A DNA stretch of 58,673 bases, filler included, from Jimgerdemannia flammicorona (Eukaryota): NCBI GenBank assembly GCA_003990765.1. It is 2 parts of 2 records of this genome, joined end to end, with 100 filler letters (N's around TTAATTAATTAA, not from the genome) between each part and the next. Parts side by side here need not be neighbours in the genome. Positions count along the whole stretch, not along the records: positions 29,392 to 58,673 come from RBNJ01000507.1; 1 more part is not named here. One strand, given 5' to 3'. The notes beneath the pieces were generated by a model. That model saw only the letters and a list, made by a program, of their open reading frames with translations. It did no database searches and was not told the origin of the DNA. Both the position numbers and the translations under genes were made by a program. The first letter of the stretch is position 1. Each line of letters opens with the position of its first letter. Shown here in pieces: positions 1-58,673 of this stretch.

Positions 1-9
1 AAAAAAAAA

Positions 10-1881
10 GATGTTGGGAGGGGGGGCCCAATTACTGAGAACAAAATAGCAAGAGAGCATCTCACCATAATCTTTAAAGAAGATGGCAAGGTCAAGAGCA
101 TGACAAAAGCATGTGAGATAAGCCAGATCAGTGAAGGAGAATTGTGAGGGAGTCAGGGGAAAAACAAAGCAAAGACCCAAGGATAAGGCAAAGACTTGAA
201 GGAGAGAAAGGGGGCAGTCAGCCAAAGAGAAAGGAGGAGACAAAAGTGTTCCAAGAGAAGAATAGACCTGAAAATTTGGGACGAGCAACTGGGAAAGACG
301 AAGGGGGGACAACATGAGGAACCACTCAGGGCACACCAGAAGTGATGATGGAATCCAAGAAGAGACATGGACACTGTGGGAGAACTACATCAGGGGGAAG
401 TTTAAGAGTGGGAGGCCTTCCCCTTCCCTCTGACTTTTTTTGAAGGCAGTGAACCCGATGAACAAGAGTACACCCCATCAGAGTGCCCAACCTTGCGGCT
501 ACAGGCTTTCATGCAGCCCTTATATTCAGGACCATGGGTGGAGATAGCAGAGGAGGAACTGGCAGAGGAGACCAAAGGCAAGCAGGCAGCTGAAGGGGCA
601 GCAGCGTGAGGAACACCACCATGAGGACAGATGGACTTGGCCAGGTGCCAGTAGGTATGGTGGAGGTGACCAGAGCAGATAGCACAAGGCCAGGCCCCGA
701 CAGAGTGAGAACCAAGTTGGTGGCCATGCTTGGGGGCAGGGGGAATGAAGGAGGAGGCCTTGCCAGAGGAGGGAGACAGGGAAGAGGCTGATGAAGCTTG
801 GTTGGGCTTGGCAGGGGTCTTGGCGGGGGTCTTGGAGAGGGCCTTAGCAGCAGCAGCAGCGAAGGAAACAGATCTCAGCACAGGCAGCAGTGTGAGTTTC
901 GGCACAAATGGCCTTGGAGACCGAAACCTCAGGAGAGACAAGCAGGGGAGCAGTGGCGGCAGTGCGAGCAGAAGCAGTGGCATGTGATGACTCCTGCTCA
1001 TAAAGGTGAGTGATGAAGGAAGTGCCGGTGAGGAGGAAGCTATGCATAGCATCAATGTCAGTGGTGATAGAAGGAACCTTGTGAATGGTGAAGCCACACA
1101 AGGGGCAGCATCCAGGAGGTGGGAGGAGGCAAAGGCCACAAAAGTGGCACAGGCATGTTGGAAGGAGGCAAAAGTGGTGGCGGCAGAAGCAGCAGCAGCA
1201 TCAGCAGTGGCAAGCTTGGCAGTGGCAGTGGCAGCATGAACCTCTTCAGAGAGAGCTTGGCAGCGGGCCTCAGGGAGAATGGAGTAGTGGATGGCAGGCA
1301 GAGCAATGACGTTGACATCATGGTGGAGATGAGCCTCCTTGGCAGAGAGGGCAAGAACTGACCAGAAATGAGAGAGGAGCAGATGACCAGAAGGACGAAG
1401 GTCCAGGGGGAGGGAAAGAATGGTGGATGAGACATAGGTCTCGAATGAGACAGTGGTGGGGGTAAAGGCAAGGGGAGGAGGAGAAAGAATCTCATCCATG
1501 AGCTCATCGATGAGGACAGAGGCCCCGAGGGCAGGTGGTACAGCAGAGGAGGAAGAAGGCCCAGCAGGAGCCATGGGAGTGAACTCAGAACCAGTGTAAA
1601 AATGAATGGAAGATATGTGGAAGAATATATATAAGGGAGATGAACAAAGAACATAACCGAAATTGCATCAGCCATTTATTGCAATATAAAAACACAGTCC
1701 TTATATATAAAATACAACATCCCAAAAGAGAGGATACACCACAACTCAGGGTGAACTGAATTAGGAACCATATGACTGCTGGAGATAAGTAGAGATAAGA
1801 GGGGAGCCAATCCCAGTTGCAGGATAAAAATCACAAACAAATACAAACAAAACAAATCCAAATTGGGATTAAAAAACATCC
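10..1881 (-). mobile_element. Penelope-like element family 1, inverted arm (pLTR part, ORF1 and RT N-terminus)
   Basis: Reverse complement of about 2033-4100, minus the LINE insert; differences are mostly transitions. Ends at an A-run at 1-9. Confidence 0.9.
402..1574 (-). CDS. PLE family 1 ORF1 (390 aa, Ala/Ser/Pro-rich, Cys/His-rich C-terminus), open but hypermutated
   Basis: ORF MAPAGPSS...; homologous to 2537-3692 and to the relic at about 22180-23530; lies directly upstream of the PLE RT. Confidence 0.7.
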   Translation of the reverse strand: MAPAGPSSSSAVPPALGASVLIDELMDEILSPPPLAFTPTTVSFETYVSSTILSLPLDLRPSGHLLLSHFWSVLALSAKEAHLHHDVNVIALPAIHYSILPEARCQALSEEVHAATATAKLATADAAAASAATTFASFQHACATFVAFASSHLLDAAPCVASPFTRFLLSPLTLMLCIASSSPALPSSLTFMSRSHHMPLLLLALPPLLPCLSLLRFRSPRPFVPKLTLLPVLRSVSFAAAAAKALSKTPAKTPAKPNQASSASSLSPSSGKASSFIPPAPKHGHQLGSHSVGAWPCAICSGHLHHTYWHLAKSICPHGGVPHAAAPSAACLPLVSSASSSSAISTHGPEYKGCMKACSRKVGHSDGVYSCSSGSLPSKKVRGKGKASHS

Positions 1882-2148
1882 TTACCCACTCCGGGGTCTT
1901 GTACTTGCTCTGGGGTCTCGGCCTTACTCTGCTCCCCTCCACTGCCTTTGGCCCCTTACTTCACTAAGACTCACTGCAGCTTGCTCCATTTCGGCCTCAC
2001 CCCTCACTTGTGCTCACCCCTCTGGGGTCTGTGGATGTTTTTTAATCTCGATTTAGATTTGTGTTGTTTGTGTTTGTTTGTGATTTTGATCCTACAACTG
2101 GGATTGGCTCCCCTCTTATCTCTACTTATCTCCAGCAGTCATATGATT

Positions 2149-2221
<73 letters not shown>

Positions 2222-2570
2222 GTCCTTGGACTTCCTTTCTTTATTATGCCCATCTATCTCATATAAATACAGTGACCCCTCCTCCTATCCGATCCCCTTA
2301 GGGGGGCCCCCCACCCCTACCCCTTTCCAATGAAGTCATGTGATTCCTAATTCAGTTCGCCCCAAGTTGTGGTGCATCCTCCCTTTTGGGACATTGTATT
2401 TTGTATATAAGGACTGCGTTTTTATATAGCAATAAATGGCTGATGCAATTTCAGTTATGTTCTTTGTTCATCCCCCTTATACACACTCTTCCACATATCT
2501 TCCATTCGTTTTGACACTAGTTCTGGTTTCGCTCCCATGGCTCCTGCTGGGCCTTCTTCCTTCTCTGCTA
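1866..2570 (+). repeat. 5' pseudo-LTR of PLE family 1, interrupted by a LINE tail
   Basis: Direct repeat of 5710-6212 once 2149-2345 is removed. Confidence 0.85.
2149..2333 (-). mobile_element. Severely 5'-truncated LINE (3' UTR plus ~68-nt poly(A))
   Basis: Reverse complement resembles the LINE 3' end at about 17065-17190; 12-bp TSD AGTCAT(A/G)TGATT at 2137-2148 and 2334-2345. Confidence 0.9.
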
Positions 2571-3692
2571 TACCACCTGCCTTCAGGGCCTCCATCCTCA
2601 TTGATGAGCTCATGGATGAGGTTCTTCCTCCTCCTCCCCCTGCCTTTACCCCCACCACTGTCTCATTCAAGACCTATGTCTCGTCCACCATTCTTTCTCT
2701 CCCTGGACCTTCATCCTTCTGGTCATCTGCTCCTCTCTCAGTTTCGGTCAGTTCTTGCCCTCTCTGCCAAGGAGGCTCATCTCCACTGTAATGTTGATGT
2801 CATTGCTCCACCCACCATCCACTACTCTGTTCTCCCTGAGGCCTGCCGCCAAGCTCTCTCTGAAGAGGTTCATGCCGCCACTTCTGCTGCCAAGCTTGCT
2901 ACCACTGATGCTGCTGCTGCTTCTACCACCACCACTTCTGCCTCCTTCCAACGTGCCTGTGCTGCTTTTGTGACCTTTGCCTTCTCTTGTCTCCTGGATG
3001 CTGCTGCCTTCTGTGGCTTTGCCATCCATGAGGTTCCTTCTGTCACTGCTGACATCAATGCTGTGCATCGCTTCCTCCTCATCAGCACTTCCTTTGTTGC
3101 TCACCTTCATGAGCAGGAGTCATCACATGATGCTGCTTCTGCTTGCGCTGCTGCCACTGCTCCCCTGCCTACCTCCCCTGAGGTTTTAGTCTCCAAGGCC
3201 ATTCATGCCGAAGCTCGCACTACTGCCTGTGCTGAGGTCTGTTCCTTCGCTGCCACCACTGCCAAGGCCCCCTCCAAGACCCCTGCCAAGACCCCCGCCA
3301 AGCCCAACCAAGCTTTGTCAGCCTCTTCTCAGTCCCCCTCCCCTGGCAAGGCCTCCTCCTCTGTTCCCCCTGCTGCCAAGCATGGCTGCCAACTTAGTTC
3401 TCGCCCTGTCAGGGCCTGGCCTTGTGCTGGCTGCTCCGGTCACCTCCACCATGCCTACTGGCACCCAGCCAAGTCCATCTGTCCTCATGGTGGTGTTCCT
3501 TGTACTGCTGCCCCTTCAGCTGCCCACTCACCTTCAGCCTCCTCTACCAGTTCCTCCTCTGCCTCCTCCACCTGTGCCCCTGAATGTAAGGGCTGCACGA
3601 AAGCCTGTGGCCGCAAGGTCTGGCACTCTGATGGGGTGTGCTCCCATTCATCGGGTTCGCTGCCTTCAAAAAAAGTCAGAGAGAAGGGGTAG
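2537..3692 (+). pseudogene. PLE family 1 ORF1, frameshifted near 2700
   Basis: Track ORFs 2537..2791 and 2436..3692 together reproduce the 402..1574 protein. Confidence 0.8.
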
Positions 3693-5716
3693 ACCTCCTG
3701 CTCTTAAACTTCCCCCTGGCATGGTTCTCCCCCAGTGTCCCTGTCTCTTCTCGGAGTCCATTGTTGCTTCTGGTGTACCCTGAGTGGTTCCTCATGTTGT
3801 CCCCCCTTCACCTTTCCCTGTTGCTTATCCCGAATTTTCGGGTTTATTCTTCTCTTGAAACACTTTTGTCTCCTCCTTTCTCTTTGGCTGACTGCTCCCT
3901 TTCTCCCCTTCAAGTCTTTGACTTATCCTTGGGTCCTCGCTTTGTTTTTCCTGAGATTCCCTCACAATTCTCCTTCACTGATCTGGCTTGTCTCACATGC
4001 TTTCATTGTGCTCTTGACCTTGCCATCTTCTTTAAAGATCATGGTGAGATGCCCTCTCACTATTTTGTTGCCAGTGATTGGGCCCCCCCTTCCAACATCT
4101 CTTCATACTGTGTATTCCTCGACATGGCTTGCTCATTGTCTGTTCCTGGATCACTCGCTCTTGCTTGATTTCAGACCATGCCATGCATACTGCACTTAAA
4201 TCAGTCAAGCAATTGCCTTTACATTTGCTCACAGTCACTGATAAGAATCAGGGTTTTGCACTTATTCCTAAGTTGCTCTACCTTGATGGCCTTTCTGCCC
4301 TCCTTCAAGCTGTGGCTTACAAGCCTAGTGCTCTTGAATTGGATGAGGTTCTCACTCTTCTTCAGGTTTCTCTGTCTCATGCCAGATCACTTTCGGATTC
4401 CCCATTTGCGAATCCCATTTTTAACTCTTCCAGGACTCTTTGTCCTCCCTTGATATTTGTCTTCCAGTTTTCTTTGCCCTTCCTAAGGTTTACAAGCCTC
4501 CTTTGGCTTGGTGTCCCATTATGGCTACTTATAATTCCCCCACCACTGAGATTTCAAAGTGGTTATCCCGCTTCTTCCTCTCCTGGATGGCTCTCTTACA
4601 ACACCATCTTGGGCCTGAGTATACTATTCTTCATGATACTCAGGAGCTCGCCCTTCTCTGCTCCACCATTGTACCTGTTCACCATTTTTCCCATTTGGCC
4701 TCTGGTGATTTTTCCTCCTTCTATACTGCTATTCATTTTGATGAGATCAACGATTGCCTTCACTTCTTGGGTTCTATTGTCTTTTCTTGGATTCTCTGGT
4801 CTCGTTGGCTTCCATTGTTGAGCTTATACTCCTTGTCTGTGGCACTAATTATTTTGAGTCAGCCCTTGGCTCCTTCCACCAGACTTCTGGTATTGCCATA
4901 GATATGAATTGTACCTCTACCCTTGCCAATCTCGTTGGCCTGGCCCATGAACTTCATGTAATACATGATCTTTTTTCACCTCTTTCTATCACATTCCAGG
5001 CTGGGGATATCTTCTTTTGCTGATACATCGACTACTTTATTGTCTTTGCTGTTGCTGGTATTGATATTCCTATTGTGTTTCTGAGCATCTACCCTCCCCA
5101 CCACTCTATTACTTGGGTGTGCAATCTGACTAGTATTCCCTTTTTGGACCTTTCCATTTCTCTTTCTCCTTTTCGAACTGTTGTTTATTCTCATTTTCCA
5201 CATTCTCAACAGTTCTCTGACTTCTTGTCCAACCATCCTCATTGCACTCTTCTTGAATGTATTTGTGGTGAGGCTTGTCATCTTGTACTATGCTGCTCTC
5301 ATCATTCTGATTGGGTGTCTGCTGTTTGGGTTCTTGGTAACTTCATGGTCCATTGTCATGCCTACCCAATTTCTATCATTCGTGATCTGCTTGCTTCCGT
5401 TGAATGGTCTGTTTGCTCTTCCCTTCTCTCCCCTCTTTATCCACCTTCCCTTTCCTCCCTCCCCCCTTACCCTCTCCATACTCCCTCTTCTTTCCCACTC
5501 CCAATTCTCATTGTACCATTCAATCATACTCACTGGGTTGCTCAATGCCCTGATACCATCCTGTGCTCTTCTCTTTCATGCTATGGACTTTCATCTCTTT
5601 CTCAACACCCTCTGATTGCTCATTTGTGTCTTCCTTCTGTTTCTTCTTTAATCCATCACTCTTGTTTTGCATTTTCATCACCTTCCGGTGCCTCTGGCTC
5701 TGCTGGAGAGGATTAA
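3693..5716 (+). pseudogene. Penelope-type reverse transcriptase with stops and frameshifts
   Basis: Motifs LSLGPRF, TDKNQG, LPKVYK..W(R)PI, GDFSSFYTAI, GIAI.MNC..TLANL, (R)YID, FLDL and a thumb region with AYP; TAA stop at 5714-5716. Confidence 0.9.
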
Positions 5717-6212
5717 AAAACATCCTTGCCCCCTCCGGGGTCACATGCTCACTCTGGGCTTTCAGCCTTACTCCGCTCCCCTCTGCTGCCTTCGGTCACT
5801 CACTTCACTCAGGCTTACTGTGGCTCACTCCATTTCGGCCTCACCCCTCACTTGCACTCACCCCTCTTGGGTCTGTGGATGTTTTTTAATCCCAATTTGG
5901 ATTTGTTTTGTTTGTATTTGATTGTAATTTTTATCCTGCAACTGGGATTGACTCCCCTCTTATCTCTGCTTATCTCCAGCAGTCATGTGGTTCCTAATTC
6001 AGTTCATCCTGAGTTGTGGCACATCCTCCCTTTTGGGACATCATATTTTGTATATAAGGACCACATTTTTACATGGCAATAAATGGCTGATGCAATTTCA
6101 GTTACATTCTTTGTTCATCCCCCTTATACATGCTCTTCCACATGTCTTCCATTCGTTTTGACACTGGTTCTGGGTTCGCTCCCATGACTCCCAATGGGCC
6201 TTCTTCCTCCCC
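5710..6212 (+). repeat. 3' pseudo-LTR of PLE family 1 (16-bp inverted repeat, GC-rich core, TATA-like motif, AATAAA, ORF1 start)
   Basis: GGATTAAAAAACATCC at 5710-5725 and GGATGTTTTTTAATCC at 5877-5892; GTATATAAG at about 6050; AATAAA at about 6078. Confidence 0.85.
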
Positions 6213-6924
6213 TCCTCCACCCAGAGATAACAGGAGCTATTAGCAAGAAGACAGAAGATATCCTGTCTGAGACAGAACCAAAGTCCAATACTTCCACAGT
6301 GGACAATTCAGGCACTATACCACTGAATGTGACAACAAAATAAGTGACTGAAGGGACTCAGAACCACCAAACCAAAGGAATGACACTCAGTACAAGAAGA
6401 CTGAAGCCCATCTAGTTGAAGATTTCGAGAAAGTAAGCAACAGTGAAGTCTACAGTGACCTAGACTTGTACCCTACTAAGGTTACTACTTAGAAAACAGT
6501 CTACCCAGCAGAGAAAAGAAAGAGATCTGTAGGAAGACCATCAAGGAATATCAGGAGAAGAATCATTCAAGAAGAAAACAAAGAACATGAGGAGGAACAA
6601 GTAGACCTCTCTGGACTCCTTCACCTTTTGTCTCTAAGACAAATGAGCTGCTACCAGAGGGCTGCTCCAAAGCCCAAGAAGAAGTACACCCTGAAGACCA
6701 TGCCCAGAGACATCTACAATAAAGCCTGGCAGAAGATTCAAGAAGCCAAGATGGATGTCCCCCTTCTGCAGTTCCTGTAACTAACACTAGCTAGTGTTCA
6801 AAACAAATTACTGAGGACCACCAGGTCAAGCACTGGCCAAGTTCTGATCCCACAATAAGAGCCAGCTCCCAATCCCATCTAAGCTGCAGAAAGACATGTC
6901 AGCACCTATATACATGGAGATATT

Positions 6925-7265
6925 GGAGGACAAAAGATGAAAATCCTCATAGATATAGGAGCAGCTGTCTGTATCATTGCCAAATGGTTCCTGGATACCC
7001 TCCAATGGCCCATTGATGGACCATCCAACCTCAGCATCATAGTAGCAGATGGAGCCCAAACTCAACACCTTGGAGAAGTACAAAACATCACTATCTCCCT
7101 TAGATACATTCAATTCTCTTTCTCAAAAGCTTTTGTCACTGAAGCTGTCATTTATGACATAATCCTTAGCACCAACTGAATGAAGGAAATGAATGCAATT
7201 GTTGATATTGGTCAACAAGTACTCAAGTTTGACTACTGGGGCAAGAAGTATAGAGTTAAGGTGAC
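6925..7265 (+). pseudogene. Retropepsin (aspartic protease) domain of Ty3 family A
   Basis: KILIDIGAAVCII (DTGA-like), VADG...LGEV, YDIILSTN. Confidence 0.85.
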
Positions 7266-8424
7266 CAGCTATGAGCAATCAAAGAAGAAGAAGAAGGTCA
7301 CTATTCAGGAAGAATATGCCAGAAGCTAAGAATCTACCTTAGAGGTGAAAGAAGAATCTGAAGATGGAAACAATCCCAGACTCAATCCCCAAATTAACCT
7401 GGTAGATGACAGATCAGAATATAATATATGGGCCAAGAACACTGTCTCCATTACTATCAGAGCCATCACAGGAGAGATCAAAGGATGCCCCACCTGTCTC
7501 AAGAGACACAAGTGCCCTGAGCACTCCTCCAAGATCATTGGGACAAGAAATTCACCTGGCACAGCCTGCCCTGAGTGCAGAAGGAAGAAGAAGAAATGCA
7601 GATATGTTCCAGAAACACCTGCTATTGAAGCTGTAGAAGTACAAGCAATTTGGGATTGAGAATTATCTGAGGAAGAAGAAGTTCCTGACCAGGAAGTCCC
7701 TGAACAAAAAGAATCTGAAGAAGAAGATGTCCACACCAAATAGTCTTCCACTCTCCTTGAGACTACTGCTATCAGTGCCATCTACTAGACCAATAGGAGA
7801 GACAGAGACCCCAGAGACTAGAAATCCCAAATACAGTTGCACAGTCAACTACCTTCCAAGAAGTTATTACCAAGTTGCAAAGTAGATTTAGAGGACAAGG
7901 CCTCTTTACCAGAATAGAAGTCTATCCCTTGTCTACTCTTCTCCCAACTTATGACCAAGATGAGTACTGATTTCTGAGATAATAAGATATCAACAACCAG
8001 GAACATCATTTCCAAGCAATGGGATTTTGCAACCATGGAAGATACTCAGATTGCTGAGACTGCAGACATCAGGAGATTCATCTCAGTCATGATGTTTTAA
8101 TCCATACTTTGAAGAGAGGAGTTAACTGAAGCCAGATTTGAAAAAGTCAGACCAAAAAGCTAGGAAGAAGAACTCTCAAGATCTACAATTTAGAAGAAGA
8201 CATCCTAGCTCTCATCAGACATACAATCTGCCAAGGATGGGTAGAAGATACCACCAACTTCATGGAAGCCCCAGACCCTATAGGAAGAAGAGGAATCAAC
8301 TATCTCCAAGATCCCACTACTGGAGCCAGATGGCCACACCTCAATCTCAGAGCCTGGAGACTCTCTGCTAGTGGAGCTTCAGCCCTAGGACAGCCCAAAC
8401 TCAGCAAGGATATTTCCCAATATG

Positions 8425-8798
8425 CCCTGCTACATCCCAAGGCCAAACCCCCAATGAAAGCCCACCCAGAAGATATAGGATATGATCTTTACAGTCTAGA
8501 GAATGAATCCATCAAATTTGGAAAAACATTCATGATCAGAACTGGACTAGCCATGCAGCCACCCTAAGGAGCTTATATCCAACTGACCTCAAGATGTGGA
8601 CTTGCCAGATAAGGAATGACCCAGGATATACAGGCAAAATCAAGGTCATCCTACACAATAGCAGTGCAGAATGGTACTGAATCATTAGAGGACAGAAGAT
8701 TGCTCAAGCAGTCTTCATGAAGGTCAAGACTCCACAATTACAAGAAGTCTCTGAACTAACTGAAGGAACAAGACAAGCCAAAAAATTTGAGAGCTCAG
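8425..8798 (+). pseudogene. dUTPase domain of Ty3 family A
   Basis: IGYDLYS, TGLA, SRCGLA, DPGYTG, RGQKIAQ and a degenerate motif 5; part of motif 3 is deleted here but retained at about 47761-47800. Confidence 0.85.
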
Positions 8799-9204
8799 AT
8801 AAGAAGGAAGTACATCTTCAAGTCAACCACCTCAAGAGGAATGTTCCCTAGGAAGTGTACCACCAACCAGTCAAACTGCACAAGAATCTCATTCTGGAGC
8901 CTAGAGAACAAACTACCCTCAAAATCTTTGCACCACCTGACACCAGGAACCTTTTCTTCGAACCCAATGAAGATATCCCACACTTGGATATAGAAGGACA
9001 CACATTATCTGACAAGATGAACCTGGTGCACTCCCAAGCAACCAACCAAAGTTGGGAAACCATCATCATGCCAAAAGATACCATCATAGGACACCTGGTG
9101 CCTTTTATCAACTGAACTCATAGGGAAGTTTATGAACTAAACCTATCAGGAAATGCGAAAAGATCTCAGAAGATAGGAAAGACCCCTCTGCGACCAAGGA
9201 GACA

Positions 9205-10619
9205 GTGAAGCCTTCCACCAACATTGGAGAAGAATTGACACTCCAACAACAGCAACAACTAGTAGAACTTCTCAACAAATATAAAGATATCTTTACTACT
9301 GATTATGGCAACCTGCTATATAATCCATCATACCACCACAGCATAAATATAGGAAATGCAACACCCATTCAACAGAAACCCTATAGAATACCCCATCACC
9401 TAAAAAGATTCAAAAAGGAGCACATTCAAGAACTCTTAGACAATGGAGTCATCCGACCCTCTACCAGCCCCTGGGCCAGCCCTATACTTATTGTGCTAAA
9501 GAAAGGAAGATGGAGACTTTTTATAGAATACAGAAAACTCAATTCAGTTACCGAAAAGGATGTCTATCCTTTGCCCAGAATCTATGACCTTTTGGATCAG
9601 TTGCAAGATACCAGATACTTCAGCAGTATGGACCTTTCACAGGATTCCATGAGATCCCCATGGACCCTAAAGACATTCAGAAGACAACCTTTCATGCTCT
9701 AGGAAAACTGTTTGAATACCTCTGAATGCCTTTTGGATTTTGCAATATACCCCCCACATTTCAGAGAATGATGAATTCAGTCTATGCCTTCTTAATCTAC
9801 TACTGCCTGATTGTATATATGGATGATTCCAACATCTATTCAGCAAATTATGAAGAACACCTGCACTATCTAGAGAAATTCTTCAAGCTCACCCACAAGA
9901 ACCACTTGAGACTAAATGCAAAGAAATGCTACTTTGGGAAACAGAAACTTGAATTCCTTGGATTTATAGTTTCAAAAGAAGGAATCTATACAGACCCAAA
10001 GAAAACCAAGAAGATCAACAATTGGCCAGTACCCAAAACCCCAAAGGAAACACTATCATTCTTGATGCTAGTATCCTACTACAGAAGGTTTATCAAGGAC
10101 TTCACCCAAATCACTGCCCCAATCTGGATTCTTCTCAAGAAAGGAGTGCTATTCAAATGAGCAGAATCACAAGAAACAGCCTTCAAAGAACTCAAAAACT
10201 GTATGACTACAGTATCAATCCTTGTGCACTCCAATTTATAGAAGCCATTCATCTTATATATAGATGCTTCCAAAGATGGCCTAGGAGCAGTTCTAGTCCA
10301 AGAAGGACCTGACCAACAACACTATGTGATAGCTTATGTAAGCTGAGCTACCAATCAGCAGCAGATGAACTATGGTAGCACCAAACTAGAATGCCTTGCA
10401 GTCATATAGGCAGTCACTCTGTTCAAGCATTACCTCATTGGAAAAAGGTTCACCCTAATCACAGACCATGCAGCCCTCAAATAACTATTCAACTACAAGA
10501 AACCCACTAGAATCCTAGCTCACTGAATCCTTATCCTTCAGGATTACAAAATCACCATCATCCACAAAGCAGAGAAAGCTCACAACAATATTGATGTACT
10601 TTTCTGCCAGCCCCAATGA
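9205..10619 (+). pseudogene. RT and RNase H domains of Ty3 family A
   Basis: SPWASP, YRKLN, YPLPRI, MPFG, YMDD, FLGF, DASKDGLGAVL, ECLAV, TDH. Confidence 0.95.
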
Positions 10620-11398
10620 ATCAGAAGAAGGGTGCCCAAGGAACTACACCCTAAAGGAAGCATTAAGGCACAAGAAGATCTCATCTGAAAAGAACTTCAG
10701 AAAGCCCACCAAAGACAGATGAATATAGAAGAGAAGCTGCAAACAACACACCAACATTGGCCCAACCTCAGAACATATGTCCTGAACATACTCAAGAAAT
10801 GTGACACCTGTCAGAAGTACCAAGGAAGGAAGAACTACCAAGCACTATTGCAACCAATTGCACCACCAGACGACATCTTTCAGTGATGGGGAGTAGACAT
10901 AATTGGTCCCCTACCAGTTATACCAAGAAGAAACAAGTATATCCTTGTATTTGTAAAACACCTGACTAAGTTGCCCAAGGCTTTCCCAATGGAAATCACA
11001 GATGCCTTGACCATTGTAGGCCTCCTCCATAGACTCACACTCAGATATGGACCCCTAGAAGAACTTATCTCTGACTGAGACACAGAATTCATCAACAACA
11101 TAATTACACATTATGCCCAAATTCATAAGATCCACCTCAAATGGACGACATTGTATCACCCTCAAACCAATAGTATCACAGAAAGAATGAACCAGACCAT
11201 CAAGAAAGAACTTGCCTAAGTCAATCCTCCTAATTGGGACCTTTGTTTACCTGAGATCCTATGGGAGATTCAAAATACCCCTGCTGCCTCCACCAAACAA
11301 AAGCCATTCGAAATGCACCCCTTTCTCAGCTAACATTTACATTACACACACTTTACAATACACTCTCAAGTCGTTTATTGGAGAAAGATGATAAGGAA

Positions 11399-13440
11399 AT
11401 GGCAAACAACAAGCAATCTGGGGTATATACTGAGCAGGGTGGCTCTAGTATGTTCAACTGGCAGCAGGTGGGGAGAGGCTCTGGTCTGGGGGGTGGCATG
11501 AGGGGGCTGTTGGCAGGAGGGCAAGAAGGAGGAGGAGGTGGCAGTAGAGGACAGGGGTCTGGGAGGGCGAGCTTCGCAGAGACAGTGAAGGGGAGGCAGC
11601 AGATGACAGGGTTGGAGGGTTGGCTGAGAAAAGGCAAGGAGATGGAGATGATAGTGGTATGCAGGGGAGGAGTACTGGGGGGTGAGAGCAGTGGAGCTGG
11701 GGGAGTAGTGGCTGGGGGGAGTGTGATGGCTGATGGTGACAGGACTGCCAATCTGAAAAAAAAATCCAGATGTGATGGCTGATGGCATAGCTGAGCAACT
11801 GAGGCTTGGAAGACAGGGAGATTTGGCAGATAATATGATAGGCCTGGCAGTGGCACTGTTACTCAAGAAATCAATCTCAGTATTTATGGTGATGTTGTGC
11901 TTCCGGGGCCTGGCAGTGATAGCGAAAATGGTGCTGGGGCTTATTGCTAAGCAGGTGGCTGGAGTAGCATCCATGAAGTTCCTGAAGAGATTGGAGGGAG
12001 TAGAGGTGGGTTTTGAGGAGGCTGAGTCTCTGGAGGAAGTACTGAAGGTTGGATTGATTGTTGGAGAGGTGTGTGTCCTGATGACATGCTGTCTGAAATG
12101 GGACCCCAGGGTGGTCCAACTACTGGAGAAAGGAGTGCCCATGGTGATGGCAATGGAGATGAGAAGGAGAGTTGAGGAGGTCATTGTGGAGTATGGTAAG
12201 ATAGTGAATATCAGGTTCAGGGTCTGGGAAGGGACCTCACTCAGAACTGGAGATGTGGATGTGTGTGTTCGGCTGGTAGCGAAAGAAGCTACAGAGAAGA
12301 CAAGGGACTGGCATTTGGTGATGGTCTGGGGGGTGATCTTATGCAAGGTGACATGGGTAAAGGGGAGTGAGGAGGAGGAAGAGAACTTGCTGGAGGCACT
12401 AGAAGAGCTGAGTGGAGCAGTGGAGCAGCAGGCAAAGGCTTAGAGGGCTTTTGTGGAGTTGACAAACTTGGAGGTGGTGGATGGGAAGAGGATTAGAGTG
12501 GACAAGGGGCAATGGGAAAGAGCTCAGGGCCATAAACATCAAAGGAGCTACTGGCTAAGATGGAAAGTCGACCACAAAAGGAGGCAGGTGGAATGGTGGA
12601 ACTGGGGGGTGCCAAGACAAGTGTCTGGGCCAGCAAGAAGGGTGGGAGTGCAGAGAAAGGAACAGAGGAGGACAGGAAAGCAGCTAGTAGCAACCCATAT
12701 ACTGATGGTATGTTTGAGGTCTTGGAGGATGACTGGGAGGGATCACCTACCCCTACTCCTCTCATCAGGTATGGGCCAGCTTCCTGGAGCAGGGCAAGAG
12801 AGGATGTGTCAATGAAGGGGGCACAGCGTGTGCAATTTGGTGTTCCTGAGGTAGCAAATGAGGGTCAGGTGGTGGCAGTTGGAGAGGAGGAATTGGTGGA
12901 TGTCCCAGAGGTGTGGGATGAGACTGCAAGTGCTGGGGCTGATACCACGATGTTGGATGGTGGAAGACCAGTGAGCCCAGGAGGGAAGAAGGTAGGGAAT
13001 CTACTTTGGATGTTCAGGATGATGAATAACCTGATGGCAGAAGAGCTGGGAGAGGTGGACTTGAGGTTAATAAGTGATGAGCAGTGGGCATGGGTAATGC
13101 AGAGAGAGGGTGTAGAGTTGGCATTGAAGGCAGAGACCCTTGTGGTATATCTGGAGGAGGAAGGGTATGAGGTGGATAAGAAGCAGGAGGCTGAACTAGC
13201 AGGGCTTGCTGGTGAGAGGGCCAAGTACTGTTGGGCCAAGTGACATAGATTGCAGCTCTGGCAGGAGGCCTGCTTGGAGTACCGAGAGGAGTTTGAGGAG
13301 AAGGCAGATGGGGAGATGAATGAGTTGTTGGCTGGATTGGAGGCTCAAAGGGCTGAAGAGGACGGCAGTGAGTGCAGAACATAATCTAGACATGGCACAG
13401 AAAGAGATAAACTTGAAGCAGTAGGGATGGACTGGATAAA
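11399..13440 (+). pseudogene. LINE ORF1 (Gly-rich N-terminus, RRM-like core, acidic coiled-coil-like C-terminus)
   Basis: SFAETVKG and KGVP...EYGKIVNI...WEGT..RTGD; conserved in the copies at 24980-26400 and 33050-35030. Confidence 0.75.
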
Positions 13441-13456
13441 CACACCATACTTCAAT

Positions 13457-16400
13457 ATGAATAGTACAACCAACATTTTTTCTTTGAATGTAAATAGGTT
13501 ATGAGGTACTTCTTGATGAAGGAACATTTTTACTTGGCTGAAGGGATTGAAGGCCGATCTCTTCCTCTTGCAGGATGTCATGTGTGAAGATGTTTTGGAT
13601 AAACTGGAATAGACGAAGAAATGGAGAGGTGAGGTAGTTTGGAAGGGCAAGATTGGGATTCTGGTATGGAAAGGCAGAGGGGAGATAAGGGATATGCAGA
13701 GCTGGGGGAATAGACTGGTCTGGGGTGAGTGGATATGTACAGGATGGGAGCCAATCACAGTGGGCTCTTGTTATTGCCCTGCTGTACAAGGAGCATGTGG
13801 ACTGGGTGAAAGGTCTTCAAGAGAGTGGGATACTCATGGAGGTGGGGGTGGATGTGCTTGGTGGGAACTTTAATATGGTTCGAGATGTACTATTAGACAG
13901 GACAGATAGAGGATAAGGAGCTGAGGGTCGGAGTGGAGGGCTGGTGGTATGGGAGGAAGTGGAAAGGTTGAGTGCTCTGGTGGATGTGGGTAGGAAGTGC
14001 TGGGGGGATAGGAGGATATACACACATTGGGGAGGGGGCTTGGGGATGGGAATTGATTGGATTCTGATGGCCAGCTGCTGGGGCTTAGATGTTTGGAGAT
14101 CACTGGAGGTGGAATGGTGTCCTTGGTCAGATCATTGGGGGATTTTCAGACAGGGACAGTTTGGGGGGAGTGGGGATGGGCCTGGACATTGATACCTCAA
14201 TTCCTCCTTGTTAGAAGATAAGATCTGGTGGAATGGGTGGGCTGCAGACATTCAACTACAGGTAGAGTATTGGAGACAGGAAGGGGCCCCAGTTGGTGTT
14301 TGGTGGATGAGGATGAAGGAGATAGCTAGGACATACTGGAGTGAGGCTAGCAAGAAGGCTGGGAAATAGAGGAGGCAACTAGTGAGATGGGCTTCTAGTA
14401 GACTGTCTAGGCTCTTGGGAGATTGGGTGAGACTGGTGACACTGAAGGGAGAGGAGAATTGGAGGTCAATAAGGGTGAAAAAGGAGGTTAGTGAACTTCA
14501 ACAGGTGTTGTGGGAGGAGGAAGAGGCGAGGGTGCAGAGTTTGGCAGTACAGCTACATTGGCAGGGTTTGGAAGAAGAAAAGAGGCCCTCTAAGTATCTC
14601 ACGAGAGCCCTTCGGGCAAGGAGGGTACAACAAAGGTGGGAGGGGGTGCTTAACTCTGATGGTATTCTGGTTCATGTTATTCAAGATGTTCTTGGATCTT
14701 TAAAGGTGCACTGGAGTGGATTGTGGAGTGAGGAGGAGGGTGGGGTATATGCTGATGCTATTGGCCATACACTAGAAGATTGGCACCCCCCATGAGTAGA
14801 GGGGATGGGTGACTTGGTGTTGCCATTCCAAGAGGAGGAGATCCACCAGGTTCTTGCTGTGACAATGCTGGGTATGGTGCCTGGAGAAGATGGTTTGCCC
14901 TGGGACTTCTGGAAGAAGATGGTCAGGATCTCAGGAGTACTGGGTGAGATGATGGCATTGTGTGATCTTATTCTACAGACAGGGAGATGGGGGGGGAACA
15001 GGTTCTGGGGTTGGTGACATTGCTCTACAAGAACAAAGGAAGGCAAGAGGACTGGAAGAACTGGAGGCTGATTATGCTCCTGGATATGGACAGAAAGTTG
15101 GTTACTAAGGTGGTGGTTGCAAGGCTACAAAAGGTTGCCCAATAAATCTTGTGCATTGAGTAGAGGGGCTTTGTAGGGGGATGGCTCATTAGGGATAGTA
15201 CAGCCTGGGTACATAGAGTTATTGAAGGGGCATGAGCTTGTGGATTGGATGGGCACCTGGTCTTTTTGGATGAGGAGAAGGCTTATGACTGAGTGAGGTG
15301 AGTCTGGATGGTGAAAGTTTTGGATAGGACTAGGATTCTGCATCAGTTCTGGTCAGCAATGGTCAGTCTACTGGAAGAGAGTAGGGCAGCGCTTATGTGT
15401 AATGGACATTGAGGGGTGGTTTTTCCCCTGGATAGGGGGGTGCCCCAGGGGGACCCATTGTCCCCCATCCTGTATGCCCTTTCTCTGGAACCTCTACTGG
15501 ATAGAATCAGGCAGAAGATAGTGGGGCTCTCTATCTTTGGCATTGGGTGGAAGGTAGGGGCCTTTGCAAATGACATGGTGGTCAGACTGGGATCGATTGC
15601 TGATGTTGAGGAGCTTAAGGAGACAGTGGAGTGGTATGAGGAGACCTCTGGAGCAAGACTTAAATGGCATAAGTGTGAAATAATGGTGTTAGGCAATGGT
15701 CTGGTGGGCAGGGAGGTTATTTGAACAATCATCCCTGCTGGTGAGGCAGTGCAGTCCTTGAGTATCTATTTATCAGTATATGGGTAAGTACTACCCAGGC
15801 TTTGGTGGGAGCAGTGGGTTGGAATCTGGGGGGAGGCCCTGCAGAGTTGGGGGGGCTGTCAATTGTCTCTGGCAGGGTGTGTTTCAATTTTGAACATCTA
15901 CTGGCTGCCGAAGTTATAGTATCTGGCATATCATCTGGACTTCTCATCCTGGGTGGTGAAGAGGCTGATGAAGCTAGCCAAGGGATGGATCTGGGCAGGA
16001 AGGAGGAGTCAGATAAGCTGGGAAGTCTTGTCCTTACTGGTGGCAAGTGGTGGACTGGGACTGGTAGACTTTCTGAAGAGGCTACACTGCTTGAGGGTTT
16101 GGTGGTTGAAGAGGGCCATGGAGTTGAGAGGGGGTGGTTGGGTTCCCCTATTGCAGAAGGTTTGGGAGAGGAGGTCCTCGCCAAGAGGCTCAACTGGAGA
16201 TCTCCTATCTTTGGTTGGACTTCAGAACATTAATCAACTGTGATACAAAGGCTTCTGGTGGGGGGTGGTAGAGGGGGCACACCACATCAGAATCCATTGG
16301 CAGGGGAATGAAGAAGAGGTGGATTGGGACCCAGCAATGTAGAGATGGGACCAAGTACTGCTGGGCAGCATTCCATTACTTGAGTTTGACATTAGTGATG

Positions 16401-17040
16401 AGATAGATCGCCAGAGGGGACCAGGCCAGAATCTGTGGCCCAGTGGTTGGCAAGATATAGGAATTGGCAAGAAGTGAGACTAGCGTAGCATTTGGGCATA
16501 GAGTGCTGAGGTGAGAAGATGGATGCTGCCAAAGTACTGAGTGACTTGGTGGCGCATGCTGAGGAGGAATGTCATGCTCAATTACTGCTTGAGTCACCTT
16601 GTTGAGAGAGGTTGCTTTGACTGCAAGGAGTGCTATAATGTAGGACAGGAAGGGGGTTATGTGCAGATGCCTAAATATTGGCTAGGGGAGTATGAGGTAC
16701 TTAGTGACTTTGGCAGACTATTGGGGATTGTTTGGAGGTAAGATGTAGGGGAGCTGGTGTGCAGGTGCAGTGGGAGGATTTGAGAGACAGACTGGTGGGG
16801 GGGGTGGGAAAGGAATAGCTCATGCTAGGCTGGGCTCTGGTCATTTGGGTAGGGTTGGCCAGTCACTTGTTATTTGTTTTCAAGGATGGGAGGAGACTAG
16901 GCTTGGAGGTCTGGCTGCTGCAGTAGCATTGCCTTATGGAAGACACCTTGATGGGCTGGTGGCTTGGTTGGGGGATGCAGGGTGGTCAGAGGCATCGATT
17001 GGTGGAGAAAATTTGTAGGCAGAGTGGGAGAAGGGTAGGA
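13457..17040 (+). pseudogene. LINE ORF2 (APE endonuclease, RT, C-terminal Cys motif)
   Basis: FSLNVN, LFLLQD, GGNFN, IDWIL, SDH; PGEDGLP, KNWRLIMLL, GVPQGDPLSP, AFAND; CFDCKE. Confidence 0.92.
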
Positions 17041-17640
17041 GTAGTGGGGGAGAAGGTGGTTTTTGCTTGGGTAGGGGTGGGGAGGGGCCCCCCTATGGGG
17101 ATCAGGTAGTGGGAGGAAGACTGTATACTTAACAATAGAATGGTAATAAATGGCAGAGTCTAAGTGACTATAAAAAAAAAAAAAAAAAAAAGCCATTCAA
17201 AATGATGTTTGCCAAGAAAACCAGAACTACTGATCATGAGAACCTTGAACACCTCCTCAAGAAGACAGAACAGTTATATAATCAGGCCCAAGTTCTACCA
17301 AAGCACAAGAAAGACCAAAGTAGTACTATGACCAGAAATAGAAGGACCAGAAGATCAAGATTGGAGATCAAGTACTATTTTGGAGAAGCATGATTGAAAC
17401 AAACTTTGCTGCCAAATTGGAACCCAAATGGGAAGGACCTTATCTTGTATACAATATCTGAGGAACCAGCATCTATTTAAGAAGCATAGATGGATGGACC
17501 CTCAGGACACCAGTACACATCAACTACCTCAAGATATACCTCTCCTATCATGAATAAGACAATTGACCAGTGCCTTTAGACCCTTGTTCTGAGTTCATTC
17601 CAATCACTCCTGGTTTTCCTTCCACAATTCCAACAAGCCA

Positions 17641-18059
17641 ATGGAAACCCCCTTTAGTGAATCCAGACTCATCAAGAGAACCTCACTTTCACCAGACATT
17701 TACTGCAAGTCCACCAACTGCAGACTTACTATGCAATTGGAGAACAGTTGCAGAACCTCCTAGCAGCAGACCTGACCTACATCAGAAACTCCACTGACCT
17801 CACCCAGTAAAATACCACTGCTGCAGACAGATTGTACACAATCCACAAATGCAATGTCCCAGCCTTGACACAAGCACAATTCCTTCTGAATGATATTTAG
17901 AACATAAACCCCACCACCTACTGAAGCATTATCAACCATGTCAAAATCCTGTTCCCAGAAGAAGAAGAATCTCTTGAGTGGAGTGACTCTGATCCAAATG
18001 AAGATACTGGTTCAGATATTGATACTGAAGATGCTTATAGATATTGGAATGATGACTAA
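17641..18059 (+). pseudogene. Extra 3' ORF (ORF3) of Ty3 family A, unknown function
   Basis: Hand translation: METPF, a frameshift, then IQTH...QTYYAIGEQL...AADRLYTIHKCNVPAL... and an acidic tail. Aligns with 40003..40299. Confidence 0.75.
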
Positions 18060-18099
18060 AGGATTGTCTGAGAGCAGACCATCATTTAGTGGGGGCTGA

Positions 18100-19545
18100 T
18101 GTAACAAGCAACAGAACTATATCACTGAAATCATAAATTAGCCATATACTATATCTAGTGTACTGAGCAACCAAGACTGCTTTACTGTGCCAACTTGTAT
18201 ATTTAGCCAGAGATACCAGAAAGAGTATGTTTACCTGCATCCTCAAGGTACACCATATCCTCAAGGTATACATTATACCCTCAAGGAACACTTGCCATAG
18301 TTAGCAATCTATAGTTAGCAACATAGTAACCCATAGCAACTACAACTGTATAAATTACCCCAGAGATTAGAGTGAATAAACCTCAGTCCGAAATTGAAGC
18401 AAAAGATAAGTCTGCCTATCATACTTTGAGAGGAACTCTACAGCCACTGCTTGGAGATTGTGAGCTTATTTCTCCACTCTGGTCCTCTTTCTGATACAAA
18501 GCTTGCAAATTTTGCCACCAAGTTTGAGTGAAGAACTTTGCTCCCTTTGGAATTATTAGTATGCTTGCCATACTAAGCCTGAAGAATCTGAGTTTGCTGC
18601 CCAAGTTCAAGGAAGAACTTCACTACCATTTCCAAGTTATTCTCTACATTCCCAGAAAGCCTAAGAGAAAGCCACCTTACTCAAGCCAGTTTCTGATGCA
18701 ACTTCAAAGTGAATCCATTCGCACAAACAAAGCCAGTCTTTGATATAACTTTGCCAAGAGACCCTTTCCCAAAAGCTGCCAGTTATTCATATTCCCAGTT
18801 GAAGCTGCCAATTTAGGAAGAATCTGTGCCATTGTATTTCCAGAGAACCCACTGATTCAGGGAGAATCTGTGACATCTGAGTTATGCATGTCATCCAAGG
18901 TATTATTCTCAGAAGAGCCCAATTCGGAAGAAGTCATACCATCTGAGTTATTTCCCAGTTAAAGCCACTGCTTTCAAGAAGCCTGCCAATTCAGGAGAAT
19001 CCGTGACATCCGAGTTATCCAAATTACCTAAGTTATCAGAATTATCTACAATATCCAAGTTATTTATTGTTCCCAGTGAGCCCAAGAAGAATCTGCCACC
19101 AGGTTAATTCCCGGGAAGAAAAATTCACGCCATCTTCTATTCCCAAACTACTGATTTAGATGAATCCATGTGAAAATAAGTTATCTACCAAATTATCAGA
19201 ATGTCCTGCATTAGGAATCCGCCATGCTACACAGAGATCATCATGCCACACTAGAGATTGTCACCCAGAAATTACATACTTTTGGAGATTGTGCTATATA
19301 TGAATTTCTAATAATTCCCAGTTGACCCAAGAAGGAAATCCATTCACACACAAATCGCAACCACACCCAGAGAACTGTCCCAATAAGGAAATCACTCACA
19401 GATATCTAGCTTTGACTATTATACCACTAAACACCAAGAACATTTTGTTGCTTTTAACAAAGTAACTGGGGGCTCAAGCCAAACTACACCAACCCCCAAT
19501 CTTGCAATTTGCCTCCATTGAGCCAGGCATATTATACTATTAACA
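18100..19545 (+). repeat. Probable 3' LTR of Ty3 family A (right boundary uncertain; internal degenerate repeats)
   Basis: Starts TGTAAC after a G-rich tract; TATAAA and AATAAA block at 18345-18395 shared with the family B LTR. Confidence 0.55.
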
Positions 19546-19694
19546 TCAAGTTATATAAAGTGACAAGTATAGAATCTACATCAGGTATAAGTGAGATTTA
19601 ATAATAATTGGTATTTAATTATTCCTGGCCACATACTATAAAAATGCTTTTCTTATAAATTTACTCTCACTCTGTCAAGATTTTCAGACATATC

Positions 19695-22600
19695 TATCTA
19701 GAAGAAGATGAGGAAGGTGCACTGGGGGCTATAGAAGGAGGAAGGGGGGCAAACCCACAGCCAGAGTCAAAGATGAGATGAGATATTTGGAAAGGCAGTA
19801 AAAAGGATAAGCAAAGAACAGGACAGAAATTGCATCTGCAGTTTATTACTGCTCAAAAAGAGTAGTCCTTATATATAAATGTAATATCTCAAAAAGGAAT
19901 AACATACTAAAATATCAAGTGAACAATATTAGTAACTAAATTTTACATAAGGAACTAATTCCAGAGTGAGAATAAAAATCAAAATAAAACAAATCCAAAT
20001 TGAGATTAAAAAACATTCACAGACTTTAGAGGAGGGAGTATAGAGGTTGAGTGAAGTGAGTCATAGTATATAAGTCTGAGATAAAGCTGAGAGGCCAAAG
20101 ACAGCAGAGGGGAGTAAAGTAAGACCAAATATCTTGGAGCAAACATGAGATCTTAGAGAGGGCCAGAATGGTTTTTAATCTTCTCCAGTAGAGCTAAAAA
20201 CACCCAAAGATGATGAAAATGTAAAATGAGAGTAATGAGTTAGAGAAGAAATATATGAAAGGTATGATCTAGTAATGAGAGAATATTGAGAAAGAGAGAA
20301 CAGGCCATAATACAAAGAGAAGAGCACAAAACAATATGAGAGTATTGTGTAGCTCAGCAAGCTTAATCAAAGAGTATGATAATAATTGAGAAAGAGAATA
20401 AAGAGAAGGTATAGAGTGGGTAAGAAGGAAAAGAGAGAAGAGAGAGAGAGTAAAGTAGAGAGTGTAGAGAGGAGTATACAACAGACTATTTAATACAGAC
20501 AAGCAGATTATAATTAATAGAAATAGAGTAAGTAGAGTGATACATCAAAAAATTACTAAGAACCTGAACAGCTAATATACCATCAGAATGATGGAGAAGT
20601 AAAAAGCAAGATATTGAACTTTACTATAAATATATTTATAATAGTATGATGGAGGTAATTGAAATGATAGTCAGAAAACTGTTGGGAATAGAGAAACTTA
20701 GAATAAACAATAGTTTGGAAAGGAGAAGTAAAATAGAAAGGTCCCAAAGATAAATATTGACCAATCCAAGCATCCAGTTGATAGAGTGATGGAGAGAGTA
20801 GATACCACAAAATATGTTAGAGATATCTAGGCCAGAAATAGCAAAGATATTAAGGTTATTAATATAATGGCAAAAAGAAGATATCACTAGTTTGAAAAGT
20901 AATAGTGAGTAGTAAAGAAGAATCATATAGTATACAAAGATTATAGATCAAGTCAATAAGGTTAGCAAGAGTAGGGATACAATATATTTCCATAGTGATA
21001 TCAGAAATCTGATGATAAGAGCCAATGACTTACTCAAAGTAGTTAGAGTAGTAGATGAGAAGTATGAGCTCAATATATTTAGGCCAAAGGAATAGAGAAT
21101 CTAAAGGATAAATAATAGAACTGAGGAAGTAAAGGTAATTATTAATTATATTAAATATATAATAGCATAAAAGAAGAGTAATTACCAGAGACTAAATAGG
21201 AAAAATAAGTAATAGACATAATAGTGAAACAAAGAAGAGTGAGCTCCAGGATATTACAAAGAATAATATACTTAGGTCACAGGCAGTGTTGAAGAAGTAC
21301 TATCTAAGAGAGGAAGAAATAGAATAACTATTTTGAAACCTCAGTAGTTGATAAGTAAAATATAGTAGTAATGGGATATTAGGCCAAAGTAGACTTATGA
21401 ACTTTTGAAAGAGTAAAGCAAACCGGAAGATGACTATTTAGTAGGAATAAAGAATTTAAGAAGAAAGTAAAAATAAGAGATATAATTGAGAAATCTGAAA
21501 GTGAGAATATATGAGCCAATTCATCCTGAAGAAGAGAAAGAATCTGATATAATCCAAGAGTATATAACTTGTAAGCTAAGGCACAGAGGAGGGCTAAAAT
21601 ACCATCAAGATATAGTAATTGAGAAATAAGGAAACAATCTTAATTCTTTCTATAACTATGAGAAAATATAAAGGTAATTGCTTTGCTAATTTTAGTACCA
21701 TATATACAGCATGGTCTGAATAAGTAAGAGTGAATTGAAAATAAGCAAGCCATGTCTAAAAATATATAGTTTGAAGAGATATTGATAGAGGGGGCCCAAT
21801 TGCTAGAAACAAAATTATGAGAGAGTATCTCAGCATGATCTTCAAAGAAGATAGCAAGGTCTAGAATATAATGAAAATACTAAGACAAGGCAGATTGACA
21901 AGGAAAATTGTGAGCAAGTTACCAGAAAATTTAAATAAGAGCCCTAAGCAAGTGGAATACTTGAAGAAGAGAAAGTGAGCATTTAGCCCAAGAAAAAGAG
22001 AGAGACAAAAGAGCTTTAGATGAAGTGTAAACTCGAAAATTCAGGACAAGTAACTGGAAAAGACAAAGAGAGCCAAAATGAGAAACGACTCAAAGTATAT
22101 CAGAAGTGATAATAGAATCTGAGTAGAGACAGAGATATTGTAGATGAACTAAGCTGGGGAGGAGTTTAAGAGCAGGAGGTCATTCACTTTTATCAGACTT
22201 TTTTAATAAGAGTGATATAAATAAGTAAGAGCATATGCTATTAAAATACAAGACCTTCTGGTGGTAGGCCTTGGTATAGACCTTGTTCTTAGAGATATAA
22301 GTAGAGAGAGAGCAAGATCTAGAGAAGACAGAAGATACTCTAGAGAGAGAATAAAAGTGAGAGCAAGCCAAGATCTTGGAGGAAAAGGAGGAGACAGGAG
22401 TAGCAAGATGAGAGTAGTCACTATATATATAAGTAGTCTTAGTAGAGTAATAGTAAGTATAATAGAGGTGGTCAGAGCAGACAGTATAGGATCAGGAGCT
22501 AATAGAGTGAGTACTAAGAATGTAACTATATATATTTGAGAGCAGTTGAAGTCTTAGAGGTAGGCAAGAGTGAGTATAAAGAGGCTGACAAGATCTTTGC

Positions 22601-23434
22601 AAATATGTGAGATAGTGAGGACTTGGCAGACTTGGCAGTAATATTAGCAAAAGAGATGCAAACCAATGCCCTTAGAGATGAAGATCTTGAAAGTTGTTGG
22701 AATAGGAGCTGTAGAGACAGAGTAAACTGTGGAGGTAGTATGAGAAGCCTCAGACTCATAGAAGTAAGTGAGAAAGGATCAGCTAGTGAGCAAGAAGTAA
22801 TATATAGCTTCAATATTAGCAGTAGTAGAGAGGATCTCATTGGTAGAGAAACTATGAAATAAAGTAGTATCAATAAGACAGAAGACCATAAAGACTACAA
22901 AAGTGATATAGGAATTGAAGATGAAGAGAAGAGTAGCAGAGATAGCATCATATATAGTATTAGTGGTATCAGTCTTAATAGTGATAGATGTGTTATAAAT
23001 CTCTTCAGAGAAGGCATAATGGTGTTCCTCAGTAAGGAAAGAAAACTTGATTGTAGGCTGAGCAATAGTATTAATATTATGATAAAGATAAGTTATCTTA
23101 GAGAAGAGGACAAGAATTGAGAAAAGAGAGGGTATCTAGACAGACAAAGATCCAGAAGAATAGAGAGGATAGTAGATAATATATAGGTGTTAAATGAGAT
23201 AGTAGTAGAGATAAAGGTGAGAGAGACAGCTGCAGGAGGGTCATCAGTGATGCTTAGTGGAGAAAATTTGTGGGTATAGTGAGAGGAGAGTTATAGAAGC
23301 AGATAGTAAGGGTCTTCAAGTATGAGAGTGTGGGGGGAGAGGACCCTAGGGAGATTGGGTAGGGGCTGAGTAGTGGGCTGGAGTACTGTATTTATATTTA
23401 ATAAACTGGTAATAAATAGCAAAGTCTAAGAGAA

Positions 23435-23470
<36 letters not shown>

Positions 23471-23535
23471 TGAGAGAGATAGTAAGAAGAGGAATATCCT
23501 CCACTATGGCCATAAAAGCAGTAGGGGTCCTGTAA
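19695..23535 (-). mobile_element. Old, heavily AT-shifted copy of PLE family 1 (ORF1-RT-3' pLTR)
   Basis: Collinear with 2540-6212; RT ends ...STGED* at 20175; inverted-repeat arms kept at 20004-20018 and 20166-20180. Confidence 0.85.
23230..23468 (+). mobile_element. 5'-truncated LINE 3' end with poly(A)
   Basis: Similar to 16975-17190; TSD GTGAGAGAGA(C/T)AG at 23217-23229 and 23470-23482. Confidence 0.85.
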
Positions 23536-24609
23536 GAGGATACTTTGTTAGAATATTGTTATATAGTTCTGGAGAGATTTTCTGAAAATTCTAGAGACAA
23601 TTTTCTTTAGTTTAAGATCAATTTCATATGGAGTAAATTCTCTATACTTATTGATTTCATGATTGGCTAATATCTCAATCAGAATTTTCCTTATTTTAGA
23701 AAGTTCAGAAATTAAGATCAGCTTAGTTGAATTAGTATATTGCTATAGACAATATCTAATTAGAAATTTTTTAGAATTAGTTAGAAGTAGGATCTAATAT
23801 AGTACAGATTTACTTAAGAGTAGTTTCTAAGTCATTAAATAGATTTATTCACTATTTGTTATATATTAGCTAATACTAGAAGTAGTGTGTGAAGAAATAT
23901 TAATGTAGAGGATTATTTATGCTCAGGTTATCTGTATTTTTGTCTGAGTTTTAGAGGTTTGAGAGAGACGGTATATATACTAATAGGAGATTATCTAGAC
24001 CTGACTAAATATAGTTAGCACTTTAATACTTAAGGAATCTGAATATAGTTATATAGTATAAGTTGAAAACTGATATGTCAAGAGATCTACTAACTGATGA
24101 GTCAGATTATTGTTACATAATACTATCTAATTTAACTATAATAATAACTACTATACTATTTATAGATTTATCAACTATCTGAATATTTGTCAATGAGTTT
24201 AATATTAATAATATTATCTCTGATAAAGTAGTCATTTAGGAAGAATGGTTCTTAGATTATATCTTCCTGTTTATTTATATAGAATTATATTAAATTATAC
24301 TGATTATCTCATAGCAAAGTGTCCTGCACATGAGGAGGCTAACATGAGATGAATAGTGTTCTATATAAAATGAATCTAATGTGGGACATGGGTTTGGCTC
24401 AAAGGAAGCATACGCTTCTGAAGGCCTGCCAATCACATTCATATGCAAAGAGGCCGGGCGCACATTTATTGTTCCAAAGGGGGATGGGTGGGAGGGGTAT
24501 ATGAAATCGATTGATACGAATTACTAATGACGATTGCTAGAGTATGTTGAGGGAAATGTGTGGCCGCTACCTAACTCTTGGGCATGCGGTTAGAGCTCGG
24601 GCTAGCTAA

Positions 24610-24781
24610 GGTAGGGTGCAGAAAGCGATTGAAACTGACTAAGCTAAGATGGTGGATTGCATGATTACGTTGCATGAATGTTTAAGTGCATGGTAGGGTG
24701 CAGGAAGCGATTGAAACTGACTAATCTAAGATGGTAGTTGCATTGCATGATGAATGTTAGATGCACAAGTGTTAAGTGCAA
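24610..24781. repeat. Two-copy ~82-90 bp tandem duplication
   Basis: GGTAGGGTGCAG(A/G)AAGCGATTGAAACTGACTAA(G/T)CTAAGATGGT at 24610 and 24692; both units end TTAAGTGCA. Confidence 0.9.
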
Positions 24782-24979
24782 TGGCCACTTTGCTGCATTT
24801 TGAACTATGTTCACAACTATATAATAGTATTATCTGTCTCATACTAGATATAGAAAAGAGATGCTTTATCTTTACTTTTATCAGATTTACTATAAGTATA
24901 CCTTTAGTAAGTTATAGTGCTATATATAACAGAGTTATAGTATGCTAGAGATTGTTTTTCATATTACTCATACTTCAGT

Positions 24980-27900
24980 CTCAGTGAAGTTTCTGAAGGA
25001 TCTGGAGGGGGTTGAGGTGTGCTTTGAGGAGGCGGGCACATTGGATGAGGCACTGAAGACTGGACTCTATAGTGTGATGCTTGAGGTGGGACCCCAGGGT
25101 GGTGCAGTTACTGATGAAGGGGGTGCCTACAGTGATGAAGGAGGAGACAAGGAGGAGGGTGGAGGAAGTGATGGTGGAGTATGGTGATGTGGTTGATATC
25201 AGCGTCCAGATGTGGGAGGGGACCATCTTCAGGATGTGGGATGTGGATGTCAGGATTAGACTGGTGGGCAGGGAGGCCATGGGGAAGATGAGTGACTGGC
25301 CTTTGGTGTTGATGTGGGGGGCTTTTGTCCGCAAGGTTTCAAGGGTGAAAGGGAGTGAGGAGGAGGAGGAGGACTTGTTGGAGGCTCTGAAGGAGCTAAG
25401 TGGTGCTGTTGAGCAGAGGGTGAAGGCCTGGAAGTTGTATGTAGAGTCAACATATTTGGAGATTGTTGACAGGAAGTATATTCATACTGACAAGAGGCAG
25501 TGGGAGAGGGCTCAAGGGCACCGGCAGCAGAGGGAGCTGTTGGCAAGCATGGATGGAGGGGTGAAGATGACAGCTAGGGGTGCTGAGAAGTCTGGGGGCA
25601 TAGAGGTGAGTATCTGGGTGAGTAAGGGAGGAAGAGCCATAGAGGAGGGCCTGGAGGGAGCTGGGAAGGTACCTCACAAAGACCCTTTTGCTGATGGTAT
25701 ATTCAAAGTCTGGGAACCAGTTATTGGTAACACTCCCCCCACTGATCAGGTGGGGTCCAGCTGTAAGGGGTCAGACAGCAGAAGATGTGTTGATGAAGGG
25801 TGCTCAGCTGGTACACTTTGGGGTTCCTGATTTTATAAAAGGTGGGCAGGTGGTGGCAGTTGGCAAGGATGAGCTGGTGGATGTCTCAGAGGAGGGGTGG
25901 GATGAGACTACTAGTGTAGGGGCAGATACCGCAATGCTAGATATGGGAAGGCCAGGGACACCAGGAGGAAAGGAGGTGGGGAACCTACTGTAGATGAGCA
26001 AGATGATGGAAAACTTCATGGCTGAGGAGTTGGGAGAAGTGGACTTGTGTGTGATGCCCAAGGAGCATTAGGCATGGATTCTGTGTGGAGATGGGGTGGT
26101 GGGGACACTGAAGGCTAAGATACTTGTGATCTTCCTGGAGGAGGAGGGTTATGAAGTTGATAGGGAAAGGGAGGCAGAGTTGACAGTCGTTGCTGGTGAG
26201 TGAGCTGCCTACTGTTGGACAGAGTGTCATAGTTTACAACTCTGGTAGGAGGCATGCCTGGAATATCATGAGGATTTTGAGAAAAAAGAGGATGGGGAAA
26301 TGGCTGAACTTCTGAATGGGCTGGAGGTGCAGGTGGCAGAAGAGAGAGTACTGGCTGCTGAGCATTACTTGGACTTAGCACAAGAGGAGTTGAATGTGGA
26401 CTTGTAAAGGATGAGACTATTATTTAACATTATTCCTATAAACAGTACAACTAATATATTCTCTCTGAATGTGAATGGGTTACGAGGATCTGGGCAGCAT
26501 AAGAACATTTTTGCTTGGCTTAAGGGATTGGAGGCTGATCTCTTTCTACTACAGGATGGATGAGGAAGATCAGGTAGAGTGGACTAGAGAATGGGGAGGA
26601 GCTACTGCTTGGATTGGTAAAGTGGCAATTCTGGTGAAGAAGGGTAGAGAAGATTTGGGTGGAATCAAGAGCTGGGGTGACTGTTTGGTCTGGGGAGAGT
26701 GGCATTGACCTGGGTGGGAATCAGTGAGAGTTGGCTCCTGCTACTGCCCTGTGGTTAGGGGTGAGTGAATTGAGTGGATTAGGGATCTGTTGGAGGAGGA
26801 TATTTTCTTGGAGAAAGGTGTTGATGTTCTGGGAGGTAACTTTAATATGGTGCAGGATCTGCGGCTGGATAGAACTGATGGAGAGAGGAGTACAGGCAGG
26901 AGGAGTGGTGGTCTGGATAAGTGAGAGGAGGTGGAGAACCTTAGCTCCTTTAGAATGTGGTGACATGAGGATCTATACACACTGGGTGAATGGATTGGGT
27001 ACAAGGATTGACTGTATTCTGATGGCTGAATGTTGGGGTGCTGATGTTTAGAAGACTCTAGAGGTGGAGTAGTGCCCATGGTCTGATTACTGGGGCTATT
27101 GGGGCAGGAGCAGTTTGGGGGGAGTAGAGATGGACCCTGACATTGGTATCTTAACTCCTCCCTGCTGGCTGAGAAGGGGTTGTGGGACCCATGGGTGTAG
27201 GACATCCACATGAAGATCACAAACTGGATACATGAGGGTTCATCTATGGGTGTCTGTTGGATGAGATTGAAGGAAGCTGTGGGGGTTTATTGGAGAGGAG
27301 CTGGTAGGGAGGCTGGGAGGCAGAGAAGGAAGTGAGTAAGATGTACTTCTAATAGGCTAATTAGGTTGTAGATGGAATGGGCTGATTTACTTTCTTCTGA
27401 AGAGGTGGAGGATTGGAGGTTTGAGCAGGCGAAATTGGAGGTGGTGGAATTGCAACAGATTTTGAGAGAGGAGGAGGAGATTCATATGAAAGGAATGGCT
27501 GCCAGGCTAAAGTGGCAGGGGCTTGAGGAGGGAGAGAGGCCTACTCAGTACTTGTCTCAGCTCCTCCAAGCCAGGAGGGTGTGACATTGATGGGATGGGG
27601 TCCTTGATGCCAAGGGGGAAATGGGGGTACTGAAGGTGAGATGAAGGGGTCTTTGGAGTGAGGAGGAAGGGGGTACAGATGAAGAGGTGATTGGAGACAC
27701 ACTGGAGGAGTGGAAACTGCCATGAGTAGGGAGACTTGGTGACTTGATCACACCAGTCCAAGAGGAGGAGATCCAGAGAGTCCTTGTGGCAACTAAGCTT
27801 GGGACAGTACCAGGAGAGGATTGGTTACCTTGAGACTTCTGGAAGAAGATGGCAAAGGTCCCTGGAGTGTTAGGTGAGATGGCCACCCTCTGTGACTATG

Positions 27901-29291
27901 TTCTACTGAATGGCAAATGGGTTGGAGAGCAGGACTTGGGGCTGGTGGCCTTATTGTACAAGGACAAGGAGAGGTGGGAGGACTGGAAGAACTGGAGGCC
28001 AATCATGCTTCTGGATATGGACAGGAGGATAGTGACTAAGGTGATTGTTGTGAGGCTACAGAAGGTTGCCCAATAGGTGCTGGGTGAGGAGTAGTGGGGC
28101 TTTGTTAGAGACAGGCTTATCAGAGATGGGATTGCCTGAGTGCATGGAGTTATTGAAGGGGCCTGGGCCTGTGGACTGGATGGTAGACTGGTATTTTTGA
28201 ACCAGGAGAAGGCCTATGACCATGTTTGGTAGGTGTGGCTGAGTAAGGTACTGGATAGAATTGGTGTTCCCCTATAATTTTGAGCTTCTATATTGAATCT
28301 GTTGTCGGGTAGTAGGGTGGCACTGATGTGCAATGGTCACTGGGGTTTGGTATTTCCCTTGGGAAGAGGAGTTTCTCAGGGAGACCCACTGTCTCCTTTC
28401 CTTTATGCCCTTTTATTGGAACCTTTGATGGATAGGATACAATGGAAGATGGTAGGGTTCTCTTTATATAGTGTAGTGTGGAAGGTGGGGGCCTTTGTGG
28501 ATGATATGGTAGTTGGACTTGGATCAGTGGCAGACATTGAGGTACTTAAGAAGACAGTGGAATGGTATGAGGCACACTCTGGGGCAAAACTCAACTGAGA
28601 TAAGTATCAGACAATGGTGTTGTGAAATGGGCTAGTGGGAGGGGACATCATTGGAACAATTGTCCCTACAAGAGACGTGGTACAGTATCTGGGCATCTTC
28701 CTTTCTGTATATGGATCTGTCTTGCCATGAGTGTGGTGGGAGAGGAGGGTGGCCATTTGGGGGGAGGCTCTTAGAGGTTGGGGGGGTTGCCACATCTCCC
28801 TGGCAGGGTGGGTGTCGATTCTGAATGTCTACTAGTTCCCTATGTGGCCTATCACTTAGACTTCCCAGCTTGGGTGGTGAAGAGGCTGATGAAAATTGGA
28901 TTTGGGCAGAGAGGAGGTCCCAGATCAGTTGGGATACTCTTGTAATACTGGTGATTAGGAGAGGACTAGGCCTTGTGGATTTCCCTAAGCAGCTATACTG
29001 TCTGCAAGCTTGGTGGTTGAAAAGGGTTGTTGAACTGTAGGGAGGAGGTTGGGTGCCACTGATGCAAAAGGTGTGGGAGAAGAGATTCTCCCCTCATGGG
29101 TCCTCAGGGGATTTGCTCTCTCTGGTGGACTTGGATGGAAGCTGACAACTATGATATATGGGCTTCTGGTGGGGGGTGGTGGATGGAGTACACCAGATAG
29201 GCCTGTGCTGGTGGGGTGATAAGGGGGAGGTAGTGGGGTGCAGCTATATGGCGATGGGACAGACTGCTTCTGAGGGGTGTTCTGCTTTTTT
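24980..29291 (+). mobile_element. LINE copy, 5'-truncated within ORF1 and cut at the contig spacer
   Basis: Collinear with about 11970-16375; GVSQGDPLSP, AFVDD. Confidence 0.92.
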
Positions 29292-29391
29292 NNNNNNNNN
29301 NNNNNNNNNNNNNNNNNNNNNNNNNNNNNNNNNNNTTAATTAATTAANNNNNNNNNNNNNNNNNNNNNNNNNNNNNNNNNNNNNNNNNNNN
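29292..29391. other. Artificial contig-joining spacer (44 N, TTAATTAATTAA, 44 N)
   Basis: Exactly 100 bp; the central 12-mer is a six-frame stop linker. Confidence 0.95.
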
Positions 29392-32300
29392 CACTCCTTC
29401 TCAATGGAAGACCACTTTGTTAGCCACCACCTCTACCCTCTGACCACTCTGGTTACAGATCCCTTCCACTAGATAGCGATATTGCCTACCCTGGGGACTC
29501 CAACCAACCCACTACCCAGTAAGAAGATCACCCATCAACTCCTCCCACCTCACCAACTTCTCCTGCAACTCTGTCTATTGCTCTTTCTCAAAAACAAATA
29601 ACCAATATCCAGCCAACCCTACCTACACTACAATTACCTACTCTATAGTGAGCCACCCATTGCCAACACCTCCCACTAGTCTAGATTCCTAATCCTCCCA
29701 GCAACCTTGCTCACCATCTAGTCTCCTTTCTATATCTAGCCTATACTCTATAGCTATCCAAAAGTCCCCCAACACCTCACACTCTCTCAGCCAATATTCT
29801 GACATCTGTATGAAGCCCCCAGCTTGCCCTGTATTATAACCCTCCTTACAATCCAATTGGCCACCATCCACCAGATGCCTAGTATGGAAATTCAGTATAA
29901 TATTCCTTCACAGCATTCACCACCACACTATTCAGATCTTGAGAGAAAGCGACTTTTGTATCTCAGCACTTTAGGCCCAGATTTCTGCCCAGTTCAATCC
30001 CCACCACCTGCCAACTACTTGGCCAAAGATCCTGGTGAAGTCTCTGCTAACACTCCACTCCATCACTAATATCAAACTCAGCAAGAGGAATCTCTCCTAG
30101 CGAGTCCCATTGCCATATAGCAGGGCCCCACATCTCTTCCCCCTCATTACTCTGCCAGCATAGGTCTATCTGGTGCACTCCATCCACCACCCCCCACCAA
30201 AGCCCTTATACCATAGCCATTGGCTTCCATTCAGCCCCACCAGAGAGAACAAGTCTCCTGAGAACTCCTAAGATGAGAACCTCATCTCTCACACCTTCTG
30301 CATCAGCATAACACAATCTTCTCCCCATAGTTCAACTGTCCTTTTCAACCACTAAGCTCACAGACAGTATAGCCTTCTAGAGAAATCTACAAGACCTAGG
30401 CCTCCCCTAACCACTGGCTCCACAAGGATATCCCAACTAATCTGTGATCTTCTTTCAGCCCAAATCCAATCCTAAGCCAGCTTCATCAGCCTCTTCACCA
30501 CCTAGGCTGGAAAGTCCAAGTGATATTCTATATACCATAGCTTGGGGAATCAGTACACATTCAGGATCATCACTTAATCTACCAGGGAGATGTGCTGACC
30601 CCCCCAATCTCTCAGAGTCTCTCCCCAAATAACTACCTTTCTCTCCCACCACATCTGTGGCAAGACTGATCTATATATAGAATGGAAGATATGAAGATAC
30701 TGCACCACCTCTCCTGTGGGGATAATTGTTCCAATGATATTCCTTCCCATCAACCCATTCCCCAACACCAATGTCTCACACTTATACCAGTTGAGTTTCA
30801 CCCCAGGGTATACCTCATACCATTCCACTGTGTCTGTAAGTGCCTTAACATCTGCCACTGATCTAAGGCCAACTACCATATCATCTATAAAGGCCCTCAC
30901 CTTCTATACTATACTATACACTGAGAGCCCAGCCACCTTCCAATGGGTCCTATCCATCAAAGGTTCTAGTGAAAGAGTATACAGAATAGGGGACAGTGGG
31001 TCTCCTTGAGGCAATCCTCTCTCCAAGGGAAACACCAAACCCCTGTGACTATTGCACATCAGTACTGCCCTACTGCCCTCCAACAAACTCAATATAAAGG
31101 CTCGAAACTGCAGTGGGACACCAATTCTATTCAATACCTTACCCAGCCATACCTACTGGACATGGTCATAGGCCTTCTCCTGGTCCAAAAAAACCAGCCT
31201 ACCATCTAGCCCACAGGCCTGAGCCTCTTCAATAATACTATGTACCCAGGCAGTTCCATCTCTGATAAGCCTACCTCCTATGAAACCCCCCAGCTTCTCA
31301 TCCAGTACCTATTGAGAGACCTTCTGCACCCTTGCAATAATTACTTTTGTCACCAACTTCCAGTCCATATCCAAAAGCATGATTGGCCTCCAATTCTTCC
31401 AGTCCTCTTGCCTGCCCTTATCTTTATATAATAAGGCCACCAACCCCAAGTCCTGCTCTCCAACCCACTCACCATATAGAAGAACATGATCACAGAGGGC
31501 AGCTATCTCTCCTAGTATTCCAGGGACCTTTTCTATCTTCTTCCAGAAGTTCCAAGATAGCTCATCCTCCCCAGATACTGTCCTAAGCTTAGTAGCTACA
31601 AGGACCCTCTAGATCTCCTCCTCTTAGACTAGTAAGATCAAGTCACCCAGACCCTCTATCTGCAGTGGTTCCCACTCCTCCAGTACATCTACAATTGCCT
31701 CAACATCTGTACCTCCTTCTTCCTCACTCCACAGACCATGCCATCCCTTCTTCAATACTCCTAATATCTGTTATATGCCATAGACCAAATTCCCCTTAGC
31801 ATAAAGACTCTATCCTACCAATATCACACCCTCCTAGCTTTAAGGAGCCTAGACAAGTATCTAGTAGGCCTCTCTCCCTCCTCCAACCCCTGCCACCATA
31901 GCCTGGCAGCCATCTCTTGTATATGAGTCTCCTCCTCCTCTTGCAATATCTGCTATAGTTCCACTACCTCCAATCTAGTCCTTTTAAACCTCCAATCCTC
32001 CACCTCATCAGAGTCTAGTAAATCAGCCCATTCCATCTGCAATCTTATCAGTCTATTAGAAGCACACTATATGCACTTCCTCCTCTATCTCTCAGCCTCT
32101 CTACCAGCTCCTCCTCAATAGGCCTTCACAGCCTCTTTCAACCTCATCCAATGGACATCTACAGACAGACCCTCACACCTCCAGAGAGGAACCTTCTCTT
32201 GAATGTCCTCCACCATGAGTCCTACAACCCCTTCTTAGCCAGCAGGGAGGAGTTAAGGCATCAATGTCAGGGTCTATCTCCACTCCCCCCAAACTGCCCC

Positions 32301-35105
32301 TGTCCTAACAGTCCCCAGTGATCAGACCATGGGTACTATACAACCTCCAAAGACTTCCAGACATCAGCACCCCAATATTTAGCTGTCAAAATCCAGTCAA
32401 TCCTTGTACCCAATCCATTCACCTAATGGGTGTAGACCCTGGTGTCACCCCACCATGTTCATCCCATATTACCCCAAGGAGCTAAGATTTTCCACCTCCT
32501 TCTATGCATCCAGACCACCACTTCTCCCATCAGTATTCCTCCTTCCATTAGTTCTATCTAGTTGTGGATCTCAAACCATATTAAAATCACCACCAAGAAC
32601 ATCAACACCTTCCTCCAAGAGAGTACCCACCTCCAGCAGCTTCTTAATCCATGCAATTCTCCCACCCCTAACTGCTGGGCAGTAGCAAGAGCCCATCCTC
32701 ACTGATTCCCACCCTGGCCTATACCATTCTCCCCAGATCAAGAAATCCCCCCAGTTCCTAATTCCCCCCAAATCCCCTCTACCCTTCTTCACCAGAATTG
32801 CCACTTTTTCAAACCAAGTAGTAGCCCTACCCCATTCCCTAGTCCATTCCACCCAATTATCCCCATCCTCACACCATACATTCTGCAGTAAAAAGAGATC
32901 AGCCTCCAATCTCTTGAGCTAAGTAAAAATGTTCTTACATTGCCCAGAACCCCATAGTCTATTCACATTTAGTGAGAAAATGTTAGTTATACTGTTTATA
33001 AGGAATACTGTTATATATCAAACTCATCCTCTACAAATCTGCATTCAAGTCCTCCCATATCAAATCCAAGACATATTCTGCAGCCAGTTCCCTTTGCTCA
33101 GCTTCCTGTGCCTCCAACCCCTCCAGAAGTTCAACCATTGCCCTATTCTATTTCTCCTCAAAGTCCTCATGATACTCCAGACAGGTCACCTGCCAGAGCT
33201 GTAAACCATGATACTCAGTCCAACAATAGGCAGCCTGTTCACCAGCAACATCCATTATCTTCCAGGAAGATTGTAAGAATCTCCCCCTTCAGCATCTCCT
33301 CCACTCCATCACCTCACAGAATCCTTGCCAAGTGCTCCTCAGGCATTACTCATAGGTCCACTTCTCCCAATGCCTCAGCCACCAGGTTATCTATCACCTT
33401 GCTTATCCACAGTAGGTTCCCCACCTCCTTCTCCCCAGGAGTCCCAGGCTGCCCTATATCCAGCATCATAGTATCAGCTCCTATACTGGCAGCCTCATCC
33501 CACTCCTCCTCTGAGATATCCACCAGCTCATCCTTACCAACTGCCACCACCTGGCCCTCTTTCACCACATCTGGGACCCCAAAGTGAACTCGCTGGGCTC
33601 CCTGCATCAGTATGTCCTCCACTGCTCCTTGCTTCCCAACTGGGCCCCTCCTAATAAGTGGGGGAGAGTGTCATCCAAATCCTGCTCCTAAACTTTGAAG
33701 GTACCATCAGCATATAGATCCTTGCCCAGTATCTTCCCAGCTCCTTCCTCATTCACCTCCACCTCCTCACCTCCTTTGCTAGCCCAGACACTGGCTTCCA
33801 CACCTCCAGTCTCCTCAGCTTCAGCCAACTTCGTCTTCTCCCCTCCTGTCATACTTGCTAACAGCTCCCTCTGCCTCCTGCATCCCTGGGCCTACTTCCA
33901 CTGTTTCCTGTCAGTACAGATATGTTTCCCATCCACAACCTCTAGGTGCATCAACTTCTCATACCTCTTCCAGGCCTTTGCCATTCTCTCTACAGCTCCA
34001 CTCAACTCCTCCAGAGCCTCCAACAAGTCCTTCTCCTCCTCTTCACTCTCTTTCACCCTTGATATCTTACAGATGAAGGCCCCCTACATCAGTACCAAGG
34101 GCCAGTCACTCATCTTCCCTGTGGCCTCCTTACCCACCAGCCAAATCCTGACATTGATATCACCTATCCTGAATGTTGTCTCCTCCCACACCTAAAAGCC
34201 AATGTCCAATACATCTCCATACTCCACCATCACCTCCTCCACTCTCCTCCTAGTCTCCTCCTTAGTCACTGTGGGCACTCCCCTCACTAGAAGCTGTACT
34301 ACCCTGGGGTCCAACCTCAAGCACCACACCATGGGGACCACCACCTCCCCAACTACTACTCCAGTCTTCAGGGTCTCATCCAGTGGACCTGCCTCCTCAA
34401 AGCCCATCTCAACCCCCTCCAGACCCTTCAAGAACTTCATGGAGGCCACCCCAGCCACTTGCTTCGAAATAAGCCCCAGGACTATCCTTGTCATCACCAC
34501 TAAGCCTTGGAAGCACAAGATAGCCACAAACTCTGAGATTGACTTCTTGAGTAATGGAGCCACTACAACTTCCATTACACCATCTGCCAGGTCTCCCTTC
34601 CACATTGGGAACTCCTGCCCTCCCTGGCCATCAGTCATTACATCTCTTTTATTCTCCTGATTCACTATCACACTTCTATCAGCAGTCCCACCACCACCCC
34701 CAGCAGCTACTCCACTTCCTCCACCTCCTACTGGCAAATGTCCAGCACCCCCAGCATCCCCAATCTTCTACTTCCCCTTCCCTCCTGCCTGTCCACTATC
34801 AGCTCCCATCAGCCAACCCCCAGTCCTCAGCATATCTGCAAAGCTTCTTCCCTGCTACCCTCCAGCCCCCCCACCAGCACTGCCTCTACTGCCCAAGCTG
34901 TCCTGCCCACTTGAGCCACCAAAAGACCCCATCTCTAGTATATAACCTCTCCTAACATACTGCCAGTTGAAGGCCCCAGGTCCACCTGACCTAGTATATA
35001 TGTCAGCTTGCTTGCTGATTGACATTGCCTTAATATCTCTCTCTAATAAATAATTTGAAAATATGTTGTAAAAGTGTGTATGTATAATATGAATTATAGC
35101 AGAGG
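29392..35105 (-). mobile_element. Near full-length LINE copy, 3' end cut by the spacer
   Basis: 5' UTR and ORF1 start (about 35025) match 11316-11470; GGDFN, GLPQGDPLSP, AFIDD. Confidence 0.92.
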
Positions 35106-35609
35106 CCATTTCTCTCTCTCTTGAAATTAACCAAATACACTAACCTGCCTGACATTAGTAATATATAAAGTATTTTGTCATTCTTCACAAGTACTCATTC
35201 AAATATGGCCAGCAGTTATTTGTATTCATCTATGACAACAATTCCATCTAGCTAATTTTGTTTATTCCATACTTTAGTATTCACCTTAAAGCCAGTATAA
35301 TATGATGAATGTTCTATAATTTTCATATAGTTTTCTATCACTCTTATGACCTCTTGTCTCAGTTGGTCATTATGCACTTTCTTAATATATTTATTAGCCA
35401 TAGTGAAGGTATGCCTAATGTCTGATTTGTAAGGCCTTTGCTCTATAAGATTGGGAACATCTAAGAAATTAGTTTGATAATGCTCTCAGATAGTGCTTGA
35501 ACAAACTCAATGGCTAAAATGGCAATTATTGCAAGATTTGTACTCTGGCCCAGGCTTGGAGCTGGAGAATATGTATATTTCAAAAAAAAAACAAACTTTT
35601 TCAAGCTAT

Positions 35610-36925
35610 ATTATTGGAATCTAGTGGGGGACATTGTGCTTGCAGACTAGTAGTGAGCTGGCAGTTGGAAAGCTGGGGATCTGGGGGAGCAAGCTATATG
35701 GCAGTGAGCTGGTGATCAAGCTAAAGATTGGAGAGCTGAGGGTCAGTGAGCTGGAAGTTAGCAATCTTGGCAACCTGGATGTTGGCAAGCTCAGCAGACT
35801 GAGTGTCTGTAAGCTCAGCAGACTGAGTGTTGGCAAGCTGGGTATCTTTAGGGCACTGAGCTTTGGGATAGTAAGCTGAGGTGCATTAAGCTTAGTAGGG
35901 CCTTGTAAATACTTATTGGTCACATGATCACTCAATATAGTGGTGAATTAAGTGAGGCAAAGTAAAGGATAAAGTGAAGGATAAGAGACAAAAGTAAGCT
36001 TTCCATAAATTAAATATTCAAAGACTATAACATCTTTCAGAAGCTCTTTTGGAATATCTCCAAAACCCATTTATTGTTTGCAATTTATGGAATAAGGGTG
36101 TAGGAGGTAGAGGAATACATAAGTGTTATATAAGAGGAGTAGAATATAGTGAAGAAAGCTCCAGATTATAAGTATAAGCTTAAGCATAAGTAAGATTTGC
36201 CCTACTTAGCTCTACTTAGCTTCACTCAGCTAATAGCTAATATCATGTAATATTAGCTTATGTATATGTTATATAAGCTTGTCAGACTGAGCTTATCCAG
36301 ACTTATAAGCAAAAGACTTATAAAGCCTGGCTTATACAAATCTCACTCAAATATTTTTTATAATTCTTGCTTTAATCTTACTTGTAAATCTTATACAAAC
36401 CTCACTATAGACCTTGCTCAAATATGCCACAAACCTCATTCTGATGTTATTTCAAATCTCAATCAAACATTGCTTACAAATCTTACTTTAATCTTACTTG
36501 GAAATCTTACTCAAAGTTGGCTGCAAATATATTATAAACCTCACTCAAATTTGTTGCAAACCTTACTCAATCAGAACTTACTCTGAACATACTGAATCAT
36601 ACAGAACATTCAATTGATCTTTGGCTATTGCATCTTACACTGTCACCTCACTGCTCTCTATCTTACTGCCCTCTAGCTTGCTAACATCTGTTTCAGGCCC
36701 TACAGTTACTGGCTTCTCTTGCTGCTCACTGCCCCCAACTCTATATCTCTAACTCTATGCTCCCAACTCTCTGCCACTCAGTTTACTGCTCCCCCAGCTC
36801 ATTCTCTATCCCTCAGCTCACTACTCTCCAGTTTGTCACTCTCTGGCTCACCACTTCCTGGCCACTTTTTAGCTCTCAGCCTCCCACTCAAGCTTCTAGT
36901 CCCCACCATCATCAAATACTTTTGA
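35610..36925. repeat. Possible foldback or non-autonomous DNA element with long, internally repetitive inverted arms
   Basis: Left arm has (G/A)AGCTG-type units at 35620-35890; right arm has complementary CAGCTC/CTCACT-type units at 36640-36910; AAACCTCACTCAAA-like repeats lie between. Confidence 0.4.
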
Positions 36926-36939
36926 AGTATCTAAAGATC

Positions 36940-39160
36940 AAAATCACTATTTGGAAGAAATTTTGGAACTATTAGACAATATATTAGAAAATATATTGAA
37001 TATTCTCACTGGTTTGTTATCACTAATGAGTATAAGAAAAAAAATAAAAATAAAACCTGGTGAGAGCTAGGTGTAGAATCATACTACAAAGGTAGTTATA
37101 TATATTGTGCAAATGGTTGTAGTCATAAAGGTGGCTGGTCTCATTAGTTATAAGAGTTGTTGGTCATAAGCAGTTGAGGTTCTAATATAGTCTCCTATCT
37201 CTATATTCAAATCAAATTTACAAAGTAAGCTGATCAGTTGCAGCTATTGCATAATTTGGAGCTATATATTAAAGGATGTCAATATTAACAATCTTAAAAA
37301 ATATCTCTAGAAGTATTATGATGTTATGCTCTTATCTCTCCAGCATGCTGAGAATCCTTACTGGTCTAAGAAAGATGATATTGTAAGTATAGATAGAATG
37401 GAATTCTTGACATACTTAGAAGGTTGTTAGAAAAATAATTCATCAAATTTTATTATTACAAATAGGACCACACTAGTAAGACTTTAAGTGATGAGAATTT
37501 CTATCAGTTAATTACCAACTTCATTATAACTGGGTATCAGCCATTCTCCACTATTGAAAAGCTGACTTCAAGTATCTCTTTCATATAAGTTTTTCAAAAG
37601 GAATTCAAACTATTTTGGAATCAAGCTAGTAGAGTAGTTGAAGGTATTACTTATACTTGATTGTTAGATATTAAATATTAATATCAAGGTCTTTCTTAGA
37701 ATAATAGCCCATTGGATTGAAGATGTATGATATTATCTTAGACTTTATGAATATTAGCTAAATAATACACACAGGTTCCAATTTTGTGAAGAGTCTAAAG
37801 CTAGTAATAGATGATTTAATATCTAGTGATAATTAAATAATTGCTATTATATACAATAATACTAGTAACAACAATACTCTGTTTGAGAATTCCCATCATC
37901 CACTTGCTCATCTTTGCTGTTTTGAGAATATATAGAATCTTATTGTTCATAATACTCTTAGTTCTCTTAGCAAGTCTATTGAAAAGCTATAGGAGTTGAT
38001 AAAGAAGATCAAAAATTCAGTACAACAATAAGCACAACCAGCAAAAAAGTCTCTAAATCATCCATTTTGAAGCCTCTCTTAGATGTTATGATAAGATAGA
38101 GTTCTATATATAAAATGTTAGCATATGCTTGAGATTCATAAGGTAAGATTTTGAATCTATTTATATAGATTTAGAAATATAATTCAGATGTATTTTGGTA
38201 CTAAATAAATTGATATTATATCTAAATAGGGGTTGGATATATTGTGTGCTATATATAAGCAAATGAACAATATATCTGATGATACATGATAACAATTCAA
38301 ATTGATTTGCCAATTTCTAGAGCTATTTGCCAAAGTGATAACTGTAATGTCAGCTTTAAAGTTTCCTATAATAGTAGCTGTTATATATATTACTATTTAA
38401 TTGGCTATATGATTACCTTAAAGATATTAATAATACATATCAAACTAGTGAACATTTTAATCAGGTATGTATGTGATTTTGAAAATAATTTTATTTGTGA
38501 ATTAGGAACTAATTTAGTATATAATTGGAAAGTAATATGCATATATTTCAATTTAATTTTAATTTTTTTATGGATAATGCTTACTGCTACTGAGAATATA
38601 TATATAAAACTTCTAAAATATTACACCATTGAACAGCATAGATTTGGCCTTAGCTCTATATATTAATATATATTATTTTTATCATAAGTAATGGAAAAAA
38701 TCCTTAATTGATAAATGGAAGAATCAGATAGAATATATTTGAAAAAAAGTGTATAACTCTATTAATGCTGTCATTATACTCTCAATATTTCATTATATTG
38801 ATGATTTTATCAACTCTATATATCAGAAGAAACAGTACTTTAATATAGCTAATGAGCTTGAATAGTAGGTGTTATTGTTATATTTTTCGGTTTTTTTGGT
38901 TGATTTTTACTCATATTTCTCTATTTCAATTATTTGTCAGAGAATTTAGCTGATTCTTATATAGATATATCAGATTGGTGGATCTGTATATCCTAATATT
39001 TCACAAATGGCTCATGATTATCTTACTATTTTGGCAATATCTGTTCTATTTGAATATATTTTTTCTATTTCTGGTAAGCTGATAACTGAATATTGAAATA
39101 GCTTGTAGATAAATATAATTTGTAATTATATGTATCTGGATTCTTGGTGGTCTTCAGATA
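36940..39160 (+). pseudogene. Decayed hAT-family transposase
   Basis: TLDC*...FLRIIAHWI, HTGSN, NTSNN, CF..I*NLIV, LDVMIR*SSIYKML (DV.TRWNST) and the C-terminal dimerisation region YPNISQMAHDYL...EYIFS.SG. Confidence 0.85.
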
Positions 39161-39408
39161 TTTTTCACTTTCAATTACTCTAAATATTATAGAAATATTA
39201 TTCAAATTATTTCTTCAGGGTAAATTTTGGAGGGCCAAGTTCTCAGGTTCAGGGATTAGGTCTAGGGTTGAGTTCAGAAGTCAGGTTCAGGGTCAGATTA
39301 AAGACAGGTGATATACATTTCTGGGTTAGGTTAAAGATGAGTGATATATATTTTTGGCTTAGATTATAGATGGGTTATGTATAATTCTGAATCATGTTAA
39401 ATATATAT

Positions 39409-39892
39409 TGTAACATAGCAGATGCTTACTCTTGAAAGTACATTGGATTTCTGTATCTTGAAAACTTAACTGTTCTGACTCTCACAGAGTCTCTCAAAGT
39501 TGCAGAGGAGGGTGGGTGAGTTCGAAGTATATCTGCCCGCAGGCTTACTAGTTCCTTTGCTATCTCTTTTCTTTGAACTATTTCGATCTGAGGTTTATTC
39601 ACTCGAAGATACTGGGTTATTTATACAGTTTTGCTAGCTATAAGGTGGCTAAATTATGACTACGTTTTCAGTGAGTCAATTCCTACAAGTATAAATCCTT
39701 TACATTTGTTGAGATCTTTACAATTGTGAAATATTTTATATCTGTAGAATTTCTACAGTTGCTAAAGTTTCTACACTTGTGAAATATGACTGCTATTTAT
39801 AAGGCTATACTATATTGGGAATTAGGTTCAAGTACCACAATCAAATGTCTAATTCCCCTGTTTCATGTTACTAATTCGGATCAACCATCACA
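39409..39892 (-). repeat. 3' LTR of Ty3 family B
   Basis: Direct repeat of 45673-46156; preceded on the minus strand by the PPT CAGGAGGAAGT. Confidence 0.95.
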
Positions 39893-40002
39893 ACTTCCTC
39901 CTGAATAGGTGATTCATCCCTGAAGTATCCTATTCACTCAAACTCCCAGGCTTCTACAATTTGTATCTCCTTGTACTGTGTGATCTGCACTATTACATTC
40001 TT

Positions 40003-40299
40003 TCAATATTGTCTCCTGATTTGTCCGAAATCCCCTAGAATTACTTCACGGAGATGAGCTAAAGCTGGTTTGTCATCTTTGAACAATTTGTGTACTCTCT
40101 TGGCAATCATGATCTGAGTGTAGGAGAGCTGACATTCTTTGATCCAGTCTTCTTTTCCCATCCTTGGATTTGAATTCAGTAGTTGTCCTAGCTTGAAGTA
40201 CTCCTGGAACTCAGTTCGCGTCTGGTAGGTCTTGAAGTGTGAAATTCGTGACAGGTGGGTCTGGACTATACACTGTATACTATCAAAGGGTTCCTCCAT
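40003..40299 (-). CDS. Extra 3' ORF (ORF3) of Ty3 family B, unknown function; probably ran further before mutation
   Basis: 98-aa ATG-initiated ORF between integrase and PPT; homologous to 17641-18059. Confidence 0.75.
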   Translation of the reverse strand: MEEPFDSIQCIVQTHLSRISHFKTYQTRTEFQEYFKLGQLLNSNPRMGKEDWIKECQLSYTQIMIAKRVHKLFKDDKPALAHLREVILGDFGQIRRQY

Positions 40300-40364
40300 T
40301 GTTGGTGGTTCAGTAGAATACCACTGTCTCTCTATGGCTTGTTGGGCAGCAGTGATCTTGAGGG

Positions 40365-41575
40365 CAGCTGCATTACTTCATTGGCTGGTCATAGTACTTC
40401 TTGAGTCTGTTTCAGTGGATGGTGGTGTGGATGATTGTACCTGAGGTTTTTTGTAGCCAAAAGGTGGTCTCTTTTATATCTTGCACAAGGTAAGGTCCTT
40501 CCCACTTGGGCTCCAATTTTCGTGACCATGAAGCTTCTACCATATTCCGATACACCAGGACTTTGTCTCCTATCTTGATAATCTCCAAGGGCTTGTGGGT
40601 CTTTTCCACATTCCTCTGTTGTAGTATCTGTGCCTTGGTTATGTAATCCTCAGCCTTCTTCCTGATTTGGTGTAGTCTCCGTATTTCCATATCCACATGT
40701 TTCCATACAGTGTCTCTATTGGATGATAGGGTTCCTTGAGGATATTCTTCTCCAAACAGCATTTCTCAAGGGATAAATTGGGTACTTTGTGATCGGATAT
40801 CTCGGAGAGCAGATAATACTATTGGCAGATAGTAATCCCAGTTTTCATAGTTATCACAGATCTTGGCGATAACATTCTTGAGAGTCTTGTTTGTTCTTTC
40901 CGCTTATCCATTTCCTTGAGGGTGATAGGCAGTAGTCCGAATATGTTGGATCTTGTATTTTTTGTAGAGAATCTCAAAGAACTGGTTCACAAATTCTGTT
41001 CCTCTATCTGTGGTTACTTGCATTGGGGTCTTGAATTGGCAGATGATTTCTTTGTGGAAGAAATCGGCAATTGACTGTGCATTAGCTTCCTTGAGGGGTC
41101 CTGCCTCTATCCATTTTGTGAATAGATCCACAATGACAATGATATATCGGTTGCCAGTCAATGTCAGGGGTAGTGGGCTGATTATATCCATTGCTATATG
41201 GGCAAAGGGTACTGGTTCTATGTGTGCTGATCCTGGGGCTTGATTTTGTTGGTCTTGTTTCTGTTTCTGGCATTTGTCACATGTTCTGACAAATTGTCTG
41301 ATATCTTCCTCCATCCCTGGCCACCATATTGTTCTTCTTGCCTTGTCATATATATTTGTTCCTCCTAGATGACTAAGTTCATATACTGATTTCATTGCTT
41401 GCTCCTTCTTGTGTTCTGGTATGACTAGTAGTTTTCCTTTCTTCAGTGTTTCTCCATCGGTTTTGAATTGTTTCCATGTTCTGTTGATAATTGTTTGCAT
41501 CCATTGTTCCAGATGTTGGGGCATCTTTCGCTGTCCCAGGTATGTGATAATCCCATAGTAGAGGTCTTTATTCAT
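40365..41575 (-). pseudogene. Integrase of Ty3 family B
   Basis: H...WWPGM...CDKCQ, AMDIISPLP, VDLFTKW, TDRGTEF, YHPQGNG, EPKWEGPY. Confidence 0.93.
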
Positions 41576-41582
41576 GGTGATT

Positions 41583-43010
41583 TTATTGGAGTGGGGTCCT
41601 TCGGGGTGTCTGTGAGAGGGTATCTGCATTGGCATTGGTTCTTCTAGAGCGATGTACGATGGTTACATCATAAGCTTGCAACTTCATTATCCATCTGGCA
41701 TAGATTCCTTTGGGTTGTCCAGTTGTCAGTAGCCAGGTGAGAGCTGAGTGGTCCGTTTGGATGGTGAAGTGCCTTCCCGCCAAGTAGTAGTGGAACTTTT
41801 CTATGGCCCAGATGACTGTGAGGCATTTCAACTTGTAGGATTCATATTCTTTTTCAGCTCCTCATGTTCCGCAGCTGAGGTAAGTGATGACATACTCCAC
41901 TTTGTCTTTCTTTTGAGCTAGGACTGCTCCTAGTCCTTGTATGCTTGCATCAGTCTGTAGGATGAACTCTTGAGTCCAGTCAGGTCTTCTGAGGATGGGT
42001 GCCTGGATTAGTCTAACCTTGAGTTCATCAAATGCTTTTTGTTGTCTGCCAGTCCACTGGAACTTGGTATCCTTCTTGTTAAGTTCGTAGATTGGTCCCG
42101 CAATATTAGAAAATCCTCTAATAAATCTGCAATAATAGGAGGCAAGTCCCATGAAGGCTTGGGCTTCTGTAACAGTGGTGGGTCTTGGGTATGCTGCCAC
42201 TGCTTGTATCTTGAGGGGGTCCATGTGTGTTCCATCTCAGTTAATGATGTGGCCAAGATAGGAGATCTCGATTTCTGTAAACTTGCACTTCTTGGGTTTG
42301 ATGTAAAGGTCATGTTGTCTTAGTCTCTCTATTATCTGCTGTATGTACTGCAGATGTTCCTCAGGTGTCTTGCTGTAGATGATTACATCATCGACATAGA
42401 CCATCATCCATCTTCCCATATTATAGCAGAAGATTTTGTTCATCATTCACTGGAAGCTTACTGGTGCATTGTACATTCCAAATGGCATTCATAGGTAGAC
42501 ATAGGTTCCGTCTGGAGTGATGAAAGCTGACTTTTCACTTGCCATATCTGTGAGTCCGATTTGGTGGAATCCTGAGTATAAGTCCAAGGTGCTGTAGTAT
42601 TTTGCTTCATCTCCCAGTATTATGAAGATGTCATTGATAAGGGGCAGTGGTTGGCAATCCTTCTTGGTAACCATGTTGAGTTTTCTGTAGTTGACACAGA
42701 GTCTTGGGGCGAATTCTCCAGGCTTGCTACCTTTTTTCGGGGCCAGTATGATGGGTGAGGACCAGGGGCTGCTGGCTTCTTTGATGATGCCAGCTTCTTC
42801 CATCTGCTTGATTTCTTCACTGAGCCATTCTTGGTAGGCTGGTGGGATGGGTCTTGCCTTCTGATAAATTGGTTCTGTGTCTCCAGTATCTACTTCATGG
42901 TAGTAGTGTGGGGTCTTCCCTTTGATATCCTTGAAATCCGTGACAAGGACATCCTTGAATTTGGAGTATTTTCTTGAGTTCCTCTTTGAGTGGGAATTCA
43001 TCTCCAATGG
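41583..43010 (-). pseudogene. RT and RNase H of Ty3 family B
   Basis: SPWSSP, NYRKLN, LDLYSGFHQI, MPFG, YVDD, YLGH, TDAS..GLGAVL, TDHSAL. Confidence 0.95.
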
Positions 43011-43087
43011 TGTAACTGTGCTTGCTTGTGTTTTCCTCCTTCTTATGCTCGAGTTTAGTGATTTTGGTGCTGGCGAATACTCCTCTT

Positions 43088-43500
43088 CCTGTGGATCCGA
43101 ATCCTTTCTTTCCTCTTTTCGTTTCCTCCAGATTCTTGACTTCTATGATCCTTGGCTATATGATTGGGAAGATCAGCATTTGTACCAATCGGTCCTTTTT
43201 TTTGACTGGGAATGGAATTGTAGGATTGTGATTCCTAGCAATGAGCAGAATTTCTCCAGTATAGTCTGAATCAATGACTCCTCCTTCAATAGTAATTTCA
43301 CTTCTGGCCAGGCTGCTTCTTGTCTTGAGAATCCCGATATGATCCTTTGGGATGGTAATCTCTAGTCCAGTTGCGAGTAGAGTGGTTGTCTGGGGTTCCA
43401 GTACAGTCTCTTCTACTGTAGCGATGTCCATTCTGGCTGCATTTTCTGACTTGTATTCTGGCAAGACTGCATCAGGGTGGATCTTTTGAATCTTGACCTT
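43088..43500 (-). pseudogene. dUTPase domain of Ty3 family B
   Basis: AARMD, TGL, RSSLA, GGVIDSDYTGE, DRLVQ, RGKKGFGSTG. Confidence 0.92.
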
Positions 43501-43849
43501 GCTTTCTTCTTCATCATCACTGTCCTCCAGAAGGGCTGGTGGTTTGTCATCTTCCTCCTTCTCTTCTTCCCTGATCTGTTTTTTGAGAGCTTTCTGCCTT
43601 CTTTCCTGGTAGATCTTCTTGGTTCCAATGGTGCACTGGTAGCAATCATTGACATGCTCCATACAGTACATCTTGATTCCATGAGGACAGACTCCTTGTG
43701 GGGCATAGCTCTCTGCAATCTTCTTGCACCATTCTTCTTCACTCATCCATCCAACTTTCTTCTTTTTTGGGATGGTCACCACATAAGCTTCCTCTTGCTC
43801 ACTCTCTTCTTCTTCTATATCGGGCAGAATTCCTTTGTTGACATTGATG

Positions 43850-45558
43850 GGAATTCGTATCTTCTGTCCCCGGTAGATGATCTGCATCCTCTGAGCATTG
43901 AGATCGATTACTGCCTTGGCTTTGTGAAGCCATTGATTGCTGATGAGGATGTCATAGTTGGTAGCATTGGTTATGATTACATCTACTGAGATTGTTGCTC
44001 CTCCAATCTTGATGGGAATATCCCAGATCTTTCCCAGAGGTGTGGCTCTTATGCCATCAGCTGTGATGAATACTAGCTTAGTTGCTTCTTCCACATCTCA
44101 ATCTAGGTGGTCTGCTGCCTTCTTGCTGAGGAGACATCCTCCTGCTCCTATATCAATGATGGCTTCAAAGATTCTATCTTTGATTTGGCATGTTGCATAA
44201 GCAGAGGTTTTGCGATTATCCTCGCTTTCTTCTCCTGAGTCCTCTTGAACATTATTGGCCTCAGTTATCTTCCATCCTTGTTCCTTGGTTGTTTCAGCGA
44301 GTCCAAACCTCATTTGCTGTCTAAATGTTGGGATTTCTGCGAGCTGACCAAAGGTTGCATTGACCTTTTGTTGACTGAGATCCTTGAAGATATCATACTT
44401 GAAGGTCTTGGTCTTGCGAAGCTTCTTTTCTTTTTCTCCTTCACTGGCTGGAGTGGTTCCTTGGATGATATCTTGAACTGCTTGCTCCAGCTCTATATCT
44501 TTGTCCATCTCTTCAGCTTGGCTCTCTGTGGCAGTTTCCATCTGCTTTTCCACTGGGTTCTTCTTGGGTCTTCTTGGCAGTCTCTTGTAGGATTCTTTGT
44601 GAGCGTCCTTCTTAGTGGTCTGAGCAGGATAGGCCTCCCATTCCTCTTCATCAGATTCTCCAATCTCCTCAAAGGTAATTGTATTGGCCTGCTCCTTGTT
44701 TCATGCAGCATTGCTTGGTTGAGCCTTGTGCTTGGTTTCACTCATGCATTCATAGGAGTAGTGGCCTTCTTCTTCGCAAGTATAGCAGGTACCTTTCTTC
44801 TTGTCTGAGGTGGTGGCGAACTTCTGCACAGGACAGCAGTCTCTTCCTCGAATTTCCTTTACCACATCTCCCAGGTGGGCAGTCATTTCAGCAAATCTTT
44901 TTGCGAGTTCCTCCATAGGGTCGCTGTTCTTCTGCTGCTCTGTAGCTTTTGGCTGAGGTGTGTTCCGATTGATCATTGTGATAGGGATCACACTGGTTGC
45001 CTTGGGTGCCTCAATTCTGACTCCTGTGACCCTTTCCATTGTATGGTCTTGTGGATGTCTGGCTATCCAGTATCGCTGAGCATAGGTGACCTTCTGTGGC
45101 AGATCCAGAATCACTGGTGATGAGCGGATGGCCATGGCTATTTCTGGATAGACTCCTTTCATGAAGGTTGCTTTGGCTACTTGATCTAGGATAGCAGCAG
45201 CATAATCTGCAAGGATTATCTGATATCGAATTCTGGTATAGAATGTATTTGGATCCTCGCTTATTCCTTGGCATGTTGTATTGAGCTGATCCTTCAGGGC
45301 TTGATTGATCTCATCTGTGTAATATGTATTTTGGAGCCAGGTCTTCTGTGCTGTCAGTATAGCATCGGTATCATTTCCTGCATTGGTTGCGGCTGTGAAT
45401 GCTGCTCTGGCAGGGCCTCGTAGCCTGAAGGGCATAAGGGCTACTTGCTGTGCTGCTGTCAGGGTTCTTACAGCAGCATACTGCTCGAAATCATCGATGA
45501 AGGTGATGATTGATTCATCTGAGGTATATCTGTGGAATACTGGTGGTCTCATATCCAT
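43850..45558 (-). pseudogene. Gag (zinc knuckle) and protease of Ty3 family B
   Basis: CQG..E...FY.R capsid motif, CYTCEEEGHYSYEC, AIIDIGAG, YDILISNQWL. Confidence 0.9.
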
Positions 45559-45657
45559 CTTGTCTGGGTATTGGGGCTCAGTTGGTATGATTGTTTGGGT
45601 AGTAGTGGTTGTTCATTGTTCAGCTTGAAAGTGAGGAATTCATCTTGAATCACCAGC

Positions 45658-45670
45658 CAATGGGCACCAA
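45658..45670 (-). promoter_or_regulatory. Primer-binding site of Ty3 family B
   Basis: TGGTGCCCATTGG lies just inside the 5' LTR; the tRNA cannot be assigned by eye. Confidence 0.6.
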
Positions 45671-45672
45671 GT

Positions 45673-46156
45673 TGTAACATAGCAGACGCTTACTCTTGAA
45701 AGTATGTCAGATTTCTGTATCTTGAAAACTTGACTGTTCTGACTCTTGCAGAGTCTCTTGAAGTTGCAGGGGAGGGTGGGTGAGTTCAAAGTGTATCTGC
45801 CTGCAGGCTTACTAGTTTCTTTGCTATCTCTTTTCTTTGAACTATTTTGATCTGAGGTTTATTCACTCGAAGATACTGGGTTATTTATACAGTTTTGCTA
45901 GCTATAAGGTGGCTAAATTATGACTACGTTTCCTGTGAGTCAATTTCTACAAGTGTAAATCCTTTACATTTGTTGAGATCTTTACAATCATGAAATATTT
46001 TATATCTGTAGAATTTCTATGGTTGCTAAAGTTTCTACACTTGTAAAATATGACTGCTATTTATAAGGCTATACTATATCGGGAATTGGGTTCAGGTACC
46101 ACGATCAAATGTCTAATTCTCCTGTTTCATGTTACTAATTCGGATCAACCATCACA
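45673..46156 (-). repeat. 5' LTR of Ty3 family B
   Basis: 484 bp, TG...CA. Confidence 0.95.
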
Positions 46157-46188
46157 ATATATGGATTAGTTCAGATTACAGAGCACTA

Positions 46189-48880
46189 CTAAAAGCTATT
46201 GTTACTAAAGCTGTTATAAATGATATAATCCTTAGTATTAACTAGATGAAGGAAATGAATACAGTTATTGACATTGGCTAACAGGCATTGAAATTCAACC
46301 ATAGAGGAAAGAAATATAGAATTAAGATTATAAGCTATGAGTAACTAAAGAAATAGAAAAGGGTCACTATTTTGGAATAATATATCAGTAGTGAGGAATT
46401 TTCTATAGAAGAGAAAGAAGAGTCTGAAGATAATCCTATTCTTGACCCAGATATTGTCTTCTGGCCTATTATCTATCAGGTTGATTTGAGAGTTGAGTCT
46501 ACTATCTCTATCACAATTGGAGCCATTCTAAGATAAATTAAGAGATGTTCTATTATCTCAAAAGATACAAATGCCCTCAACACACCTTTAAGATTATCAG
46601 AGTAAGGAATTCATCTGATATAGTCTATCTTAAGTATAGATAAAGAAAGAAGAAATACAAATATATTCCCAAAACATATATAGTTAAAGTAGTGGAAATA
46701 TAAGTAATCTGTGATTAAAAAATATTAGAGGAAGAAGAAGCCCCTGAATAAGATATTTCTGAGCAGGATGAGCTTCTGAACTTATCTCCTAAGATAAATC
46801 TCATTAGATAATATCAGAAAATAATGTCTCTTAGTATATTAGAGAAGGATCCAGTATAGTCACTATTATCCTGAAATAAGAAATACATCAGAAGAGTTTT
46901 TCGACTAAGAAGATATTAGCATCAAATAATCTTCTACTCTCTCTAAGACTACTATAATTAATACTACTTATTAGATCAATAAGAAAGACAGAGACCCTAT
47001 AGACCAGAAGGCCTGACTACAATTGCTCAGAAAATTACCTTTTAAGAAATCACCATAATGTTAAAAAGTCAAGCTAGATAATAAGACTTCTTTATCTAAA
47101 CAGAAGTATACTCTATAGCTACCCTTCTTCCAATCTATAATTAGGATAAATACTAATTTCTAAGATAATAAGAAATCAATAAATAAGAATAAGATTTTCA
47201 AGTAATAGAATATAACAACCATTGAAGATACCCAGACTACTGAGATTGCCATCATTAGAAGATTTATCTCAGCAAAGGTATTATTATTTATATATTGAAA
47301 AAGGAAGATAATAGAACTCAGATTTGAAGAAACCAGACCAAAAAATCAAAAAAGAAGACTTTTAAGATCTATAATCTGAGAGAAGATATCCTAGCTCTCA
47401 TCAGACATATAACCTACTAAAGATTGATAGAGGATGCTACCAATTTCATAGATAATTATCTTCAAGATCCCTCCACTAGAATCAGATAGCTGCATCTTAA
47501 TCTTAAAGTATAGAAACTTATCTCTACTGATGCTTAGCCCAAGACAAACTAAACTTAGTAAAGATGTTTTCGAGTATATCCTACTATATTCTAAGTCCAA
47601 ACCTTTAACCAAAACTCATCAAGAAGATATGAGATATGATCTCTATAATCTAGAAGATAAATCTATCATACCTAGTATTTAGAATAGGACTAGCTATATA
47701 GCTGTCTAAAGGAATATATATTTAGCTAACCTTAAGAACTAGACTTAATAGATAAGAAATAACTATAGAAGGAGAAACTATAGATCTAAGATACATAGGT
47801 AAAATTAATGTTATCTGAATAAAAGTATTATAAAATAGTACTGAATCGTTAGAGGACAAAAGATTACACAAGTAATCTTCATAAAAGTCAAGATTTTCCA
47901 TATAAGAAGTCCCCAAATTGACTAAAGAAATAAAACAAACTGAAGGATTTAAAATCTCAGCTAGAAGAAAGTATATCTTCTCCAAGTTACTACTTTAAGA
48001 AGAATGTCCCTCAGTAAGTATTTTGCCAACCAGTTAAGCTATACCAGATCCTTATCCTAGAGTCTGAAGAATAGACTATCTTTGAAATCTTTATATTATC
48101 TGATCCTAGAAATCTCTTCTTTGAATTTAATAAAGATAGCAAGAACCTGAATATCAAAATATATATTCCTCAATAGATGAATCCTGTATACTCTTAAGTA
48201 ATAAATAAGAGCTAAGAAAGCATTATATTGCCAAAAGGTATCATTATTAGATATCTAGTACTCTAACTCAACTGAATCCATAGAGAAGTCTATAAGTTAA
48301 ATTTATTAGAAAATCACAAAAGATTCTAGAAGACAGAATACACCCCTCTGTATTCTAGGAGAAAGTAAATCTTCTAATAACTTTAAAGAAGAATTGACAC
48401 TTCAGTAATTGAAATAATTGATAGAACTCCTTCATAAATATAAAGATATCTTTACTACTAACTATAGCAATCTACTATATAATCTATCATATCATTATAT
48501 TCTAAATATAGAAAATGTAATACTTATTCAGCAAAAGTCTTATAAAATAACCTATTATCTAAAGATATTGAAAAAGAAATACATTTAAGAACTCTTAAAC
48601 AACAGAGTTATTTGACTCTCTACTAATCTCTGTATCAGCTTTATACTAATTATTCTTAAGAAAGGAGGATAGAGACTCTATATAGCCTACAGAAAGCTCA
48701 ATTTAGTTACAGAAAAAGATATCTACTCCTCCTAGAATTAATGATCTCTTAGATCAATTATAAGATACCAGATACTTTAGTAGTATAGAACTTTTTATAG
48801 AATTCTATAAAATCTTTATAAACTCTAAGAATATTTAGAAAACAGTCTTTCTTACTCTAGAAAAACTGTTTAAATATCTC
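46189..48880 (+). mobile_element. Old AT-shifted internal fragment of Ty3 family A (PR end, dUTPase, RT start)
   Basis: Collinear with about 7124-9722. Confidence 0.9.
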
Positions 48881-49342
48881 TTTTTTTATTTTTTATTTTT
48901 ATAGTCACTCAGACTTCCATTTTTACTACTCAATCTATAAATAATAATATATATGTACTCACAACCCCTCAGCCAATACTCCTCAGATCCTCATCTCTAT
49001 TCTCTATCTCTCTTCACTAAAGAACAACCCAACTACCTACTACCTGAACCCTTCCTCCACTCTTCTTACAAATATATTTCACTAGATTTGATGCCCCCCC
49101 CAACCCAATTCCTACCCTCTCCACCACTCATTAAAAATCTCAAGTATTAATCATTCTCAATATACTACCTGAGCTCCAACTACAATCTACTAGCCCTCCT
49201 TAAAGATATAAAGCCAATGACTGACCAGCCCTATTCAAATTGCCAGGACCCATCCCAAGGTCAACCATTCATCTCCAACCCCACTCACCAACCTAGGCCA
49301 GAGGTCCCCCCATCTCTCTCCTACCCTCCTCACTAAGAGCTG

Positions 49343-49495
49343 TATTGAAATATATAGGTTACAACTCGATATATGGTGGTACAGCCTTCCTTGACTACAT
49401 CATCATGTAAACGTCATTAATTGCGATGCATAAAAGTGCATAAGAATTAGCAATAAACAGTTTGCTTCTCCCTCCATTCCAAGTATTCCACAACA
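49343..49495 (+). repeat. Copia 5' LTR
   Basis: TATTG...CAACA; repeat of 54268-54420. Confidence 0.95.
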
Positions 49496-49498
49496 AAA

Positions 49499-49510
49499 GG
49501 TTATGAGCTC
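49499..49510 (+). promoter_or_regulatory. Copia PBS complementary to the tRNA-Met anticodon stem-loop
   Basis: GGTTATGAGCTC, matching the GGTTATG(A/G)GCCC type used by Drosophila copia and yeast Ty5. Confidence 0.8.
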
Positions 49511-49561
49511 CACTTAGTGGCTATACACTCCTCTTACACATACACTACACTACACTATACA

Positions 49562-52500
49562 ATGGCTACTAGTCCAAGCAGTGCTAGCAGCGTGCCGCCA
49601 AGTTCTGGTAACACGAACACAAACATAGCTGGAATGGGTTTCACTTTCATGATGATGAACATTCTGGCAGTGGTGCCAACATTAATGGTAAAGAGGACGA
49701 TTCCTGTCTTTGACGGTAAGGACTATGCCATATGGGCATACCATATGAAGAATCTCCTAGAAGAATGTGGTTTGGAGGACTACTGGAAGCCACAGGCACA
49801 AGTAATGACATACAATACTGTGAAAGATCGCAAAGCACTAAGGGAGATTATATTCACCCTTTTGAATGTGCAAATGAAGCTGGTAATCAATGCTACGATG
49901 GCAAATGAAGCCTGGGAGATTTTATGCAATCACCATCAACAGGCATCCATGTCAAACAGATTCCACTTAAAGGCACAACTATTCAATCTTCATATTAAGT
50001 CCAAGGAGAGTATCCGGGACTATGCCAATCAAGTTGACGAGCTGGCAAATCAAGTAAATTCCCTTACATCTATGCTGGTGGACATCATCAAGGATGAAGA
50101 TAAGGTCCTGGCTCTTATACGAGGCCTTTCTGAAGCATACAACGTGGTTGTTGCTGCTATGAGGGAATCCGGCAGATTATCAGATTATAAGCATATCGTC
50201 ACAAGCCTTTTAAATGAGGAAACAAGGCTAGGCAGCAACAATGCCAATGAGGAATACGACAAGAAAGCATTCTACAGCAGAGCACATAGACAAGGCAAAG
50301 GCAAGTCGAACAAAGGTAAAGGCCAGCAACGTGAGAAATTCGATGGTAAATGCTTTTACTGTAATAAGCATGGACATCGTGAGCAGGACTGCAACCACAA
50401 GAAGAAAGAAAAGGGTGGCCAACAGCAAGGACAATGGCAGGCAAACATGGTGGATGCCAACAAAGAAAACAGCAGTGGCAGAGGTCTATTCTTCGCAGAA
50501 GCGGCAACCTATCCATATACCGAAACCATTGAAATAGGAGGAAATTTGGAACCAACCATCAGTTCCACCAATGCCAGTTGCAGATACAATTCCACCAGTT
50601 CGACATCTATAAATCCTGGTTGACAAAACACTTTTCAGACCATGAAAAATGGTGACATCAACATTGGTGCCAGCGCAAATATAAGCTATATACCGAACAG
50701 TGCTTATGCATGCAGTGAAGAGGTCTGGCTCATGGATTTGGGCACAACACAGCATATGATGGCTCACTAGGAGTGGTTCTCTATGTACAAGAAGTTTGAG
50801 TATCCTATACCTATCAAGCTAGGTGATATAACATCATTTACACTCAAGGGAAAGGCAACATAGGCATATATCTATATGGAAATGTTGATGAACCTTCAGG
50901 CACCTTCGTGGATGTACTATATGCTCCAGATATAGGTAAGAACCTCTTCTCGATAGGCTGGATGATAGCTCGCAGGGATAGAGGAGTAAATATACGCCCG
51001 AACGGTGTAATGGTAATCAATCTGAAGAACAATAAGGAGTTAATGTACACATCGAAAAAGGGGAATCTATACGCAATCAATGGCATCAAGTGGCACTACA
51101 TCTGCATATTCTGCAACTATGACAGGAGAGGATTTCTGGCATATAATGCATGAACGCTTAGGACATATCGGTAAAACGAGTCTTGAATAGATGGTAAGGA
51201 GCAAGTCCGTGTACAGTTTACCAGACTATACACCACTGGATTTCTTTTGTGATGGATGTGCGGCAAACAAGGCTTCCCGGCAACCTTTTCAGGAACAAAC
51301 GAAGCGAGCAGCTGGCATTCTCAATTTGATTCATATGGATATTTATGGCCCCATGCGAACGGCATCACACACCAGGAAGAAGTATTTTATTACATTCATT
51401 GATAATTATACATGCAAAGTCTACGTATATTTCATTGTAGGGAAAAACGAGGCATTCGACAAATTCTGGGAATTCAAGGCAGCCGTGGAGAATGAGACAG
51501 GATGTAGAATACAAACCCTATGCTCAGATAATGGCAAAAAATATGTCAGCAAAGGTTTCAGACACTTCTTGAAGAAGAATGGTATATAGCACTCTATGAT
51601 AGCCCCTTATACACCTCAGCAAAATGGCATGGCAGAACGATTCAATTGAATGGTAGGAGAAATGGCTAGAATGATGATGAATATGGCCAGCTTACTGAAG
51701 TCCTTTTGGGTGGAAGCGGTGAATATGGCGGCATATATTCGAAATTATTGTTTCTCTCAAGCTCTAAGCAAGGATCCTGGCAAGCAATCCAGGAACGACA
51801 GCAATCTTACCCCTGAGGAATTATGGAATGGATCCAAGCCTGACATTTCACACTTATGCATATTCAGAAGTGAGGCATACATTCTGGACAAAGGTGACAA
51901 CTGAGGCAAGTTTAAACCTAAGGCAGATAAGCATATATTTCTTGGATACGATGGAGCAGGATACAGACTTTGGAACCCACAGAAATGATGTATGATCATT
52001 TCATGCGATATACAGTTCAAGGAGACTAAGCAGGAAATTTACATGGAAATTCCTATCTCAAATCTGACGGTGAATTTGACAGTATAGCCAGCGACATCTA
52101 CGCCAACTGCAAAGGCTAGCAGAATAACATCTACACCTGGAATGATACTGAAGACTATGCCAAAGACATCCTTGGGACCTATGCCAGTGAAAATGCAACC
52201 CATTCAAATGGAAATGAAGTTGTAAGAACTAAGGATAACAGAAATTATGGACAAGGATGACAAAGAGGATACCTCTCTGAAGGGCAAACAAAATCACAAA
52301 TCCAGAGTTCTAGATACGGATTTAGGAGGTTATTGGGACCTTCCTAAGACATCCCATCATGGCAACAATAGCGGATATCATGTGAACTACGCCGATTCTT
52401 ATGAATGCACATATATTGCAATGACCGGCGAACCGGAGAACTACGATGAAGTCATTCACTCAAATGATAAGAAGGAGTGGAGAAGAGCTATGGATGAGGA

Positions 52501-54010
52501 GTACAGTTTGCTCATCAAAAACAACACTTGGGATCTAGTAAGCCTTCCGGCAGAGCGACAAGCTATAGGATCAAAGTGGGTCTACAAGATCAAGCATAAG
52601 GCTAACAGCAATGTAGAATTGTATAAGGCTTGATTTGTAGCAAAGGGGTACTTACAAGGCTATGGTATAGACTATGACGAGACATTTTCCCTGGTATTTA
52701 AGTTGACTTTGCTTAGAATACTTCTTATAATTGGAGCCGAGTATAACTATGAAATACACCAAATGGATGTAAAGACAGCATTCTTGAATGGTGACATAGA
52801 CATGGAGTTATACATATGACAACTACAAGGATATGAACTATACAACAACGACGGAAACGAGCTTGTATGTAAATTATGCAAAGGGCTCTACAGAATCAAG
52901 CAAGTGGCAAGATTGTGGAATCGAAAGATCAATGGATATCTCCTAGACAATGGATTCAAGCATTGTGAAGCTGATCCATACATATACACCTGACATACAT
53001 CCTCAGGAATGGTATACCTGGGAATTTGGGTTGACAATATTATTTTAGTCAGAACGGCAAGTGAAATCAATGATGTAAAGGCTACACTACACCAGGAATT
53101 CAAAATGACAGACTTAGGCGAAGTGTCCTATCTCCTTGGAATATCGATTACACGTAACAGAGGTGAGCGCGCTATATACCTAATGCAAGCTACATACATT
53201 TGAAATATTCTTGAGCGATTCCGGATGAGTGAATGCAAACCAGTTGGGACACCTATGGAAACATTCATGAAACTAAAGAAGTCTGACACTACGCCCAAGG
53301 GAAACGACATCCCCTATCGACAAGCCATGAGATCCCTCATGTATCTTATGCTTGGGATGAGACCTGACATATCTTTTGCAATCAACAAAGTGGCCCAATA
53401 CTCATCATGCTACAATAATTCGCATTGGATGGTGGTTAAGCACATTCTTCGGTATATCAAAGGTATAGCACATTATACACTCAGCTTAGGCAATGATGGT
53501 AAAGGAGTAAGCAGGAGTACTGTAAATCTCTCCGGCGCATGCGATGCCGATTGGGCCAGCAATTTAGATGACAGATGGTCTACAACAGGATACATCTTTA
53601 AACTAAACGGAAAAGGAGCTATTTCATGGCAAACACATAAGCAATCATTAGTGGCAACATCCTCTATGCAAGCAGAATATCAAGCATTGTCAATGGCAAC
53701 AAAGGAGGCTATCTGGCTTCGAGAACTGTTAAAGGAGCTGGGATACAAGCAACAGCGCTCTACACTACTCCAGCAAGATAACTAATCAACAATTGCTTTG
53801 GCAAAGAATCCTATACATCACACCAGAACAAAACACATTGACATACAGCATCATTTCATATGTGAATACATGGAAAATGGCACTATACACCTTGAATACA
53901 CCCCAACAGAATATATGATGGCAGATTCATTGACTAAAGCCCTTCCAAAGGCAAAGTTTGACTTATGTATACAAGGAATGGGTATTATGGGACTCTACGC
54001 TAGTAATTAA
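49562..54010 (+). pseudogene. Copia gag-pol polyprotein with stops and frameshifts
   Basis: CFYCNKHGHREQDC, WLMDLGTTQHM, HERLGH..CDGC, HMDIYGP, SDNG, QNGMAER, KWVYK, QMDVKTAFLNG, DADWA, KHIDI. Confidence 0.95.
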
Positions 54011-54267
54011 GGACAATTCAGGATGAGATAGGAAAATAGAGTGACAGCAAGCTTCTTTAATATTGATTCCTGCATTGGTGATTTCTACCAACATTGCTCA
54101 TCTATGAATGTTCAAATTTCTACTTTTCAACCAATTTTTTGAGCTTTAAGTAGGCAATTTGGGTGTTTTTTGGTTTCTAGATAGCAGTCTGAACATTATA
54201 GCGAGATTTGCAGTGGTTATAGCTTAGTATTGCAGTTTGGGAATTTGCATATCTCATTGAGTGGGAG

Positions 54268-54420
54268 TATTGAAATATGTAGGTTACAACTCAATATATG
54301 GTGGCACAGCCTTCCTTGACTACATTATTATGTAAACATCACTAATTGTGACGTGTAAAAGCACATAAGAATTAGCAATAAACAGTTTGCTTCTCCCTCC
54401 ATTCCAAGTATTCCACAATA
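54268..54420 (+). repeat. Copia 3' LTR
   Basis: 153 bp; differs from the 5' LTR only by transitions. Confidence 0.95.
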
Positions 54421-56486
54421 AGCTGCAATCTCAGACTACTAGTAATACTGTACAAAACTCTCCCAAAACTTCACACTCTCTTAGCCAATGTTCAGGTATT
54501 TGTACCACTCCCCCCTCTTGAGTAATGTCTATGCATTCCTTATACTCAAACATACTATCTACTACCAAGTGCTCTGACCAATAGTTGAGTATCACATTCT
54601 GCCTAAGAAATCTCCACCATATTACTCAGAACTTGTAGAGAAGCCACTACATCACCTTCTTGCTCTAAAGTCAAATACTATTCTAGTCCCACTCCTTACC
54701 AATCTCTACTCTTTACTATACTTTAGGCCATATGTCCCCCCCAAGTCTCTACATAAATTCTATTCCATTATTAAGCTGAAAATCCTCTACCAATATATCT
54801 TCCAGCAGTAGCTGGGACTAGCTCTACATCTGTGGTCCACAGTCCTCCTCTCCCTTATCACCCCTCTACTGAAGTCTAATTCATCTTGCACTATTTACCA
54901 CTCCCTACCAAAAACCTTTGTAACATATCCTCTTGCTCTCATTTATGACCACCATTGCAAGCAGGTCACCAGTCACTCTACAAGGAGAGTACCAGACTTC
55001 CCACACCCTCTGTATAAGTGGTACCCTCTTCCAGACTCTTAAATCACTCACTTTCTTCAACCACTATACTCTTAGGCAATAGATGCTTGGTAAAGTCAAC
55101 TAAGCCCAGTCTGCCTCTATTGACAGACAAAGTCAGAATCTTCCAGCCTATCTGACTTCACTGTTCAGTCCAAATCTATGATCTCACCATCTTCAGAAGT
55201 CACCTGACCACTCATGCTGGGATATCCAGTGATACCCCACATACATATCACAGCTTTGGCAGCCAATTTACATTCAGCACCATCACTCTTCCTACCAAGG
55301 ATATATGCTGACCACTACATCTCAAGAGAATATTCCCCCTACTAGTAGCTGCTGTTCCCACCATATATATAGCAGAAGGGACCCATATGCTAAAAAGTAG
55401 ATCCCCAAGTACTGAACTAGTTCTTCTGCTGGAACCTTATTCCAATCATATTACTGCCAACTATTCTGCCACCTAGCATCAGAGTCTCACATTTGTACCA
55501 GTTGAGCTTAACATCTGAGCCCCTCTCATACCATTCCAAAGTCCTTCTTAATTTCTCTACATTCTCTAATAAACTCAGTCTAACTACTATGTCATTTGCA
55601 AAAGCCCCCACCTTCCTGTTAATTCCCAAAATATTGAAACCCCTAATTCAATACCAGATCCTGTCCAATAGGAGCTCTAAGTAAAGGGTATATAAGATGG
55701 ATAATAAAGGATCTCCTGGTGGTACTCCACAACCTAGCAGAAAAGTCACACTCTTGTACCCATTCACTACCAATACTGCTTGACTGTTTTCCAATAGACT
55801 GATTAATGATCTTCTATACTCTGGGAGAACTTCTACATATTTCAGCACTCCCTTCAAACCCTCCTCACTGTATTATATGCCTTCTCCTGATCCTGAAACA
55901 CTAACTGGCCATTAACTCTAGCTGCCTAGGCCTCTTCAATCACCTTATAAACCCAGGCAGTTCTATCTCAGATCAACTTTTTTTTTTTATTATAAAACGA
56001 GTAGATAATAGTGGAAGAGTTTAGAGCGAGATGTGATACTGTTACGGCGGATATGAAGGTCAGCGGTAAAAGGTCAAGCAGTTATAAAAAGCTTATGTGA
56101 ATTTTCACAACGGAACAGAAAGTGGAATAAAGTGTTTTCCGAAGCAAGGTGCAATTGATCTGCAACCCGCCCTCAGCACCGCAATGTACGGTGGTCTTTA
56201 TTCAATTTGAGAAACAAAGTTCAGGTAAACAAAGACACGGATCTAACCCCAGAATTCCGGAATCGGATAGGTGCATAAGTACCCGGACCTTGCCCCGATC
56301 CAAACAAAGGTCTGAATCGGGCTTCGTCAATCTATACACATGACAGGCCATTAAAAACCCGATATAGTAACAATCGGGAAAAGGTACCGGTCACGTGATC
56401 TAATGTTACACATAACATAAACAATGCCAAAAAACGGAACTAGACCAATGACGCAATATGTGTCATCACGTGATTGTCACTTATAG

Positions 56487-56686
56487 GTTTAAAAACCTAA
56501 AAATTATCGGCACCCGAAGGCGCAGGCATCAGGCCTAGAGCCTCGCGACCAGAGCGGAGTAGAGCCTCAGCACTGGAGCGAGCGAAGCGAGCGGAGGTAG
56601 ACAGGCATCACGGAGCGTAGGTACGCAGGCATCAGGCTTAGAGCCTCGCGCCGGAGGTTGTCCGGCGATTTTTCGCATTTTTAAAC
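56487..56686. repeat. Inverted-repeat-bounded GC-rich module with a 27-bp direct repeat
   Basis: Arms at 56487-56510 and 56662-56686; CGCAGGCATCAGGC(C/T)TAGAGCCTCGCG at 56521 and 56624. Confidence 0.8.
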
Positions 56687-56716
56687 ATCGCACGGCACAT
56701 ACAAGTGGTGCGGCCT

Positions 56717-58673
56717 TCAAGGAGGACTTATAGCGAAGCTGGTGTTTGAGATGGCATTAAGAATGGTAAAACCATTCTTCCGGGCGATGATTGGTCGTCG
56801 GGCAGTCGCAGGGAAACCAAAATGAAGCAAAGCGGTATGTAGAGTCTTGTCGGGTTGTTGATGTAGCCATCGGGCCATGTCATATTGGATGACAAGCGAC
56901 GGGGGAGGAAAAGCGGAGTGGGGAATGGGGGGGTGGGAAATAAGAGGAGGGGTGAGAAGTGAAGTTCGGACCTCAAGCCAATCAACCAAACTCAATTGAG
57001 TGGTTACAATATCAACAGGGTATCCTTTCCTGTGAATCAGGAAGTCGGCCAGAGACCGATACTCATCAAGCCAATCACGGCGAGAAGAGCAGAGTAGCGA
57101 AAGGCGGCGGGCCTCATTCACAATATATAGACGAAGTGTCTTCCTAGGATGATTGCTCAACCAGTCAACAAACTGAGTACTACGCAGGAACTTGACAAAA
57201 CGGCCTGTGCAGAACGGTGTGACTCAGATTTCCAGGTCTAAGTAATGGCACAGTCTGGTGGATAAGACTTCCCATTCGATACGATGGTGCGGAGGGTACA
57301 TAGCAGCAAAGATCGAGGCCAAGTCCATAATCGCAGGCGTAAAGATAATAAGATCATCAATATATCGGCGGAACTTTAGCTCAGCAATGATGGCTCAGCT
57401 AAGCAGATGATCGGGCGTTTGCAAGGTGTGCAACTCATGAGCAAAACCAACAAGATTGGCAAGATCCAGAGTACAGTTAGTGCCCATAGCAATACCAGTC
57501 ACAGAGCGGAAGGAACCGATGGCAGATGTAAATGTCGTATGAGTCATGACTATGCAGACAAGGCCGAGAACGGCTTCAAGCGGCAAAGAGCCAGGGGGGA
57601 AGGCCACCGTCAACAAGAAGGTGAGGCAGTCGATGCACTCATCTAATGTGATCCTGGTGTAGAAGGCGGCGAAATCTCCAGTAGCGACGTATAAGCAATC
57701 TGACACATCAAGGTAATCCGATCAAACCAATTGAAGCAGTTCAAGTATATCATGCAGAGGTGAATAATGGGAATAACCCACATTATGGCGCAGATGGGCC
57801 AACCACAGATGGAGAAAGCGAGATAGAAAACGTGAAATCTCGGTCGTGGGAGAGTTAAACGCTCCAACGATAGGGCGCCATGCCACGCGAGCCCCTTTGT
57901 GTACCTTGGGCAGAGCATGAAACACAGGTAGCTTACAATCATTGGGCTCCATGAGGTGTTCCCAAATCGGTATACAATTATGATTGCCGATGCAGAACTC
58001 GAGTAGACCAAGAAGGTCTAGCCTCACTGATTCCTTAATGTTATCAATCGTAGAGGGATCATTCACATACGCAGGATCGTGAAGGAGGGACCGAAGACCA
58101 TCAAGATAAAGAGCATGCAGTATAACGGCAAACCCCAGATTCTTGTCGGTAAGACAGACAGTGAAGTCATCATGAGTACGGATGCCTTTAAGAAGGCAGC
58201 GGAACTTCTTTGGTACAAGCGCACCAGACACATTCGTCGTGGGTCGGACAGCTTGATTTAAGGCAGCACTCATATGGAGTATAATTTGCATATTTTCCAT
58301 ACAGTGCGGCAGTCGCCATTTAGATGGCACCCAGGTGGAGATCTCCGGGACATTGTCAGGATCGGGTCACTCCATCCTTTCACCGGTAACATTCAGGTGA
58401 CACAAGATTTGGACAACACTTTCTGCGAAGTTTTTGGTGAAAAGCTACTATCAACATGGCGAGCAACGAGCATTCTGGTGGGCATGGCGGCCAGGGGGGC
58501 AGCAGTGCCTTCGGCTGGCAGCAGGTCGGGAGGAAAAGAGGAGATGGTCTGGGGATGCCAGGGCCGTCGGTGGTTGGAGGTGGCGCTGGGGGTGGGGGAA
58601 GAGGCGGACTGAGGCAGCGAGGTGGGGGGAGGACGACCTTTGCTGACAAGGTCAGGATGGGGAAGATGGCAGC
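56717..58673 (-). pseudogene. Penelope-type RT of family 2 (few TGA stops; no C-terminal GIY-YIG)
   Basis: TDKNLG, LPKVHK, WRPIVG, GDFAAFYTRI, GIAMG, RYIDD, YLDL, EARRL...KGYP; the ORF stops at 56717. Confidence 0.92.

Follow-up and report, generated by a model that had tools for sequence, protein, structure and literature searches.

Among Penelope-like retroelements (PLEs), the GIY-YIG endonuclease is confined to the canonical EN+ clades. Coprina elements are typically terminal on chromosomes and have telomeric repeats at their borders. To our knowledge, a hammerhead motif in the pseudo-LTR (pLTR) has been reported for all PLE clades except Naiads and most Chlamys. DIRS-like elements carry a Gypsy-like RT/RNase H and a tyrosine recombinase. 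In yeast and in Tetrahymena rDNA, large palindromes grow from short inverted repeats when broken ends fold back and prime synthesis. On second-strand synthesis in PLEs and their frequent direct-plus-inverted insertion, the sole published clue is the recurrent palindromes at animal pLTR edges.

An inverted, 5'-truncated copy beside the upstream pLTR is a frequent, although not obligatory, PLE trait (PMC8557442). According to the excerpted text of Arkhipova et al. 2013 (PMC3846280), the endonuclease-bearing Penelope of Adineta vaga has palindromes of 18 bp and 38 bp at its pLTR 5' ends, together with inverted pLTR junctions, and both were interpreted by the authors as self-priming. The same excerpts describe fungal and protist endonuclease-less PLEs as being without direct/inverted pLTR organisation. 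Coprina-1_Alen, from Ascochyta lentis, has two ORFs, carries a DKN motif and is flanked by direct repeats that reach 422 bp (PMC13159263, excerpts). With a purified PLE protein, reverse transcription started inside the ORF start and both target strands were extended (PMC11167929); second-strand synthesis lay outside the assays.

The window analysed here is a stretch of 58,673 nt, consisting of two joined parts of the Jimgerdemannia flammicorona assembly GCA_003990765.1, with positions 1–29,291 from RBNJ01000506.1. The features recognized are collected in Table 1.

Table 1 Coordinates of the features recognized in the window.
Feature	Position	Strand	Found by	Remarks
Inverted head-to-head copy	1..1881	-		pLTR, ORF1 and RT gene start; inner end is the left arm
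Upstream pLTR	1866..2574	+		arms 1866-1881 and 2033-2048, core 1882-2032
ORF1	2537..3783	+		Ala/Ser/Pro-rich, no Pfam family; 3' end approximate
PLE reverse transcriptase, Family 1	4189..5716	+		no endonuclease domain
10-mer before the left arm	5700..5709	+	inverted-pair search	CTGCTGGAGA; adjoins the left arm; perfectly complementary to 5973-5982
Left arm	5710..5725	+	inverted-repeat search	contains the RT stop TAA 5714-5716
Core	5726..5876	+		151 nt, pyrimidine-rich (C 42%, T 30%); loop between the arms
Right arm of the split palindrome	5877..5892	+	inverted-repeat search	
Downstream pLTR	5710..6228	+		module, spacer with TATATAAGG at 6051-6059, ORF1 ATG 6184, 11-15 ORF1 codons
Third Family 1 copy	19733..23217	-		strongly decayed (58-69% identity); module 20003-20181
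Family 2 counterpart	56480..56700	-		imperfect A/T-rich arms, CpG-rich core, 9 CTNCG, 27-nt direct repeat
PLE reverse transcriptase, Family 2	56717..58366	-		DKNLG motif CLTDKNLGFAVIL, LPKVHK...WRPIVG

The Family 1 element is an old, inactive and decayed PLE in this fungus. Its reverse transcriptase (RT) has the N-terminal DKG/DKN motif and the thumb of PLE-type RTs; it reads TVTDKNQGFALIP and LPKVYKP...PI, and motifs B to E are present. The reading frame is disrupted by frameshifts and one in-frame TGA. The RT fragment P0001 had 27 relatives, the top match being 42% identical (E 4e-56), and by tblastn the RTs of both families matched the same relatives. P0004 was alignable over 533 columns to an ORF bearing RVT_1 and GIY-YIG, with its DKN (DKNLG) placed on DKG (DKGG); the GIY-YIG score of that ORF, 22.0 bits, was slightly below the Pfam cut-off of 22.6. 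DKN motifs occur in both PLE families of the window. None of 12 database relatives had a GIY-YIG domain, and among the ORFs of both families that were put through a Pfam scan there was no endonuclease domain and no family match. With its fungal host, its DKN motif and no endonuclease, Family 1 would be of a Coprina-like kind, an assignment by features and not by tree placement.

The telomeric repeat TTAGGGTTAGGG, the single type tried, gave no match with up to one mismatch in the window, and the chromosome-end location with telomeric borders known from Coprina was not seen there; the 3' border of Family 1 at ~6228 adjoins another repeat. No Rfam family matched at its gathering score across the whole window, and no hammerhead matched at E up to 10 in 1500–6600 or 55900–56900; in Family 1, decay could mask one. 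Of six matches to the hammerhead core pattern CTGANGA...GAAA, none lay inside a PLE pLTR. A DIRS-type ITR/ICR element, suggested by the complementary segments, was excluded by the PLE type of the RT, and the 3.8-kb unit had no other Pfam domain. The earlier note on this DNA had recorded neither the PLE identity nor the pLTR 5' edge, nor the head-to-head duplication of at least 1.9 kb at 1866.

Read from the sequence, the 183-bp module formed by the two arms and the core is the first part of the Family 1 pLTR. The stretch 5710–6228 stands at both ends of a copy, with 1866–2151 corresponding to 5710–5995 (85%) and 2334–2569 to 5981–6216 (88%); the upstream pLTR is split at 2152–2333 by a retroposed fragment bearing poly(T). 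Judged against the excerpted accounts in PMC3846280 and PMC11167929, these are the direct repeats of a PLE. The similarity between the downstream and upstream pLTRs stops at 6216–6228, and two independent copies share the same end point, just past the ORF1 ATG. The first in-frame ATG of ORF1, at 2537, was placed by means of the better-preserved inverted copy (402–1667, minus strand). The order in the unit is ORF1, RT, module, promoter-like spacer, and the ORF1 start codon with 11–15 codons. The unit ends inside the start of ORF1, so a working copy needs more than one unit. The module occurs in the window at 5710–5892, 1866–2048 and 20003–20181.

The arms, GGATTAAAAAACATCC (5710–5725) and GGATGTTTTTTAATCC (5877–5892), are complementary at 16/16 positions with 151 nt between them, in agreement with the perfect 16-bp arms described in the earlier note. 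Its statement that the module overlaps the RT stop codon was likewise correct, the frame closing GAG GAT TAA with the TAA (5714–5716) inside the left arm. Among the 21 pairs listed by a window-wide inverted-repeat scan, this was the sole perfect pair with separate arms, the N run aside. When the same search was placed at random 150 times on unrelated loci, the best inverted repeat had at most 13 matches. The duplex energy of the arms was -30.0 kcal/mol; of 2990 random pairs of window segments, 0.23% were at least as stable. The 16-bp inverted repeat is far beyond chance.

A foldback or MITE-type DNA transposon of 183 bp with 16-bp terminal inverted repeats, nested in the family ancestor, would fit the size and the ends of the module. 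We regard this origin as highly improbable, since there is no target-site duplication (flanks ...CTGGAGA and CAATTTGG...), the module is confined in the window to three PLE copies, the left arm gives the RT stop and runs into a 10-mer matching the pLTR itself, and a comparable stretch stands at the same place in the second family. Two coding uses were rejected as well. The 121 open codons after the stop are expected of a sequence with 72% pyrimidine, and Family 2 has no matching open frame after its stop. The AAAAAAC in the left arm, which we take to resemble a slippery heptamer, is positioned after the stop, with no ORF downstream for a frameshift to reach.

Running past the window start, the inverted copy spans at least 1.9 kb. 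Positions 6–1777 are the inverse of 2334–4103 (87%), and 1763–1881 the inverse of 2033–2151 (92%). The inversion axis at 1866 is a single 151-nt core, with the arms as the duplication's innermost 16 bp. With 8–13% divergence between its halves, the head-to-head junction is not an assembly artefact. It is the one such junction in the window, and the PLE trait of an inverted copy beside the upstream pLTR is thus present here. The head-to-head copy at 1–4103 fits an event on cDNA or on chromosomal DNA alike.

The perfect complement of the 10-mer before the left arm was present in 9/20000 shuffles and for 0/391 control 10-mers. A C-terminal extension of the RT by 11 residues, missing in P0002, spans this stretch. 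Together with the left arm, the 10-mer resembles what would be left of an inverted pLTR that had joined the RT 3' end and lost an internal part.

The third Family 1 copy has its 3' boundary at the same place as the main copy. Its arms, 20003–20018 and 20166–20181, retain 15/16 Watson-Crick pairs, and the arms do survive in a very decayed copy, as had been claimed. The GGAT...ATCC ends described for the arms are present in both arms at 5710, but they are not conserved, the decayed copy having AGAT...ATTC. At two of the five G:C pairs both sides have changed to A:T, and there are no one-sided changes. Under the copy's own substitution rates, survival of the arm pairs had P 0.0017, rising to 0.0085 when paired sites are given a common rate. 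Arm pairing in the decayed copy outlasts the neutral decay expectation (P 0.002–0.009). A/T sites decay more slowly here and the arms are A/T-rich, so part of this survival is mutational.

These results bear on whether the repeat is nothing but a scar without a role. On that view the left arm and the 10-mer would be old inverted-pLTR remains in the master copy, and 1–4103 would have arisen from the general insertion tendency of PLEs. The 26 nt at 5700–5725 do correspond to two separated pieces of an inverted pLTR, the pairing of the 10-mer is gone in the decayed copy, the palindrome is missing from distant relatives, and the slow decay of A/T-rich arms points the same way. We nevertheless find an inert scar unlikely: the inversion axis matches the arms to the base and encloses exactly one core, the arms of the decayed copy are Watson-Crick paired beyond neutral expectation, and palindromes recur at the same position in unrelated animal families in the excerpts of PMC3846280.

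Beyond the arms, covariation is marginal. By the tool's own shuffles 0/500 reached the observed signal, but a neutral-decay simulation with the structure re-predicted in each round removed most of it, with 11 double changes against 8.1 (P 0.15) and P 0.04 for the paired share. Compensatory changes, which the earlier note had proposed as a check, are seen as paired arm changes in the decayed copy, but the wider double changes do not exceed neutral decay. It had also proposed folding a CpG-restored consensus. Here the copies were compared directly. Folding of the core was no better than that of its shuffles (z 0.06; 100/200 fold as well), and the z of -2.0 for the whole module is contributed by the arms.

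A stem acting in the sense RNA has to be weighed against these figures. The 16-bp helix would close a pyrimidine-rich 3' UTR/pLTR domain, to which the RT or the ORF1 protein could bind or which could serve as a processing signal in the hammerhead's stead. The outermost pair is G:C in the 5710 copy, G:U in the 1866 copy and A:U in the decayed copy, a series tolerated on the sense strand only. In the RNAalifold structure 92.8% of cells are paired and 11 pairs changed on both sides, compared with 0–2 in slid controls; the decayed copy retains 41/46 predicted pairs (simulation P 0.02). No hammerhead was detected at the usual PLE location, and CTNCG outnumbers every other gapped 4-mer in the Family 2 core. 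Against this stand the shuffle-like core, the origin of the module's z in the arms, the double changes without excess and the marginal paired share under neutral decay. In addition, Rfam gave no known RNA family relevant to the module, the cores of the two families have only short words in common, and the insertion RNA of an Anolis PLE is the first 172 nt of the ORF and not the pLTR 5' edge (PMC11167929). A role in the sense RNA is in our judgement doubtful.

The CTNCG sites (CGNAG on the other strand) reported at 5733, 5771 and 5790 are correctly placed and exceed the dinucleotide-shuffle expectation of 0.62 (P 0.01). To that extent the proposed strand-biased CGNAG enrichment stood, but it is weak in Family 1: the second copy has one site (P 0.44), the element body has 3 vs 5.6 expected, and the bias is a consequence of the 68% pyrimidine content of the sense strand. 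Enrichment is clear only in the 56.5-kb family, whose core has 9 sites vs 2.7 expected (P<0.001). The simplest reading of the CTNCG sites is that they come incidentally with a spacer rich in pyrimidines and once rich in CpG.

The second RT family of the window has a CpG-rich, pyrimidine-rich stretch at the equivalent position, beginning ~27 nt past the RT stop at 56717–56719. The layout at 56487–56686 had been described as the same as that of Family 1. It agrees in its minus-strand position after the second PLE RT stop and in its richness in CTNCG, but the arms (9 bp + 6 bp, imperfect) are not above background and are energetically ordinary (-13.3 kcal/mol, matched by 31% of random pairs). Homology of the two cores was rejected, MAFFT aligning only A/T runs and CCTCCGG. 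They share 9 7-mers vs 3.1 (P 0.027), and unrelated coding windows also share 8–10.

On balance, we think it somewhat probable that this split palindrome, placed at the pLTR 5' edge, enables fold-back copying, a step that we infer. First-strand cDNA synthesis would run from the pLTR 3' side toward the RT stop. The new cDNA 3' end, the complement of the left arm, could anneal to the right-arm complement synthesized 151 nt before it, or alternatively to a second cDNA started on the other target strand. Extension of both target strands (PMC11167929) would give two same-sense cDNAs, which would need a palindrome to pair. After arm pairing, synthesis would go on with DNA as template, and the fold-back would both terminate the new copy at the pLTR edge and prime the second strand. 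An unopened hairpin would leave the two copies joined head to head with a single core between them, and the arrangement at 1–4103 is exactly such a pair. The left arm and the preceding 10 nt may be the apparent scar of an earlier event of this kind, fixed in the master copy and now supplying the RT stop.

Fold-back copying leaves unaccounted for how an endonuclease-less element arrived at the locus. Metagenome relatives were only 21–29% identical, and large inverted copies were found at 0/69 of their loci. Flank was sufficient at 38 loci, where the best inverted repeat downstream of the RT stop had 6–12 matches, with 12 reached in 3/38 vs 4/150 in the background; given no excess of inverted repeats there, the palindrome is not general to this RT group.

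As a bolder and rather unlikely extension, the hammerhead might be replaced in endonuclease-less fungal PLEs by a programmed fold-back site, with a stem at the exact pLTR 5' edge and a CTNCG-rich loop. Such a site would stop the first strand once the promoter-bearing repeat has been copied, prime the second strand, and let cDNAs from both ends of a chromosome break pair. If true, it would explain head-to-head PLE insertions and the settling of endonuclease-less elements inside chromosomes, not only at telomeres. One decayed locus is a pointer and not proof. For any complete genome of this fungus, the architecture of Family 1 also makes a countable prediction, namely that junctions would cluster on the arms.

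A literature search over main articles for a fungal PLE with a hairpin or split palindrome at its pLTR edge returned only the papers cited here; supplements may hold element maps relevant to this point. Known giant inverted duplications in yeast and Tetrahymena have the same signature, with a short inverted repeat on either side of a unique central spacer. They differ in arising by DNA repair or replication at chromosomal breaks, with no tie to reverse transcription. The PLE studied biochemically likewise has the 3' end of inserted copies inside the ORF start; it differs in having an endonuclease and a hammerhead, and its defined RNA signal is an AC-rich stem-loop lying 111–118 nt into the ORF rather than at the pLTR 5' edge (PMC11167929).

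With Coprina, as far as the excerpts of PMC13159263 go, Family 1 shares the fungal host, the absence of an endonuclease, the DKN motif, the RT with thumb, two ORFs of which the first is without a known enzymatic domain, and direct repeats of a few hundred bp. In contrast to it, the Family 1 copies have no telomeric repeats inside or beside them and no hammerhead motif that we could find, and a head-to-head inverted copy is present.

The closest likeness in position is to the A. vaga Penelope, compared here by the excerpts of PMC3846280. In both, a palindrome stands at the pLTR 5' edge, immediately past the end of the ORF, with the Family 1 arms starting at the RT stop, and again at the junction of inverted copy and direct pLTR, with an overlap of ~15–16 bp; in both, the pLTR extends a dozen codons into the ORF. 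The Penelope palindromes (18–38 bp) are contiguous, whereas that of Family 1 is split by a unique, uniformly pyrimidine-rich and non-palindromic core of 151 nt. Family 1 also differs in its fungal host, in an element without GIY-YIG, and in an inverted copy of at least 1.9 kb where theirs is one pLTR. Palindromes at pLTR edges and inverted junctions are thus already published for animal Penelope. New here is the split version in a fungal endonuclease-less PLE, which extends the palindrome clue to a clade said to be without it.

The inverted repeat described in the earlier note was recovered by repeat search, with arms at 5710–5725 (GGATTAAAAAACATCC) and 5877–5892 (GGATGTTTTTTAATCC) of 16 nt, 100% complementary and separated by a 151-nt spacer. 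N run aside (29292–29391, bordered by TTAATTAATT), it was the sole perfect separate-arm pair among the 21 inverted repeats listed for the whole window at a spacing of ≤400 nt. The best control repeat, from a comparable search at 150 random placements in unrelated loci, had at most 13 matches. The arm duplex reached −30.0 kcal/mol, equalled by 0.23% of 2990 random window segment pairs. The RT stop indeed lies inside the left arm: the frame ends GAG GAT TAA, with the stop at 5714–5716. The evidence base was three Family 1 copies (at 5710, at 1866 and a decayed one) and one Family 2 copy, all within the window.

The copy layout was obtained by blastn of the unit of this Penelope-like retroelement (PLE) against the window. 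Under a looser search the decayed copy reached 23217. The main and decayed copies lost similarity at a common point, 33–45 nt past the ORF1 ATG (at 6184, with its upstream-copy counterpart at 2537), so the repeat 5710–6228 is a pseudo-LTR (pLTR), running from the RT stop to 11–15 codons into ORF1. A pLTR ending inside the ORF1 start, together with an inverted copy, agrees with published PLE features: pLTRs that take in the first 12 ORF codons (PMC3846280), reverse transcription that begins within the ORF start (PMC11167929) and an inverted 5'-truncated copy that frequently adjoins the upstream pLTR (PMC8557442). TATATAAGG at 6051–6059, 125 nt upstream of the ATG, is a candidate promoter element. 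In the 15-bp duplication, 2137–2151 and 2334–2348 each match 1763–1777. The fragment between them is a poly(A)-tailed, retroposed sequence on the minus strand, and its relatives are the 3' ends of two other repeats that finish in long A runs (16976–17204 and 23231–23470, plus strand). The second of these adjoins the decayed PLE copy at its 5' end.

Family 1 segments in the window
Feature	Position	Counterpart	Strand	Identity	Remark
Direct repeat	1866–2151	5710–5995	+	85%	blastn
Direct repeat	2334–2569	5981–6216	+	88%	blastn
Inverted copy	6–1777	2334–4103	−	87%	blastn
Inverted copy	1763–1881	2033–2151	−	92%	blastn
Third, decayed copy	22204–19976	3669–5919	−	69%	blastn
Third, decayed copy, further segment	19898–19733	2380–2548	−		blastn
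Poly(T)-bearing fragment interrupting the upstream pLTR	2152–2333				between the copies of the 15-bp duplication

The Pfam search of the decayed Family 1 ORFs matched no family. A search of 1.84 billion representatives with P0001, a 3' portion of the RT frame with its single TGA translated as X, yielded 27 proteins (top match E 4e-56, 42% identity). Seven of the 12 scanned matches had RVT_1, and none had GIY-YIG. P0004, a DKN-type relative, was aligned with an RVT_1-bearing ORF whose GIY-YIG match of 22.0 bits was slightly below the Pfam cut-off of 22.6, and TDKNLG fell on ADKGG. The motifs of the window RT copy are TVTDKNQGFALIP and LPKVYKPPLAWCPI. Family 1 has the DKN motif in common with a fungal element of Coprina, the endonuclease-deficient PLE clade. 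A 2026 paper (PMC13159263) describes it as a two-ORF element with RT, thumb and a “DKN” motif, flanked by direct repeats. Because of the RT relatives, the DKN motif, the missing GIY-YIG and the Coprina description, we filed the Family 1 element as a putative endonuclease-less, Coprina-like PLE. Protein-atlas neighbours were rotifer and nematode clusters with RVT_1 or HTH_animal, and were treated as a lead only. Hammerheads, expected in PLE pLTRs, were not found by Rfam and core-pattern searches, and a search for one telomeric repeat type, with up to 1 mismatch, had no match in the window.

The decayed copy differed from the main copy by C to T at 36% of sites and G to A at 43%, while A and T were retained at 77–83%. 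Its arms were said to survive this decay, and 15 of the 16 Watson-Crick pairs are retained. Among the five G:C pairs, two have turned into A:T through changes in both arms and none shows a one-sided change; one A:T pair was broken. Neutral simulation at the decayed-copy rates gave P 0.0017 for arm pairing, or P 0.0085 with a rate multiplier common to paired positions. In the 1866 copy the outermost arm pair is G:T.

For the three copies, RNAalifold predicted 46 pairs, 11 of them changed on both sides; in a pair-count test of this structure 0 of 500 shuffles were as good, with 0–2 for slid controls. In a stricter test, neutral decay was simulated and the structure re-predicted in every run. Here double changes showed no excess (11 vs 8.1 ± 2.5, P 0.15), the paired share was marginal (P 0.04), and the proportion of pairs kept in the third sequence gave P 0.02. 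The folding check of the module returned z of about −2, both as sense RNA and as antisense DNA, a value that comes from the arms; the core by itself was no better than shuffles (z 0.06). Arm-pair survival thus shows conserved arms, and with the null core fold the case for a structured core is weak. One main rival is that the module is a sense-RNA element, against which the null core fold speaks.

CTNCG was confirmed at 5733, 5771 and 5790. Enrichment held in the 5710 core (3 vs 0.62 expected, P 0.01) but not in the 1866 core (1 vs 0.53, P 0.44). With forms one CpG transition away included, there were 8–9 vs 4.1–4.5 (P 0.056 and 0.01). The element body was not enriched (3 vs 5.6 expected). CGNAG is absent from the CTNCG strand because the pyrimidine content is 68–72%.

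Strand composition was very lopsided at 2000–6000, 12000–16000, 24000–28000 and 30000–34000. On the PLE sense strand pyrimidines make up 68%, even across long ORFs, and the GC skew of three other repeat blocks was between +0.4 and +0.5 or between −0.4 and −0.47. The blocks at 12.7–16.3 kb and 25.7–29.2 kb were 71–75% alike and had no Pfam match. The endonuclease-less element is situated among further repeats. A Ty3/gypsy element (39408–45971, minus strand) had 300-bp LTRs, 93% alike, and ORF matches to zf-CCHC, RVP_2, dUTPase, RVT_1, Integrase_H2C2 and rve. A copia-type element (49342–54421) had 155-bp LTRs, 91% alike, and a Retrotran_gag_2 ORF.

The second PLE, Family 2, was located by tblastn at 58354–56726 on the minus strand, with its stop at 56717–56719. 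After the stop, 56700–56480 contained 9 CTNCG vs 2.7 expected (P<0.001), CTNCG being its top gapped 4-mer, and a 27-nt direct repeat was seen by eye (56521–56547 and 56624–56650). The A/T-rich “arms” were imperfect (−13.3 kcal/mol) and matched by 31% of random pairs. The two cores had 9 common 7-mers vs 3.1 expected (P 0.027), and unrelated coding windows had 8–10. The “same layout” claimed for Family 2 therefore stands for position and composition, but not for the arms or a demonstrated common structure. Just past this PLE, separated by an A run at ~55996–56006, short ORFs (55417–55872, minus strand) resemble a non-LTR RT by eye (GVPPGDPLLSILYTLYLE..., AFANDIVV); they had no Pfam match at E up to 0.1.

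The conserved palindrome at the RT stop coincides with an inversion axis. In the 1866 copy the arms do not make a free-standing hairpin; they form the inner 16 bp of the large inverted repeat, whose sole unique centre is the 151-nt core. The left arm comes after the RT coding sequence both at 5710 and in the decayed copy, and is therefore part of the PLE unit. A MITE is an unlikely reading of the module. The 10 nt upstream of the left arm (CTGCTGGAGA) are perfectly complementary to 5973–5982. Shuffling the downstream 400 nt gave such a complement in only 9 of 20000 trials, and none of 391 control 10-mers taken from the RT gene had one. With the arm, these 10 nt make up the final 26 nt of that gene, which thus match two separated inverted-pLTR pieces. 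Over this stretch lies a C-terminal RT extension of 11 residues, absent from P0002, a relative used for comparison. We read the 3' end of the RT gene as the scar of an earlier head-to-head event, fixed in the master copy. The other main rival, an inert scar, would fit this origin and would still have to account for the arm pairs kept in the decayed copy.

A metagenome scan for RT relatives gave 69 loci at 21–29% identity. None of the 69 had a large inverted copy, the best inverted repeat past the RT stop had 6–12 matches and was background-like (38 loci with sufficient flank), and Rfam scans of 20 loci gave no family. In one distant relative (L037:4588–4762), an inverted repeat matching at 12 of 13 positions, its loop 149 nt long, begins 7 nt past the RT stop, a geometry equal to that of the Family 1 module; it falls within the background distribution and is missing from its closest relatives. 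Fifteen of the 69 contigs had matching starts and ends (97–372 nt, ≥99% identity), as expected if the assembler had collapsed tandem arrays or circles. Many of the contigs, which carry distant DKN-type RTs, had intact ORFs of at least 900 codons without an endonuclease domain.

We propose that the arms act during copying. The cDNA end from the left arm would pair with the earlier-made right-arm complement, or with a second cDNA. Through this pairing the copy would stop at the edge of the pLTR and the second strand would be primed, and an unresolved hairpin would leave a head-to-head pair. Our literature search found no description of a hairpin or split palindrome at a fungal PLE pLTR edge. For animal Penelope families, PMC3846280 reports palindromes of 18 bp and 38 bp at inverted junctions and at the 5' end of the pLTR, where inverted and direct pLTR overlap by 15 bp; its authors interpret this as self-priming. 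Family 1 has the same arrangement, but its palindrome is split by a 151-nt loop. Since this animal precedent exists, the fungal split form is a variant of it and not wholly new.

Follow-up and report, generated by a model that had tools for sequence, protein, structure and literature searches.

A split inverted repeat at the reverse transcriptase stop codon, at the start of the pLTR of endonuclease-less Penelope-like elements in Jimgerdemannia flammicorona

The window analysed here, a stretch of 58,673 nucleotides from Jimgerdemannia flammicorona, carries Penelope-like elements (PLEs) of two families, whose features are collected in Table 1. The reverse transcriptase (RT) ORF of family 2 reads WRPIVGA in the same frame as the motifs listed there. 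In particular, a DKN motif precedes RT motifs 1-7, and a thumb region is present; DKN is a Penelope-like hallmark according to the accessible text of PMC13159263. A protein search with the family 2 RT returned 2278 relatives at E <= 0.001; 11 of the 18 relatives that were scanned matched RVT_1 at E <= 0.001, and the window's own family 2 protein did not reach Pfam RVT_1 at E <= 0.1. The closest relative that bears a name comes from the fungus Racocetra fulgida (34% identity), and the RTs of families 1 and 2 are 38-50% identical to each other (about 40%). No GIY-YIG domain was found at E <= 0.1-1 in any ORF piece of either family, the N-terminus of family 2 lying outside the window. The family 2 ORF ends at the module described below, and the stretch 56487-56686 opens the pseudo-LTR (pLTR), or repeated end region, of a Penelope-like retrotransposon that lacks an endonuclease.

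Table 1. Coordinates of the Penelope-like features in the window
Feature	Coordinates	Strand	Remarks
Family 1 module at ORF end	5710..5892	+	arms 5710-5725 / 5877-5892, 16/16 complementary, 151 nt between
Family 1 module, upstream pLTR	1866..2051	+	arms 1866-1881 / 2036-2051, 16/16 complementary
Inverted partial family 1 copy	6..1881	-	starts with 3' arm sequence; 1866-1881 in common with direct pLTR
Family 1 3' pLTR	5710..6216	+	module, spacer, first 134 nt of ORF sequence
Module, third heavily mutated family 1 copy	20003..20181	-	arms 20166-20181 / 20003-20018, 15/16 complementary, 147 nt between
Family 2 Penelope-like RT ORF	56684..58672	-	cut at window end; motifs TDKNLG, LPKVHK, GIAMGTN, RYIDD
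First in-frame TGA past RT domain (stop of the sequence-only reading)	56717..56719	-	30 nt before module
Family 2 5' arm core, sense GTTTAAAAA	56678..56686	-	contains TAA 56681-56683, next in-frame stop
Family 2 5' arm imperfect inner extension, sense TGCGAAAAATCGCCGGAC	56660..56677	-	read directly
Family 2 3' arm core, sense TTTTTAAAC	56487..56495	-	inner extension to about 56511
Interior between family 2 arm cores	56496..56677	-	182 nt, GC 0.62, 19 CpG, 58% pyrimidine on sense
Direct repeat copy 1, 27 nt	56521..56547	+	
Direct repeat copy 2	56624..56650	+	26/27 identical to copy 1
TATAAG, candidate TATA box, sense	56480..56485	-	one base past 3' arm; read directly
Rest of family 2 3' region, about 500 nt	55987..56486	-	ends in A-run beside CpG-free flanking DNA

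Where exactly does the family 2 ORF end? In-frame TGA codons lie at 58367, 57722, 57395, 57224 and 56717, and from 58366 down there is no frameshift. The sequence-only reading took the last of these as the RT stop and placed the module 30 nt behind it, a distance that is right for this codon; past it, the frame continues to the TAA inside the arm. In family 1, where the ORF continues to the arm, a Ser stands opposite this TGA, and a soil-metagenome contig 92% alike shows no change there. Such contigs come from a DNA run that contains 5% of the words searched for, no RNA run being listed; they span parts of the element at 83-95% identity, none of them reaching across 56365-56643.

The in-frame TGA codons raise the question of whether the module could be a SECIS element serving them, a reading which, together with that of an independent foldback or MITE-like insertion taken up below, we regard as very improbable. 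It would account for the four TGA and not a single TAA or TAG found in 561 codons of the family 2 ORF, two of the TGA codons being the same in diverged soil-metagenome contigs, and it has a parallel in the Penelope-like Naiads, which encode selenoproteins with the SECIS 1-21 nt after the stop, as far as the accessible text of PMC8557442 goes. However, Rfam gave no SECIS match at E <= 10, a relaxed core-plus-helix scan (not SECISearch3) over both strands of both families gave 0 candidates, and no Cys stands opposite the TGA codons, whose aligned residues include Asn and Ser, for which reasons the selenoprotein reading was rejected. Out of frame, the count of TGA against TAA plus TAG is 35 vs 21, and TGA-only stops are neither unusual nor significant given the composition; a recoding of TGA was rejected as well. 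What is more, a neighbouring Ty3 element also has in-frame TGA codons, at positions that we take to be conserved Arg.

The module itself consists of two short arms and a GC-rich interior. On the plus strand, the arm cores are GTTTAAAAA at 56487-56495 and TTTTTAAAC at 56678-56686, so the TTAAAAA/TTTTTAA arms with imperfect extensions that had been described from the sequence are indeed present. The perfect part of the family 2 arms amounts to just nine A/T-rich base pairs plus one G-C, and further inward AAAAAT of the 5' extension pairs with ATTTTT of the other extension. The interior is assembled from short internal duplications, with a 24-nt period and a 103-nt spacing, and carries nine CGNAG motifs on the plus strand; the 27-bp direct repeat reported earlier was found again, with its single mismatch. 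The observed-to-expected ratio of CpG is 0.17 for the window and 0.6-1.2 for the element, namely 0.6-0.9 in the ORF and 1.0-1.2 in the 3' region, and near 55990 it drops from about 1 to 0. The segment 55987-56486 can be taken, on the model of family 1, as the remainder of the family 2 pLTR.

As the sequence-only reading had it, family 1 carries a module of the same position, size and polarity; the copies at 1866-2051 and 20003-20181 were not part of that reading. The family 1 TAA stop, at 5714-5716, lies inside the 5' arm. Comparing the element with itself, 5710-5995 matches 1866-2151 and 5981-6216 matches 2334-2569. In other words, family 1 has partial tandem pLTRs (1866-2569 vs 5710-6216), the comparison covering this family only, and the family 1 pLTR has the module as its first 183 bp. 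In addition, an inverted partial copy lies upstream, with 2334-4103 matching 1777-6 at 87% and 5877-6216 matching 1881-1542 at 88.5%. With the inverted copy ending at 1881 and the direct pLTR beginning at 1866, the two overlap by exactly the 16-nt arm. This head-to-head junction at the arm is a single case (n = 1), seen in family 1; for family 2 the 5' end lies outside the window. Two independent family 1 copies both end 134 nt inside the ORF sequence, and the family 1 repeats are 85-92% alike, which makes them about one age. The third copy is a single unit, and its 5' end lies about 32 nt past the 3' arm, as judged from a poor alignment of degraded sequence. An outer 10-bp helix of family 1 (5700-5709 / 5973-5982) was also considered and was dropped because a deletion in the third copy removes its partner.

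How specific is this arrangement? A split inverted repeat spanning about 150-180 nt, at or just past the RT stop codon, is found at all four PLE ORF ends or pLTR starts in the window, which represent three insertions from two families. Four times in the 58.7-kb window a TTAAAAA has a TTTTTAA 80-330 nt behind it, every time at such a place, the plus strand of the window having 9 TTAAAAA and 6 TTTTTAA altogether. Perfect 12-mer inverted repeats with a loop of 100-250 nt are limited to the family 1 modules and one other site, as compared with 0.67 in block shuffles. The arms, their position at the stop codon and the spacing are kept in both families, and the interiors of the two families align locally no better than shuffles for two of the three copies, with P = 0.05 for the third. 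Beyond the TTAAAAA core, the extensions are family-specific and nevertheless complementary (ACATCC/GGATGT in family 1 vs AAAAAT/ATTTTT in family 2). In the third copy, two G-C arm pairs have turned into A-T on both sides, i.e. two of the five G-C pairs changed on both sides and none on one side (P about 0.012 at this copy's transition rate of 0.31), an argument for compensatory change that comes from one copy and a P of about 0.01. What is conserved in the stretch is the pair of A/T-rich inverted arms rather than the CGNAG motifs. Four distant RT relatives, namely three loci at 24-25% identity from a metagenome scan and one at 25% from a scan of genome contigs, have no such module at their stop codons, which makes the feature clade-specific; a scan of viral contigs gave no relatives.

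The same counts bear on the MITE-like reading, in which the module would be a foldback insertion of its own. Its terminal inverted repeats do contain TTAA. Against such an origin, two families whose interiors are unrelated have it at an identical position, the complementarity extends past TTAA, the stop codon lies within the arm, and none of the four copies in the window stands alone, away from a PLE. Within the window, the module is tied to its element and recurs in a related family, as the sequence-only reading had it.

If the module belongs to the element, is it simply a promoter? On this account, which we consider unlikely, it would be a U3-like promoter or enhancer whose factor sites were multiplied by tandem duplication, the arms being TATA-like or a boundary and the family 1 junction an accident of microhomology. 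The candidate TATA box next to the family 2 arm, the start of the single-unit third copy shortly past its own 3' arm, the CpG ratio of the 3' region above that of the ORF, and the internal duplications with their regular period and spacing are all consistent with it. So is the CGNAG excess, which outlasts the collapsing of repeats and is partly common to family 1 (see below), and other Penelope pLTRs carry a promoter according to the accessible parts of PMC8557442 and PMC3846280. However, a promoter alone leaves unexplained both the arm complementarity, with its family-specific extensions and double changes, and the presence of the stop codon inside the 5' arm in both families.

The CGNAG motifs were at the centre of the sequence-only reading, which saw in them a cluster of mini-hairpins. 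With the RT on the minus strand, the plus strand is the antisense strand, and all nine motifs of 56487-56686 are there (56515, 56521, 56555, 56583, 56592, 56611, 56616, 56624 and 56652), as had been claimed, and 0 are on the minus strand. GCGAAGC at 56582-56588 and CCGAAGG at 56514-56520 were likewise found. The figure of roughly one motif expected by chance was too low for a CpG-rich stretch. Shuffling the 200 nt with dinucleotides preserved yields 2.43 ± 1.39. Still, nine are reached in 0 of 5000 such shuffles, or in 1 of 5000 for the 156-nt core, and a look-elsewhere control over 256 XYNZW patterns on both strands reached 9 in 0 of 300 shuffles, with a maximum of 8. The enrichment thus survives local shuffling matched for composition. 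With second copies of the internal repeats removed (153 nt left), 5 CGNAG remain vs 1.71 ± 1.17 (P = 0.018). Family 1 has 3 vs 0.59 expected, on the antisense strand only, and the decay-aware form YRNAG is in roughly two-fold excess there.

The oligonucleotide d(GCGAAGC) forms a stable mini-hairpin, and d(GCGNAGC) mini-hairpins occur in the origins of single-stranded DNA phages. As in those origins, the core of the motif is present here, nine times on one strand and once as the exact GCGAAGC, and such a cluster on the first-strand cDNA might serve second-strand priming, cDNA protection or integration. We hold this to be highly improbable in spite of the one-sided excess and its echo in family 1. 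Namely, complementary flanks are found for three of the nine motifs (56515, 56583 and 56652) vs about 2.2 expected from composition, so unlike in the phage origins the second base pair is absent in six of nine, and motif positions are not conserved between the families. At least three of the nine lie in second copies within internal duplications, and the ORF of the same element has a similar strand bias of CGNAG, 12 vs 4. Finally, plus-strand DNA of the family 2 module folds with z = -3.1, no better than the RNA of either strand (sense -3.2, with 0 of 200 shuffles as good; antisense -4.15). The mini-hairpin cluster as such finds no support. We infer that the excess follows from CpG richness, strand skew and duplication taken together, or possibly reflects clustered factor sites, and a part of it stays unexplained, as the counts after collapsing repeats (5 vs 1.7) and in family 1 indicate.

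In a further reading, the module works as sense RNA, a long-range helix in the 3' UTR hiding the stop codon and closing a structured domain. Such a helix could act in termination, in coupling translation to the template (cis-preference), in RNA stability, or in a processing that replaces the absent hammerhead. The helix of family 1 does include the stop codon, and that of family 2 may do so; the minimum-energy fold of family 1 makes the 16-bp helix, the whole 3' region of family 2 reaches z = -4.3 in addition to the value of its module, and family 2 has a C(UUCG)G tetraloop hairpin. However, antisense RNA folds at least as well, the family 1 module has z = -1.9 only, the family 2 minimum-energy RNA fold leaves the arms not paired with each other, and no Rfam family was matched by the structure at E <= 10. 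What is more, in the accessible text of PMC11167929 the RT of the one PLE studied in vitro binds and starts within the ORF of the next unit, far from the site of the module. On balance, we find the RNA reading quite unlikely. As regards ribozymes, Rfam gave 0 matches at the gathering score over the whole window; at E <= 10, the regions 56000-57000 and 5500-6400 gave no hammerhead and three chance-level matches each. A relaxed core-plus-helix-II descriptor gave 0 hammerhead matches on both strands of the three pLTR regions, and the hammerhead is indeed missing, as had been noted. An HDV-like threading made by eye was rejected because the helix has 16 bp and not 7.

What, then, could the arms do? 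The pLTR begins at the RT stop codon, and we propose that its functional core is the split inverted repeat, in which an A-run arm bearing the stop codon would pair with a T-run arm some 150-180 nt further downstream. First-strand cDNA, which is antisense DNA, once copied up to the 5' arm, would have a 3' end complementary to the copy of the 3' arm, and this end could pair with the 3' arm copy that lies 150 nt behind it in the same molecule, or with the one on another cDNA whose priming took place at the other DNA end. Folding back or annealing in this way would prime further synthesis, and the resulting product would be the head-to-head 5' junction that is typical of Penelope insertions. The interior, in turn, is CpG-rich and fast-evolving and grows by duplication, and its place just upstream of the probable transcription start would make it U3-like. 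Taken jointly, the identification of 56487-56686 as the first ~200 bp of the pLTR of an endonuclease-less PLE and this mechanism of arm pairing are held tentatively, at somewhat under an even chance.

The anatomy, its conservation, the identity as pLTR in family 1 and the junction at the arm are observed; the kind of nucleic acid that pairs, the moment of pairing and the promoter role are what we infer. The arms contain no G-U pairs, and their sequence is compatible with pairing both as RNA and as DNA, between which it cannot tell. The junction could also have its origin in host repair or in replication template switching at any short inverted repeat, with no selected function. The earlier idea of an action in single-stranded cDNA stays plausible for the arms, by one of which the two family 1 copies overlap, and is not supported for the CGNAG mini-hairpins. 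That a PLE lineage with neither endonuclease nor hammerhead would have a dedicated cDNA-joining element, a split inverted repeat on the RT stop codon at which two first-strand cDNAs, primed at the two ends of a DNA break, anneal or one snaps back, priming the second strand and giving the head-to-head structure, seems to us rather unlikely. If it were true, the inverted repeats of Penelope insertions, so far unexplained, would have a mechanism at the level of sequence, and endonuclease-less elements a route by which to insert inside chromosomes.

The nearest known system is that of the endonuclease-bearing Penelope elements Pen2, Pen2a and Pen3a of Adineta vaga (Arkhipova, Yushenova and Rodriguez 2013, PMC3846280). 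In the accessible text of that paper, pLTRs have palindromes of 18 bp and 38 bp at their 5' end, inverted and direct pLTRs overlap by 15 bp, and the authors read this as self-priming. As here, an inverted repeat stands at the pLTR start, the pLTR includes the first ORF codons, and it is the repeat arm by which the pLTRs overlap (15 bp in A. vaga, 16 bp in family 1), so that the family 1 arm overlap matches, by analogy, the palindrome at inverted pLTR junctions of PMC3846280. The differences are that the repeat here is split by a loop of 150-180 nt, whereas in the passages at hand of PMC3846280 the palindrome is contiguous (18-38 bp), and that, unlike in those elements, the 5' arm here carries the ORF stop codon and there is neither GIY-YIG nor hammerhead. 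The claim of a new cis-acting system does not hold in view of this precedent, palindromes at the pLTR 5' end and at inverted junctions, and their self-priming reading, being already in print in PMC3846280. A literature search for a stop-codon-anchored inverted repeat or hairpin in PLEs brought up only this one precedent within partial texts, the ends of Coprina and Athena being covered by way of later papers.

Coprina and Athena are themselves similar in having a DKN-motif RT with thumb, no endonuclease domain and flanking direct repeats, according to the accessible portions of PMC8557442 and PMC13159263. Unlike them, as described in those portions, the element here is interstitial, has an inverted copy, and comes with no hammerhead and no TTAGGG-type repeats in the window; namely, no CCCTAA dimer with <=1 mismatch was found in the window, a search that covers the common TTAGGG type only. 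Poseidon of Anolis carolinensis (Frangieh et al. 2024, PMC11167929) forms a partial tandem with pLTRs and has an AT-rich ORF-pLTR junction, as here; it differs in that it possesses an endonuclease and that a hammerhead spans the pLTR-ORF junction, and the accessible text of that paper describes no inverted repeat at the junction. In that same text, both DNA strands are cleaved and extended by a purified Penelope-like protein, whose reverse transcription begins 111-118 nt into the ORF of the next unit, where the Poseidon insertion also ends. This resembles the 134 nt inside the next unit's ORF at which the family 1 insertions end, and the two together place RT recognition probably elsewhere than at the module.

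A further comparison is offered by chromosomal inverted duplications of the host, in which a short spaced inverted repeat is likewise the centre of a larger one and its spacer an asymmetric loop. These are replication or repair events, whereas in the present case the repeat identities give the pLTR pair and the arms of the large palindrome one and the same age, in keeping with their formation at insertion. How PLEs form tandem and inverted copies is a process whose steps are not understood according to papers of 2021 and 2024 (accessible text of PMC8557442 and PMC11167929). In this light, the point of interest is that the inversion junction coincides base for base with a conserved inverted repeat which has been kept complementary in two divergent families. 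In its accessible text, PMC3846280 states that the endonuclease-deficient elements of protists and fungi are without such an organisation, so the layout of direct plus inverted pLTRs is extended here to an endonuclease-less, hammerhead-less element inside a chromosome arm, for which that paper had denied it. If the junction were a mere repair accident, the stretch would simply be the start of an ordinary pLTR, with a promoter region rich in CpG.

As for its surroundings, the site of the element is interstitial and rich in transposable elements.

The feature under study, a 200-bp module of TTAAAAA/TTTTTAA arms around an interior with CGNAG motifs, adjoins the reverse transcriptase (RT) frame of a minus-strand Penelope-like element (family 2), the plus strand being antisense and equivalent to first-strand cDNA. 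Judging from its sequence, it is best described as a split inverted repeat that opens the pseudo-LTR (pLTR), a variant of the structure described for other Penelope elements, and its conserved part is the pair of arms. Namely, TTAAAAA followed by TTTTTAA within 80-330 nt occurs four times in 58.7 kb (at 5713, 1869, 20006 and 56489), every time where a Penelope-like ORF ends or its repeat starts; these pairs represent three insertions of two families, and perfect 12-mer inverted repeats with a comparable loop are nearly absent elsewhere in the window. The sequence-only reading had seen the same module in the second Penelope-like family (family 1), and this is borne out by a perfect arm pair of 16 nt around 151 nt. 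The interiors of the two families have no alignable sequence; they are of similar length, and the sense strand of both is rich in pyrimidines. Past a common core, the arms have an extension that is complementary and family-specific. In the third copy of family 1, with transitions at 31% of G/C sites, two of the five G-C arm pairs have become A-T on both sides and none on one side alone (P ~0.012). From these paired changes, together with the family-specific complementary extensions, arm pairing appears to be selected or templated; by sequence, pairing in RNA and pairing in DNA are indistinguishable. The transitions in the third copy affect both strands and leave it at a GC of about 0.32, a pattern that resembles repeat-induced point mutation or heavy deamination; the adjacent family 1 copies are far less mutated.

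Coordinates of the Penelope-like elements and other repeats in the window
Feature	Position	Strand or orientation	Detail
Family 2 module	56487..56686		
Family 2 RT frame	58366 -> 56684	-	561 codons, counted from 58672
In-frame stops of family 2 RT, from 58366 down	57722-57724, 57395-57397, 57224-57226, 56717-56719	-	all TGA
Hairpin after family 2 module	56381-56493	-	~110 nt
Family 1 ORF	2436-5716	+	
Family 1 module	5710..5892	+	arms 5710-5725 / 5877-5892
Family 1 second module	1866..2051		
Family 1 third-copy module	20003..20181		
Family 1 third copy	19733-23540	-	
Family 1 self-match	5710-5995 vs 1866-2151	direct	85%
Family 1 self-match	5981-6216 vs 2334-2569	direct	88%
Family 1 self-match	2334-4103 vs 1777-6	inverted	87%
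Family 1 self-match	5877-6216 vs 1881-1542	inverted	88.5%
Short retroposon	2152-2333, 23385-23468	antisense	poly(A) of 33 to about 70 A
Ty3-type LTR retrotransposon	39408-46157	-	gag zinc knuckle, protease, dUTPase, RT, integrase; LTRs 39408-39893 / 45672-46157, 93.8% alike
~5-kb repeat unit	11815-16880, 24985-29260, 30104-34598		66-76% identity

The self-matches of family 1 indicate the classic Penelope layout, a partial tandem next to an inverted copy, and its three repeats are equally diverged, which would fit formation in a single event. The first bases of its pLTR are the 5' arm, starting four bases before the stop codon, and the overlap of the inverted copy with the direct pLTR is exactly 16 nt (1866-1881). 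Across the three insertions of this window, the arms are complementary, conserved and mark the pLTR start, and the single head-to-head junction lies exactly on them. Passages of Arkhipova et al. 2013 (PMC3846280) describe, for endonuclease-bearing Penelope, palindromes of 18 bp and 38 bp at the pLTR 5' end and a 15-bp overlap of inverted and direct pLTR, with self-priming as the authors' best reading of the palindromes at inverted junctions; endonuclease-deficient elements of protists and fungi are stated there not to share that organisation.

How could such a junction arise? Two first-strand cDNAs of one element would share polarity and could anneal only at an internal inverted repeat. Once synthesis has passed the 5' arm, the 3' end of the cDNA would be able to pair with the copied 3' arm, either by fold-back within one molecule or with a second cDNA that was primed at the other DNA end, and extension from the arm would give the order reverse complement of (tail and ORF), arm, interior, arm, tail, ORF. 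The order at 6-4103 is the predicted one. We infer a role of the module in cDNA joining, which is testable; a rival explanation is that the junction is an accident of host repair. As a speculation, the interstitial location of an element without endonuclease would also be explained if both ends of a break act as primers and the products join at the repeat.

Passages of Frangieh et al. 2024 (PMC11167929) report that a purified Penelope-like protein cuts both DNA strands and extends them, with a preference for the AT-rich ORF-pLTR junction as target; its binding site is in the first 172 nt of the next unit's ORF, and it begins reverse transcription 111-118 nt inside that ORF. The 3' end of two independent family 1 copies (6216 and about 19733) lies 134 nt inside the next unit's ORF, close to this internal start of a reptile element in vitro, which speaks against the module as the recognition site of the RT. 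The module is absent from four distant RT relatives. Hammerheads are reported, in passages of PMC4209133 and PMC8557442, from the pLTRs of every earlier Penelope-like clade, with Naiads and most Chlamys as the exceptions; here three tests found none, in agreement with the sequence-only reading.

Two separate family 1 copies carry the same short retroposon in their 5' untranslated region, flanked in the first copy by a 14-nt direct repeat; neither 3' pLTR has it. This distribution suggests that it was carried by retrotransposition of a master copy, and that transcription starts between the arm and the retroposon insertion. The third copy may be a single unit with its 5' end ~32 nt past the 3' arm, a poorly aligned end and thus weak evidence, and family 2 has TATAAG one base beyond the arm. 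Taken together, these observations would make the module U3-like, preceding the transcript start and present in RNA only after the ORF. That it serves as a promoter only is a rival reading of the module, to be weighed against the complementarity of the arms. The hairpin directly after the family 2 module has at its base two CACGTG palindromes, ATCACGTGAT and ATCACGTGAC, which may be E-box-type factor sites of the putative promoter region.

The TAA stop of family 1 falls within the 5' arm. Family 2 first has a TGA, 30 nt upstream of the module, after which the frame reaches a TAA at the equivalent place of the arm, and the family 1 C-terminus can be aligned through the stretch between the two. 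Since this TGA is retained in a 92%-alike metagenome contig, either stop could be the working one in family 2. The frame runs without frameshift and carries the motifs TDKNLG, LPKVHK, WRPIVGA, GIAMGTN and RYIDD. An exhaustive profile search gave 2278 relatives, with 44% identity for the best; among the named ones, that of the fungus Racocetra fulgida is closest. Among 18 relatives scanned, 11 match Pfam RVT_1 at E <= 0.001 and none matches GIY-YIG, and in the Pfam domain scan the window's own ORF pieces match neither. Passages of PMC13159263 and PMC8557442 define endonuclease-deficient Penelope-like elements by a DKN motif and an RT without endonuclease. Across the 561 codons there is no in-frame TAA or TAG, and the TGA at 57722 and 56717 are unchanged in soil-metagenome contigs 83-92% alike, whose coverage lies outside the module core; TGA-only stops are unremarkable given composition (35 TGA vs 21 TAA and TAG out of frame). 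The observed/expected CpG ratio is 0 in the flank (55400-55990) vs 0.6-1.2 in the element (55990-58673); the sharp boundary at ~55990 marks the insertion end, and the contrast shows a copy much younger than nearly everything else in the window.

The motif that had drawn attention to the module is CGNAG, proposed to form mini-hairpins on first-strand cDNA for second-strand priming, cDNA protection or integration. All nine motifs are where they had been placed, on the plus strand alone, the 27-nt direct repeat (26/27 identical) and the arms are both present, and the enrichment survives dinucleotide shuffles of the local sequence (2.4 ± 1.4 expected; at least nine in 0 of 5000); no pattern of the same shape on either strand gets to nine in 300 shuffles. 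The mini-hairpins themselves, as a rival to arm pairing, are not supported. In a young element with such a CpG ratio, CpG-containing words are locally common, and the interior is made of short duplications (21-22-nt units spaced 24 nt; the 27-nt pair spaced 103 nt), without whose second copies five motifs stand against 1.7 expected (P = 0.018). The same strand bias is found in the ORF (12 vs 4), and the complementary flanking bases that a two-base-pair mini-hairpin requires occur at three of the nine, ~2.2 being expected by chance. Folding has no strand specificity, with z-scores of -3.1 for plus-strand DNA, -3.2 for sense RNA and -4.2 for antisense RNA. These scores also bear on another rival, a sense-RNA helix around the stop codon, with which the stop within the family 1 arm would be consistent, the lowest score being that of the antisense RNA. 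Family 1 has three CGNAG where 0.59 would be expected (P = 0.006 in one copy), and a CpG-decay-aware form of the motif is in roughly two-fold excess in all three copies, from which a weak motif preference may be common to both families.

The DNA of the window is eukaryotic, with an abundance of transposable elements and a strong depletion of CpG (observed/expected 0.17). Its Ty3-type element has several in-frame TGA at positions that we take to be conserved Arg of its RT family, as would be expected if CGA codons decay to TGA in a genome that methylates CpG, and a copia-type element is also present. The ORFs of the ~5-kb repeat have no Pfam match and no similarity to the window's Penelope-like RTs. 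This repeat has an extreme GC skew of about ±0.5, and two of its copies make a large palindrome around 29.2-30.1 kb.
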